Shown: positions 1-35,311 of the stretch, one piece after another
How positions within the stretch are numbered: the first letter of the stretch is position 1
Layout of the letters: the number at the start of each line of letters is the position of its first letter
IMG/VR virus record: IMGVR_UViG_3300045988_070681
Strand: one strand, 5' to 3'
DNA from: a virus
Length of the DNA stretch: 35,311 nucleotides
Translations under genes and position numbers: made by a program
Notes under the pieces: generated by a model
Told to the model about the DNA's origin: nothing
Seen by the model: the letters and a program-made list of their open reading frames with translations, nothing else
Databases searched by the model: none

Positions 1-29
1 AAGTGTAAAAGATACAAATTTTAATCATT
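1..29. repeat. Terminal direct repeat; bases 1-29 are identical to 35283-35311 (contig closure of a circular or terminally redundant genome)
   Basis: Read directly: aagtgtaaaagatacaaattttaatcatt at both ends. Implies a unit length of 35,282 bp. Confidence 0.95.
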
Positions 30-118
30 TACAAGCAAAAACGCCAACTCGTTATGAATCAGCGTTTTAAGTTTTTAAGTGTAAAAGATGGAAGGGCATT
101 TATAAAAGATGAAAAGCA

Positions 119-697
119 TTATTTGCCGAAATCGGCTGAAAAATTCACGTGAATTGTAGATTTCGGGTTTTTATTCGAAACTGTGATTTTTTGGACCGGT
201 TTCCCGATTTTGAAGAATAAAAACTTTTTTTGCTTCACCGATCCGATCACGTCCAGCGTATCAACGCTATTAAATTCTATTTTAGTTGTGCCCGGTCCGG
301 CGGTTATTTCTATATTGTTCCATCCGTCATTGTACTTTGCCGTCCTGACGTCCCCGACGTGTACCGTCTTAATAACTGTGTCGACCTTCGTTACCACTTC
401 GGTACGGGTCGAGTTCTTTAGCTCCCTAATCTTTATCCCCGCCTCGCGTACCTTATTATATAGGTCAGCGTTGTATAATTCCAGCTCGCCCTTCTCCAAT
501 TTCAATTGCCTAGCTTGTTCCGCATAATCACCCGCCGTGGTCCTGAATGCTACAGCCTTGGCGTTAAGCGCGGTAATGTTGTTTTCCTTCCTTTCTAGCT
601 CTTTTCTCTGTTTTTGTACTGTCTTGTATGATGCATATAATAAAATGGCTAGAAGGACAAGCAAACACAATAATATCTTATCTAATGTTATTTTCAT
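119..697 (-). CDS. Membrane-anchored coiled-coil protein; possible spanin-like lysis accessory protein
   Basis: ATG at 697 overlaps the endolysin stop (ATGA). N-terminal hydrophobic helix LLCLLVLLAILLY is followed by a charged heptad-like stretch. Last gene of the lysis cassette. The function is inferred from position only. Confidence 0.55.
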   Translation of the reverse strand: MKITLDKILLCLLVLLAILLYASYKTVQKQRKELERKENNITALNAKAVAFRTTAGDYAEQARQLKLEKGELELYNADLYNKVREAGIKIRELKNSTRTEVVTKVDTVIKTVHVGDVRTAKYNDGWNNIEITAGPGTTKIEFNSVDTLDVIGSVKQKKFLFFKIGKPVQKITVSNKNPKSTIHVNFSADFGK

Positions 698-1092
698 AGG
701 TGAAGTATTTGGCGTTTCACATTGTCCTTATCGTATGAGATATGCACCCATGAAAAATGCTTCTCGTCGATAAGCTGGCAATAGGGCAAATTGAGTTTTT
801 GCGCCAGTTCAAAGAGTTTCTTATTCTCTTGTTTGCTGCCTCCTGTTATGTCCGCCGCTTGCCCCTTCATGTGCTGGGACGTTTTAGACCCTTTCACCGC
901 CGCGTTTAGGGCGGGCGACCTGTACCCGCTTGTAACGGCGATTGGTTTGCCGTAGGCGTTCCGTAACGGGTCTAGTACATTATTGATTAACTGTTTCAGA
1001 TTCTCCAATACTTCCGGCGTCGGGTCGTTGTTGATCTTCTTCGCCTTCGCCGTTGTTGATGCGGTTAGTTCTTGAATTGTGAAGTTTGCCAT
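694..1092 (-). CDS. Endolysin, zinc peptidase M15 (D-Ala-D-Ala carboxypeptidase / L-Ala-D-Glu peptidase-like)
   Basis: Motifs SGYRSPALN, SQHMKGQAADI (H..G.A.D) and a C-terminal WVHISY match the metal-ligand pattern of M15 phage lysins. Sits next to the holin. Confidence 0.85.
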   Translation of the reverse strand: MANFTIQELTASTTAKAKKINNDPTPEVLENLKQLINNVLDPLRNAYGKPIAVTSGYRSPALNAAVKGSKTSQHMKGQAADITGGSKQENKKLFELAQKLNLPYCQLIDEKHFSWVHISYDKDNVKRQILHL

Positions 1093-1510
1093 TTTTCAAG
1101 TGTTTTATGAAGTCTAAATACTTCGTATTAATAATTATATCCAGTACCGTAATAAACTCGTTATCCGGTTGGATCTGCTTAAAATTACGGATAATGTTTT
1201 TCGAGTACACAAGCGCGAAGAGGGTTGTCAACAACCGCAATAAGTCCGTATGATTCCCGTGCGGTTCGATAAGGCGCGCGCCTGCTGCCGTAAATAATAT
1301 AACTGTGGCGGCTATCGCGTACTCAAAAAACGCGTGAAACGCCTTTTTGTGGCTGTACTTTTCGCCTGCCCTTAAACCTGCAATAAGCCCTACTATAAAA
1401 TTCAACGTGCCAAATAATACTATCAAGACGAAGAACGTCTTTACATCATTGGTAACTGTTAGCAGGAACGCGATCAACGCTGCGCGTGCCGTATCAAATA
1501 CTCCATCCAT
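980..1510 (-). CDS. Holin-like membrane protein (phage holin family 4-like)
   Basis: Three to four hydrophobic helices, with IVGLIAGLRAGEKYSHKKAFHAF resembling the holin_4 core. The ATG at 1510 forms a TAATG overlap with the upstream stop; the track ORF extends to 1552. The 3' end overlaps the endolysin start by 113 nt in another frame. Confidence 0.65.
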   Translation of the reverse strand: MDGVFDTARAALIAFLLTVTNDVKTFFVLIVLFGTLNFIVGLIAGLRAGEKYSHKKAFHAFFEYAIAATVILFTAAGARLIEPHGNHTDLLRLLTTLFALVYSKNIIRNFKQIQPDNEFITVLDIIINTKYLDFIKHLKNGKLHNSRTNRINNGEGEEDQQRPDAGSIGESETVNQ

Positions 1511-1947
1511 TACTTTATCAAACATATCCGTGATTGTACCCGTTGCTTGCAATCGTCCTTAATCAGCTTGGCGGCTTTAAACGCCTTGATTAAAGGTACT
1601 ATAAATAAATCAGCTTTCCCGCGCTCCGCCTCAAACCGTTTTGCCTTGGTATTGTCGGCTAGTACGTAGCTCCCGTTATAGTTTTGTATTTTTAAGCCGC
1701 TCGCCGTGCTCTGCTGCTCGCTTGTCTGCAAGTAGCGTGCGAAGGCGTAGTAGCACAATACTTTTTTCGCTCCTGTGATCGTAGACGTGTCCTCTAGGTA
1801 CTCGGCGGGTATCTCTTCAAACACGCGCTGTAACTGCGGGGACATATCCAGCATGTCAGCCTCATAGAAGGCTTTTTGCAGGTCATCGTCTTTAACATCC
1901 TTTGCGATCGAAAACAGATCGCGTAATTGTTGAATAGGATATGCCAT
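1510..1947 (-). CDS. Hypothetical protein (145 aa) between portal and holin
   Basis: Long ORF with ATG start, tightly packed against its neighbours. No motif recognised. Confidence 0.6.
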   Translation of the reverse strand: MAYPIQQLRDLFSIAKDVKDDDLQKAFYEADMLDMSPQLQRVFEEIPAEYLEDTSTITGAKKVLCYYAFARYLQTSEQQSTASGLKIQNYNGSYVLADNTKAKRFEAERGKADLFIVPLIKAFKAAKLIKDDCKQRVQSRICLIK

Positions 1948-1948
1948 T

Positions 1949-3109
1949 TTAATCTATTGTTATTTGGTCGGCGGGCGTAGCCGGAACGGGTAACGCGTCG
2001 CCTTCCAAATCATTTTTAATCTTAGTTATTTTCGGGTCTAAATCGAATATATACGCCAGGTCACGGGAAACCTTGTCACGGACACGCGCCAATGAACGGC
2101 GGTAAACGCGTTGCATCTCCTTAACCACCTCGCCCGACGCGTTCGAAAAACTAATCAATGACGAATCAATAAGCGGGATCGGAATGGTAAAGCAGGAAAT
2201 GGCAATGTCTTTCCTCAACGGTTCGCAATACGACTTGTACAGGTCGGAATCGATAGGCGTTCCCACCTGGTCTATACGGATAAACGGTTTTTCGGATATT
2301 CCTACGTTCTCGTCCCGTACGGTAAGCACCGCACCAGTTCCCTCAACGCCCATCATTTCTTGAACGGCTTCGCGGAACTCGTTTTGCTCCTCGTCGCTTT
2401 GGAATTGCCCGTGCGATAAGACGCTACAAGCGTGGAATCCCCGCGCTAATACGTTCTCCACATACAAGGCGTTTCCGTGTTCCGCTCCCATTTCGGGCTG
2501 CACCGCGTGAAACGGGCTGATAGGGTACGGGCGGCGGTTTGAGAAGTTAGCGTAATACAATTGTCCCGGATGGTTTTCAATGCCTCCGTACTCTTCGCAC
2601 TCTTTCCAAAAATTTTTTGGATCGAAATTGGGATATACTACGCCTGTCTTACTGTTGGTATCCTTTAAATTCTCACGGTCCCAGTTATCGAACACGCGCC
2701 ATTTCCGCACGATAGAATCCCGCTTGTAGTCCTCGTTGAGAACGGCGCGAATGTATCCAAATGGCACAGGATAACAGTACAAAGGGCGACCATCGCCGCC
2801 GTATTGCACTATTAATCCGTAACCTCTGTATCTTGGTATCTCGTCCGCCACGAACTCTAAAACGTCGTTCATGTCCTGTCCGTGTTCGTTCGTCTTAGCT
2901 GCAAACTCTTCGTTAACGAATCCCTCGCAAATGATGTTTTCCTTCGCCTTGTCGCAACACGCCGTAGCCGTCTTGCTCGCGTCTATAAGGTTTGCGATCC
3001 GTTGGGGGTACAAATTATCTATGTCGTAACTAACTATGCCCTCGCTAGCGCGGGGCGTTAAATTCAACGCCTTCCGCACTAACAATTCTATTCTCTTTGC
3101 TGCTATCAT
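1949..3109 (-). CDS. Portal protein (HK97-family-like)
   Basis: 386 aa. SDEEQNEFREAVQEMMGVEGTGAVLTVRDE followed by LRKDIAISCFTIPIPLI resembles the conserved portal stretch (s.e....l...w....G..n.g..vl ... r..ia.af.iP..l). It is the only portal-sized acidic candidate. Confidence 0.6.
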   Translation of the reverse strand: MIAAKRIELLVRKALNLTPRASEGIVSYDIDNLYPQRIANLIDASKTATACCDKAKENIICEGFVNEEFAAKTNEHGQDMNDVLEFVADEIPRYRGYGLIVQYGGDGRPLYCYPVPFGYIRAVLNEDYKRDSIVRKWRVFDNWDRENLKDTNSKTGVVYPNFDPKNFWKECEEYGGIENHPGQLYYANFSNRRPYPISPFHAVQPEMGAEHGNALYVENVLARGFHACSVLSHGQFQSDEEQNEFREAVQEMMGVEGTGAVLTVRDENVGISEKPFIRIDQVGTPIDSDLYKSYCEPLRKDIAISCFTIPIPLIDSSLISFSNASGEVVKEMQRVYRRSLARVRDKVSRDLAYIFDLDPKITKIKNDLEGDALPVPATPADQITID

Positions 3110-3124
3110 ACCAATTTAGTTTTA

Positions 3125-3646
3125 TTATTCGAACTCCTTCAGACCTTCCTCGGCTGCTGCTGCTGCCTTATTTGCGGCGCGTGTGGCTGCTGCCTTCTTC
3201 GCTGCCTCGCTGCGTTTTGCCGCCGCTGCTGCCAGGGCTACCGCTTCCGGTTCAGCTTCCGGTTCTGGTTCTGGTTCAGCTTCCGGTTCTGGTTCTGGTT
3301 CTGCTTCCGGTTCTGGTTCTGCTACGTCGCCTTCATCTACTTCTGGGATAGTCACGGCTTCCGGCTGCAAGTCTATGAAATAGTCCTTGTAATCTTCGCT
3401 TGCTTCCATCAGCTCAATAGCTTTCTCATCGGACGTATTGAAAGCGCGGTACACTCTTCCGTCTTCGATAGAGTTGATGAATAGTCCCGGCTTCATCACG
3501 TAACGCGTGTGCTTTCCGGTTGCGTACTGTTCATCGTACCAGCGTTGCGCGAACAACCTGTCAGCCCCGCACGATATGTTCAGTTTCAAATGCGTCATTG
3601 TTTCGCAGAGCGAAACGATTTGCCCTATATCTGTAATTTTTTCCAT
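3125..3646 (-). CDS. Hypothetical protein with an acidic (E-P-E-P-E-A)n linker and an Ala/Lys-rich tail
   Basis: ORF with ATG at 3646. Globular N-terminal half, then the low-complexity repeat encoded by the 3243-3320 tandem repeat. Confidence 0.7.
   Translation of the reverse strand: MEKITDIGQIVSLCETMTHLKLNISCGADRLFAQRWYDEQYATGKHTRYVMKPGLFINSIEDGRVYRAFNTSDEKAIELMEASEDYKDYFIDLQPEAVTIPEVDEGDVAEPEPEAEPEPEPEAEPEPEPEAEPEAVALAAAAAKRSEAAKKAAATRAANKAAAAAEEGLKEFE
3243..3320. repeat. Imperfect tandem repeat (24-bp unit gcttccggttctggttctggttcW built from a 6-bp ggttcN sub-repeat)
   Basis: Read directly. Encodes EPEPEAEPEPEPEAEPEPEPEAEPEA on the minus strand. Confidence 0.9.
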
Positions 3647-3668
3647 CTTTTAATAAATTAAACTGTTT

Positions 3669-4211
3669 TTAAACTTTAGGTACCTTTAGACCGTCATAAG
3701 CGGCTTTAGCGAGGGCTACGAGTCTGTCACCCGTCGCGCCGTCCGGCGTTTTAAGCGTCACGGTTGAAATACCGCCAGTACTCGAATCAGTTGCAAGGTC
3801 TGACGCCTCTAAACCGCAAAACGCGCCAGCCAGGAGATACTCTCCTGGTTTTGTTTTTAGGGCTATCCTGTAATTTCCGCCTACCAGCTGGCTAACTACT
3901 TCGCGGTAACCTGCCAAATCGCCCGCCGATCTTAAAACCTTGATAATAACGCTTTGGTCTTCCCCAGGCGGTACAATGTCGTTAACCTTGATCGCGTCCT
4001 GGTACATGATGGAATTATTAACGGAGTTTATTACATACCCCTTCTTCCCTGCCTGCATCGTGATTGTTCCTACGCCTCCAGTCTCCGAAACCGTAGCGAT
4101 GTCGGACGAATTTATGATAACCGCCTCGTCTATTTCACCAGTTCCACCGATCGCCCCTAAATTAGCGCAATCGAAAAGTACATCAGACCCTATTTTTTTA
4201 ATACATGCCAT
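3669..4211 (-). CDS. Structural protein paralog C (180 aa); candidate major tail/tube-like protein
   Basis: Third of three tandem paralogs. Shares the N-terminal MACIKK start, Cys3 and Cys15, G(L/I)..SD.ATDSS.GG..T.TLKTP and similar length with 4225..4755 and 4759..5292. Confidence 0.7.
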   Translation of the reverse strand: MACIKKIGSDVLFDCANLGAIGGTGEIDEAVIINSSDIATVSETGGVGTITMQAGKKGYVINSVNNSIMYQDAIKVNDIVPPGEDQSVIIKVLRSAGDLAGYREVVSQLVGGNYRIALKTKPGEYLLAGAFCGLEASDLATDSSTGGISTVTLKTPDGATGDRLVALAKAAYDGLKVPKV

Positions 4212-4224
4212 AAATTTTCCTCCT

Positions 4225-4755
4225 TTATGCTACTATAGCCGTAGCTCTCAATGCGTTATATGCTGTTACGGTCATATTTACGCGGGACTCTCCAACCACG
4301 TTTTCCGAAGTGGAAAGGGTAATTGTAGTGTACGCCCCATTTGCGTTCAAGTCCTGTGTTATTGCTGTTGCAACTAAACCGTAATTGTACCCATAGACGC
4401 GGTTACTACCTGCCTCCTTAGGCTTCGCAATGGCTAAAAATGTGCCGTTCAATACGGCGTTTACAATAGCCGCACTAGTATCGCCCTTGTCGTATACTGT
4501 GAATACGACCGCCTGCTTTAAAGCTGTTGGCGCGTTGTCGTTCTGTTTCAGTTCTTCCGTAGCGTTTACGCCCTTCTTATTACTCTCAACTAATACGGGC
4601 TTTGCTGACTCCACTAACGTAATTGTAGCAACTTGCCCGGCTATCGACTTAGTAGCAATATCCGCGAGGTTTATAAGGAGCATTTCAGATATGCCTGTTG
4701 CACCTCCGTCGCAATCAACTAAGACCGCCTTATCTAATTTAGATAAACATCCCAT
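4225..4755 (-). CDS. Structural protein paralog B (176 aa)
   Basis: MGCLSKLDKAVLVDC start, LINLADIA, FTVYDKGD, GYNYGL and NANGAYTTITL all align with paralog A. Confidence 0.7.
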   Translation of the reverse strand: MGCLSKLDKAVLVDCDGGATGISEMLLINLADIATKSIAGQVATITLVESAKPVLVESNKKGVNATEELKQNDNAPTALKQAVVFTVYDKGDTSAAIVNAVLNGTFLAIAKPKEAGSNRVYGYNYGLVATAITQDLNANGAYTTITLSTSENVVGESRVNMTVTAYNALRATAIVA

Positions 4756-4758
4756 ATT

Positions 4759-5292
4759 TTAAGCTAGTTTTGCGGCTGTGATAACATCCCATGAAGCCGT
4801 TGTTATAGTCATTCCGTTTTCCCCTCTAGCGTCGTCCGGCGTTTTGATCGTAATGGTAGTAAAACCACCGTTAGCACTAGAATCCGTATCAGCTTGTGAA
4901 ACCTCAAGCCCGCACCTGTACCCCACCATTGCGGGTGTAGCGTTAATATCATTTATCTTTACCGCCGCCATGAAACGCCCGGACAATATCGCCGCTACGG
5001 TAATACGTGCGTTGCTGTCCTTACCATACACCGTGAATGTGATCGATTGGTCCAAACCTGCCGAAACATCCGATAGTTTAAGGGCTTCCGTCAACTTCGC
5101 GCCATTCTTGTAACATTCTACCGGAATAGTTTTCGCTCCGGGCTTCAATGTTACCCCCGATATGACATTAGAAGCGTCTACCGTTGACGCTGTTATGTCG
5201 TCGAAGTTGATAAGGTACATTTCGGCGATACCTACGCTGCCGGGTTGGCACGCGTAGGCAATTGCTTTATCCAATGTCTTAATACAAGCCAT
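4759..5292 (-). CDS. Structural protein paralog A (177 aa)
   Basis: Immediately downstream of the capsid gene. MACIKTLDKAIAYAC, LINFDDIT, FTVYGKDS, GYRCGL and SANGGFTTITIKTP are shared with B and C. Confidence 0.7.
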   Translation of the reverse strand: MACIKTLDKAIAYACQPGSVGIAEMYLINFDDITASTVDASNVISGVTLKPGAKTIPVECYKNGAKLTEALKLSDVSAGLDQSITFTVYGKDSNARITVAAILSGRFMAAVKINDINATPAMVGYRCGLEVSQADTDSSANGGFTTITIKTPDDARGENGMTITTASWDVITAAKLA

Positions 5293-5304
5293 CTATTTTT
5301 GTTT

Positions 5305-6261
5305 TTAAACGCCTTCTGCCAGGCACATTTTAGTAAATTCAGGAACTGCAAGCATTGCGTCTGCTGCAAATACAGTAGTACTGTAATATTTGCGGTCCTT
5401 CGCGTCTCTCATGAACGGCGCAATATCCAGTGTGGAATCTTCCAACGCCAATTGCATGTTACGTTTCGGACCGAAAACAATGAAGCTTTGAACTGTCAAT
5501 TCGTCCGCCTTCGCGCTGTTAGACACGTGGCGCAATTCATTCAGCTTGTAGCCTTCGAAGTAATAAGCGGGTTTGCCGTTCTCGAAATTGGCTTGTGCTA
5601 GATGGTTGTCTTTGTTTTCTACCAAGTCCTTGTAAGCGCGCATAATGTTGCTGGATACGAAGAACTCGCTCTCCTCCAACATGTCCGGGCGCTGGTTGTC
5701 AACACACCATTTCAGGCACTCCAAAACGTTCTGTGATGCGCCCGACGGAACAAGGGTTTTGATCTCCTGTGTGCTGTCCTTCATTTGTTTGATAATACCA
5801 CCGTTTTTGAAAACAGTGTAAACGCCCTCGGTATCAGATGTTTTCAGACCATCCAACCAAGTAAGACGCAACATGTCAGCTTCCAATACCTTGAGGATCT
5901 CGTTTTGCATGAATGCCGCCAATTGGGTTTGGTCGAAGTCAGCCGACAAATGTACGCCTTTCGCTACCATTTTGCCCCAAAGGTCTTGCAGGCATACCAC
6001 GATAGGAAGCTCAATTTGCGCATGATCGTAATATTTCACCTTATCGCTCATGGAGCTATAAGCATATTCGCTATCGCAACCGCTTGAACGTCTTACTGCC
6101 TTGTCTGCGGCGGTAAACGACACGATTGGGAAGCCCTTCTCGATCCCGGAAAGAACGGTTACGCCTCTCTCCAATTCGCCCTCTAGTCCCAGCGTTAATG
6201 TGATAACGTCCGAAAGGGTGCTGATATTCAACTTGTTTAAGTCGCTAAATGAAAATGCCAT
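5305..6261 (-). CDS. Major capsid protein (HK97-fold-like)
   Basis: 318 aa, directly downstream of the protease/scaffold gene. Size and position are typical. Assigned by synteny and general composition, not by a sharp motif. Confidence 0.7.
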   Translation of the reverse strand: MAFSFSDLNKLNISTLSDVITLTLGLEGELERGVTVLSGIEKGFPIVSFTAADKAVRRSSGCDSEYAYSSMSDKVKYYDHAQIELPIVVCLQDLWGKMVAKGVHLSADFDQTQLAAFMQNEILKVLEADMLRLTWLDGLKTSDTEGVYTVFKNGGIIKQMKDSTQEIKTLVPSGASQNVLECLKWCVDNQRPDMLEESEFFVSSNIMRAYKDLVENKDNHLAQANFENGKPAYYFEGYKLNELRHVSNSAKADELTVQSFIVFGPKRNMQLALEDSTLDIAPFMRDAKDRKYYSTTVFAADAMLAVPEFTKMCLAEGV

Positions 6262-6281
6262 AATTTTAATATTTTATCGGT

Positions 6282-7289
6282 TTAGTAATTGAATTTTTTG
6301 CGCATCGCTGCTGCTGCTGCCTGAACGGCTTCACGGCTCAACTTGCTTTCGCCTTTCTTCTCGGTCTTTACCTCGGTCTTTGACGCCGCGGGTGTTCCGG
6401 TACGTTTGCTTAGTTGAGTTTTGAGGCTTGAAACGGTTGCCTTTAGTTCGGTAACCTCTTTCCGGATCGCCGCCAGTTCTTCCGGTGTAGCGGTTTTCTT
6501 CTCGTCCTCCGGCTTTTCTTCTGTCTCTTCTTGCCCGCGCTCTTCGCGACCGGTTTCATCCTCAACTTCTTTCACATCGGAAATCTTTCCGGCAACGACT
6601 GATATAATCATGTCCTCGCCCTCTCCAATCGAAATATGGTAGTCACCATCTTCTACCGGGTTGCCCTCGGCGTCCTGTACCTCGTCACCTAGAGCCGCCT
6701 GCTCGCCTTGCGCGATGATAACAAGCTCTTTCCCCTCCTTGGTAGTGACGGTTTCCCTAGCTAGTTTAGTAGCCTTTACTAGCTTTGCCAAATTCGTCCA
6801 AAATTTACTCATTGATAAATTGTTTAAATTGTTATTAAATAAAGAACTAGTAGCCGCGGGTAGACCCACCAAATCGGCACTAAATAATTCACGAACTTCC
6901 ACTACGGTTGCCGTTCCTGTCTCGTCGTCCAGTTCCTTAACGTCAACCTGGTTGACTGATACGCCGATAAGATCCGGCTCCTTCTCGATCATGGCAACCA
7001 TAAAATTAAACTCGCTAGGGTACGCCGTTTCCAGTGCTTCCGACATAACCAGGTCAGCGTAAACGGCTGTCTCGTCGTGTTGGAAGTTGGTGAAATAACC
7101 TACGTAACCGTCTAGCAAGTCAGCGCCGTTGTGTGTACGGCGCGCATGGATCGGGCGGGAATTTCCAACCGCCACTAGCGAAGGGAAGGCACTTGCAGAG
7201 ATGGCTAATTTATAAGTCTTTCCCCCCTCTTCGTAGCTGTTGGCAGTTTCGCCCGCCTCTATAATACGTAATTTTTCAAATTTTTTCAT
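6282..7289 (-). CDS. Prohead protease (S78-like) fused to an acidic coiled-coil scaffold-like C-terminus
   Basis: THNGADLLDGYVGYFTNFQHDETAVYADL ... PDLIGVSVN resembles the His and Ser regions of the HK97-type prohead protease. The C-terminal EVEDETGREERGQEETEEKPEDEKK plus a coiled coil is scaffold-like. Confidence 0.55.
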   Translation of the reverse strand: MKKFEKLRIIEAGETANSYEEGGKTYKLAISASAFPSLVAVGNSRPIHARRTHNGADLLDGYVGYFTNFQHDETAVYADLVMSEALETAYPSEFNFMVAMIEKEPDLIGVSVNQVDVKELDDETGTATVVEVRELFSADLVGLPAATSSLFNNNLNNLSMSKFWTNLAKLVKATKLARETVTTKEGKELVIIAQGEQAALGDEVQDAEGNPVEDGDYHISIGEGEDMIISVVAGKISDVKEVEDETGREERGQEETEEKPEDEKKTATPEELAAIRKEVTELKATVSSLKTQLSKRTGTPAASKTEVKTEKKGESKLSREAVQAAAAAMRKKFNY

Positions 7290-7310
7290 TCTGCTACCTT
7301 ATTATCGTTA

Positions 7311-7318
7311 CAAAGATA
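7311..7318 (-). promoter_or_regulatory. Candidate Bacteroidota -7 promoter box TATCTTTG upstream of the protease/capsid genes
   Basis: Plus-strand caaagata is TATCTTTG on the minus strand, an exact TAnnTTTG match 22 nt upstream of ATG 7289. No good TTTG -33 element at the right spacing. Confidence 0.3.
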
Positions 7319-7334
7319 TATTATTATGCGGCAC

Positions 7335-7348
7335 GAAGCCGCGGCTTC
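7335..7348 (-). terminator. GC-rich perfect palindrome gaagccgcggcttc just downstream of the tape measure stop (hairpin; possible terminator or attenuator)
   Basis: Read directly; a 5-bp stem with a 4-nt loop is the minimum. It lies 10 nt after the stop at 7358. No clear U-tract follows. Confidence 0.3.
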
Positions 7349-7357
7349 ACCTACGAT

Positions 7358-9871
7358 TTACAGGTTAGCCGCTACTTGTACGCTATTATACTGCTGTTGT
7401 CCGGCGTCTATGTCGGTTACAGCCACCCGCGGGGGCGGGACGCTAGCCACTGAATCGTACATGATCGCCGCCAGTTTTTGGAGGCTGTCATTCGATAGGC
7501 TGAAATTGTTTGGTAACGGCATAGCCGGTCCGCTGCCTATGTCTATTTTGCCACCGTTGGCGTACCGGTACACGCCAGACGATCCGAAAGAACGCCCGCC
7601 GTACTCCATGTTTAGCGCGCTTAGCGCATTGATCGCGCCGGACGCTTTACGGTTCAAAATGTACACGTTCTCTCCGCCCTCGGCTTCGAACTGCTGCCCG
7701 TTCGACCCGGTGAACGTCACGCCGCCCGCCGCATGGCTAGCTCCGTAAATTTGTCCGCCCTTCGCGTATTTCTTAACGCTCGTGTTGATCTTGGTGTCCG
7801 GCTCTTTAGTCTTGTTAATGCTCATAACCTGTTTCATGCCAAAAGCAATAATCATAGCCGCCTGTGGTATCCCCCAGGCTCCCAGCTGCGCTATTGCTTT
7901 AGACGCGCCTAGATAAGTATTGATAAGCGCCTGCGCTGTTGCAAATGCTTTCCCCGCCGCGCTCTCTTCGCCTAACAGGCTTGAGAGTTGCCCGGCTGTG
8001 CCCGCTGCCATCTCCAATTGCGCGTTATAGTACTTCCGCTTAAGCTCGTCCTTCATTATTTCGAAACGTTCGGTTATTGCGGTTGTTTCCGCTCCGATCT
8101 TTTCCGCGTTCTCGATCTCCGTTGCCTTTTGCGCGTCCAGCCTTGCAAGCTGGCTTTCCAAATCGTTGTTTGACCTCACTTCGGCTAGCGCCCGGTCGTT
8201 CTCTAGGTTGAGGGCTTTACGGTCTTTTTCCTTCTGCGCTTCTTCGTCCTTCCGGGCTTTAACCTCCGCAGCGTATTCCAACTCGAGTTGGCGGACGTTG
8301 TTTATATACTCTTGCTCGCCTATAAGACCCTGTGCGCGCCTGTACGTCTCAATCTCTATTTTTTGATCGTTGACCGCTTGTAATTCCTGCAATGAGACCT
8401 TAGCCCCCTCAATTTCCCGCTGTGCTATATCTAACTGCATGGCTGTAACGGCTTCCGCGTATTTCTTAAGCTGTGCGTCCTGCGCCGCCTTGATCGCGTC
8501 CAGCGCTTTCTTATGCGCGTCTGCTTCCCTCTTCGCCGCGTCCTCGGCTGCCTTCGCTGACTTCGCCGCCGCGGCTTGTGCTGCTGCTGCCTGCTTGTCG
8601 CGTTCCTGTTTGATGAAGCCGGACACCTGCCCCGCCATTTCTTTCTCCTGTGTGGCATATTGGGCGCGCGCTGCTTCCAGTGCTGCAAGGGCTTCCTGCT
8701 CCTTCCGCAAATCTTCGTCGCTTGAATAGCCTAGTTGGTTCTGGGCTTTGATCTGCTTATATTTTGCGTCCAGTACGGACAACTCCATATCCCGGATAGC
8801 GTGTAACTTGTCCCTAGCTTGTTCCAGAAGTTTAGACCGCTCGGCGGCTGACTTGTTTTGGTCTGCTGCAAGCGTCTTAAGCTCTTCCATCTCGCGCCGC
8901 ATTTGCGCCATAGGAACAAGCGCTGCCGTTTCAGCCTGGTAAATGCGCTGCGTCTCGCCTGCCAACCGTGCGCCTTCCGCCGCCGCCTTCTTCGTCTCCT
9001 CACTGACAAGCCCTAACTTATCCAAAAGCCATGTAACGCCCTTAGCAAGGTTTTCAAGAAGAAAGGCTACGCCTTCAAACAAACCGGTTACCCAGTCCAG
9101 CAAACGCCCGAAAACGACCTTAAACGGCGCGAACGCTGCATTTAAGCTAGTCGCCAACTCGCTGTTACGTTTCATCAGCTTCTCGATGATGCCGATAAGG
9201 TTTAATACGAGCGACACGACAAATATAATCGGGTTCGCTTTCAACACCGCGTTGAACGCCTGGACGCCTGCAATTCCGCTTTTCATTTGCCCCACCAGCG
9301 CGCCGGTGCCTCCGGTTAGCCCCTGCGTTTGAAGTATGCCGTCCTTAACGCTCTCGGCATAGTTACCTACGTTTCGACGGTTGTCTCCTACCGACTTCTC
9401 AAGCTCCTTGAGCTTGTCCGATAACGCTTTGGTCCGCTCGGTTAAGTCTTGCCCCTCCTTGCTGGTAGTCCGTTGCGCCTCGCTCATTTTGTTCAGCTCG
9501 GCGGTGTTTTGCGCCAGTTGGGCGCGCAAAGCGTTGACGCTCGTAGCCTCGTTGTCCAGGAGCGTTTTTGTAGACTTGATCTCGGCGTTATTCTGTTTGT
9601 TCGCCTCGGTATTGTCTAGGATCGCTTTTTGCGTCTCAATCAGAGACTTATTCAGCTTCTTAACGGTTGCGTCGTACTTGTCTTGCTGTACAAGCCCGTC
9701 CGCGTAATTCTGGTTTAGCGTGTCCAGCTCCCTCTTTTCAGAGGCGTATGCCGCCTGCAAATCCTTCTTAGTTTTTGCAAGGGCTATACTCTTGGCTATT
9801 AACGCGTCCAGACCCTTCTCGGCTTCAGACGTGCCAAAATTGAGGTCTAATAATGTTACTTGATCCGCCAT
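7358..9871 (-). CDS. Tape measure protein
   Basis: 837 aa. Long Ala/Lys/Glu/Gln coiled-coil regions, a central hydrophobic segment (IIFVVSLVLNLIGII, VTGLFEGVAFLL) and a Gly-rich C-terminus. Followed by large tail proteins. Confidence 0.75.
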   Translation of the reverse strand: MADQVTLLDLNFGTSEAEKGLDALIAKSIALAKTKKDLQAAYASEKRELDTLNQNYADGLVQQDKYDATVKKLNKSLIETQKAILDNTEANKQNNAEIKSTKTLLDNEATSVNALRAQLAQNTAELNKMSEAQRTTSKEGQDLTERTKALSDKLKELEKSVGDNRRNVGNYAESVKDGILQTQGLTGGTGALVGQMKSGIAGVQAFNAVLKANPIIFVVSLVLNLIGIIEKLMKRNSELATSLNAAFAPFKVVFGRLLDWVTGLFEGVAFLLENLAKGVTWLLDKLGLVSEETKKAAAEGARLAGETQRIYQAETAALVPMAQMRREMEELKTLAADQNKSAAERSKLLEQARDKLHAIRDMELSVLDAKYKQIKAQNQLGYSSDEDLRKEQEALAALEAARAQYATQEKEMAGQVSGFIKQERDKQAAAAQAAAAKSAKAAEDAAKREADAHKKALDAIKAAQDAQLKKYAEAVTAMQLDIAQREIEGAKVSLQELQAVNDQKIEIETYRRAQGLIGEQEYINNVRQLELEYAAEVKARKDEEAQKEKDRKALNLENDRALAEVRSNNDLESQLARLDAQKATEIENAEKIGAETTAITERFEIMKDELKRKYYNAQLEMAAGTAGQLSSLLGEESAAGKAFATAQALINTYLGASKAIAQLGAWGIPQAAMIIAFGMKQVMSINKTKEPDTKINTSVKKYAKGGQIYGASHAAGGVTFTGSNGQQFEAEGGENVYILNRKASGAINALSALNMEYGGRSFGSSGVYRYANGGKIDIGSGPAMPLPNNFSLSNDSLQKLAAIMYDSVASVPPPRVAVTDIDAGQQQYNSVQVAANL

Positions 9872-9877
9872 TTTAAT

Positions 9878-11623
9878 CTATTTTAAATCCATTTTGTACA
9901 AAGATAGCTTACAATTCCCGGTTGCTACGTCAAATTCACCTAACGATTTAATGTAGAAATAGCTGTTTAGCTGGGAGAAGTAGTATGCATCCCCTAACCG
10001 AAGGTTTTCTACGTCCGCATATTCTAATTGTGCCTTGATCTTCACCTGTACACGTGACCTGAACATCTTGAAATGCCGGTTGATATACTGATAGTATATG
10101 TTCTTAACAAACGTATAATTGTAATCATAGCTGCTAGGTTTGGCGAATGCTGCTGTTAGCCCCATGGTCGGGAATACCCGGCTATTATAAGAGAATTTAG
10201 CAGACGATTTGTAAGCGTCCTTAACAGGCGTTACCGTTCCGGGTCCGTTGGAGTAACTGAATTTTTCCGAGCCTACCGTACACACGTATTGGTCCGCGAA
10301 CTCGTCCGGCACGTCTACGGTCTCGACGCTGCGCAGCTTGTCGCTCCAATCATGTACACGTGTCCACGCCGCACTTGTCCCGTCCCTTAAATCGGCGTCT
10401 ACTACGGGTTCCACACGTAACGTGCCGTTGCGGTAAATTTTCCGCCAGTGCCACGCCGCGCACATGTCGTCTACTATGTTTTTTACATCAGTATATGGGA
10501 AATCGATTGCCACGTTGGCAACCGAATCGTATTGGGGCTTAATAGCCGCATCATACACCGCTTGTCCCGCTCCGCATCTTATCAGCTCCTCCGGGTCGTA
10601 GCCGTCGGGGAACTTGAAGTAGTCCGTACGGGTCACGCCCCCGATAGTCGCCGCTAGTTGCATGTACGCGTCCTGTTTAGGGTAAACCGTCATTTGCGCA
10701 TTATCCTTCGTAGCGTAAATCCAAATACGGTCGGTTATGCTCCCGTAGTAGGACATTGACCGCCCCATCGCCGACACTACGCCGCGTAGCGTTATAACAG
10801 GTTTTACTGATGGTATAACCGCTCCGGTGTATTCTACGATCATCCGGAACTGCTGGTTCTCCCCCGCCGAGATCAGGAATCCCGCCGCTCCGCCCCCCGA
10901 ACGGTCACCAAAGTACGAAGCATACATATATATCTGTGAGTTGTCCAACACAACCGCTGCGGTGTCCGGATACTTATATCCCCCGCGCCCCTTGGTGCTG
11001 TCTTTGGGCACTAGCTTAACCGTGCCAGCCGCCACGTTGTCCTGCCACGTGATACTTCCGCGGGCGCAAACCATGGTGGGCGCTAGTACAGCCGCGTCCT
11101 CCGGCTGCGGGAGCAAACCGCCCGGGCTGTAAAACGGGTTAATTGCCGGGAATGTTATTTGCGGAAAGTCCACATATTGGCGGACTATCTTTGCAAGGTT
11201 GGCGGCGCTTAAGTGTATCCCCCCATCCTTCACGAGGCTAAAATCAGGTAACGTTGATATAGGTTTGCTTACATCAGCCCATTTGTCCGTACTCTCGATC
11301 AGGTTGATCGTGTACTCCGTTTCTGTCGCCGATACTTTAGCGTAAAATTCCGTTGGCTCATCGGACACATAAGCGTAATATTTGAACGGGATGGACGCTA
11401 TTTGCAGTTGCGCCGAATAGTATTCGCAATTCAATAGCCCCTTGTTTAGCCCTATAAACGTTTCGTTGTTGTTAGGCGTCCTCGGTACTTTGACCGTCGC
11501 ACTGAAAGCAACTCTATCCCCAGCCATAGTGATTGGGGATACGTTGTTTATAGTGATCTTAACCGTTGCATTCTCCAAACCGTCGATCCTGCGACCGTTA
11601 ACAATTAATGATGTTACTTGCAT
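9878..11623 (-). CDS. Tail/baseplate structural protein (occupies the distal-tail-protein position)
   Basis: 581-aa ORF adjacent to the tape measure gene. Assigned by position only. Confidence 0.5.
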   Translation of the reverse strand: MQVTSLIVNGRRIDGLENATVKITINNVSPITMAGDRVAFSATVKVPRTPNNNETFIGLNKGLLNCEYYSAQLQIASIPFKYYAYVSDEPTEFYAKVSATETEYTINLIESTDKWADVSKPISTLPDFSLVKDGGIHLSAANLAKIVRQYVDFPQITFPAINPFYSPGGLLPQPEDAAVLAPTMVCARGSITWQDNVAAGTVKLVPKDSTKGRGGYKYPDTAAVVLDNSQIYMYASYFGDRSGGGAAGFLISAGENQQFRMIVEYTGAVIPSVKPVITLRGVVSAMGRSMSYYGSITDRIWIYATKDNAQMTVYPKQDAYMQLAATIGGVTRTDYFKFPDGYDPEELIRCGAGQAVYDAAIKPQYDSVANVAIDFPYTDVKNIVDDMCAAWHWRKIYRNGTLRVEPVVDADLRDGTSAAWTRVHDWSDKLRSVETVDVPDEFADQYVCTVGSEKFSYSNGPGTVTPVKDAYKSSAKFSYNSRVFPTMGLTAAFAKPSSYDYNYTFVKNIYYQYINRHFKMFRSRVQVKIKAQLEYADVENLRLGDAYYFSQLNSYFYIKSLGEFDVATGNCKLSLYKMDLK

Positions 11624-11628
11624 ATCTT

Positions 11629-14139
11629 CTATCCTTCTTGTTCAATTATACAAATTGCGGTCTCGCCCGTAGCGTTTTCTGTTACTTCCAAATACCCGCT
11701 ACGCTTCGTTCCGGTGCTATTGGCGGTGTATGTAATATCAATAGGTATGATCCCACCCGCGTCGTTATTAGGGGAAACTGCCACCCAAGACGGTTTATTG
11801 GTCACCGCCCAACCGTTTGCAGTTCCACAAGCTACCCGCTTAACAGTCCCGGACGTTTTCGGCGCGGTTACCCTTGCTGGTTCTATGGCTATGCCAGTTG
11901 GCGCGCGCCCCTGATTAACTGTGGCTACTGCGGTCTGACCCGTTAAATCATTACGGAATGTTATCGTTCCGGTTCTCGGAGCGTCCGTAGTGTTATCCCC
12001 GATCGTTAACGCCACGTTGGTCGTACCGTTCGGTCCGTTTAATTGGCTAGGCGTTATCCATGTGGCGCGCCCCAATACAGACCAGTTGCCAACTGATGCC
12101 ACGGCAACCGTGACGGGTAAATGAACGTAGCGCGCGGCGATCGTAGACGGAGTAGCGGTTATATTTCCCGTAGCTCCTGCCTGCGTTACGCTGAAACTGT
12201 TTTGAACTGACAGATTCTCGGTGCTACGGTATGTTATATTTGCCGATCTCGGCGCCCCTGTATTTTCTTGTAAAATAAAATTACAATGAATACCGTATCC
12301 GGCGGCACCCGTTAAATTTATGGGGATCGCCCATGAAGGATACTCCACGCACTGCCAAGACGCATTAGAAACCATTTGTTTTAGAAGAATAGACGGATTC
12401 GCCTCTGCCGGAACTATAGTAGGCTCCGGGATAAATACTATACCAGCCTTCGCCTGGTTGATCGGTATCGTATAAGTAGCCGCGCCTGCCTTGCTCTTCA
12501 ACACGATGTTACCCGATCTAGCCTCTCCGGTGTTGGGGGCTATCGTTCCGTATACGTATTGTGTTCCGGCTTCTCCGATCCGGGTGTGTATGCTGTTGTC
12601 AGACACCCCGATTTGAGCGGCTGTTGCATCGCTAGGTGCTAAATTGCCCATTGGCTCTCTCCGCAATCTAAAAATAGCATATACCGCCCCGCTTATATTT
12701 ATAGTTCTAGTTTGATTCGCTCCTGATGTTAAATCATCCCCTGCAATAAATGTCATATTCGCGTCAAAAACGTACATTGTTACGTTGTATCCGGGAACAA
12801 ACGCCCTGATGAATACGGGTTTTCCGTATACAGGAATGGGGTTCTTCGATCTTATATAACCGTTAGATGTAAATTTCATGTTCTCATAAGGAGTTCCCGC
12901 CGTGCCTGATAGCCCGCCTTGCTCGAAATCGTCCGGCGTTAATGTTACCATATCACCGAAGGCGAACCAGTCCGGTTTACTCTGTACGTCCCATGCCGCG
13001 TTGCTATAAATGTTGTTCCACATCCCTTCCATGTAACTCGCCGATGCGTTCACCCACGGGTTGACCTGCGCACTGAATTGAATAGCGGGCGTAGGCGGTT
13101 GGTCCGGTGCTAACGGGAACATGTAATTGTCTTGCAGTTCTGTTGTTCTGAACCTTACTTGCTGCCTGTACGTCTTAGTACTGTTAGACCAGCGCGCGCC
13201 CGTGTCTCCTGAAACTTCTGCCCTGAACCGCTTGTTCTGGTATTGGTTTATGCCGGGAATGTTCAAGTCAAACACGACATTAGACGATACCAACAACTCC
13301 TGGTAGACGTTATACCATTCTTCGCCGTACTCTAGGTTAATGGTTAGCTCCGCTTGTCCTGTTACGCCTCCATGTCCACGGATCGGTGTGAACTTGTTAG
13401 ACCAAAAGTAGTCCTTGAATGCCGCCCAAAACCATTGACCGTTCCGCATGTTCCATCTAGCGCGAAGGGCGCATTGCAGGCTCCCATCGTAGACCACATC
13501 AGTATATAACTTGTCCTCATAGTTAATCACCTGGTCCAGACCAGACCCCCAAACATTTTTAATCGTCAACTTCTTAATATACTTTATGTCTATCGTATTC
13601 CCCAGTACATAGGTAGTAGGAAAGACCACGTCAGACGGCGCGCCCGTTACGGGTTCTACCTCTACTTGGAACGCGTCTAGCGGATGGATCCGGTAAGGGA
13701 AATATATGTCTAGCGTCTGGTTAGGTATGCGCGGTTTGGGCGGTTGGGGGAGCGCGCTATCAACGCCCAAAGTATCCCAGTACGTTTCATCACAGTGGAA
13801 CACGGGAAGCGTTATTTTATTAGCTAGGTTCGAACTCCATATTTCTACCTCCTGTTGGGGGAACGCCGGATCACCCTCCGACACGTTACGGTCTGCCCGT
13901 CTTAGCAACGGAGCGGCAAACGATAGGTCTAAATACAATTCCTCCTGGTAGGGGAGCGTTATTTCCTTCTTGACCGCCCCTCCGTTTGATACACGGACAT
14001 ATACCGGGTACTCATTGCCGCTTATGAAGTCCGGCGTCACCCGGACCATCAAAGGGCGCGTAGCCCACACGGGTAACTGACCGTTGTATGTCTGCCCGTC
14101 GCTTAGTGTTAAACCTGCTATCGGTATTTGTACATTCAT
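11629..14139 (-). CDS. Large tail protein with a central CBM-like domain and C-terminal BACON-like repeats (probable receptor-binding/host-recognition protein)
   Basis: 836 aa. Residues 567-836 contain three units of the pattern W..(x)..SW(I/V)...(x)..N.....R(S/T)(A/G).(I/L).(x)...(x)Q, typical of BACON domains. Residues 403-510 are paralogous to residues 117-223 of the 797-aa protein. Confidence 0.7.
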   Translation of the reverse strand: MNVQIPIAGLTLSDGQTYNGQLPVWATRPLMVRVTPDFISGNEYPVYVRVSNGGAVKKEITLPYQEELYLDLSFAAPLLRRADRNVSEGDPAFPQQEVEIWSSNLANKITLPVFHCDETYWDTLGVDSALPQPPKPRIPNQTLDIYFPYRIHPLDAFQVEVEPVTGAPSDVVFPTTYVLGNTIDIKYIKKLTIKNVWGSGLDQVINYEDKLYTDVVYDGSLQCALRARWNMRNGQWFWAAFKDYFWSNKFTPIRGHGGVTGQAELTINLEYGEEWYNVYQELLVSSNVVFDLNIPGINQYQNKRFRAEVSGDTGARWSNSTKTYRQQVRFRTTELQDNYMFPLAPDQPPTPAIQFSAQVNPWVNASASYMEGMWNNIYSNAAWDVQSKPDWFAFGDMVTLTPDDFEQGGLSGTAGTPYENMKFTSNGYIRSKNPIPVYGKPVFIRAFVPGYNVTMYVFDANMTFIAGDDLTSGANQTRTINISGAVYAIFRLRREPMGNLAPSDATAAQIGVSDNSIHTRIGEAGTQYVYGTIAPNTGEARSGNIVLKSKAGAATYTIPINQAKAGIVFIPEPTIVPAEANPSILLKQMVSNASWQCVEYPSWAIPINLTGAAGYGIHCNFILQENTGAPRSANITYRSTENLSVQNSFSVTQAGATGNITATPSTIAARYVHLPVTVAVASVGNWSVLGRATWITPSQLNGPNGTTNVALTIGDNTTDAPRTGTITFRNDLTGQTAVATVNQGRAPTGIAIEPARVTAPKTSGTVKRVACGTANGWAVTNKPSWVAVSPNNDAGGIIPIDITYTANSTGTKRSGYLEVTENATGETAICIIEQEG

Positions 14140-14586
14140 CTATTTAATATTTAAAGTGTCAATAATAGCGAATCTAATTATAGTTACTATCTCGTTTTGC
14201 AACTTTAGCACCCTAGCCGGGTTAAGCACATCGGATACTACGCCGCCCGGGTTGTGCTTGTTGGGTACCTTGATACCCATCTCGCCGATAGCCTTCGCAA
14301 TCGGATACGCGGCGGATAACGGTATGGTTGCCCCTTGCCTGTTCTTGTCCTCGATCCACTTTCGTATGATCCAAAGCGGAGGGCGTTTACCCGCAATGCG
14401 CCCGCCTTCCATCGCACCCACATAGAGCGGTGCGGTTATCTTAGCATTGTTGCCCCCTATGGCTAATTTAAGCTCCTTAGCGAAGTTGCCCGACGCCATA
14501 AGCCCTTTAGCCTTATAAGAGGCTTCTATGTCATCCCGTAGCTTGGTTAACAGGACTTCAATCTCTAACATTGCGTTTCGTGCCAT
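14140..14586 (-). CDS. Hypothetical virion-module protein (148 aa)
   Basis: ATG at 14586. Its stop abuts the next start (14139). No motif recognised. Confidence 0.6.
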   Translation of the reverse strand: MARNAMLEIEVLLTKLRDDIEASYKAKGLMASGNFAKELKLAIGGNNAKITAPLYVGAMEGGRIAGKRPPLWIIRKWIEDKNRQGATIPLSAAYPIAKAIGEMGIKVPNKHNPGGVVSDVLNPARVLKLQNEIVTIIRFAIIDTLNIK

Positions 14587-14984
14587 TACTCGGATAAATT
14601 AAGAGTTATCTCCCAACCTGATTTGGGACTGTCGTATATGTTTTGGCGCTTGGTTACCGCTGCACCTTCTGACACGTACAAGCAAACGGCTTTGCGTGCT
14701 ATGTCGGTTATAACGGCAAACGTCCGATCCAGTACGTCGATCTCGGACGAGCTGTCAGTTTCGTAGAACGACGTGCCCAGTACCTGTATAAGCACGGCGA
14801 CCGAGAACGCCTCGGCGGCGTAGTCGTTATAGTCTTGGCGCCCGCCCGGGATGTCCACAAAGATAAAATCACCCGTTATATCGTTCGCCAGCCGATTACG
14901 TGTAGATTCATCCCCGAAGAATACGGGAAGCGCATGTTGCGCCCCCCATGTTCCAACCTGATCCAATATCCCTCTAAAAGTCAT
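14586..14984 (-). CDS. Hypothetical virion-module protein (132 aa)
   Basis: ATG at 14984, overlapping the end of the 797-aa gene by 11 nt. No motif recognised. Confidence 0.6.
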   Translation of the reverse strand: MTFRGILDQVGTWGAQHALPVFFGDESTRNRLANDITGDFIFVDIPGGRQDYNDYAAEAFSVAVLIQVLGTSFYETDSSSEIDVLDRTFAVITDIARKAVCLYVSEGAAVTKRQNIYDSPKSGWEITLNLSE

Positions 14985-17367
14985 ATTCAGTTTTTACATT
15001 ATCGTCATACGCCGGCGCGTCCTGCGAAGCAATTACACGTTTGCCCGTCCAAACCTTGCTGGCTGTCTGCTTGTATTTGCCGCATAGGGTGACGTAGCCT
15101 GTTGTTGTTATGCTTCCGCTTTCGATCCGTGCGTTGCCTTCCATGATACTCACACCCTCGCATGACGCATTTACCACGGCTGCCGGCGCTACATAGGAAT
15201 TGCCTCCTAGCACCCATGCGTTACCCGAATTGTGGGACCCGAAGAATCGGGCGTTGCCAGCCATCGTTATATTATATTTACCCGCGCCGCCCAATCGTCC
15301 GGCAAACACTGCGTTATCCCTCATATCCAACAATGACAGCCCGGCACTAGCGTTAGCTTCGAATGGCGCGAACACCGCGTTGCCAGACATATAAGCCGCG
15401 CCCGCGATAGGCAGTTGACCCGCCAAAGCGGATGGCGCTTGTACGATAGAGTTCCCACCGAAGTAGCCCGTACCCGTTACGCTCGTATCTATCAACGTAG
15501 CGTTATCTTCTACGCGGACATTCCCGTAGATCATTGCGCCTGTTGCCTTCGTGCTAACGATCCGGCAACCGTTGTACGTTGTGACGGTTACGCCCTTAAC
15601 CTCGTCCAGGGACAATATATCCGATCCGTCGGCTTTCCTCACGGCTACGTACGCATAAATGGCTGTGCGTGCCAGTGCGGCTGGGGCGTTAATGCCGGGT
15701 ACGTACCCAGTGTTTGATAATATCTTATTTTCCGAATCGGTTAAATATATGTTGCATTCCACTCCTGCGGGGGCATCTACTGATACGCCGCCACCCCCTG
15801 AAATTCTAAACGGTCGTAGCACCACGGCGCTAGCGTTATTAGCCACTACCCCCGATATAGTACTCCCGTTAGTAGCCGCGTTGTATAGACCCTTCACCAG
15901 CACCCCGCTGATATCCTGTGTATTGCCCGCCTCGTGCTTCATAGAGTTACCGAACACGTTCGTGCCTTTCAAGTCAAACTTGCCACTCAAATAAGCGTCG
16001 GCGTATATGGTTGTATTATAAGCATCTGACATTGACGACGCGACTGACTTGACGCTCTCGTGTGATTCAACCAATGCGGTTATGATCGTGCCATTAGATA
16101 AGCGGTACATGCCATTAACCTCGGAACTGATTAAAAAATGCCCGGCACCGTTGATTTTACCCAAATCAGCCGTAGCAAGGTCAAAGTTAATGTCCCGGTA
16201 CGTGTTGGCGATCTGCGCATGGTGGTAGAAACGCCCGTTGTTCAGGTTGCATTTGTAGAACCTGATGGGCACTCCTGCCGTCTGCATAGCCGCCAGTCCG
16301 GGAAAGTTCGTAGTGTTCACTACCATGTTGCCACAGTTGTACGCCTGGATCAGCGAACGGGCTTGTGCGTTAAAGGCTATGCCTGGATGCGATCCGGAAA
16401 AGGCTAGGTTATTAACGCCGTGATAAATGCCTACCGCCTGCGCGTCTGCTGTTGCCGCGTCGATTGTGGCGTTAACGCTTATAAATTCTGACATTAACCT
16501 AACGGCACGCGGAGCGTTAGGTGCCCCATTTATAACCACGCTAGAGTCCTGTATGATGCTATCCGGGTACCTAATTCCGGATGTTATTGAATTTTGCCCG
16601 CCCGGGAATAAGTCTACCTCCGCCGTAGCTGTAACCGGGTTAATTTCAACGCGTGAATCAACTATGACTAATTTAGTTTCATGTGTCCCGGTGAATTTGA
16701 TTTGAGCGGCTGTTGCGTCTGCCGGGACTATCGTACCCGTTGGCTCCTTTCGCAGGCGGATAAAGAAGTATTGCCCTGCGGGTATTGTAAACGAAACGCC
16801 TGCGCCCGTTACAACCTGTGACGATGCCGCGCCTGTTGTAATTCCGTCCGCGTCCGTAGTGTACCATGTCACCGCGTACCCCTCTACGGCACATTTTACC
16901 GTTACAGGAACGCCGCCCGAAAATATAAGGGCTTTAGACCGTATGTAACTAGCGCTGGCAGCCTTCATAGTTTCCCAGTTGGCGCCCGCGGCATAATTAA
17001 AGCCGCCTTGCTCGAAGTCATTCGCCCCTAGCGCTACGGCGTCCGCCGCTGTCTGTTCCGACGCGAACCGCAATTTACTGCCAACTACTACGCTAGACCC
17101 TAGGATGCCTACGGCTGGCGTGCCTGTGGCGCTTAGTGCCGCCTCGCCTACATCTACGACAGAATCCCCTCCGATCCGTGCTCCTGGAAAGTTAAAGTTG
17201 CCTCTAAACAGCCAGCATGCGCCGTCCTGTGATAATGTCTTCTCGTCGTACACGATGCCGCCCACGTCGCCAATATTGACGTAACGGTCTCCCACCTGCC
17301 ACGAACGAAGGGCGCGTACCCTCTTGTCGCTCCCTACTGTAATGATTTCATACTTCTTTGATCCCAT
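14974..17367 (-). CDS. Beta-helix-repeat tail fibre/spike-like protein
   Basis: 797 aa. The N-terminus KKYEII..KRVRALRSW..IGDVGG.VYDEKTLSQDGACW resembles a family of phage repeat (hexapeptide/bactofilin-like) proteins. The C-terminal half has recurring GN(A/S).(V/F) turns. Residues 117-223 are shared with the 836-aa protein. Confidence 0.6.
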   Translation of the reverse strand: MGSKKYEIITVGSDKRVRALRSWQVGDRYVNIGDVGGIVYDEKTLSQDGACWLFRGNFNFPGARIGGDSVVDVGEAALSATGTPAVGILGSSVVVGSKLRFASEQTAADAVALGANDFEQGGFNYAAGANWETMKAASASYIRSKALIFSGGVPVTVKCAVEGYAVTWYTTDADGITTGAASSQVVTGAGVSFTIPAGQYFFIRLRKEPTGTIVPADATAAQIKFTGTHETKLVIVDSRVEINPVTATAEVDLFPGGQNSITSGIRYPDSIIQDSSVVINGAPNAPRAVRLMSEFISVNATIDAATADAQAVGIYHGVNNLAFSGSHPGIAFNAQARSLIQAYNCGNMVVNTTNFPGLAAMQTAGVPIRFYKCNLNNGRFYHHAQIANTYRDINFDLATADLGKINGAGHFLISSEVNGMYRLSNGTIITALVESHESVKSVASSMSDAYNTTIYADAYLSGKFDLKGTNVFGNSMKHEAGNTQDISGVLVKGLYNAATNGSTISGVVANNASAVVLRPFRISGGGGVSVDAPAGVECNIYLTDSENKILSNTGYVPGINAPAALARTAIYAYVAVRKADGSDILSLDEVKGVTVTTYNGCRIVSTKATGAMIYGNVRVEDNATLIDTSVTGTGYFGGNSIVQAPSALAGQLPIAGAAYMSGNAVFAPFEANASAGLSLLDMRDNAVFAGRLGGAGKYNITMAGNARFFGSHNSGNAWVLGGNSYVAPAAVVNASCEGVSIMEGNARIESGSITTTGYVTLCGKYKQTASKVWTGKRVIASQDAPAYDDNVKTEYDF

Positions 17368-17371
17368 AACG

Positions 17372-18163
17372 TTATTTGTTATAATGTTTTTTCATCTCTG
17401 CCTTTTGTTTCTCGTTCTCCTCGTGGCGCTTGGATAGCGCTAGCATGGCATCTAGGTAATTGACCCGCTTCGCCTCCTCGAACGTGCACTTGAACAACTC
17501 CGCCGTAGCCTGTACGAGCGTTAATACGTTCTTCGCCTCCTTGATCGGGTCATCTTCCGGCGTGCTCCCCGCATCGAAAGGGAATAGGCGTTTTTCTAGC
17601 CCGTCCGCGATCCCGACCTGCTCCTTGATATACTTCATGGCACAAAGCAAATGGTAGATGTTATCCGGCGCGTATTCGCTAGGCTCGTGCTCGACCGGCG
17701 TGCACCACTTCGCGACCTTCTCCGTTGCCGTCTCGCTCCTTCTCGCCTCTATAACCTGCCATAGCGTTACGTCCTCGATACGCGGTATGCGGTACACGAG
17801 CTTTCGGTTTTTTATAATAAAAGGGTCGCCCTTGACGTACTCCGCCACCGCGTTTAATGTCGCTGCTTGGTCGGAAGTTAGGGCGCCCTTATAATTTGGG
17901 TGCAAGTTACAAATAAATTCCAATTGCTTGGCGTTGTAACGCCTACATATTTTCCACCACAAGCGGCGGAAGGCGTTTTTAACCTTTCCTTTCCAGTTGG
18001 CAGGCTCTTGCAGGATCAACCACTCCACGCCATAAAACGCCGTAGTCCTTTTCAGGCGCCCGGCGTAATGCGGCTTGCCATCCAGGGCGTAACATTCCGG
18101 ACTGTTAGGGCACTCCACCGTACCCCGCTTAACGCAATTATTGCAACTTAGTTTTTTACTCAT
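17372..18163 (-). CDS. Hypothetical protein with an N-terminal Cys cluster (CNNC...C....C)
   Basis: The track start at 18169 is TTG. The first ATG is at 18163 (MSKKLSCNNCVKRGTVECPNSPEC). No family recognised. Confidence 0.6.
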   Translation of the reverse strand: MSKKLSCNNCVKRGTVECPNSPECYALDGKPHYAGRLKRTTAFYGVEWLILQEPANWKGKVKNAFRRLWWKICRRYNAKQLEFICNLHPNYKGALTSDQAATLNAVAEYVKGDPFIIKNRKLVYRIPRIEDVTLWQVIEARRSETATEKVAKWCTPVEHEPSEYAPDNIYHLLCAMKYIKEQVGIADGLEKRLFPFDAGSTPEDDPIKEAKNVLTLVQATAELFKCTFEEAKRVNYLDAMLALSKRHEENEKQKAEMKKHYNK

Positions 18164-18314
18164 ATCCAATCAGTTCTATTTCTTCGTAATAATGCCATTC
18201 CCCAACGTTCGACCCGTCCCACTGTACGACCGCTCCCAGTACCCCAACGCCTGTGGCTGTCCCGGTGTTCCCGGAGTAACCGTATTTAATGCGTACCCGG
18301 TCGTCCTCCCCCAT
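18156..18314 (-). CDS. Small ORF (52 aa), not on the ORF track
   Basis: Hand translation gives MGEDDRVRIKYGYSGNTGTATGVGVLGAVVQWDGSNVGEWHYYEEIELIGYE. The ATG lies 10 nt after the terL stop, and the stop overlaps the next ATG (ATGAGTAA). It fills the 18170-18323 gap better than the listed ORF 18176..18373. Confidence 0.35.
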   Translation of the reverse strand: MGEDDRVRIKYGYSGNTGTATGVGVLGAVVQWDGSNVGEWHYYEEIELIGYE

Positions 18315-18323
18315 GCTGCAAAC

Positions 18324-19497
18324 CTAATCATTATTTGCGTATCTCGGGCGGTATTTGCGTATAAGGTAATCAACGCCGTAACGTATGGCGTCCCATGCGT
18401 GGTTGTAAGCGTCTATCGGCTCGTTGGTGTATGTGTCGGTCAAGTTGTCCTTGACGTAGGTGTAATTGTCTGCCTCGTCCAGCACGTTCGTGCTCCGCTT
18501 CGTTACGAACAGGTTGAACTGCTTCACCTGCTGGATGCCCGCCCTTATCGACCCTTTCCCCTTGATGCAGGGGATCGTGTTGCATCCCAAGCCGCGTAGC
18601 TCTATGATAGACTTCTGCTCGGCGTTGTCGCATACGGTTATGGTACGGTGCAGCCCTTCGTCCTTAAGCCGCCCGGCGATCGTGCGGTTGAGCATCTTCG
18701 TCTCGTAGCACACTTCATCTATATATAAGTTCATGCCCCGCATGTATATTTTTGACGATAGCGGTCGGGTCGTTCTGGAAGCCGAAATCAAGCCCTGTGA
18801 CTAACTTAACGTCCTCGCCCGTTAGATCCTCCGGCAATGCGTCGATCGTCTCAATTTGGGGATATACGAGCCCTTCCAGCCCGCCAGTCAGCCCTTCACC
18901 GTAGACGCGCCACCAATTGGCGTCCTTGGCGTTCCGTTCGATCGCCTCTACCTGCTGCTTGGACAGGTACGGGTTATCCTTGTAGGTTGAGTGGACCGTT
19001 ACGTACTTGTCGCCTGTGAAGTCCGTCTCGCCCCAGAAGCGGCGCACCGGGTTGAAGGCAATAATAACCTTGAGCGTGGTACGTACGTCCAACTGCCGGA
19101 ATATCTCGCGGGGTATGCGCTGCGCCTCGTTGATGAAAAGGATGTCACGCGCCGGACCGTGGACCTTTGACGCGTTGTCACACCCGAAGAACTCGATACG
19201 GACGCCCGGCTTCACCGTGTAGACCATATCCGACTTGTTTAATGAGTTCTCGTCCCACAGCCCCTCGTCTAACAGCATGTTCTGGAAGTCGCGGAACATG
19301 CCGCGCTTCACGGCGGGCAACGTGTCGGTAACACACGAGATCATTAACGGGTCGGGGCTTTCCCTAGCCACGAGGTAAAGGAGTTGCAACACGCTCCACG
19401 TCTTAGAGGAACGCGTACCGCCTTTGCTGGCGATCCCCCTTATGTTCGGGTCTACAAAATGTTCTACCATCTTGTTGAAGACATAGGTGCAATTCAT
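18324..19497 (-). CDS. terL: Terminase large subunit (PBSX/XtmB-like), with the reading frame broken at a T5/A5 run (18749-18753)
   Basis: ORF 18715..19497 carries a Walker A-like GGTRSSKT and ends ..GLDFGFQNDPTAIVKNIHAGHELIYR*. ORF 18324..18791 continues in the +1 frame with IYMRGMNLYIDEVCYE... (nuclease domain, ..AWDAIRY..). Removing one A restores DPTAIVKIYMRGMNLYIDEV, the normal terminase junction. Confidence 0.85.
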
Positions 19498-20204
19498 TTC
19501 TTCTCCTCCTCGCCTTTATGGTCCTTCTTGAAGTCCTTAAGTTTCCCCATCCTCGCAGACACTTTCGGGTCGGTGACGTTAACGGTCAAGCCGCCCTTGA
19601 TGCTCTCACCGTTAGACGTGTAGTCCATCTGCATCTTGATCCCTCGCAGCGCCCTAATGTATTGCGCGTCGAATTGCCCGACGCTCGCCCCCTGGTCCAT
19701 GTCCGCCGCGATCTCGGCGCGTATGCGGTCTATCGTCTCGACGAACTCCTCGCATACCGACAAACCGAACTCTTCGAAATTCTTCGTATAGGTGTTCCGG
19801 CGTTCGTGCAGGTACTTCACCCCAGCCCCTAGGAAAGCCGTAAACTCGCTTTCGCTCTGGAGGTGCTTCTTTGGCACTTCATAGAGCGTCCCGGCTGCCG
19901 GACCGGACTTTATCGCCTCGTACACTATAACGGGCGTAGCCTCGCACCAAGCGGTGTAGATCGCGTACGCTTCCCATAGCTCGGCGGGGTCCTGCCAGAC
20001 AGGCGTCTTGCCGAACCGGCGCGTAGCCAACTGGTAGCACCTGGTGCACTCGAACGAATCGGAGAGGTACTGTGTGGACGCGTATGTCGGTCGTATCGCC
20101 CCGCCGCCACACGCAGCTTTAATCCTCTCCGCCGCCACGGGCTTCTCCTTTGGAAGCTCCACGGGCTTCGTAGTCTCTGTTATTTGTTTCTTCCTTGTAG
20201 CCAT
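19494..20204 (-). CDS. terS: Terminase small subunit
   Basis: 236 aa, ATGA-coupled to terL. PAELWEAYAIYTAWCEATP and the C-terminal FDAQYIRALRG pattern resemble small-terminase families. First gene of the late block. Confidence 0.65.
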   Translation of the reverse strand: MATRKKQITETTKPVELPKEKPVAAERIKAACGGGAIRPTYASTQYLSDSFECTRCYQLATRRFGKTPVWQDPAELWEAYAIYTAWCEATPVIVYEAIKSGPAAGTLYEVPKKHLQSESEFTAFLGAGVKYLHERRNTYTKNFEEFGLSVCEEFVETIDRIRAEIAADMDQGASVGQFDAQYIRALRGIKMQMDYTSNGESIKGGLTVNVTDPKVSARMGKLKDFKKDHKGEEEKK

Positions 20205-20275
20205 ACAATTTTATTTTACAACTCTACAAAAATACGCTTTTTCCGCCCAAATCGCCATCTTTCCGCCTATCAAAA

Positions 20276-20650
20276 CTATCTTTTACGCCTGAAACTCCGA
20301 TGAACAGGGCGTTTCAGCCCTAGTGTAAAAGATGTAAAGATGAAAAGATGTTTTTCTATTATTTCCAAAATAAAAAAATACGCCAAAAAAATTATTTAAA
20401 AAAACAATAGTATATTTATGTTAACTATATTATTACTTATTACTATGTACTCCACTAGTATCTATCTTTACATCTTTTACAAATACACTATATTATATGA
20501 TAAAGTACTATAAATAAGCAAGTTAGGTGTAAAAGATACAAATTTTAACCTTTTACATCAAAAACTTGAAAGGTGCGTTCTGCGTCCTGTGGGGCTGGTC
20601 AGGCGTAAAACATGAAACGGCGGTGTAAAAGATGTTTTTCGCTACTTTTT
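20276..20650. promoter_or_regulatory. Control region B: AT-rich non-coding region with about 10 copies of the GTGTAAAAGAT-type motif, upstream of terS
   Basis: Motif copies at 20279-88 (inverted), 20323-33, 20333-42, 20342-50, 20464-72 and 20472-81 (inverted), 20527-39, 20633-44, plus degenerate copies. The layout matches 34990..35311. Confidence 0.8.
20324..20481. repeat. Inverted repeat pair (tgtaaaagatgtaaagat / atctttacatcttttaca, 18/18) flanking a 122-bp AT-rich core
   Basis: Read directly: left arm 20324-20341, right arm 20464-20481. Confidence 0.9.
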
Positions 20651-20783
20651 TGTCAAAAACAGGCTTTTTAGTTAAAATACCGTTAAAATCAAGATTTCTC
20701 TCTAAAAAGTTTTCTCTCACAAAGTTTTTGTAGAAGCGCTCCAAAATTGTGTTAACGATTTTAACACAAAAAAGGATTAACAT
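20553..20783 (-). CDS. Doubtful ORF (76 aa) at the 3' end of the early block
   Basis: ATG at 20783, 13 nt after the upstream stop. However, the ORF is very AT-rich, Lys/Phe/Asn-biased, and its 3' part runs through motif copies of control region B. Confidence 0.25.
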   Translation of the reverse strand: MLILFCVKIVNTILERFYKNFVRENFLERNLDFNGILTKKPVFDKKVAKNIFYTAVSCFTPDQPHRTQNAPFKFLM

Positions 20784-20796
20784 TTTTATACATTAG

Positions 20797-21336
20797 CTAC
20801 AAAACCAGCCCGTATAAAACCTTCCAGTCGTCCAAAATATATTTACATTTCCATTTCTCCGCCCTTTCTACGTTTTCCCATCTCAAAGTACGGTGGTTCA
20901 ACTTGTCCAGCGCCCTGCTGCCATCGCAGTACATGCTGACCCGGTACAGCATTGAAACTTCTATGCCATATTTGTTCATCTCGGTGTCTTTGCTCGTGTA
21001 GATCTCGGTGGTCGCCGTATCATTAAAAAAAAAACCTACCCGCTTCTTGTCCTTGTCACGGTACAACATATTTTCTATTGTCGGTATGCGTTCCGGCTGC
21101 ATCCGCGTATTGCGGTCGTCCCGTACTTTGCTAGCTGCGTGCATTATGTCCCGGACCACCTCGCAGAATATCCCTGCGTTTACGGCGTGAAACGGTTTGC
21201 CCTTCACCTTGGCGTACTTCACGCCGTTCGCCTCAAGCCAATTGAATATAAAAAATGCATGGATATTATAAACGCGTGCCATATCCTCGACTAATAAAAC
21301 CTTTCTCTGTTTCTTCTTAATATATGGTGTCGGCAT
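20797..21336 (-). CDS. Hypothetical protein (179 aa)
   Basis: ATG at 21336. Contains an A10/T10 homopolymer (21025-21034) in frame. No family recognised. Confidence 0.65.
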   Translation of the reverse strand: MPTPYIKKKQRKVLLVEDMARVYNIHAFFIFNWLEANGVKYAKVKGKPFHAVNAGIFCEVVRDIMHAASKVRDDRNTRMQPERIPTIENMLYRDKDKKRVGFFFNDTATTEIYTSKDTEMNKYGIEVSMLYRVSMYCDGSRALDKLNHRTLRWENVERAEKWKCKYILDDWKVLYGLVL

Positions 21337-21337
21337 A

Positions 21338-21436
21338 CTATAAATTATTTAAGATACATACTAAAACATAGCCTAACGCGATCCCCGCCGCGATTGCCAG
21401 GACCATTTGTCCCAGCATTTTCATTGCCTCCTTCAT
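21338..21436 (-). CDS. Small hydrophobic peptide (32 aa), not on the ORF track
   Basis: MKEAMKMLGQMVLAIAAGIALGYVLVCILNNL. The ATG overlaps the upstream stop (ATGA), and the stop is 1 nt before the next ATG. One predicted transmembrane helix. Confidence 0.35.
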   Translation of the reverse strand: MKEAMKMLGQMVLAIAAGIALGYVLVCILNNL

Positions 21437-21648
21437 TTCGCCAGCGCCTCCCTTAATTCTGATATGAGACGCAACGCCTCAACTCTTGATAAGTCCACCC
21501 TCCGCTCCGGCTCGTTCTTCCGGTAAATAATGATGGTCGTTACCTCCTTTGCGTTCCTCGGTACGCGTTCGGCGTAGACCATAACCTTCTCGGCTTCCGC
21601 CCTGCCTATCTTCACTCTCATCTCATGTTCTCTGAATAAATGTTCCAT
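21433..21648 (-). CDS. Hypothetical protein (71 aa)
   Basis: ATG start, compact spacing. No motif recognised. Confidence 0.55.
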   Translation of the reverse strand: MEHLFREHEMRVKIGRAEAEKVMVYAERVPRNAKEVTTIIIYRKNEPERRVDLSRVEALRLISELREALAK

Positions 21649-21674
21649 AACTTTAAAATATTAATTTGATTAAC

Positions 21675-21926
21675 TTAAATAGTCCAAACCATCGTCCCAT
21701 GTCCGGTAAAGCCGCCAACCGCGGTTAGTGGTACGGCGAAAAGGAAATGTTTCCAGCGGTTAGGCGCTTTCTTACTACTGCCTATTGCATCTACGCACAC
21801 CCAGCCCCTAGGGCACATGCACGGCTCGCCGCGCTTATTGGACGCGCACCCGGCTCGAAAAATATAGGCTTTGCTTTTTTCATAGTCCTTCAAGCATTGT
21901 AAAGCCCATGTCCATTTTCCAAGCAA
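21675..21926 (-). CDS. Hypothetical Cys-rich protein; start uncertain
   Basis: The track start at 21926 is TTG and overlaps the upstream gene by 47 nt. The first in-frame ATG (MCPRGW...) is at 21818. Confidence 0.4.
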   Translation of the reverse strand: MLGKWTWALQCLKDYEKSKAYIFRAGCASNKRGEPCMCPRGWVCVDAIGSSKKAPNRWKHFLFAVPLTAVGGFTGHGTMVWTI

Positions 21927-22119
21927 ACGGAACTGCGCCTATATTATAACCATACTTTACACAATCTTTTTCAGGGAGTGTGCAAAATATTGATAACCTG
22001 TTCGGCAATACCGGATCATACACATAGTACCCTTCTTTCCGGTTCTTTCCTCGATACACGTATCGTACACCGTCTGCCAGTTCTACGATATCACCCACTT
22101 TGTAATTTGCTTTTTTCAC
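21880..22119 (-). CDS. Hypothetical protein (79 aa), GTG start
   Basis: The GTG at 22119 overlaps the SNF2 stop (GTGA). There is no nearby in-frame ATG. Confidence 0.55.
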   Translation of the reverse strand: MKKANYKVGDIVELADGVRYVYRGKNRKEGYYVYDPVLPNRLSIFCTLPEKDCVKYGYNIGAVPFAWKMDMGFTMLEGL

Positions 22120-23489
22120 GCTCTATATTTTTTAATTAGTTCCTTAACCATATCCATTAAGCCGTTTTGTGTATCAGCCTTTCCGCTTAACGCTGCTATG
22201 ACCCGCTCGTCTATCGTACCCTTCGTTACGATGTGGTGGACAAATACGCTATTCTTCTGTCCCTGCCTCCATAACCTCGCGTTGAACTGCTGGTATAATT
22301 CCAGGCTCCATGTAGTACCGTACCAGATGATCCGGTTTCCCCCCTTCTGCATATTCAGACCGTGCCCCGCGCTAGCCGGATGTGCCACTAATACGGGTAT
22401 CTCGCCTGCGTTCCACCTGCGTACGCTTTCCACTCCTTCCAGGGCTTCCGCCCCGAAACCTTTCAAGGCTTCCAGTATCCGTGCTTTCTCGTGCTGGAAG
22501 TTGTAAGCAACCAAGACGGGCGCTCCGTTCGCGGCTTCCACCATTTCTACTAGCGTCTCTAACTTCTCATTGTGCACGGTGTGCATGTTCCGGTCTGCGT
22601 CGTAGATCGCGCCGCCTGCGAACTGCAAGAGCTTGTTTGATAGGGCGGCGGCGCTTAGCGCTGTTATCTCTTCTTCCTGCATAAGCTCTAGCACTTGGTC
22701 CTCTTCAAACTTATCGTACTGCTTCTTCACCTTCGGGGACAATTCCACGTAGTTGTTCACGTATGTAAGTTCCGGCATATCCAGGAAGTCCAGCGCCTTC
22801 ATCGATAATGTGATGTCGGCTATCTTCTCCCCTAATGCCGCCTCGGTTGTCGCTAGCGGCTTGTACTCGTAAACGATCCCGCCGTTCTGCGCGCCTGGTC
22901 TGAAATAGTTAGCCCTGTAATCGGTGATTGCCTTTCCCAGCCGTTGCCCGCCATCGACTAAATACATTTGCGCCCATAGGTCAATAAGCCCGTTCGGCGC
23001 GGGCGTGCCGGTCAGACCCACCACCCGGCTAACACTGCGCCGGATAATCTTTGCGGCTTTAAAGCGTTTAGATTGGTGGTTCTTGAAAGAGGACAATTCG
23101 TCTAGTACTAACATGTCGTACGGTACTTTAGACCCGCCCCACATTTGCAGGAGCCAGGCAAGGTTGTCACGGCTCACCGTGTAAACGTCCGCGTCAGCCC
23201 TCGCCGCTATCTCGCGTTGCTTCGCCGTGCCTTTTATCACCGACAAACGCAGGTGGCGGATATGCGCCCAGTTCCCGATCTCGTCGCCCCAAGTCATTTC
23301 GGCGACGCGCTTTGGCGCTACGATCAAAGCTTTAGTTACCTCGAACTCGTTTATTAGGTCGGCTACGGCTGTTAGCGTGCTCACCGTCTTTCCCAGTCCC
23401 ATATCAAGGAATAGAGCCGCGTCCGGGTGCTGCTTGATGTGCTCGACGGCGGCACGCTGGTATCCGTGTAGGTTACTTCTCTGTAACAT
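22116..23489 (-). CDS. SNF2/DEAD-like superfamily 2 helicase
   Basis: Walker A LDMGLGKT, DExx box LVLDELSS, and helicase C-terminal motifs (LVAHPASAGHGLNMQ, RLWRQGQ). Confidence 0.85.
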   Translation of the reverse strand: MLQRSNLHGYQRAAVEHIKQHPDAALFLDMGLGKTVSTLTAVADLINEFEVTKALIVAPKRVAEMTWGDEIGNWAHIRHLRLSVIKGTAKQREIAARADADVYTVSRDNLAWLLQMWGGSKVPYDMLVLDELSSFKNHQSKRFKAAKIIRRSVSRVVGLTGTPAPNGLIDLWAQMYLVDGGQRLGKAITDYRANYFRPGAQNGGIVYEYKPLATTEAALGEKIADITLSMKALDFLDMPELTYVNNYVELSPKVKKQYDKFEEDQVLELMQEEEITALSAAALSNKLLQFAGGAIYDADRNMHTVHNEKLETLVEMVEAANGAPVLVAYNFQHEKARILEALKGFGAEALEGVESVRRWNAGEIPVLVAHPASAGHGLNMQKGGNRIIWYGTTWSLELYQQFNARLWRQGQKNSVFVHHIVTKGTIDERVIAALSGKADTQNGLMDMVKELIKKYRA

Positions 23490-23500
23490 CTTCCAGTTTT

Positions 23501-23761
23501 TTATAAAACACGCTTACCTTGTCCATACGTTTGAACGCCATGCAATTCTATCGGCGCACGGGCAAATAGCACAATCCCGGCTACTGCTCCGTTGTGTTGG
23601 AAACGCCCAAACAGGTGATACGCCCTGTCGGGGCTGGACGGCGGCTCGCCGCCTATGTTTGCGAGGAAAACACACCCGCTACATAAACCGTTGCTCCTCA
23701 CGCATTGGACGGTCTTTCCTTCGTCCGTGGTGAATGCCTCACCTGCTATATGCTCTTTCAT
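23501..23761 (-). CDS. Hypothetical protein (86 aa)
   Basis: ATG at 23761, coupled to the upstream small ORF. No motif recognised. Confidence 0.5.
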   Translation of the reverse strand: MKEHIAGEAFTTDEGKTVQCVRSNGLCSGCVFLANIGGEPPSSPDRAYHLFGRFQHNGAVAGIVLFARAPIELHGVQTYGQGKRVL

Positions 23762-23910
23762 AACTTTGTTATTATTAATATGTGTAACGGCTCGACACTA
23801 ACACGTTTACTAATTGAATTCATTACAATGGCTCTTACATCAGCCCCCACCACTACGAACTGTATTATAGTCCCGGTGTATTCTTTGTTGTGCCCGTATA
23901 TGCACTTCAT
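23758..23910 (-). CDS. Small ORF (50 aa), not on the ORF track
   Basis: MKCIYGHNKEYTGTIIQFVVVGADVRAIVMNSISKRVSVEPLHILIITKL. ATGA overlaps at both ends (with the stop of 23907..24335 and the start of 23501..23761). Confidence 0.4.
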   Translation of the reverse strand: MKCIYGHNKEYTGTIIQFVVVGADVRAIVMNSISKRVSVEPLHILIITKL

Positions 23911-24335
23911 AAGCCCAAATCTTTTTTATACAACATATCGTAAATGTCATCTAATGTGTAACGTTCCGGAAAACATTTAAGTACTTCGGCGACCACGTCC
24001 AGAATGTCGGGAAACTGTGATTTAATCCCCAAAAGGTCTTTGATCGCGCCTGCCTTGCCAGCGTTAAACACTTCTTCCCTGTACACCTCGGTTATTACAT
24101 CAGCGCCTTCGAATACCACGCCGTCTCCCTTGTGGAGTTCCCGGCGGCTGTACTCGCGCCGTAGTATTGCGTCCGGCACTTCTGATATCAGGAACTGCTG
24201 CAAGTTCTCCGGTAATTGCTTGATAGCGTCCCCGATCGCGTAGCCCTCGGCGGGCGTTCCGTTCGCCATCTTCGTAACCACATCACAAAATAGGTTGATG
24301 CGGTCTATCTTAAGTTTCTTATTGAAGTCTACCAT
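23907..24335 (-). CDS. Hypothetical protein (142 aa)
   Basis: ATG start, tight packing. No motif recognised. Confidence 0.6.
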   Translation of the reverse strand: MVDFNKKLKIDRINLFCDVVTKMANGTPAEGYAIGDAIKQLPENLQQFLISEVPDAILRREYSRRELHKGDGVVFEGADVITEVYREEVFNAGKAGAIKDLLGIKSQFPDILDVVAEVLKCFPERYTLDDIYDMLYKKDLGL

Positions 24336-24337
24336 GG

Positions 24338-24748
24338 TTAAATATCTCCCTGAATTACAATTAAATCTGAAATGTCCAACGTCACGGCTTTATATCCCAG
24401 CTCGTTCGTGTACGAGAAATCGGTATTGGCTTTAACCTCTACCATTAGGTTAGGCTTGAACGCTAAAAACCAACAGGTGTAAATCGACCCGTTTTTCTGA
24501 AAGGCTAGTTCGTTGTCCAGGATCAAATCGGCAAGCTTTAAAAATTCCTCGGCTTCTTCGTACCGGCGGGCGAAGAGCGTGGCTCGGTCTGTCATTGCAA
24601 GGTGGAAGCCCTTGTTATACAGGTGCACGTTAAATTGTTTTTCATTCTCGAAACTCTTCGTTTCCTTTCCGCACTTCGTTATGATCCGTCCGTTTTGGGC
24701 TTTCGACACCTTCATCAGTTGCCCGCTGTTGCTTCTATATACTTCCAT
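24338..24748 (-). CDS. Hypothetical protein (136 aa)
   Basis: ATG start, tight packing. No motif recognised. Confidence 0.6.
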   Translation of the reverse strand: MEVYRSNSGQLMKVSKAQNGRIITKCGKETKSFENEKQFNVHLYNKGFHLAMTDRATLFARRYEEAEEFLKLADLILDNELAFQKNGSIYTCWFLAFKPNLMVEVKANTDFSYTNELGYKAVTLDISDLIVIQGDI

Positions 24749-24752
24749 GGTC

Positions 24753-25184
24753 TTACTTATTATTGGTTATTGCTTCCGCCATCTTCCTAAGCTCGCTACG
24801 CGAGATATTAACGGTGAATTGCTTTCCCTGGCTGTGGATCATCCAAACCGCAGTAAATTTAGAATATTGCGCGGTGTTATCCCCTGGGTTGTTGAGGTTT
24901 ACTATCTCGTTGCTACTTGACGGCTTGTACTCTGCAAGGCTTAAGAGCGTCTTAACCGCCGCGTCCGCGTCTCCTAACCTTATATCCATTTCTAGGGAAT
25001 TTGTTCCGGCTGCTTGTCCGGTGATTTGGTACGTTACCGCGCCGCCCTTCGTGACTTCCACGATCTTACAGGTTCCAAGACGGAAAGACTTAAGCGTTTT
25101 CAAGCGTCCGCTTGCGGTTGATACTTGCGCCATCGCGCTAACTGATAACAAAACTACTGCTAAAATACATACTAACTTTTTCAT
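24753..25184 (-). CDS. Secreted/periplasmic protein with a cleavable signal peptide (143 aa)
   Basis: The track start at 25220 is GTG inside the conserved leader. The ATG at 25184 gives MKKLVCILAVVLLSVSAMA-Q, a classic n-h-c signal with an AxA site. It has its own consensus promoter. Confidence 0.7.
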   Translation of the reverse strand: MKKLVCILAVVLLSVSAMAQVSTASGRLKTLKSFRLGTCKIVEVTKGGAVTYQITGQAAGTNSLEMDIRLGDADAAVKTLLSLAEYKPSSSNEIVNLNNPGDNTAQYSKFTAVWMIHSQGKQFTVNISRSELRKMAEAITNNK

Positions 25185-25222
25185 AACTTTAATTTTTAAG
25201 TGGTTATTTCCTTTTGACACTT

Positions 25223-25253
25223 CAAAGATACGGCTACTTACCAGACTGCCAAA
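25223..25253 (-). promoter_or_regulatory. Bacteroidota-type promoter P1 (TTTG, 19 nt, TATCTTTG)
   Basis: The minus strand reads TTTGgcagtctggtaagtagccgTATCTTTG, with the -7 box at 25223-25230 and the -33 at 25250-25253. It lies about 39 nt upstream of ATG 25184. Confidence 0.7.
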
Positions 25254-25298
25254 ATACAGGATAAACTATTAACATCAATTCGCACTAACCGCCATGAG

Positions 25299-25607
25299 TT
25301 AACGACCGTTAACATAAAAGTCTATCAAGTCCTTCAAATCGTTGTACTCGTCAGGGCTAGATACTACGCGTACGTTGAAGCCAAGCGCGGCGATCCGGTC
25401 GAGTATAACGCGCTGAACCGGTCGGGGCTTGCATCCGGTTGACTTGAACTCGGCAAAAATAACCGTCCCGCCTGGTAACAAGTACATTCGGTCCGGCAAA
25501 CCGTTAATGAATTGGGATAACAATTTGATTGCCATCCCTCCTTTATTCTCCACGTACTTAGACATAGTACGCTCAAATACCTTTTCGCTAGTTTCCGTTG
25601 CCTTCAT
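25299..25607 (-). CDS. VRR-NUC domain nuclease
   Basis: GLPDRMYLLPGGTVIFAEFKSTGCKPRPVQRVILDRIAALGF fits the PD...(D/E)xK...Q VRR-NUC pattern. About 100 aa, the typical size. Confidence 0.8.
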   Translation of the reverse strand: MKATETSEKVFERTMSKYVENKGGMAIKLLSQFINGLPDRMYLLPGGTVIFAEFKSTGCKPRPVQRVILDRIAALGFNVRVVSSPDEYNDLKDLIDFYVNGR

Positions 25608-25875
25608 CGGGTCCCTGTATTCTTAGTACTCCATTGTTCGCCACCTTGCACGCAGCCCGTAGTGCCACGTAATTTTTCCTGGCTTGTGCCGCTTCTTTCC
25701 ACGTCAGGCGGGCGCACCCTTCCAAATCACCCCAAACGTCCTTTGCCTTGTCATATACTTGCAGCTTAAACAGCCCGCAAAACTCTCCTGTGTACTTGTC
25801 CGGTGTGATGCGTGTCGCACCGTCCCGGGACCTTAATTTTTTCTTGTTACTCATTGTGGTTAATTTTAATGTCAT
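25588..25875 (-). CDS. Hypothetical protein (95 aa)
   Basis: The ATG at 25875 forms an ATGA overlap with the upstream stop. Confidence 0.55.
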   Translation of the reverse strand: MTLKLTTMSNKKKLRSRDGATRITPDKYTGEFCGLFKLQVYDKAKDVWGDLEGCARLTWKEAAQARKNYVALRAACKVANNGVLRIQGPDEGNGN

Positions 25876-26072
25876 TTAGCCTCCTCCGTTACATAAGTTA
25901 GGTTAACGCGCCTGACTGTAAATCCCGCCAGGGTCTGGCACTCGGTGATATACCGCCTTTCCGCTTCAATGTCTGGTACAACATACACGCCTAAACTATC
26001 TTGGACCTTCGTGTAGTCCTGGACTATAACGCCTTCTGTCGTTATAATCACGGCTTTCATTATCTGTATCAT
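25872..26072 (-). CDS. Hypothetical protein (66 aa)
   Basis: The ATG at 26072 is coupled (ATGA) to the 28-aa ORF upstream. Confidence 0.55.
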   Translation of the reverse strand: MIQIMKAVIITTEGVIVQDYTKVQDSLGVYVVPDIEAERRYITECQTLAGFTVRRVNLTYVTEEAK

Positions 26073-26155
26073 ACGCTAGTGGTTGGCTCGCAGCACAACA
26101 AAATGAATAATACAAACAGGATCGCCCAAAACGTGTAAACTATAAACTGTTTCAT
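26069..26155 (-). CDS. Small hydrophobic peptide (28 aa), not on the ORF track
   Basis: MKQFIVYTFWAILFVLFILLCCEPTTSV. The ATG lies 1 nt after the upstream stop, and the stop overlaps the next ATG (ATGA). One predicted transmembrane helix. Confidence 0.35.
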   Translation of the reverse strand: MKQFIVYTFWAILFVLFILLCCEPTTSV

Positions 26156-26156
26156 A

Positions 26157-26396
26157 TCAATACCTCCAAATATTAATTTTAACTCCCAAAAATTTCTCCA
26201 TCCGCTTTGCAGTTTCCACGGCTAGCCCGTACATAAACTCTACATACTCGTTATAGGCAGTCTCCTCATAACCGTTAACGGAGTAGTTCAAGCTCCAATA
26301 GTATTCGCCATCCTTACAAATTTCGTCAGCGGTGCACCTGATCCTATTCTCTTTCAGCCCCAAGTCACATATAATATGTTTTCTCACTAAATCCAT
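26157..26396 (-). CDS. Hypothetical protein (79 aa)
   Basis: ATG start, tight packing. No motif recognised. Confidence 0.55.
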   Translation of the reverse strand: MDLVRKHIICDLGLKENRIRCTADEICKDGEYYWSLNYSVNGYEETAYNEYVEFMYGLAVETAKRMEKFLGVKINIWRY

Positions 26397-26398
26397 GA

Positions 26399-26713
26399 TT
26401 ATAATATTTTAAATGTTAATATTGCATGTTCGATATCTGCCCGGCTAGCTGTGGCTATCAGGTACTCCGCGCCGTCCCAATTACGGCAAATGTCGTAGGG
26501 TGTTGCATTCATCCGCCTAATCTCCTCCGCGGTGCGCCCCTGCATAGCCTTAACCAGCTTCTGCATTTTCATTGAATCTCGCTCTATGGCTTTTTTAGTA
26601 GGCTCGCCGAAAAATGCCTTCTTGTTCCAAAAGCGGCGGCGGGCTTTTAGGTCCGCCTCGCTTAGTTCTCCTATATTCTGTTTCATAATCTTATATTTTA
26701 GATAAAATAGCAT
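26399..26713 (-). CDS. Hypothetical protein (95-104 aa; start at 26713 or 26686)
   Basis: Both candidate starts are ATG. The 26686 start (MKQNIGEL) would sit 4 nt after the stop of the 51-aa ORF upstream. Confidence 0.6.
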   Translation of the reverse strand: MLFYLKYKIMKQNIGELSEADLKARRRFWNKKAFFGEPTKKAIERDSMKMQKLVKAMQGRTAEEIRRMNATPYDICRNWDGAEYLIATASRADIEHAILTFKIL

Positions 26714-26846
26714 ATGCTTCTTCTATAAATGTTTCAGGGTATACGCCTAATTTTTTAAGCGGTCTTAGGTCTTTCTGTGTGAAATACAGTCCCATGCACC
26801 CTTTCCAATTGTTGGTTTCTCCAAAATACTTTATTAGTTCTAACAT
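26691..26846 (-). CDS. Small ORF (51 aa), not on the ORF track
   Basis: MLELIKYFGETNNWKGCMGLYFTQKDLRPLKKLGVYPETFIEEAYAILSKI. It fills the 26714-26886 gap. Confidence 0.35.
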   Translation of the reverse strand: MLELIKYFGETNNWKGCMGLYFTQKDLRPLKKLGVYPETFIEEAYAILSKI

Positions 26847-26886
26847 ATCTTTTTAGTGTTATGGCAGGTGTTACCCCGCCGGTTTA

Positions 26887-27111
26887 TTAATTTTTTAATG
26901 ATTTGATTTGTCTTTCCAATAAACGCGCCCTGCTAGCTTCATTATCTGCAAATTCATTTTGACCTATTGACCTGTAATAATCGGCGTTTTCTTTAGCGTT
27001 TTCAAGTGCCCTTTGTTTTTCCTGGATCATCCGTGATTTTTCGGAATTGCCATTTCTGATTATTACATCCTCTAGGGCGGTTCTTCTTGTTAATTCGATA
27101 GTTGCTTTCAT
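26887..27111 (-). CDS. Small coiled-coil protein (74 aa)
   Basis: The track start at 27147 is GTG inside the conserved leader. The ATG at 27111 gives MKATIELTRR... It has its own consensus promoter. Confidence 0.6.
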   Translation of the reverse strand: MKATIELTRRTALEDVIIRNGNSEKSRMIQEKQRALENAKENADYYRSIGQNEFADNEASRARLLERQIKSLKN

Positions 27112-27149
27112 ATCTTTAATTTTTAATTGGTTATTTCCTTTTGACACCT

Positions 27150-27180
27150 CAAAGATACGACAAGTTATCGGACTACCAAA
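27150..27180 (-). promoter_or_regulatory. Bacteroidota-type promoter P2 (TTTG, 19 nt, TATCTTTG)
   Basis: The minus strand reads TTTGgtagtccgataacttgtcgTATCTTTG, with the -7 box at 27150-27157 and the -33 at 27177-27180. Promoter plus leader is about 87% identical to P1. Confidence 0.7.
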
Positions 27181-27210
27181 ATTTTTCTCAAAAAACTTTG
27201 AGATATTAAC

Positions 27211-27246
27211 AAAAATAAAGTCTCACGTATCACTACGAAAGACTTT
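27211..27246 (-). terminator. Weak hairpin plus U-run downstream of the primase-helicase gene
   Basis: Minus strand: AAAGTCT, 16-nt loop, AGACTTT, then ATTTTTG. The 7-bp stem is A/U-rich. Confidence 0.3.
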
Positions 27247-27305
27247 TTAACTGAAAAACCACCCTAAAAGTATTAACCTTAAAAATTAGAAAAGAAAGTT
27301 TTGTG

Positions 27306-29696
27306 TCACAAAGATAGTAATTTTTTGCTTTCCTCGCTACCTTTACGGATATAAACTACTTGTGCGCCGTACAATTTAGTCCTATTTAACTTTCCTTTAA
27401 ACCATCCTTTCATTTGCCGTATCGCTGTGGACAATTCGCGCCCTTTCGCGCTTGTATAATCTTCTTTCCGGCGTCCCAGCGCATCCACCCAAAGCTCCAT
27501 TAAACAGAACTCGTTTTTAACCGTGTCGCCGGTCTCACCCAGACCGCCCGACAGGAAGTCGGCGCGTTGTTGTTCGGTGCGCTCTTCGTAGTCAGCCGGG
27601 AAAAGCCTGTCCACGTAGTTCTCTATAACGCCTACTAGCGGGCTTTCTTCTGTAAATTCTTCGCGTCCCTCGTTAGCGATCGCTTCGGCTTCGTCAGACA
27701 AAACAAGGCTTTCGCCCAACATGTACAGCTCCATTGCTTCCGCCCAAAGTTGGTCTATTACTGCCTCGAAAGACTTTTCAAACAGCTTGTGCGTGTTTTT
27801 GTTGGCGCGTACCTCTATCGGGAAGAAACGGCGGTTGCCGGTCTTGTCCTTCAAAAACTCATCATCATTGGTAGACCCGAAAAATACGCATTGCCTGCGG
27901 TGTGTCTTGACACGGCGGGCGTACGCGCTACGATACGTATCTTCGCGTTTGCTGATAAAGTTCTTCGTGGCTTCCACGTCCGAACGGCGAAGGGCTGACA
28001 ACTCGGCTAGCTCCACTATCCAAGCATGTTGTATCGCTTCATACGCTTTTTGCCCCGATACATCGGTTAATGAATCGTTGAACCAACCTTTTGAAAGGGA
28101 CTGTATAAGCGTGGACTTTCCCGCACCTTGACCTGAATACATGACAAGCGCCGTATCAAATTTGCGTCCCGGCTCGTACACCCTGGTAACGGCGGCTACC
28201 AGCATTTTACGGAACGCCTCGGACACGTATATGCTAGGCTCTGCCCCCATGTAGTCAACTAAGAAATTATCTATCCGTTTCACGCCGTCCCATCTTTGCG
28301 CCTCTAGGTATTTTTTGATAGGGTGGAAAGCGTTTTCACTGCAAACCTTTTCCAGTGCATCGTTTAATTTGCTGTCATTATAAATACCGTGCAAGTCCTC
28401 TATACGTCCGCGGATAATCGCTACGGCGGTATCGTCCAGCATGTCGCCCTTCTTGATGTCATTCGAGAAGAACGGCGTACGGGTGTACACGATCGTATCA
28501 AGGAACAAGTCATATGCTAATAGACCATTGAGCAGGGGATCGCATTTGAACGCGTTGACAAAGTTCCGGACGGTGCACATTTTATCGCCCTTCTTATCCA
28601 GGTCCCAAACAAGTTCGGCGGCGGTTTGCGCGTCGCCCTTAACATCGTCCGTGTATTCCTCGAAGTCACTTAGGTTGCCGTCAACGGCTACCATGTCCTT
28701 AACACATTCCTTATCGGAGCAAACCAGCTTGTTCATTTCCCGGCTGCTGTCTTCCTTGCCCAGATGCCCGAATTTGTGCACCCGTACGAGGTCATAGGCG
28801 TTATAAGCGTGCCCGTCCCCGATCGGGTCGGTTGAGTGGTGGGAAAAACAAAGCACATCGTCATACACAACCAAGCCCGCCGCGCCTGATCCAAGCGCGT
28901 AGGTGTATCGTCCGTTGTCTACTTCCGTGTAAACATCTGGCAAGTATTTATCTATGGCTTCGGGGATCGTGTACGAGCGGCAAAACGCGCCTACTAAGCC
29001 CTCTTTGTCGCGCGGGTCTTTCGCCATCTCCTTGCTGATAAGCGCGCGGGTATCGCGTTCCACATCTGAATGGAACGCCCAATTGCGCACGTCGCGCCAT
29101 TCTTCATTGTCTCCGTACAAGCCTATCAGGTACCCGGCGTCGATCGGCTCGCCTTCAAATACTTCAAACATCCCCTCCTGGTCTTTGGAAAGAGATTGCC
29201 AGTACATCATGCGTTCGGGCTGGAACGTTGTTTTGTCGAACAAGTCTATGCCCAGCAACTCGGCTACTTTCCGCGCTGCTGCCTCGTACATAACCACGTC
29301 GGTAACTTCTTCCTTGAAAGGCATGATAAGACGGTAACGGCGCGCGCCTGGTCTATCCGAACGCGTTGTATATATAACCGCTGCGTATCCGTGGAAACGG
29401 TCCTCAAAATCGATTGGGAAAAGGTCGTCGGCAAAGTCAATATCTAACGTTATCATAGTACGGGATATAACTGCCTTTTTCAGGCGTTGCGGTCCTGAAA
29501 GCTCGCCCGCCATGAATCCGCCTACGTCCTTCAAGGACGATTTGGCGGGCTTATCCAGCTTATCGTACTCGCGTACCGTTTCGTTAGTGATAACGGGCGT
29601 TCCTAAACGTTTTACAAAATCGTCCCATGTGAGGCGCACCGCCTTCCATTTCAGGGATGCCGAAGAACCTGCAAGTGATAAGGTGTATTTTTCCAT
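27306..29696 (-). CDS. Primase-helicase fusion (AEP prim-pol N-terminus with a VirE/D5-like SF3 helicase C-terminus)
   Basis: N-terminal MITLDIDF (AEP DxD motif). C-terminal Walker A SGQGAGKST and the downstream VFFGSTND/RRFFPIEV pattern are typical of D5/VirE-type phage primase-helicases. Confidence 0.8.
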   Translation of the reverse strand: MEKYTLSLAGSSASLKWKAVRLTWDDFVKRLGTPVITNETVREYDKLDKPAKSSLKDVGGFMAGELSGPQRLKKAVISRTMITLDIDFADDLFPIDFEDRFHGYAAVIYTTRSDRPGARRYRLIMPFKEEVTDVVMYEAAARKVAELLGIDLFDKTTFQPERMMYWQSLSKDQEGMFEVFEGEPIDAGYLIGLYGDNEEWRDVRNWAFHSDVERDTRALISKEMAKDPRDKEGLVGAFCRSYTIPEAIDKYLPDVYTEVDNGRYTYALGSGAAGLVVYDDVLCFSHHSTDPIGDGHAYNAYDLVRVHKFGHLGKEDSSREMNKLVCSDKECVKDMVAVDGNLSDFEEYTDDVKGDAQTAAELVWDLDKKGDKMCTVRNFVNAFKCDPLLNGLLAYDLFLDTIVYTRTPFFSNDIKKGDMLDDTAVAIIRGRIEDLHGIYNDSKLNDALEKVCSENAFHPIKKYLEAQRWDGVKRIDNFLVDYMGAEPSIYVSEAFRKMLVAAVTRVYEPGRKFDTALVMYSGQGAGKSTLIQSLSKGWFNDSLTDVSGQKAYEAIQHAWIVELAELSALRRSDVEATKNFISKREDTYRSAYARRVKTHRRQCVFFGSTNDDEFLKDKTGNRRFFPIEVRANKNTHKLFEKSFEAVIDQLWAEAMELYMLGESLVLSDEAEAIANEGREEFTEESPLVGVIENYVDRLFPADYEERTEQQRADFLSGGLGETGDTVKNEFCLMELWVDALGRRKEDYTSAKGRELSTAIRQMKGWFKGKLNRTKLYGAQVVYIRKGSEESKKLLSL

Positions 29697-29701
29697 GTTA
29701 A

Positions 29702-31699
29702 TTAATCTTTCTTATAATAATTACTAGTGAAACCTTCTGCCTTTAGCGGAATACCAAAAACCTCTGCCCATTTCGGCGTAGCTGCCATTGCTGTACAAAT
29801 TTCCTCTAGTGAAACAACCGGGTCTCCAAAATCATCTAGCGGCGTCTCATTAATGGTTTCATCGTGGATATGTCCCACAATTTTAACCATCGGGTAACGT
29901 TGTACAATCTCTTGCATGCCATATGCCAAAAGGTCCCGGCTGATAGCCTGCGTTATATTTTCGGTTAGCTTTCCGCCGTATGTATCCAAGTCCGCCCATT
30001 TGCCTGTAAGGTCTTGACCCCTGTACGTAATAACCTCCCTATCGCGTCCGTTCACGTTTTTTGTGGCGATCCGGCAAAACGGGTAAAACAAACGGCGCCC
30101 CGAAGGTAATAAAATCGCTAGAGAATTATTTTCATTAAACCATTGAAATGTACAAACGTGTACGCCGTACCGGATAACTTGCACGTCCTTTTTGTTCCTT
30201 ATGCACAGTTTAGCCCGGCTGTCTAGGGCTTCCCAAAATTCCACGATACGCGGTGATGCGTCGCGCCACCTCAAAATAATGTCCTTGTACAGGGACGGGT
30301 CAATAGCGTTTTCATAGTCCATTGCAGCCATAGCGCCTACCCAACCGCCATACCCCAATGCAAGCTCGGTTACCTTGCCCTGTTGGCGGTAATGCGTGCC
30401 TTTTCCGCACTCATCGGCGGGTAGCCCAAACGTCATGCTAGCAGAAACGGCGTAAATGTCCTTGCTATGCCTGAAAGCGTCTATGCGCCACTCTTCACGG
30501 CAAAGGCAAGCCAGTACGCGCGCTTCAATAGCGGAATAGTCAGCGATATGGAACGTAGTGCCCTCGGGGGCTACAAACGTTGTTCTGATAAGCTGTGATA
30601 ATGTGTCAGGCACATCCCCCCAAAACATTTGGAAGTCCGCCAGGCAAAGGTGCTTGGCGTTCTCGCGCGCGCCGTCTAGGTCGTGTATGTAGTTACGTGG
30701 CAAGTTCTGCATTTGGACTAGCCTGCCCGCCCATCGTCCAGTACGACCCGCCCCATAGAACCTATATAAGCCGTGTACACGCCCGTCGAAGCACACGCAA
30801 TTGCGCATCGCGGTATATTTGGCGTTGCTCGTTTTGTTTATGGTCTTCCTGGCGTTTAGTACCTCGTCTACGCGTTCATTGTCGCACTCGGCTATAATGG
30901 TGTCTATTTCCTCTTTGCGGAAAGAATCGAAGTTTTTTCCGGTTTGGATCATTACAAAGTTTTTTAGCTGGATCGTAGATTTAAGGGATGAGATACCGTA
31001 CTTTGTTTTTATCTCATTCTTAAGCCCGTCGCAATACTCATCATTTAGGGCTTCCGCCCGTTCTGCCAGCTCCATATCCACGGCTATGCCGTTGTCGTTT
31101 ATGTCCTGGTCCAGCCGGTACAGGTCTATTTCAGACTGTGGGAAATCGCAATAGCCAAGGCGTCCCAGCGCTTCGCGCTCTGAAAGGATATCATAGCGTA
31201 GGTAATCTATAAATTCATCCCATTTATCGGGGGAGTCTTTCGGATCGTTCCGGTACTCTTCCGGTTTCGCTTTAGTCGGCTTCTGCGGTTGGCAGAAGAA
31301 TTTTATCAGGGCTAGCCCTGTGCCCTTCTTGCCCTCCTGCAAGTCCAGTGCTTTAGAAAGGTTTCCTAAGCTCTCCGGGAATCCCGCATATAATGCCAAT
31401 GTCGCGGTACACATGAAGCGGTCCGCAGGAATGTCTATGCCGTAGGCTTTCAAACATAGGCGTTCAAATTGGGCGTTGTGCGCTACGATCGTGTATTGCT
31501 CATCACGGATCAAGCCTAAAAACTCCTCGTACCCGCATTGTACGGGCTGCGTCATATCAACGATATGAACCGCGCCATTTCCGACGGCGTATCCTATAAG
31601 AAGTATTTCGAAGTCAGGCGATTGCGTGTACCTATACGCTCCGCCGCTCTTGATGTCCTCGCTTGAATAAGTTTCAAAATCTATAAAAATTGGTTTCAT
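29702..31699 (-). CDS. Family A DNA polymerase with an N-terminal 3'-5' exonuclease
   Basis: Exo I IFIDFETYS, motif A HIADYSAIEARVLA, motif B RQQGKVTELALGYGG, motif C VGHIHDETI. Confidence 0.9.
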   Translation of the reverse strand: MKPIFIDFETYSSEDIKSGGAYRYTQSPDFEILLIGYAVGNGAVHIVDMTQPVQCGYEEFLGLIRDEQYTIVAHNAQFERLCLKAYGIDIPADRFMCTATLALYAGFPESLGNLSKALDLQEGKKGTGLALIKFFCQPQKPTKAKPEEYRNDPKDSPDKWDEFIDYLRYDILSEREALGRLGYCDFPQSEIDLYRLDQDINDNGIAVDMELAERAEALNDEYCDGLKNEIKTKYGISSLKSTIQLKNFVMIQTGKNFDSFRKEEIDTIIAECDNERVDEVLNARKTINKTSNAKYTAMRNCVCFDGRVHGLYRFYGAGRTGRWAGRLVQMQNLPRNYIHDLDGARENAKHLCLADFQMFWGDVPDTLSQLIRTTFVAPEGTTFHIADYSAIEARVLACLCREEWRIDAFRHSKDIYAVSASMTFGLPADECGKGTHYRQQGKVTELALGYGGWVGAMAAMDYENAIDPSLYKDIILRWRDASPRIVEFWEALDSRAKLCIRNKKDVQVIRYGVHVCTFQWFNENNSLAILLPSGRRLFYPFCRIATKNVNGRDREVITYRGQDLTGKWADLDTYGGKLTENITQAISRDLLAYGMQEIVQRYPMVKIVGHIHDETINETPLDDFGDPVVSLEEICTAMAATPKWAEVFGIPLKAEGFTSNYYKKD

Positions 31700-31724
31700 G
31701 CCTTTTAGTGGTTTTTTAAAATTA

Positions 31725-31754
31725 AAGCCGCGCCGCTTCTACCCGGCACGGCTT
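31725..31754 (-). terminator. GC-rich hairpin (10-bp stem including one G-U pair, 10-nt loop) followed by UAAUUUU, between the SSB-like gene and the polymerase gene
   Basis: Plus strand aagccgcgcc/ggcacggctt. On the minus-strand RNA it reads AAGCCGUGCC...GGCGCGGCUU, then UAAUUUUAAAAAA. Confidence 0.45.
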
Positions 31755-31824
31755 TTGAAAATCATTTTACACCTGTTTTAACGAGATTGGTTAATAATAA
31801 TTGTTTATAATAGGGATAATTGTT

Positions 31825-32394
31825 TTATGCGTTCATTCCAAATGGGTCATCGTTTTCGTCCTCCAGGTTATCGAAGTCGTTGACGCTTGATCCGCCGTCC
31901 AGCCGGTCATCATCGGTTACCTTCTGTATTCCGTTCAATCCGGCTGTGATACCGCGGTTGTCGGCGCTCATATTGTAACCGTAAATTGAGATGGAGGCTA
32001 CCCCCCAAGAGCCGGAATACATATCTTCCTTTACCGTGATCGGGCGTTTACCCTTGTCGATAACAATCGGTTTGCCAAGTTCCTCTTTGCGTTTCGCCGT
32101 GATGTAGTACATGCCTTCATATCCGGCTTGTCCTTCTTTCTCCGGCGCGTCGCCATCCCGTAACGGGCTTTTGTAATTTTCCGGTACGCGCCCCTTGAAT
32201 TTAGGGTCTTTAGAGAAATAGTCCTGTGCTTCCGCCTTGACCGCATCATTAATTTGCTTAACTAGCGCCGTGTCTGTTTTGGGGATCAGGAGTACAACGC
32301 TATAATTATATTCACCAACTCCGTTATACTGTTCCGGTTCAAAAACTCTTACATAAGAGAAACGCACGTTTTTTAAGATCAATTTTCTACTCAT
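31825..32394 (-). CDS. DUF2815-type phage single-stranded DNA-binding-like protein
   Basis: The track start at 32421 is TTG. The ATG at 32394 gives MSRKLILKNVRFSYVRVFEPE, the characteristic DUF2815 N-terminus. The acidic C-terminal tail DDPF is SSB-like. Sits next to the DUF2800 gene. Confidence 0.75.
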   Translation of the reverse strand: MSRKLILKNVRFSYVRVFEPEQYNGVGEYNYSVVLLIPKTDTALVKQINDAVKAEAQDYFSKDPKFKGRVPENYKSPLRDGDAPEKEGQAGYEGMYYITAKRKEELGKPIVIDKGKRPITVKEDMYSGSWGVASISIYGYNMSADNRGITAGLNGIQKVTDDDRLDGGSSVNDFDNLEDENDDPFGMNA

Positions 32395-32418
32395 AATTTT
32401 TAAGATTTTAATTTGGTT

Positions 32419-32448
32419 CAAAGATATTGTTTTATTTTAGGCTTCAAA
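32419..32448 (-). promoter_or_regulatory. Bacteroidota-type promoter P4 (TTTG, 18 nt, TATCTTTG) upstream of the SSB-like gene
   Basis: The minus strand reads TTTGaagcctaaaataaaacaaTATCTTTG, with the -7 box at 32419-32426 and the -33 at 32445-32448. Confidence 0.65.
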
Positions 32449-32484
32449 CCTGTTATACGTTCTTTAATTGTTTTTTAACTTCCG

Positions 32485-33648
32485 TTAGCCTTCTACGTCG
32501 AAGTCGCAGAGCGGGCTATATTCCACGCCCTTAGCCGATTCAGGTACTAGCTTTGGCGCTCCGGGTCTCGATTCGATAGCGTCTCCGAACCTCGCGCTAA
32601 ATGCCTTTTTGCCTACCAGCTTTTCGAGATCGCCGATACCCTTTAGTTTGATGTTTAAAACCTCGTCCTCGAGGAACTCGTTTAGGAGCGCTTGGCGTAT
32701 CTTCGCCTCGTCCTTGATAACTCGGCTTGTCCTACCCGCTACGAGCTTGTAGCCCTCCCATTTGTGCCCCTGCATCGCCCTATCGTAGACGTACTTATTA
32801 ACCGATTCGATCCAGCTCTTATACGTGTCTATTTTGCCGATTAGGTCTACTATCTCCTCGTCTGATAATAACAGGGGCTCGGGCTTCCCGTCGAAGTCTG
32901 CAAGAATTGCGTCACGTTGTGCCCTGCATTGGGCTTTGACCGGGCAAAAACCGCACCAGCTTCCGATAACCTGTTTTCCTACGCCCTGTATCGCCTTCTT
33001 TGCGGCTGGTTTTAGGACTTTCTCCGCCCACGCTAACAAATCCTTCTTAGGCATTTCGAACGTGTCGTAATGGTCTAATCTGACTTGCGCGATCGTCATC
33101 CGAATTTTCTCGGTATGGTCCGTTTCCGGGCTTTTCAAGGTTCCAAGGGCGTACATTAACATTTGTTCGTTCATGCCGGCGTACACCTTCACGCCCGCAC
33201 CGTACTTCAAATCTATAATGTGTATCGTCTTGCCAGATACAAGTGTCACGTCTACCGATCCGAAGGAGCCCGGCGCGAAGTCTGTAATGTCTACCCGGCG
33301 CTCTAGGTACATCCGGCACGCGCCATCCTGTTTTTGCATCTCGTAGCCTTCTCCGATAACAAACTCGCAATAGCTCCGTATATAGTCCGCCATATCGATA
33401 CTGAAGAGCGTGTTTTCAAGATGTTCGTTTTTCAACGGTACTGCATCATCAACTATCGGGTCGTATTCACCTTCCAGGTATTTGGTCAAAGCGTATTCGG
33501 CTATCTCGTGTGCTAGTGTCCCCTCCTCTGCGTAAACGCTTGGCTTGCCGCCTGCTTCTTCTGCAAGTAGTGCAGACGGCGTGCAGTTGATCCACCGTTT
33601 CGCACTACTAGGCGATAAAATCGCATGGTCCCTTTCCGCGTGTCCCAT
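32485..33648 (-). CDS. DUF2800-type PD-(D/E)XK (Cas4-like) nuclease
   Basis: SPSSAKRWINC, IHIIDLKYG (DxK) and the C-terminal CGFCPVKAQC give a Cas4-like 1+3 Cys arrangement. This is the canonical partner of DUF2815 and PolA. Confidence 0.8.
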   Translation of the reverse strand: MGHAERDHAILSPSSAKRWINCTPSALLAEEAGGKPSVYAEEGTLAHEIAEYALTKYLEGEYDPIVDDAVPLKNEHLENTLFSIDMADYIRSYCEFVIGEGYEMQKQDGACRMYLERRVDITDFAPGSFGSVDVTLVSGKTIHIIDLKYGAGVKVYAGMNEQMLMYALGTLKSPETDHTEKIRMTIAQVRLDHYDTFEMPKKDLLAWAEKVLKPAAKKAIQGVGKQVIGSWCGFCPVKAQCRAQRDAILADFDGKPEPLLLSDEEIVDLIGKIDTYKSWIESVNKYVYDRAMQGHKWEGYKLVAGRTSRVIKDEAKIRQALLNEFLEDEVLNIKLKGIGDLEKLVGKKAFSARFGDAIESRPGAPKLVPESAKGVEYSPLCDFDVEG

Positions 33649-34205
33649 TACAGGCGAGTTGAGATGTATTCGATGAACTCCGCAAACATAGATTCCTTAA
33701 GTGTCGGGAAAGACGTTGCTCCTACCTGTTCAAACGCTTCTTGTACAATATGGCGTTTCTTTGCGTTTAAAGCCTTCATAGCCCACTGCTTGCACTCTTC
33801 CACTGTGTGCTCCGTTTCGTCCTTAGCGGGCTTCCCTACCGGTGCGGCGGGGGCGGGCGCTTCTGCTGGTGCTGGTGCTTCTGCTGGTGCAGGTGCTTCT
33901 GCTGGTGCTGGTGCTTCTGCTGGTGCTGGTGCTTCAACCTTTGCAGGTTCTTCCACCTTCTTCGTGCGGCTCGCCCTATTCTTAGCGCGTTCCTCGGCTA
34001 TGTGTTCCGATACGGTTTTGACTTGTGCGGCTTCTTCACCCTTCACCTTCGTTGCTTCTGCCACGGCGTCCGCCAACTTGTCAAGACCTGTTTTCTTCTC
34101 GGTCATCGCGGGTGCGGTTTCGCCTGCCAGCTCGCGCAAATAATTAGATGTTGCCAACAAATCCTGTTTACTCTCTGTTCCTGATAATTCGATTACTACT
34201 TTCAT
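33648..34205 (-). CDS. Hypothetical protein with an (APAPAE)n linker
   Basis: 185 aa. The ATG at 34205 overlaps the HTH ORF stop (ATGA). The central repeat is encoded by 33859-33936. Confidence 0.65.
   Translation of the reverse strand: MKVVIELSGTESKQDLLATSNYLRELAGETAPAMTEKKTGLDKLADAVAEATKVKGEEAAQVKTVSEHIAEERAKNRASRTKKVEEPAKVEAPAPAEAPAPAEAPAPAEAPAPAEAPAPAAPVGKPAKDETEHTVEECKQWAMKALNAKKRHIVQEAFEQVGATSFPTLKESMFAEFIEYISTRL
33859..33936. repeat. Tandem repeat, 18-bp unit gcttctgctggtgctggt x 4.3
   Basis: Read directly. Units at 33859, 33877 (one substitution), 33895 and 33913, plus a partial unit. Confidence 0.95.
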
Positions 34206-34381
34206 TTTTTCTTAAAATTAAAAATTGTTTCTAATAGCTCGTTTTTGTTCACTCTGATTTTTCCTACGCCGTTCTCGTACCGGGTGAGCTTTCCCGAATT
34301 GAGTTGATAGCGTATCGCGTTCTCCGTAACCTCGGCGATCCGGGCGGCTTCCGCGACTGTGATTAACTCGGCTTTTTCCAT
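34202..34381 (-). CDS. Small helix-turn-helix DNA-binding protein (excisionase/MerR-like HTH_17 type, 59 aa), not on the ORF track
   Basis: Hand translation gives MEKAELITVAEAARIAEVTENAIRYQLNSGKLTRYENGVGKIRVNKNELLETIFNFKKK. The pattern (hT..EaA...gvs...i...i..G.l......g...r....el..) is typical. The stop overlaps the next ATG (ATGA). Confidence 0.6.
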   Translation of the reverse strand: MEKAELITVAEAARIAEVTENAIRYQLNSGKLTRYENGVGKIRVNKNELLETIFNFKKK

Positions 34382-34698
34382 TTCATTTTGTTATTGAATT
34401 TAAAACTAAGTTCATTAGAGCCCCTGAAGGTTTTAACGTGATCAGAAAATGCGGCTTTCCGGGCTTGTTCGAAAATGCTTTCGTACCGTTTGGCATGCGG
34501 AATTATAAAGCCCCGAATTTTATATTTGAATTTTTTTCCGGCTTCTTCTTCTCGTAGCAAAGCTTTGTAGACCATTCCCGAAATACCCGGATAGCCGTAT
34601 ATATTCGTTACCTCTCCTATCGTTTCGCACGCCTTGATCCTCTCCGTTATAACCATGTAAAAGAACGCTTCTAACCTATAAATGTTTATCCCTGCCAT
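34363..34698 (-). CDS. Hypothetical protein (111 aa), first long ORF of the early block
   Basis: ATG at 34698. No motif recognised. Confidence 0.6.
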   Translation of the reverse strand: MAGINIYRLEAFFYMVITERIKACETIGEVTNIYGYPGISGMVYKALLREEEAGKKFKYKIRGFIIPHAKRYESIFEQARKAAFSDHVKTFRGSNELSFKFNNKMKWKKPS

Positions 34699-34911
34699 AT
34701 CTAGTAATATTTAATCCGGTTCTCCGTCTAGGAATAGGATAATAAGTTTATTATGGCTTTTCAGTTATTTATCGTCGGAGATTCGGGCTTTATAGCTTCA
34801 ATTAAGCGGAAACCGCACCTTCTTTTCAAATGAACTAGGATACCATCCGTGTTTCCCGTCTCGCGTCCTTTGGTTACGATTGGCGACGCTCTCATTTCTC
34901 TTTCGATGTCA

Positions 34912-34941
34912 CAAAGGTAACGCTTTATTTTGGACTACAAA
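34912..34941 (-). promoter_or_regulatory. Bacteroidota-type early promoter P3 (TTTG, 18 nt, TACCTTTG)
   Basis: The minus strand reads TTTGtagtccaaaataaagcgtTACCTTTGtgacatcgaaag. The TTTG(g)TAGTCC and TTTG..GTG.CA..AAAG flanks resemble P1 and P2. Confidence 0.65.
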
Positions 34942-34989
34942 AATATTTCCCAAAAAACTTTAGTAATTTAACTCTGATTAACTGTTTTG

Positions 34990-35311
34990 AAGGTTTGATA
35001 ACAGTGTAAAAGACAAATAGCCCTTTTTAAGTGGATCTTTACACCCTTAACTGCGTGCGTATCAGTTAGTTATGTGGCGAAAACGGGTGATATGTAAAAG
35101 ATGTAAAGATGATTTCTATAAAGTTTAAAATAAAATATTTCCATAAATTCATTCACATATTAATTCATATATTTACATATTTTATAGATTATCTCATATT
35201 TATCTGTTAGTTCTATATATCATCTTTACATCTTTTACATTAGATATATATTGATAGATAAAGTACTAGTTATTAGTGAGTTAAGTGTAAAAGATACAAA
35301 TTTTAATCATT
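34990..35311. promoter_or_regulatory. Control region A: AT-rich non-coding region with GTGTAAAAGAT-type motif copies, upstream of the early block (continues into 1-118 across the circular junction)
   Basis: Motif copies at 35004-13, 35035-45 (inverted), 35093-35103, 35102-12, 35221-29 and 35230-39 (inverted) and 35285-97, then 79-90 and 101-110 after the junction. Confidence 0.8.
35093..35239. repeat. Perfect 20-bp inverted repeat (tgtaaaagatgtaaagatga / tcatctttacatcttttaca) flanking a 107-bp AT-rich core
   Basis: Read directly: left arm 35093-35112, right arm 35220-35239. Confidence 0.95.

Follow-up and report, generated by a model that had tools for sequence, protein, structure and literature searches.

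Our analysis of this Bacteroides siphophage genome from the human gut indicates that its two long intergenic regions, A and B, are probably (about 70%) two copies of the origin module of a self-loading SF3 primase-helicase, of the type represented by SaPI Rep/PriRep and P4 alpha. We read them as SaPI/P4-type origins that would have been duplicated and placed at operon starts, an arrangement comparable, by analogy, to oriL and oriR of phage SPP1; either or both copies may fire as origins. The primase-helicase that the phage itself encodes is the best candidate for the protein that binds the repeats of these regions, and they most likely serve as its landing sites. An earlier note on this DNA had offered three roles for the repeats. 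The first, replication origins, was supported by the SaPI-like layout, by the Rep1-like primase-helicase and by the presence of the same module after the corresponding gene in distant homologues; the second, an operator array, may apply as an additional function; the third, recombination or inversion, received no support. We found no description in the literature of the replication origins of these Bacteroides, Phocaeicola and Parabacteroides siphophages.

Genome organization

The window is the whole stretch of 35,311 nt that was analysed. Its positions 1-29 repeat positions 35283-35311, and removal of this 29-nt terminal overlap gave a circle of 35,282 bp. The ORF map placed every gene of the window on the minus strand. 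Two long intergenic regions, A and B, are found per genome, and together they amount to 1,294 bp (3.7% of the genome). The small terminase gene (terS) matched at least 121 GenBank records and many gut metagenome contigs, the hosts being Bacteroides, Phocaeicola and Parabacteroides. The replication module encodes a VapE-type primase-helicase, PolA, a DUF2800 nuclease, an Enc34-type ssDNA-binding protein and an SNF2 helicase, and the second early gene encodes a 59-aa HTH protein (HTH_17).

Rfam and tRNA scans detected no known RNAs, and a terminator scan of the gene strand of A and B found none; a sigma-70 promoter scan is uninformative for Bacteroides. GC skew, calculated in sliding windows and as detrended cumulative curves on five complete genomes, did not mark an origin in any consistent way: the maxima lay near B, the minima drifted from the start of the early genes to the primase-helicase gene, and the pattern tracked the gene modules.

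Elements of regions A and B

The features of region B are listed below, with the strand where a feature has one.

20205..20796, minus strand: region B, all of the non-coding DNA that separates terS (19494..20204) from the last early/middle gene (20797..21336) on the ORF map
20227..20234, minus strand: -7 promoter box of the canonical Bacteroides type, TATTTTTG, located 22 nt before the ATG of terS, conserved in relatives
20278..20318: iteron (20278-20287) and, with TGAAAC/GTTTCA as its halves, a short palindrome (20290-20316), in the stretch that separates the promoter from the arms
20324..20350: promoter-proximal iteron arm, with TGTAAAAGA/TGTAAAGA/TGAAAAGATG as its three tandem units
20342..20463: AT-rich spacer, 122 nt, 81% A+T, proposed DNA unwinding element
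20464..20481: distal iteron arm ATCTTTACATCTTTTACA, a tandem of two units that run the opposite way
20499..20510: conserved box GATAAAGTACTA, B copy, kept only in the B. ovatus-type group
20528..20557: short-spacer inverted iteron pair (box 7 of the earlier note), consisting of TGTAAAAGAT, a 10-nt A/T centre and ACCTTTTACA
20604..20633: outlying iterons, CGTAAAACAT at 20604 and TGTAAAAGAT at 20624

The features of region A are as follows.

34699..35311, minus strand: region A, part 1, the non-coding DNA ahead of the first early ORF (34363..34698), continuing into 1..118 over the circular junction
1..118, minus strand: region A, part 2
34938..34945, minus strand: -7 promoter box of the canonical type, TATTTTTG, about 240 nt ahead of the first early ORF
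35092..35113: promoter-proximal iteron arm ATGTAAAAGATGTAAAGATGAT
35114..35218: AT-rich spacer, 105 nt, 85% A+T, conserved among the A copies of 31 relatives
35219..35240: distal iteron arm ATCATCTTTACATCTTTTACAT
35257..35268: conserved box GATAAAGTACTA, A copy
4-33: short-spacer inverted pair
36-67: hairpin after the last late gene (119..697)
80-89 and 101-110: outlying iterons

All eight elements that the earlier note had listed were present at their places, with B upstream of terS and A upstream of the early genes as it had described. Its statement that both regions have the same element order also held; however, the order along transcription is the reverse of its list, because all genes lie on the minus strand. 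The offset between the copies was 14,758 bp, as claimed, and it divides the circle of 35,282 bp into arcs of 14,758 and 20,524 bp (about 14.8 and 20.5 kb in the note). The 27/28 identity of a 28-mer between the copies was recovered between 20521-20548 and 35279-35306.

Comparison of the arms showed that the inverted repeat of B (20324-20341 and 20464-20481) is complementary at 18 of 18 positions around a spacer of 122 nt, and that of A (35092-35113 and 35219-35240) at 22 of 22 positions around a spacer of 105 nt. The arms of A are composed of two plus two iteron units and those of B of three plus two. The equivalent in A of the short palindrome of B has a different sequence, and a set of additional conserved direct repeats, at 20640-20760, is present in B and missing from A. 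Both copies lie just upstream of a canonical Bacteroides -7 box, whose consensus is TAnnTTTG; a -33 TTTG at the proper spacing from the -7 box of B (20227..20234) was absent.

The search for TGTAAAAGAT with no more than one mismatch returned 16 matches when 2.7 were expected from shuffled sequences, and none of the shuffles reached 16. When the terminal overlap was removed, all eight exact copies and 13 of the 15 one-mismatch copies were inside the two intergenic regions, so that the restriction of the motif to these loci, in 3.7% of the genome, was borne out by the scan. The total rose to roughly 20 when the 9-nt variants GTAAAGAT and GAAAAGAT were included. The earlier estimate of about 20 copies was thus correct, but its remark that it had noticed none in coding DNA was slightly too strong, since two one-mismatch copies are located in genes, at 21964 and 34656.

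The presence of terminal inverted repeats around about 110 bp recalls the invertible promoters of Bacteroides as well as MITEs, and the two copies are direct repeats that divide the circle. On these grounds the two loci might be sites of recombination, a switch that inverts or a duplicated small mobile element (MITE). We regard these explanations as extremely improbable. The MITE idea was rejected on anatomy, since the flanks are common to A and B and the interior, the AT-rich spacer, differs, which is the opposite of what a mobile element would show, and since the positions of A and B are fixed across deeply diverged relatives. Identical sequence between the copies is limited to 22 nt, which argues against recombination. 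The invertible promoter (inverton) was rejected as well: no inverted spacer was seen in 62 aligned assemblies (31 B and 31 A copies, all in one orientation), and no recombinase was found among the scanned proteins or in the annotation of the relative BO1.

Conservation and switching of the repeat motif

Alignment with related phages, which the earlier note had proposed as a check, showed that the architecture is kept in four diverged groups, with two copies per genome in each, while the sequence of the repeat is changed.

B. ovatus-type phages: repeat TGTAAAAGAT or TGTCAAAGAT
B. caccae-type phages: repeat TGTAATAGAT or TGTCAYAGAT
B. thetaiotaomicron phage SJC01: repeat TGGATAGATAG
Phocaeicola phage BV57P2: repeat GGAACAG/TGTCGGAACA

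In every group the short-spacer inverted pair is present, tandem arms flank an AT-rich spacer of about 110-130 bp, and a TAnnTTTG box follows downstream. A layout that stays constant as its repeats diverge in sequence points to sites that have evolved together with a binding protein. When a genome changes from the T type to the G type of the motif, or the reverse, all sites of both regions switch together, and it is this coordination between A and B that suggests that a single protein would bind both. The outlying iterons of B change type in step with the arms. The centre of the inverted pair of B, TTAAAATTTGTA, is kept in nearly all of the 31 relatives, and its half-sites differ by motif type.

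The nucleotide conservation of region B was very high in the 31 relatives, yet without a conserved ORF; a 76-aa ORF (20553..20783) was rejected as a gene, being intact, among the 31 aligned, in the genome of the window and one relative only. The spacer of B is conserved among the B copies of the 31 relatives and is unlike the spacer of A. Judged by this alignment, the AT-rich spacers must hold information beyond unwinding, a point against the origin reading, because they are strongly conserved within each lineage and a mere unwinding element would not need to be.

A different explanation is that structure matters rather than the binding of a protein, with the inverted arms folding into a cruciform or, in a transcript such as a leader or non-coding RNA, into a long hairpin. 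The arms do pair perfectly, over 18 and 22 bp, and where one arm has changed from A to C, the other has changed from T to G. However, lone copies beyond the arms, which have no pairing partner, show the same base change, the arms are made of tandem units, and in several relatives (BO1 and 043817, for example) they are degenerate while the individual units persist. With no match to an Rfam family in addition, we consider this structural explanation very unlikely.

The primase-helicase as candidate initiator

The gene for the proposed initiator and the part that encodes its C-terminal domain are located as follows.

27306..29696, minus strand: primase-helicase, 796 aa, proposed iteron-binding initiator (Pfam VapE-like domain, PHROG 256, PDB 7PDS)
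27309..27689, minus strand: C-terminal domain of the primase-helicase, residues 670-796, modelled winged helix, with codon 778 at 27363..27365

The protein matched PF05272 (VapE-like) with an E value of 7e-76 and PHROG 256 with an E value of 1e-238, and its helicase core (residues 385-711) matched SaPI1 Rep1 (PDB 7PDS) with an E value of 4e-75. The C-terminal domain alone, used as a query, returned only eight homologous fragments. An AlphaFold2 model of residues 670-796, built on a shallow alignment of 18 sequences, had a pLDDT of 78.7 and a helix-helix-strand-helix-helix-hairpin topology. The best Foldseek matches of this model were 7pds_B and 7pds_F (E value of 3e-4, probability of 1.0, TM of 0.62-0.64), and weaker matches were the winged helices of ORC/Cdc6. 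We take the part of 7PDS matched by the model, whose target residues were not listed, to be the C-terminal origin-binding domain of Rep1; the C-terminal domain of the phage protein is modelled as a winged helix and is a putative origin-binding domain.

Covariation of residue 778 with motif type

Residue 778 is in the wing of the modelled winged helix, and it tracks the presence of a T or a G at one iteron position in two clades. Genomes with A, Q, V or S at this residue had T-type iterons only, with one exception, those with R or K were G-dominant in 12 cases out of 14, and those with P always had mixed iterons. For contig 053152 a prediction from this association was made before its sequence was seen, and the prediction was confirmed. 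The clear exceptions to the rule were 038600 (R with T-type sites) and 035735 (A with G-type sites). The alleles bearing R at 778 do not form a clade, the primase-helicase alleles all differ by about 10%, and codon 778 has no tightly linked partner elsewhere in the gene.

When protein columns were tested genome-wide for association with motif type, population structure was a confounder. When the B. ovatus-type group was considered alone, residue 778 was no stronger than linked markers (p = 1.5e-3), and it was outscored by residue 74 of a tail gene (ORF 14974..17367; p = 5e-6), so that linkage is a possible source of the association of residue 778. This tail-gene residue, about 3 kb from B and the best column genome-wide, was rejected when its association was not reproduced in the second clade. 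The HTH (59-aa), 111-aa and 179-aa proteins had no residue by which T-type and G-type genomes could be told apart; their best columns differed by only 0.42-0.50.

Position of the module in distant homologues

Homologues of about 35% identity in other phages had tandem-iteron inverted repeats no more than about 170 nt after the primase-helicase match at 13 of 17 loci, and no repeat of comparable type was found upstream of the match at the same 17 loci. At the four distant loci that were inspected, the repeats start from a few nt to about 20 nt past the stop codon, and the full two-tier layout is visible, with a spacer of about 105 nt. The presence of this two-tier iteron module beside the gene in distant phages suggests that it may be a general origin signature of VapE-type primase-helicases. 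In the window, the 158-bp gap behind the primase-helicase gene contains a canonical promoter without iterons. The location of the module away from this gene, unlike in SaPIs and in the distant homologues, counts against the origin reading.

These loci also bear on whether the repeats are instead operator arrays of a phage regulator (the 59-aa HTH_17 protein, or the 111-aa or 179-aa protein) for the early and late promoters, with no part in replication. The promoter-adjacent position of both copies fits regulation equally well. They are just upstream of canonical -7 boxes without a -33 element, as in many activator-dependent promoters, the inverted pairs with a 10-bp centre resemble dimer operators, an HTH protein is available from the second early gene, and the spacers and extra boxes are conserved past the need of an unwinding element. 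However, none of the three candidate regulators has a residue that splits the motif types, unrelated phages have the module right after the primase-helicase gene rather than at operon starts, and facing tandem iterons over about 110 bp of AT-rich DNA are the published origin layout of this helicase family. A purely regulatory role is thus unlikely in our estimation.

The module's tie to the primase-helicase gene in distant homologues likewise argues against B being a pac region for the small terminase, with A as a decoy or a second packaging start. Region B adjoins terS, headful packaging is the presumed mode of related phages, and the conserved direct repeats at 20640-20760 belong to B and not to A. 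The shared module, however, is also present ahead of the early genes, and the identity of terS ranges from 63 to 97% among phages that have the same motif; a packaging site is therefore scarcely credible as the explanation of the repeats.

Comparison with known origins

The reading of A and B as duplicated origins was compared with several known systems. SaPI origins are defined by 6-12 iterons, an AT-rich centre and at least two iterons per side in opposite directions; the iterons are read by a C-terminal winged helix, and two hexamers are loaded (PMC9371898). The phage shares with SaPI Rep/PriRep an SF3 VapE-like candidate initiator helicase, with a fused primase as in PriRep5, a helicase core homologous to that of Rep1 and a C-terminal winged helix, here modelled, and it shares with their origins the short iterons, at least two per side and in opposite directions, around an AT-rich centre. 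It differs in that SaPIs have one origin copy, located immediately downstream of the initiator gene, whereas the two phage copies are dispersed and 5-7 kb away from it, and in the length of its iterons, which is 9-10 bp against 5-6 bp in SaPIs. The phage adds the short-spacer inverted pair, and each of its copies is joined to an operon promoter. Moreover, SaPIs are satellites in Staphylococcus aureus, whereas the present genome is that of a complete lytic-type phage of a Bacteroidota host.

The P4 alpha protein is a primase, SF3 helicase and origin-binding protein with a winged-helix C-terminal domain, and it recognizes the same iteron at ori, made of direct iterons, and at crr, made of two 120-bp repeats; these loci are about 4.5 kb apart and only ori starts replication. 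P4 thus resembles the phage, as read here, in having one multifunctional initiator and the same iteron at two separate loci of a small genome, but its ori and crr are dissimilar, whereas A and B have the same full architecture. No sequence or fold similarity between P4 alpha and the primase-helicase was detected in our searches.

SPP1 has two origin-like regions, oriL and oriR, about 13 kb apart and bound by one initiator (PMC6316719, PMC3485210). It is similar to the present phage in having two regions of repeats and AT-rich unwinding elements on a circularised genome, in being a headful-packaging siphophage, and in also encoding an exonuclease, an annealing or ssDNA-binding protein and a junction nuclease. 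However, its initiator gp38 is unrelated to the VapE-type primase-helicase and requires a separate loader and a DnaB-type helicase, oriL is within gene 38, and the SPP1 repeats are direct and not facing. The earlier note had found two copies odd for an origin; SPP1, with oriL and oriR, and P4, with ori and crr, make this less odd than it had seemed.

SV40 large T and papillomavirus E1 are SF3 origin-binding helicases, and oriS of HSV is served by UL9, an SF2 helicase. The origins of these viruses also have inverted initiator sites that flank an AT-rich element, between early and late or divergent promoters, and HSV also has more than one origin copy. There is no sequence relationship past the helicase superfamily, and the analogy is one of design only.

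Proposed mechanism and implications

In the mechanism that we propose, the winged helix at the C-terminus of the primase-helicase (796 aa) would recognize the 9-10-bp repeats as iterons. The AT-rich stretch of 105-122 bp is flanked on each side by two or three of these in tandem, the two sets facing each other, so that one hexamer could assemble per side and melt the AT-rich DNA. The neighbouring inverted pair, with its 10-bp A/T centre, may be a second and tighter binding unit. The module would have been duplicated in this Bacteroidales siphophage family and set at the head of the early and late operons, upstream of a host-type -7 box. The second copy may provide a fork barrier, made by the bound initiator, that switches replication to the synthesis of concatemers, as has been proposed for oriR of SPP1; alternatively, it may couple replication to late transcription.

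A more speculative extension, possible but doubtful, is that the duplicated module is a timing device coupled to replication, in which one initiator-helicase acting at the heads of both operons would have sequential early and late effects. As the initiator builds up, its first effects would be to start replication and to silence the early promoter at A. Region B would then turn on late transcription or would be a programmed fork barrier, where fork breakage could start concatemer synthesis beside the packaging genes. If true, such a device would be a prokaryotic counterpart of the logic of the SV40 T antigen, conserved in a large family of human-gut phages.

The origin reading predicts an origin and its initiator for a large family of gut siphophages and proposes residue 778 as a candidate specificity residue. 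It may provide parts for the design of Bacteroides phagemids or replicons, as well as a possible route to resistance by origin titration. The duplication of the module at operon starts raises the possibility of a link between replication, late transcription and packaging in these phages.

Position and anatomy of regions A and B

The window begins and ends with the same 29 nt (1-29 and 35283-35311), and it is therefore a circular assembly of 35,282 bp. The ORF map placed all plausible genes on the minus strand and left regions A and B as the sole long non-coding stretches.

Features of the window
20797-34698, minus: early and replication arc (HTH_17 protein, DUF2800 PD-(D/E)XK nuclease, Enc34-type ssDNA-binding protein, family-A polymerase, 796-aa VapE-type primase-helicase, SNF2 helicase)
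119-20204, minus: late arc (terS, terL, structural genes, lysis genes)
18715..19497, minus: terL ATPase domain
18324..18791, minus: terL nuclease domain
20205-20796: region B, long non-coding
34699-35282 plus 1-118: region A, long non-coding

All the elements listed in the earlier note were found in both regions and in the same order, and the offset between the two copies was the 14,758 bp that it had given. Read along the minus strand, the direction in which the genes are transcribed, the order is as follows. The end of the upstream operon is followed by outlying repeats (single iterons beyond the arms), an inverted pair with a 10-bp A/T centre (box 7 of the earlier note) and a TAGTACTTTATC box. 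Next come tandem repeats, then the AT-rich spacer and tandem repeats in inverted orientation. A short palindrome and one or two further repeats lead to a -7 box, after which comes the operon's first gene. The facing arms form a perfect inverted repeat of 18 bp around a 122-bp spacer in region B and of 22 bp around a 105-bp spacer in region A, the spacers being 81-85% A+T. The -7 box is the canonical Bacteroides TATTTTTG in both regions, and the -33 element is absent beside both copies. The exact iteron TGTAAAAGAT occurs eight times in the window, always within A or B; of the 15 sites with one mismatch, 13 fall within A and B, which together cover 3.7% of the genome. The claim that the motif has no copies in coding DNA thus held for exact copies but not entirely for one-mismatch copies. 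Region B directly precedes terS; a packaging role would leave copy A unaccounted for, the motif does not track with terS, and we consider this role very improbable.

Several other features were observed in and around these regions. The assembly break sits within a conserved 28-mer adjoining the sole 22-nt stretch identical in A and B, and the assembler may have cut at this conserved repeat. Positions 20640-20790, a part of B without counterpart in A, are near-invariant in 31 relatives and contain the direct repeats AAAACTTTGTGAGAGAAA and AAAACTTTTTAGAGAGAAA, plus ATTTTAAC twice; this part may control the late promoter or act as a packaging signal. A conserved leader of ~240 nt (34699-34936) separates the -7 box of region A from the first early ORF, ~125 nt of it being absent from most relatives, and at this place phage SJC01 (L003, about 20990-21215) has two copies of a GC-rich element of ~115 nt. 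Structured leaders or small RNAs are possible explanations; Rfam gave no match. A 77-nt direct repeat (25179-25255 and 27106-27182, 88% identical) reads, on the gene strand, TTTG, N19, TATCTTTG, then a common leader and start codon. It is a textbook Bacteroides promoter that serves both of the middle genes 24753..25220 and 26887..27147.

Gene content was also compared with that of related phages. The closest by Megablast were Bacteroides siphophages of 35-38 kb (~81% identity; B. ovatus and B. kribbi phages), and a terS search returned at least 121 related records with Bacteroides and Phocaeicola hosts, the B. thetaiotaomicron phages SJC01 and HNL05 among them. A Pfam search of the 102-aa ORF 25299..25607 gave no match; the annotation of the related phage BO1 has a VRR-NUC endonuclease at the equivalent position. 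The large terminase (18324-19497, minus) is read as two overlapping ORFs in different frames; that of BO1 is one 390-aa gene, and the span in the window is 1 nt over 1,173 nt, which suggests a frameshift, introduced by sequencing or present as a genuine mutation. ORFs 3125..3646 and 33648..34205 contain in-frame tandem repeats, of 12 nt at 3221-3340 and of 18 nt at 33829-33953. The IMG/VR contigs of many relatives stop ~1.5 kb beyond the last late gene, by arithmetic at the 33829-33953 repeat, which is probably an assembly break point and not a physical genome end.

Conservation among related phages

We compared region B from 58 viral contigs and region A from 72, plus four complete GenBank genomes, an alignment with relatives having been proposed as a check in the earlier note. 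Among 31 B. ovatus-type genomes, both regions were more conserved than the surrounding coding DNA, and no conserved ORF was found in either. The repeat word varied by genome, being ATC.TTTACA or ATC.TTGACA (sense strand; T type and G type), and this change was concerted, affecting A and B alike and, within them, the two arms and the outlying copies. The word was TGTAATAGAT or TGTCAYAGAT in B. caccae-type phages, TGGATAGATAG in SJC01 and GGAACAG/TGTCGGAACA in Phocaeicola phage BV57P2. The layout was constant in every group (a short-spacer inverted pair, facing tandem arms, an AT-rich spacer of ~110-130 bp and a downstream TAnnTTTG box), with two copies per genome, at both operon starts.

The duplicated feature is thus real and conserved. 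A constant layout with a changing word argues against chance, a mobile element or a purely structural element and, judged from sequence, has the look of sites co-evolving with a sequence-specific protein. An RNA hairpin or cruciform is unlikely, since copies outside any pairing show the same base change as the arms, which are themselves degenerate in several relatives. The direct-repeat recombination sites of the earlier note, together with inversion and MITE readings, are made very improbable by the anatomy, the fixed positions and the single orientation in 62 assemblies; no recombinase was found in the proteins scanned or in the BO1 annotation, which also counts against them.

With the same count, contigs 050525, 036825 and 058856 (L005, L007, L009; region A partners L064, L067, L065) had 15-16 iterons in A and B together versus 10 in the window; iteron copy number therefore varies among near relatives.

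The primase-helicase as candidate binder

The 796-aa primase-helicase (27306..29696, minus) has a VapE-like SF3 core, and its sole PDB relative by sequence was SaPI1 Rep1 bound to DNA (7PDS, E 4e-75). The AlphaFold2 model of its last 127 residues (pLDDT 78.7) showed a winged-helix topology, with 7PDS chains as closest structural matches (probability 1.0, TM 0.62-0.64) and ORC/Cdc6 winged helices as weak next matches; we take the matched part of 7PDS to be the Rep1 C-terminal domain. According to the paper describing 7PDS, SaPI Reps act both as helicases and as initiators and recognise iterons through the C-terminal winged helix; a SaPI origin comprises 6-12 iterons flanking an AT-rich centre, two or more on each side, those of one side facing opposite to those of the other, and two hexamers probably load, one per side (PMC9371898). 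Regions A and B match this definition point by point, and the winged-helix domain of the primase-helicase would read their iterons as in SaPI Reps.

The strongest link between the module and the primase-helicase comes from distant homologues. In phage contigs with a ~35%-identical primase-helicase, tandem-iteron inverted repeats (for example CGGAACATTGCCCGGAACAT / ATGTTCCGGGCAATGTTCCG) were located just past the gene end in 13 of 17 loci, and comparable repeats upstream of the gene were found in none of the 17. In the four loci read through, the repeats started a few to ~20 nt past the stop codon and the two-tier layout was complete: a closely spaced inverted iteron cluster, a hairpin, two tandem iterons, a ~105-nt spacer and two inverted iterons. 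This is the SaPI origin position and the same module as regions A and B. No iterons follow the window's own primase-helicase gene, where a canonical promoter occupies the gap; the simplest history is that this Bacteroidales family shifted the origin module off the gene and duplicated it at operon boundaries. A purely operator function of the repeats has no candidate protein, leaves the position of the module in the distant homologues unaccounted for, and is doubtful.

The GGAACAT-type two-tier module lies right after the primase-helicase stop codon in L195, L199, L202 and L210 (about 3390-3660); this word resembles the GGAACAG of BV57P2.

Covariation at residue 778

In the modelled winged helix the wing loop ends at residue 778, whose identity tracked the T/G position in the repeat. 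Where 778 was A, Q, V or S, genomes had T-type repeats only (one exception, 035735), those with R or K were G-dominant in 12 of 14 cases (047290 being a tie and 038600 the opposite), and those with P always had both types. Each of the two clades, B. ovatus-type and B. caccae-type, showed the pattern by itself, the R alleles were not a clade, and codon 778 had no tightly linked site elsewhere in the gene. Contig 053152 has G-type repeats only; R or K was forecast for it before the gene was fetched, and R was found. A basic side chain opposite a G:C base pair is chemically sensible, and no discriminating residue was found in the HTH, 111-aa or 179-aa proteins.

However, residue 74 (Gly/Ala) of the 797-aa structural (tail-gene) protein (14974-17367) was better associated than 778 in the B. 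ovatus-type group, where its linkage to the iteron type of region B, at a distance of ~3 kb, was nearly complete; B. caccae-type genomes showed no such link, and we interpret the association as a hitch-hiking haplotype block. The 778 test is thus not clean, being affected by linkage and population structure, so that this covariation among sequences supports, without proving, the primase-helicase as the predicted binder.

Two copies of a putative origin

We conclude that regions A and B are a duplicated SaPI/P4-type origin module, putative, for the phage's own primase-helicase (probability about 0.7). Among the roles first proposed, replication origins are favoured by the fit to the SaPI definition, the Rep1-like primase-helicase and the distant homologues with the module after the gene. 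The P4 alpha protein binds both ori and crr. In SPP1, one initiator is bound at two origin-like regions, oriL and oriR, ~13 kb apart; replication starts at oriL, while gp38 at oriR has been proposed to arrest the fork and thereby start the concatemer switch (PMC6316719, PMC3485210), a precedent for A and B. Every element is kept in both copies in four diverged groups, and the BV57P2 copies are near-identical over ~300 nt, so both copies are under selection. The spacers are conserved within each lineage, yet that of A differs from that of B, and the copies are therefore probably non-equivalent. Both may fire as origins, one may be the origin and the other a barrier or enhancer, or they may additionally control promoters.

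The distant homologues suggest a signature common to the origins that this helicase family uses. Our literature search found no published description of a duplicated origin module in these phages; what is new is the presence, in a large gut-phage family, of two full copies of a putative origin module, one at the start of the early operon and one at the start of the late operon.

What the first reader, a model, noticed from the sequence alone, without database searches (positions are those of the whole stretch)
34990..35311. Control region A: perfect 20-bp inverted repeat around a 107-bp AT-rich core, upstream of the early promoter
The arms tgtaaaagatgtaaagatga (35093-35112) and tcatctttacatcttttaca (35220-35239) are exact reverse complements. 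Each arm is itself a tandem of the 9-10-bp motif. The core between them has almost no G or C. Additional motif copies flank the pair (35004-13, 35035-45 inverted, 35285-97). This is the better-preserved copy of the region B architecture. It lies about 150 bp upstream of P3, where it could serve as an origin with an unwinding element or as a regulator-binding platform.
Basis: seen in the sequence. Interest (0 to 1): 0.7.

Follow-up and report, generated by a model that had tools for sequence, protein, structure and literature searches.

The report
Candidate phage replication origin with iterons
The inverted repeat around an AT-rich core is real, and it most likely marks one of two replication-origin-like sites in a gut Bacteroides phage, where the phage's own helicase would bind short repeated words and open the DNA, as in staphylococcal pathogenicity islands.

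Summary
A perfect 20-bp inverted repeat (22 bp if extended) at 35093-35112 / 35220-35239 flanks a 107-bp core with 15% GC. No shuffle gave a repeat longer than 14 nt.

The window is a circular Bacteroides phage genome of about 35.3 kb. Region A therefore continues into bases 1-118 and carries ten copies of the word TGTAAAAGAT. Region B (20257-20634) is a paralogue. The two cores are the two least stable duplex segments in the genome.

In about 35 related phages the layout is kept: at least two words on each side of the AT core, pointing inward. The perfect symmetry is not kept, because A's left arm is degenerate in most relatives. The word itself switches (TGTAAA to TGTCAA) at many sites at once, and always in A and B together.

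The phage helicase is homologous to the SaPI Rep1 initiator-helicase. Its C-terminal winged helix matches Rep1's iteron-binding domain. The residue at the wing tip (778) is Arg in 11 of 12 C-type phages and not Arg in 23 of 24 others.

My best reading, at confidence 0.6, is a SaPI/P4-like iteron origin. Operator-array, pac-site and inverton readings are weaker. All function is inferred.

The parts
35093..35112 (+). Left arm of region A: two tandem iteron words, S3 (35093-35102) and S4 (35102-35110), pointing towards the core
   Evidence: Exact reverse complement of 35220-39. This is the least conserved site pair in relatives.
35113..35219 (.). AT-rich core of region A, 107 bp, 15% GC; candidate DNA unwinding element
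   Evidence: Holds the least stable 100-bp duplex window in the genome (starts 35157; -99.4 vs mean -140.3, sd 9.8 kcal/mol). Positions 35133-35190 are almost invariant in 30 relatives.
35220..35239 (-). Right arm of region A: iteron words S5 (35222-30) and S6 (35230-39), pointing towards the core
   Evidence: Conserved in all relatives and switches to TGTCAAAGATGGAAAGAT in C-type phages.
35005..35045 (.). Outer iteron pair S1 (35005-14, +) and S2 (35035-45, -), lying between the core module and the promoter
35286..35311 (+). Iteron S7 (35286-95, which is the same sequence as bases 4-13). Together with S8 it forms a 10-bp inverted pair around the invariant spacer ACAAATTTTA.
   Evidence: The window's 29-bp terminal overlap lies here.
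24..33 (-). Iteron S8 (TGTAAATGAT on the minus strand), across the circular junction
41..69 (-). Terminator-like 13-bp hairpin followed by a U-run, probably ending the late (lysis) operon
   Evidence: dG -14 kcal/mol, z -3.95. The sequence is conserved in relatives.
80..110 (+). Iterons S9 (80-89) and S10 (101-110) in a 21-bp tandem unit
   Evidence: Relatives carry one, two or three copies of the unit (L016/L022/L032 have 1; L031 has 3).
34912..34941 (-). Bacteroides sigma-A-type promoter of the early operon: -33 TTTG, 18-nt spacer, -7 TACCTTTG
   Evidence: The block is invariant in all relatives, including the B. caccae phage.
20257..20634 (.). Region B, the paralogous module. It has a left arm of three tandem words (20324-20350), an AT core (20351-20463), a right arm (20464-20481) and further words at 20257-64, 20278-87, 20528-37, 20548-57 and 20624-33.
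   Evidence: Holds the second least stable 100-bp window in the genome (starts 20385).
27306..29696 (-). Rep/VapE-type helicase (796 aa), the proposed iteron-binding initiator. The C-terminal winged helix spans roughly aa 725-790, and codon 778 is at 27363-27365.

Best explanation
Region A and its paralogue region B are replication-origin-type sites of a virulent Bacteroides phage. Each is an array of about ten 9-10-bp iterons (TGTAAAAGAT). At least two iterons on each side point inward towards a very AT-rich segment of 107-113 bp. The proposed mechanism is inferred by homology with SaPI Rep proteins: the phage's Rep/VapE-type helicase recognises the iterons through its C-terminal winged-helix domain, assembles on both sides of the AT-rich core, melts it and loads itself as the replicative helicase. 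Iteron position 4 appears to be read by the residue at the tip of the wing (778), with Arg pairing with a C:G base pair and Ala, Gln, Val or Ser pairing with A:T. What is shown: the sequence architecture, its conservation, the concerted change of iterons, the homology and fold of the helicase domain, and the statistical link to residue 778. What is inferred: binding, melting, origin firing, and whether A and B act as two origins or as one two-part origin like ori and crr of phage P4. Because both arrays sit just upstream of the early and late promoters, an added effect on transcription is possible.
For: 1. Architecture. Inverted double iterons flank the two least stable duplex segments of the genome, and the word is confined to A and B (15 of 16 hits).
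2. Known match. [quoted passage not shown]
3. The phage helicase is homologous to SaPI1 Rep1 (7pds, E 3.8e-75; the profile match runs into the start of the C-terminal domain).
4. The C-terminal 160 aa model has pLDDT 87 and winged-helix topology. Its only significant structural matches are the six 7pds chains (probability 1.0, about 170 columns).
5. The layout is kept in about 35 relatives, including B. caccae phages that use a different word, GTCAC/GTCAT.
6. Concerted change. TGTAAA becomes TGTCAA at many separate sites. It is always in both A and B of a genome (10/10 vs 0/13, p 9e-7) even though the adjacent p179 gene alleles are shuffled.
7. Both arms change together, for example in L029.
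8. Helicase codon 778 is the best-associated column of 7,802 in its neighbourhood. In the early block, TerS, the lysis genes and the portal and TerL flanks, only iteron positions do as well. Five GenBank phages outside the scan fit 5 of 5. Overall the table is 11/1 vs 1/23, p 2e-7.
9. Residue 778 sits at the wing tip and is hypervariable inside an invariant Y-G-x-Q motif in 51 homologues.
Against: There is no functional measurement of any kind. Several other points weigh against the reading:
- The sites are 7-8 kb from the helicase gene, whereas SaPI origins lie directly downstream of rep.
- The words are 9-10 nt, not 5-6 nt.
- A's left arm is degenerate in most relatives, so region A may be auxiliary or decaying.
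- The AT core of A is almost invariant. That is more than an unwinding element needs, and I cannot explain it.
- The residue 778 link has two exceptions (035735 and 038600).
- The association tests are not corrected for shared ancestry.
- The scan of 5.9-15.6 kb had only 14 contigs, and there a dozen tail-gene columns associate about as well.
- The N-terminal 400 aa of the helicase match no primase family.
- Both arrays lie upstream of promoters, which also fits a regulatory role.
Confidence: 0.6

Rival explanations
1. The arrays are operator or activator sites for a phage transcription regulator that controls the early promoter (A) and the late promoter (B), with no direct role in replication.
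For: Both arrays lie immediately upstream of the two operon promoters. In region B, two words sit about 25-55 bp upstream of the -7 box. S7 and S8 form an operator-like inverted pair with an invariant spacer. A 59-aa excisionase-type HTH protein is encoded two genes downstream.
Against: The HTH protein and gene 1 are identical in A-type and C-type phages. No column in any early gene other than the helicase tracks the word type. The layout with an AT core and inverted flanks, plus a Rep homologue carrying the iteron-binding fold, is explained better by an origin. The two roles are not exclusive.
Confidence: 0.2
2. The arrays are packaging (pac) recognition sites for the terminase, like P1 pac with word clusters flanking a cleavage region.
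For: Region B lies directly upstream of the small terminase gene. The comparison with the clustered-word layout of P1 pac rests on my own knowledge, not on a tool result.
Against: There are two copies, and A is about 15 kb from the terminase genes. No TerS column co-varies with word type. GenBank records of relatives are not linearised at these sites in any consistent way.
Confidence: 0.05
3. The core is an invertible DNA switch (a Bacteroides-style inverton) flipped by a recombinase acting on the 20-bp inverted repeat.
For: A perfect 20-bp inverted repeat flanks about 107 bp, a size typical of Bacteroides invertons (own knowledge).
Against: The core has the same orientation in 31 of 31 region A and 30 of 30 region B assemblies. 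The left arm is degenerate in most relatives. No TAnnTTTG promoter lies inside the core. No recombinase is annotated in the related records.
Confidence: 0.03

Closest known systems
SaPI replication origins with Rep / PriRep self-loading initiator-helicases (Staphylococcus aureus pathogenicity islands; PMC9371898)
   Same: Short iterons, six to twelve per origin. A central AT-rich region with at least two iterons on each side in opposite orientation. A homologous helicase core (7pds, E 4e-75). A C-terminal winged-helix domain with the same fold.
   Different: Here there are two paralogous sites per genome, each 7-8 kb from the helicase gene and at an operon boundary, rather than one origin directly downstream of rep. 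The words are 9-10 nt rather than 5-6 nt. Extra inverted and 21-bp tandem word pairs are present. The AT core is nearly invariant. The host element is a virulent Bacteroides phage with its own DNA polymerase A. Binding and melting are untested.
Phage P4 ori and crr bound by the alpha protein (primase, SF3 helicase and C-terminal winged helix; domain order from PMC2777425, the ori/crr details from my own knowledge)
   Same: Two separate cis regions, kilobases apart, carry the same iteron. The initiator-helicase carries a C-terminal winged helix.
   Different: No sequence relation to alpha was tested. A primase domain was not detected in this protein. Whether both regions are required here is unknown.
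Iteron origins of phage lambda and theta plasmids, with iterons next to an AT-rich unwinding element (own knowledge; reviewed in PMC4980987)
   Same: Repeated initiator-binding words lie next to the least stable DNA. The 21-bp tandem unit S9/S10 varies in copy number.
   Different: [quoted passage not shown]

Membership tests
SaPI-type iteron origin served by a Rep self-loading helicase | The element encodes a Rep/VapE-type helicase | tested here: met
   Pfam VapE-like domain, E 7e-76. Homology to 7pds_A (SaPI1 Rep1), E 3.8e-75 over residues 385-711.
SaPI-type iteron origin served by a Rep self-loading helicase | The helicase has a C-terminal domain containing a winged helix | tested here: met
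   AF2 model with pLDDT 87 and beta-alpha-alpha-alpha-beta-beta order. Foldseek finds only the 7pds chains as significant matches, at probability 1.0. The profile match runs into the Rep1 C-terminal domain.
SaPI-type iteron origin served by a Rep self-loading helicase | Six to twelve short iterons | tested here: met
   About ten words in A and about ten in B. They are 9-10 nt long rather than 5-6 nt.
SaPI-type iteron origin served by a Rep self-loading helicase | A central AT-rich region with at least two iterons on each side in opposite orientation | tested here: met
   S3,S4 | 107-bp core | S5,S6 in region A, and the same layout in region B. It is also kept in the B. caccae phage.
SaPI-type iteron origin served by a Rep self-loading helicase | [quoted passage not shown] | tested here: not met
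   The helicase gene is at 27306-29696; A and B are about 7-8 kb away, and no words lie next to the gene.
SaPI-type iteron origin served by a Rep self-loading helicase | Rep binds the iterons specifically and melts the AT region | not testable with these tools
   Only indirect evidence: word type co-varies with wing residue 778.
P4-type two-part origin (ori plus crr) | Two separate cis regions carry the same iteron | tested here: met
   A and B align over about 310 bp with the words kept. Word type is linked between A and B in 23 of 23 contigs.
P4-type two-part origin (ori plus crr) | The initiator is a primase-helicase with a C-terminal winged helix | tested here: inconclusive
   The helicase and winged helix are met. 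The N-terminal 400 aa have no Pfam or PDB match. 'Primase' appears only in source names of homologues.
P4-type two-part origin (ori plus crr) | Both regions are required in cis for replication | not testable with these tools
   Needs deletion analysis.
Bacteroides invertible promoter (inverton) | Both orientations of the flanked segment occur | tested here: not met
   The orientation is the same in 31 of 31 (A) and 30 of 30 (B) independent assemblies. Minor populations within a sample could not be examined.
Bacteroides invertible promoter (inverton) | A promoter lies inside the flanked segment | tested here: not met
   No TAnnTTTG on either strand of the core.
Terminase recognition (pac) site | The small terminase recognises the words | tested here: not met
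   Indirect test only: no TerS column tracks word type. Binding and termini were not testable.

The most novel reading that the evidence does not exclude
A and B form one two-part origin. The helicase bridges two iteron arrays placed at the early and late operon boundaries, which couples replication start to the early-late transcription switch. A single wing-tip residue (Arg vs Ala/Gln/Val at 778) sets which iteron word is read, so related phages in one gut keep replication specificities that do not cross-react.
Probability: 0.2. Interest if true: 0.65.

Novelty: new variant of a known kind. Interest (0 to 1): 0.5.

Why it matters
I found no described replication origin for any Bacteroides phage in the searchable library. 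These roughly 36-kb phages are common in sewage and gut viromes. A defined origin, together with the helicase that recognises it, would give a starting point for shuttle vectors and for engineering these phages. It would also extend the SaPI 'self-loading helicase' model from Gram-positive satellites to a virulent Bacteroidota phage. The apparent one-residue, one-base specificity switch is a small and directly testable protein-DNA recognition problem.

Tried and rejected
- Rfam scan of the whole window: no match.
- tRNA scan: none.
- Sigma-70 and terminator consensus scans: uninformative for Bacteroides. I replaced them with a TAnnTTTG scan.
- Gene 1 and the 59-aa HTH protein as the word-binding partner: rejected, because they are identical across word types.
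- p179 and TerS as the partner: rejected, no associated columns.
- First model of the C-terminal domain from 10 sequences: too poor to use (pLDDT 48). Redone with 51 sequences.
- Fold of the early leader RNA: not unusual (z 0.3).
- Literature search for papers on these phage isolates: nothing found.
- Cumulative GC skew: falls steadily because all genes are on one strand, so it says nothing about an origin.
- Whole 37-kb GenBank loci were not available to scripts, so I compared those by hand from alignments.

Full report
**What the window is.** The last 29 bases of the window repeat the first 29, so the sequence is a circular or terminally redundant contig with 35,282 unique bases. All long ORFs lie on the minus strand, in two blocks.
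- The early/replication block runs from 34698 down to about 20797. It includes a DUF2800 nuclease, an Enc34-type SSB, DNA polymerase A, a VapE-type helicase and an SNF2 helicase.
- The packaging, structural and lysis block runs from 20204 down to 119. It includes the small terminase, the capsid and tail genes, and a DUF6549 protein.
- The DNA is about 83% identical to a group of sewage phages of Bacteroides ovatus, B. koreensis and B. kribbi, and its polymerase is about 72% identical (protein level) to that of B. caccae phages.
- In phage BO1 the order lysis gene, region A, early genes is internal to the record. This confirms the circular junction. Region A therefore spans 34699-35311 plus 1-118, and the finding's right edge is only the edge of the window.

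**Checking the observation.**
- The arms at 35093-35112 and 35220-35239 are exact reverse complements. Each is a tandem of TGTAAAAGA and TGTAAAGA. The core is 107 bp with 15% GC.
- TGTAAAAGAT with at most one mismatch occurs 16 times against 2.7 expected, and 15 of those hits are in region A or B.
- The longest perfect inverted repeat is 22 nt. The maximum in 100 genome shuffles and in 2000 shuffles of region A alone was 14 nt.
- The cores of A and B are the two least stable 100-bp duplex windows in the genome: -99.4 and -102.2 kcal/mol, against a mean of -140.3 with sd 9.8.

**Anatomy of region A.** Reading along the minus strand, which is the direction of transcription, the elements are:
1. 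The stop codon of the last lysis-block gene (119).
2. Two words, S10 and S9, in a 21-bp tandem unit (110-80).
3. A 13-bp hairpin with a U-run (69-41; dG -14 kcal/mol, z -3.95), probably the terminator of the late operon.
4. An inverted word pair, S8 and S7, around the invariant spacer ACAAATTTTA.
5. The right arm (S6, S5), the AT core, and the left arm (S4, S3).
6. An outer pair, S2 and S1.
7. A canonical Bacteroides promoter, TTTG-N18-TACCTTTG (34941-34912), sitting in a block that is invariant in all relatives.
8. A leader of about 210 nt, then the first early gene (34698).

Region B (20257-20634) has the same parts in the same order upstream of the small terminase gene. It aligns with A over about 310 bp at 69% identity. 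The words are kept but the cores have diverged.

**Comparison with relatives.** I aligned region A from 5 GenBank phages and 26 IMG/VR contigs, and region B from 4 GenBank phages and 29 IMG/VR contigs. Four results matter.
1. The layout, with words on both sides of an AT-rich core pointing inward, is kept everywhere. This includes the B. caccae phage, which uses a different word (GTCAC/GTCAT).
2. The perfect 20-bp symmetry is not kept. A's left arm is the least conserved site pair and is good only in this phage's own subclade and a few others. The inverted symmetry is kept better in B (mean 14.7 of 20 matches, against 12.7 in A). Family-wide, A is therefore not the better-preserved copy.
3. 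About 55 bp of A's core are almost invariant. That is more constraint than an unwinding element needs, and I cannot explain it.
4. The core has the same orientation in every assembly, so there is no sign of inversion.

**Concerted change of the word.** In one set of phages, position 4 of the word is C instead of A (TGTCAAAGAT). The second word of each arm changes as well, from GTAAAGAT to GGAAAGAT. These changes appear at many separate sites (S1, S5, S6 and often S7-S9) and on both arms.
- Word type in A and in B of the same contig is perfectly linked: 10 of 10 contigs with C-words in A also have them in B, and 13 of 13 without them in A have none in B (p 9e-7).
- This holds even though the two allele groups of the p179 gene next to region B each contain both word types. 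The linkage has therefore survived recombination.
- Repeated identical substitutions at the same position of a 10-bp word at many loci are hard to explain without a trans-acting reader whose specificity differs between lineages.

**Which protein reads the word?**
- Gene 1 and the 59-aa excisionase-type HTH protein just downstream of A are identical in A-type and C-type phages.
- I scanned alignments of the same contigs column by column for association with word type. In the loci flanking A and B, only columns inside A and B reach two or fewer errors.
- In 9.4-kb loci around the helicase (7,802 columns), the single best column is helicase codon 778, with 2 errors in 30. It is Arg in 9 of 10 C-type phages and Ala, Gln or Val in 19 of 20 others.
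- Arg778 occurs on different local haplotypes.
- On the portal/lysis side and the TerL side (24-30 contigs), again only iteron positions reach two or fewer errors.
- Five GenBank phages not used in the scan fit 5 of 5. BO1 (C-type words) and BC679P1 (GTCAC/GTCAT words) have Arg. BKO1-1 and BK735P1 have Ala, and BK687P6 has Ser.
- The overall table is 11/1 against 1/23, p 2e-7.
- Caveats: there are two exceptions; nothing is corrected for shared ancestry; and the stretch 5.9-15.6 kb could be scanned in only 14 contigs, where a dozen tail-gene columns do about as well.

**The helicase.**
- Residues 385-711 match PDB 7pds_A at E 3.8e-75. PMC9371898 identifies 7PDS as the SaPI1 Rep1-DNA complex.
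- That paper states that SaPI Reps are initiators as well as helicases. Their C-terminal winged helix recognises short iterons. An origin has six to twelve iterons around a central AT-rich region, and at least two iterons on each side point in opposite directions. This is the layout of A and B.
- A profile of the C-terminal 160 aa aligns with Rep1 into the start of its C-terminal domain.
- A first model from 10 sequences was poor (pLDDT 48). With 51 homologues the model reached pLDDT 87 and showed winged-helix topology.
- The only significant structural matches of that model are the six 7pds chains (probability 1.0, about 170 columns). They are followed by weak matches to other winged-helix DNA-binding domains.
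- Residue 778 lies at the tip of the beta-hairpin wing. It is hypervariable inside an otherwise invariant Y-G-x-Q motif, as expected for a residue that sets specificity. An Arg reading the G of a C:G pair is chemically plausible, but that is inference.
- The N-terminal 400 aa match no family or solved structure. I therefore do not call the protein a primase-helicase.

**Interpretation.** The best-supported reading is that A and B are origin-type iteron arrays for a Rep-like self-loading helicase (confidence 0.6). They differ from SaPI origins in four ways:
- There are two per genome.
- They lie 7-8 kb from the helicase gene, at operon boundaries.
- They use 9-10-nt words.
- They carry extra word pairs.

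Two iteron regions kilobases apart recall ori and crr of phage P4, whose alpha protein also ends in a winged helix (PMC2777425; the ori/crr details are from my own knowledge).

The rival readings are weaker:
- A purely regulatory role is possible and is not exclusive (0.2).
- A pac site is unlikely, because TerS does not co-vary and there are two copies (0.05).
- An inverton is unlikely, because of the single orientation, the degenerate arm in relatives and the lack of an internal promoter (0.03).

**Novelty.** I found no paper on origins or iterons in Bacteroides phages, or on these isolates, in the library. I rate this as a new variant of a known kind. All functional steps (binding, melting, firing) remain to be shown.

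Noticed in passing
window 35283-35311 and 1-29; compare 20527-20548: The 29-bp terminal overlap of the contig falls exactly on iteron S7. This stretch is also a 22-bp exact repeat shared with region B (gtgtaaaagatacaaattttaa). The contig end probably reflects an assembly-graph break at a repeat rather than a physical genome end.
   Followed up: partly
window 18324-19497, near 18753: The large terminase gene is split into two overlapping ORFs (18715-19497 and 18324-18791). Relatives have one 1173-nt ORF. The difference is one extra A in an A-run, which could be a sequencing error or a real frameshift.
   Followed up: partly
window 34779-34826 (early leader, minus strand): A stretch of about 48 nt (…GGTGCGGTTTCCGCTTAATTGAAGCTATAAAGCCCGAATC…) is about 85% identical to intergenic DNA in unrelated Bacteroides phages (B. 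fragilis siphophages such as vB_BfrS_23, and B. uniformis EMB1/2), in the same orientation relative to the genes. It has no Rfam match and no unusual predicted fold. BK735P1 lacks most of this leader. Function unknown.
   Followed up: partly
window 20640-20790; L006 21420-21680: A second, different repeat family (TTTCTCTCACAAAGTTTTT-like) lies between region B and the last early gene. The B. caccae phage has five copies and several perfect 18-nt inverted pairs. On the minus strand the repeat contains AAACTTTG, close to the Bacteroides -7 box.
   Followed up: no
window 33648-34205: This early gene encodes a run of APAPAE-type tandem repeats. Most GenBank records of relatives lose alignment to the window near here (about 33785), within roughly 100-300 bp of a record end, so many records appear to be linearised near this repeat.
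   Followed up: no
window 10283-12916 (tail genes): In the 14 contigs available, about a dozen columns in two tail genes associate with iteron type at 1 error in 14. This may reflect lineage or host structure and leaves open a host-linked explanation for the word types.
   Followed up: partly
window 35133-35190: The core of region A contains three direct units of about 12 nt (ATTCACATATTA / ATTCATATATTT / ACATATTTTATA) and is nearly invariant across 30 relatives, while the flanking iterons vary. The reason for this strong constraint is unexplained.
   Followed up: partly
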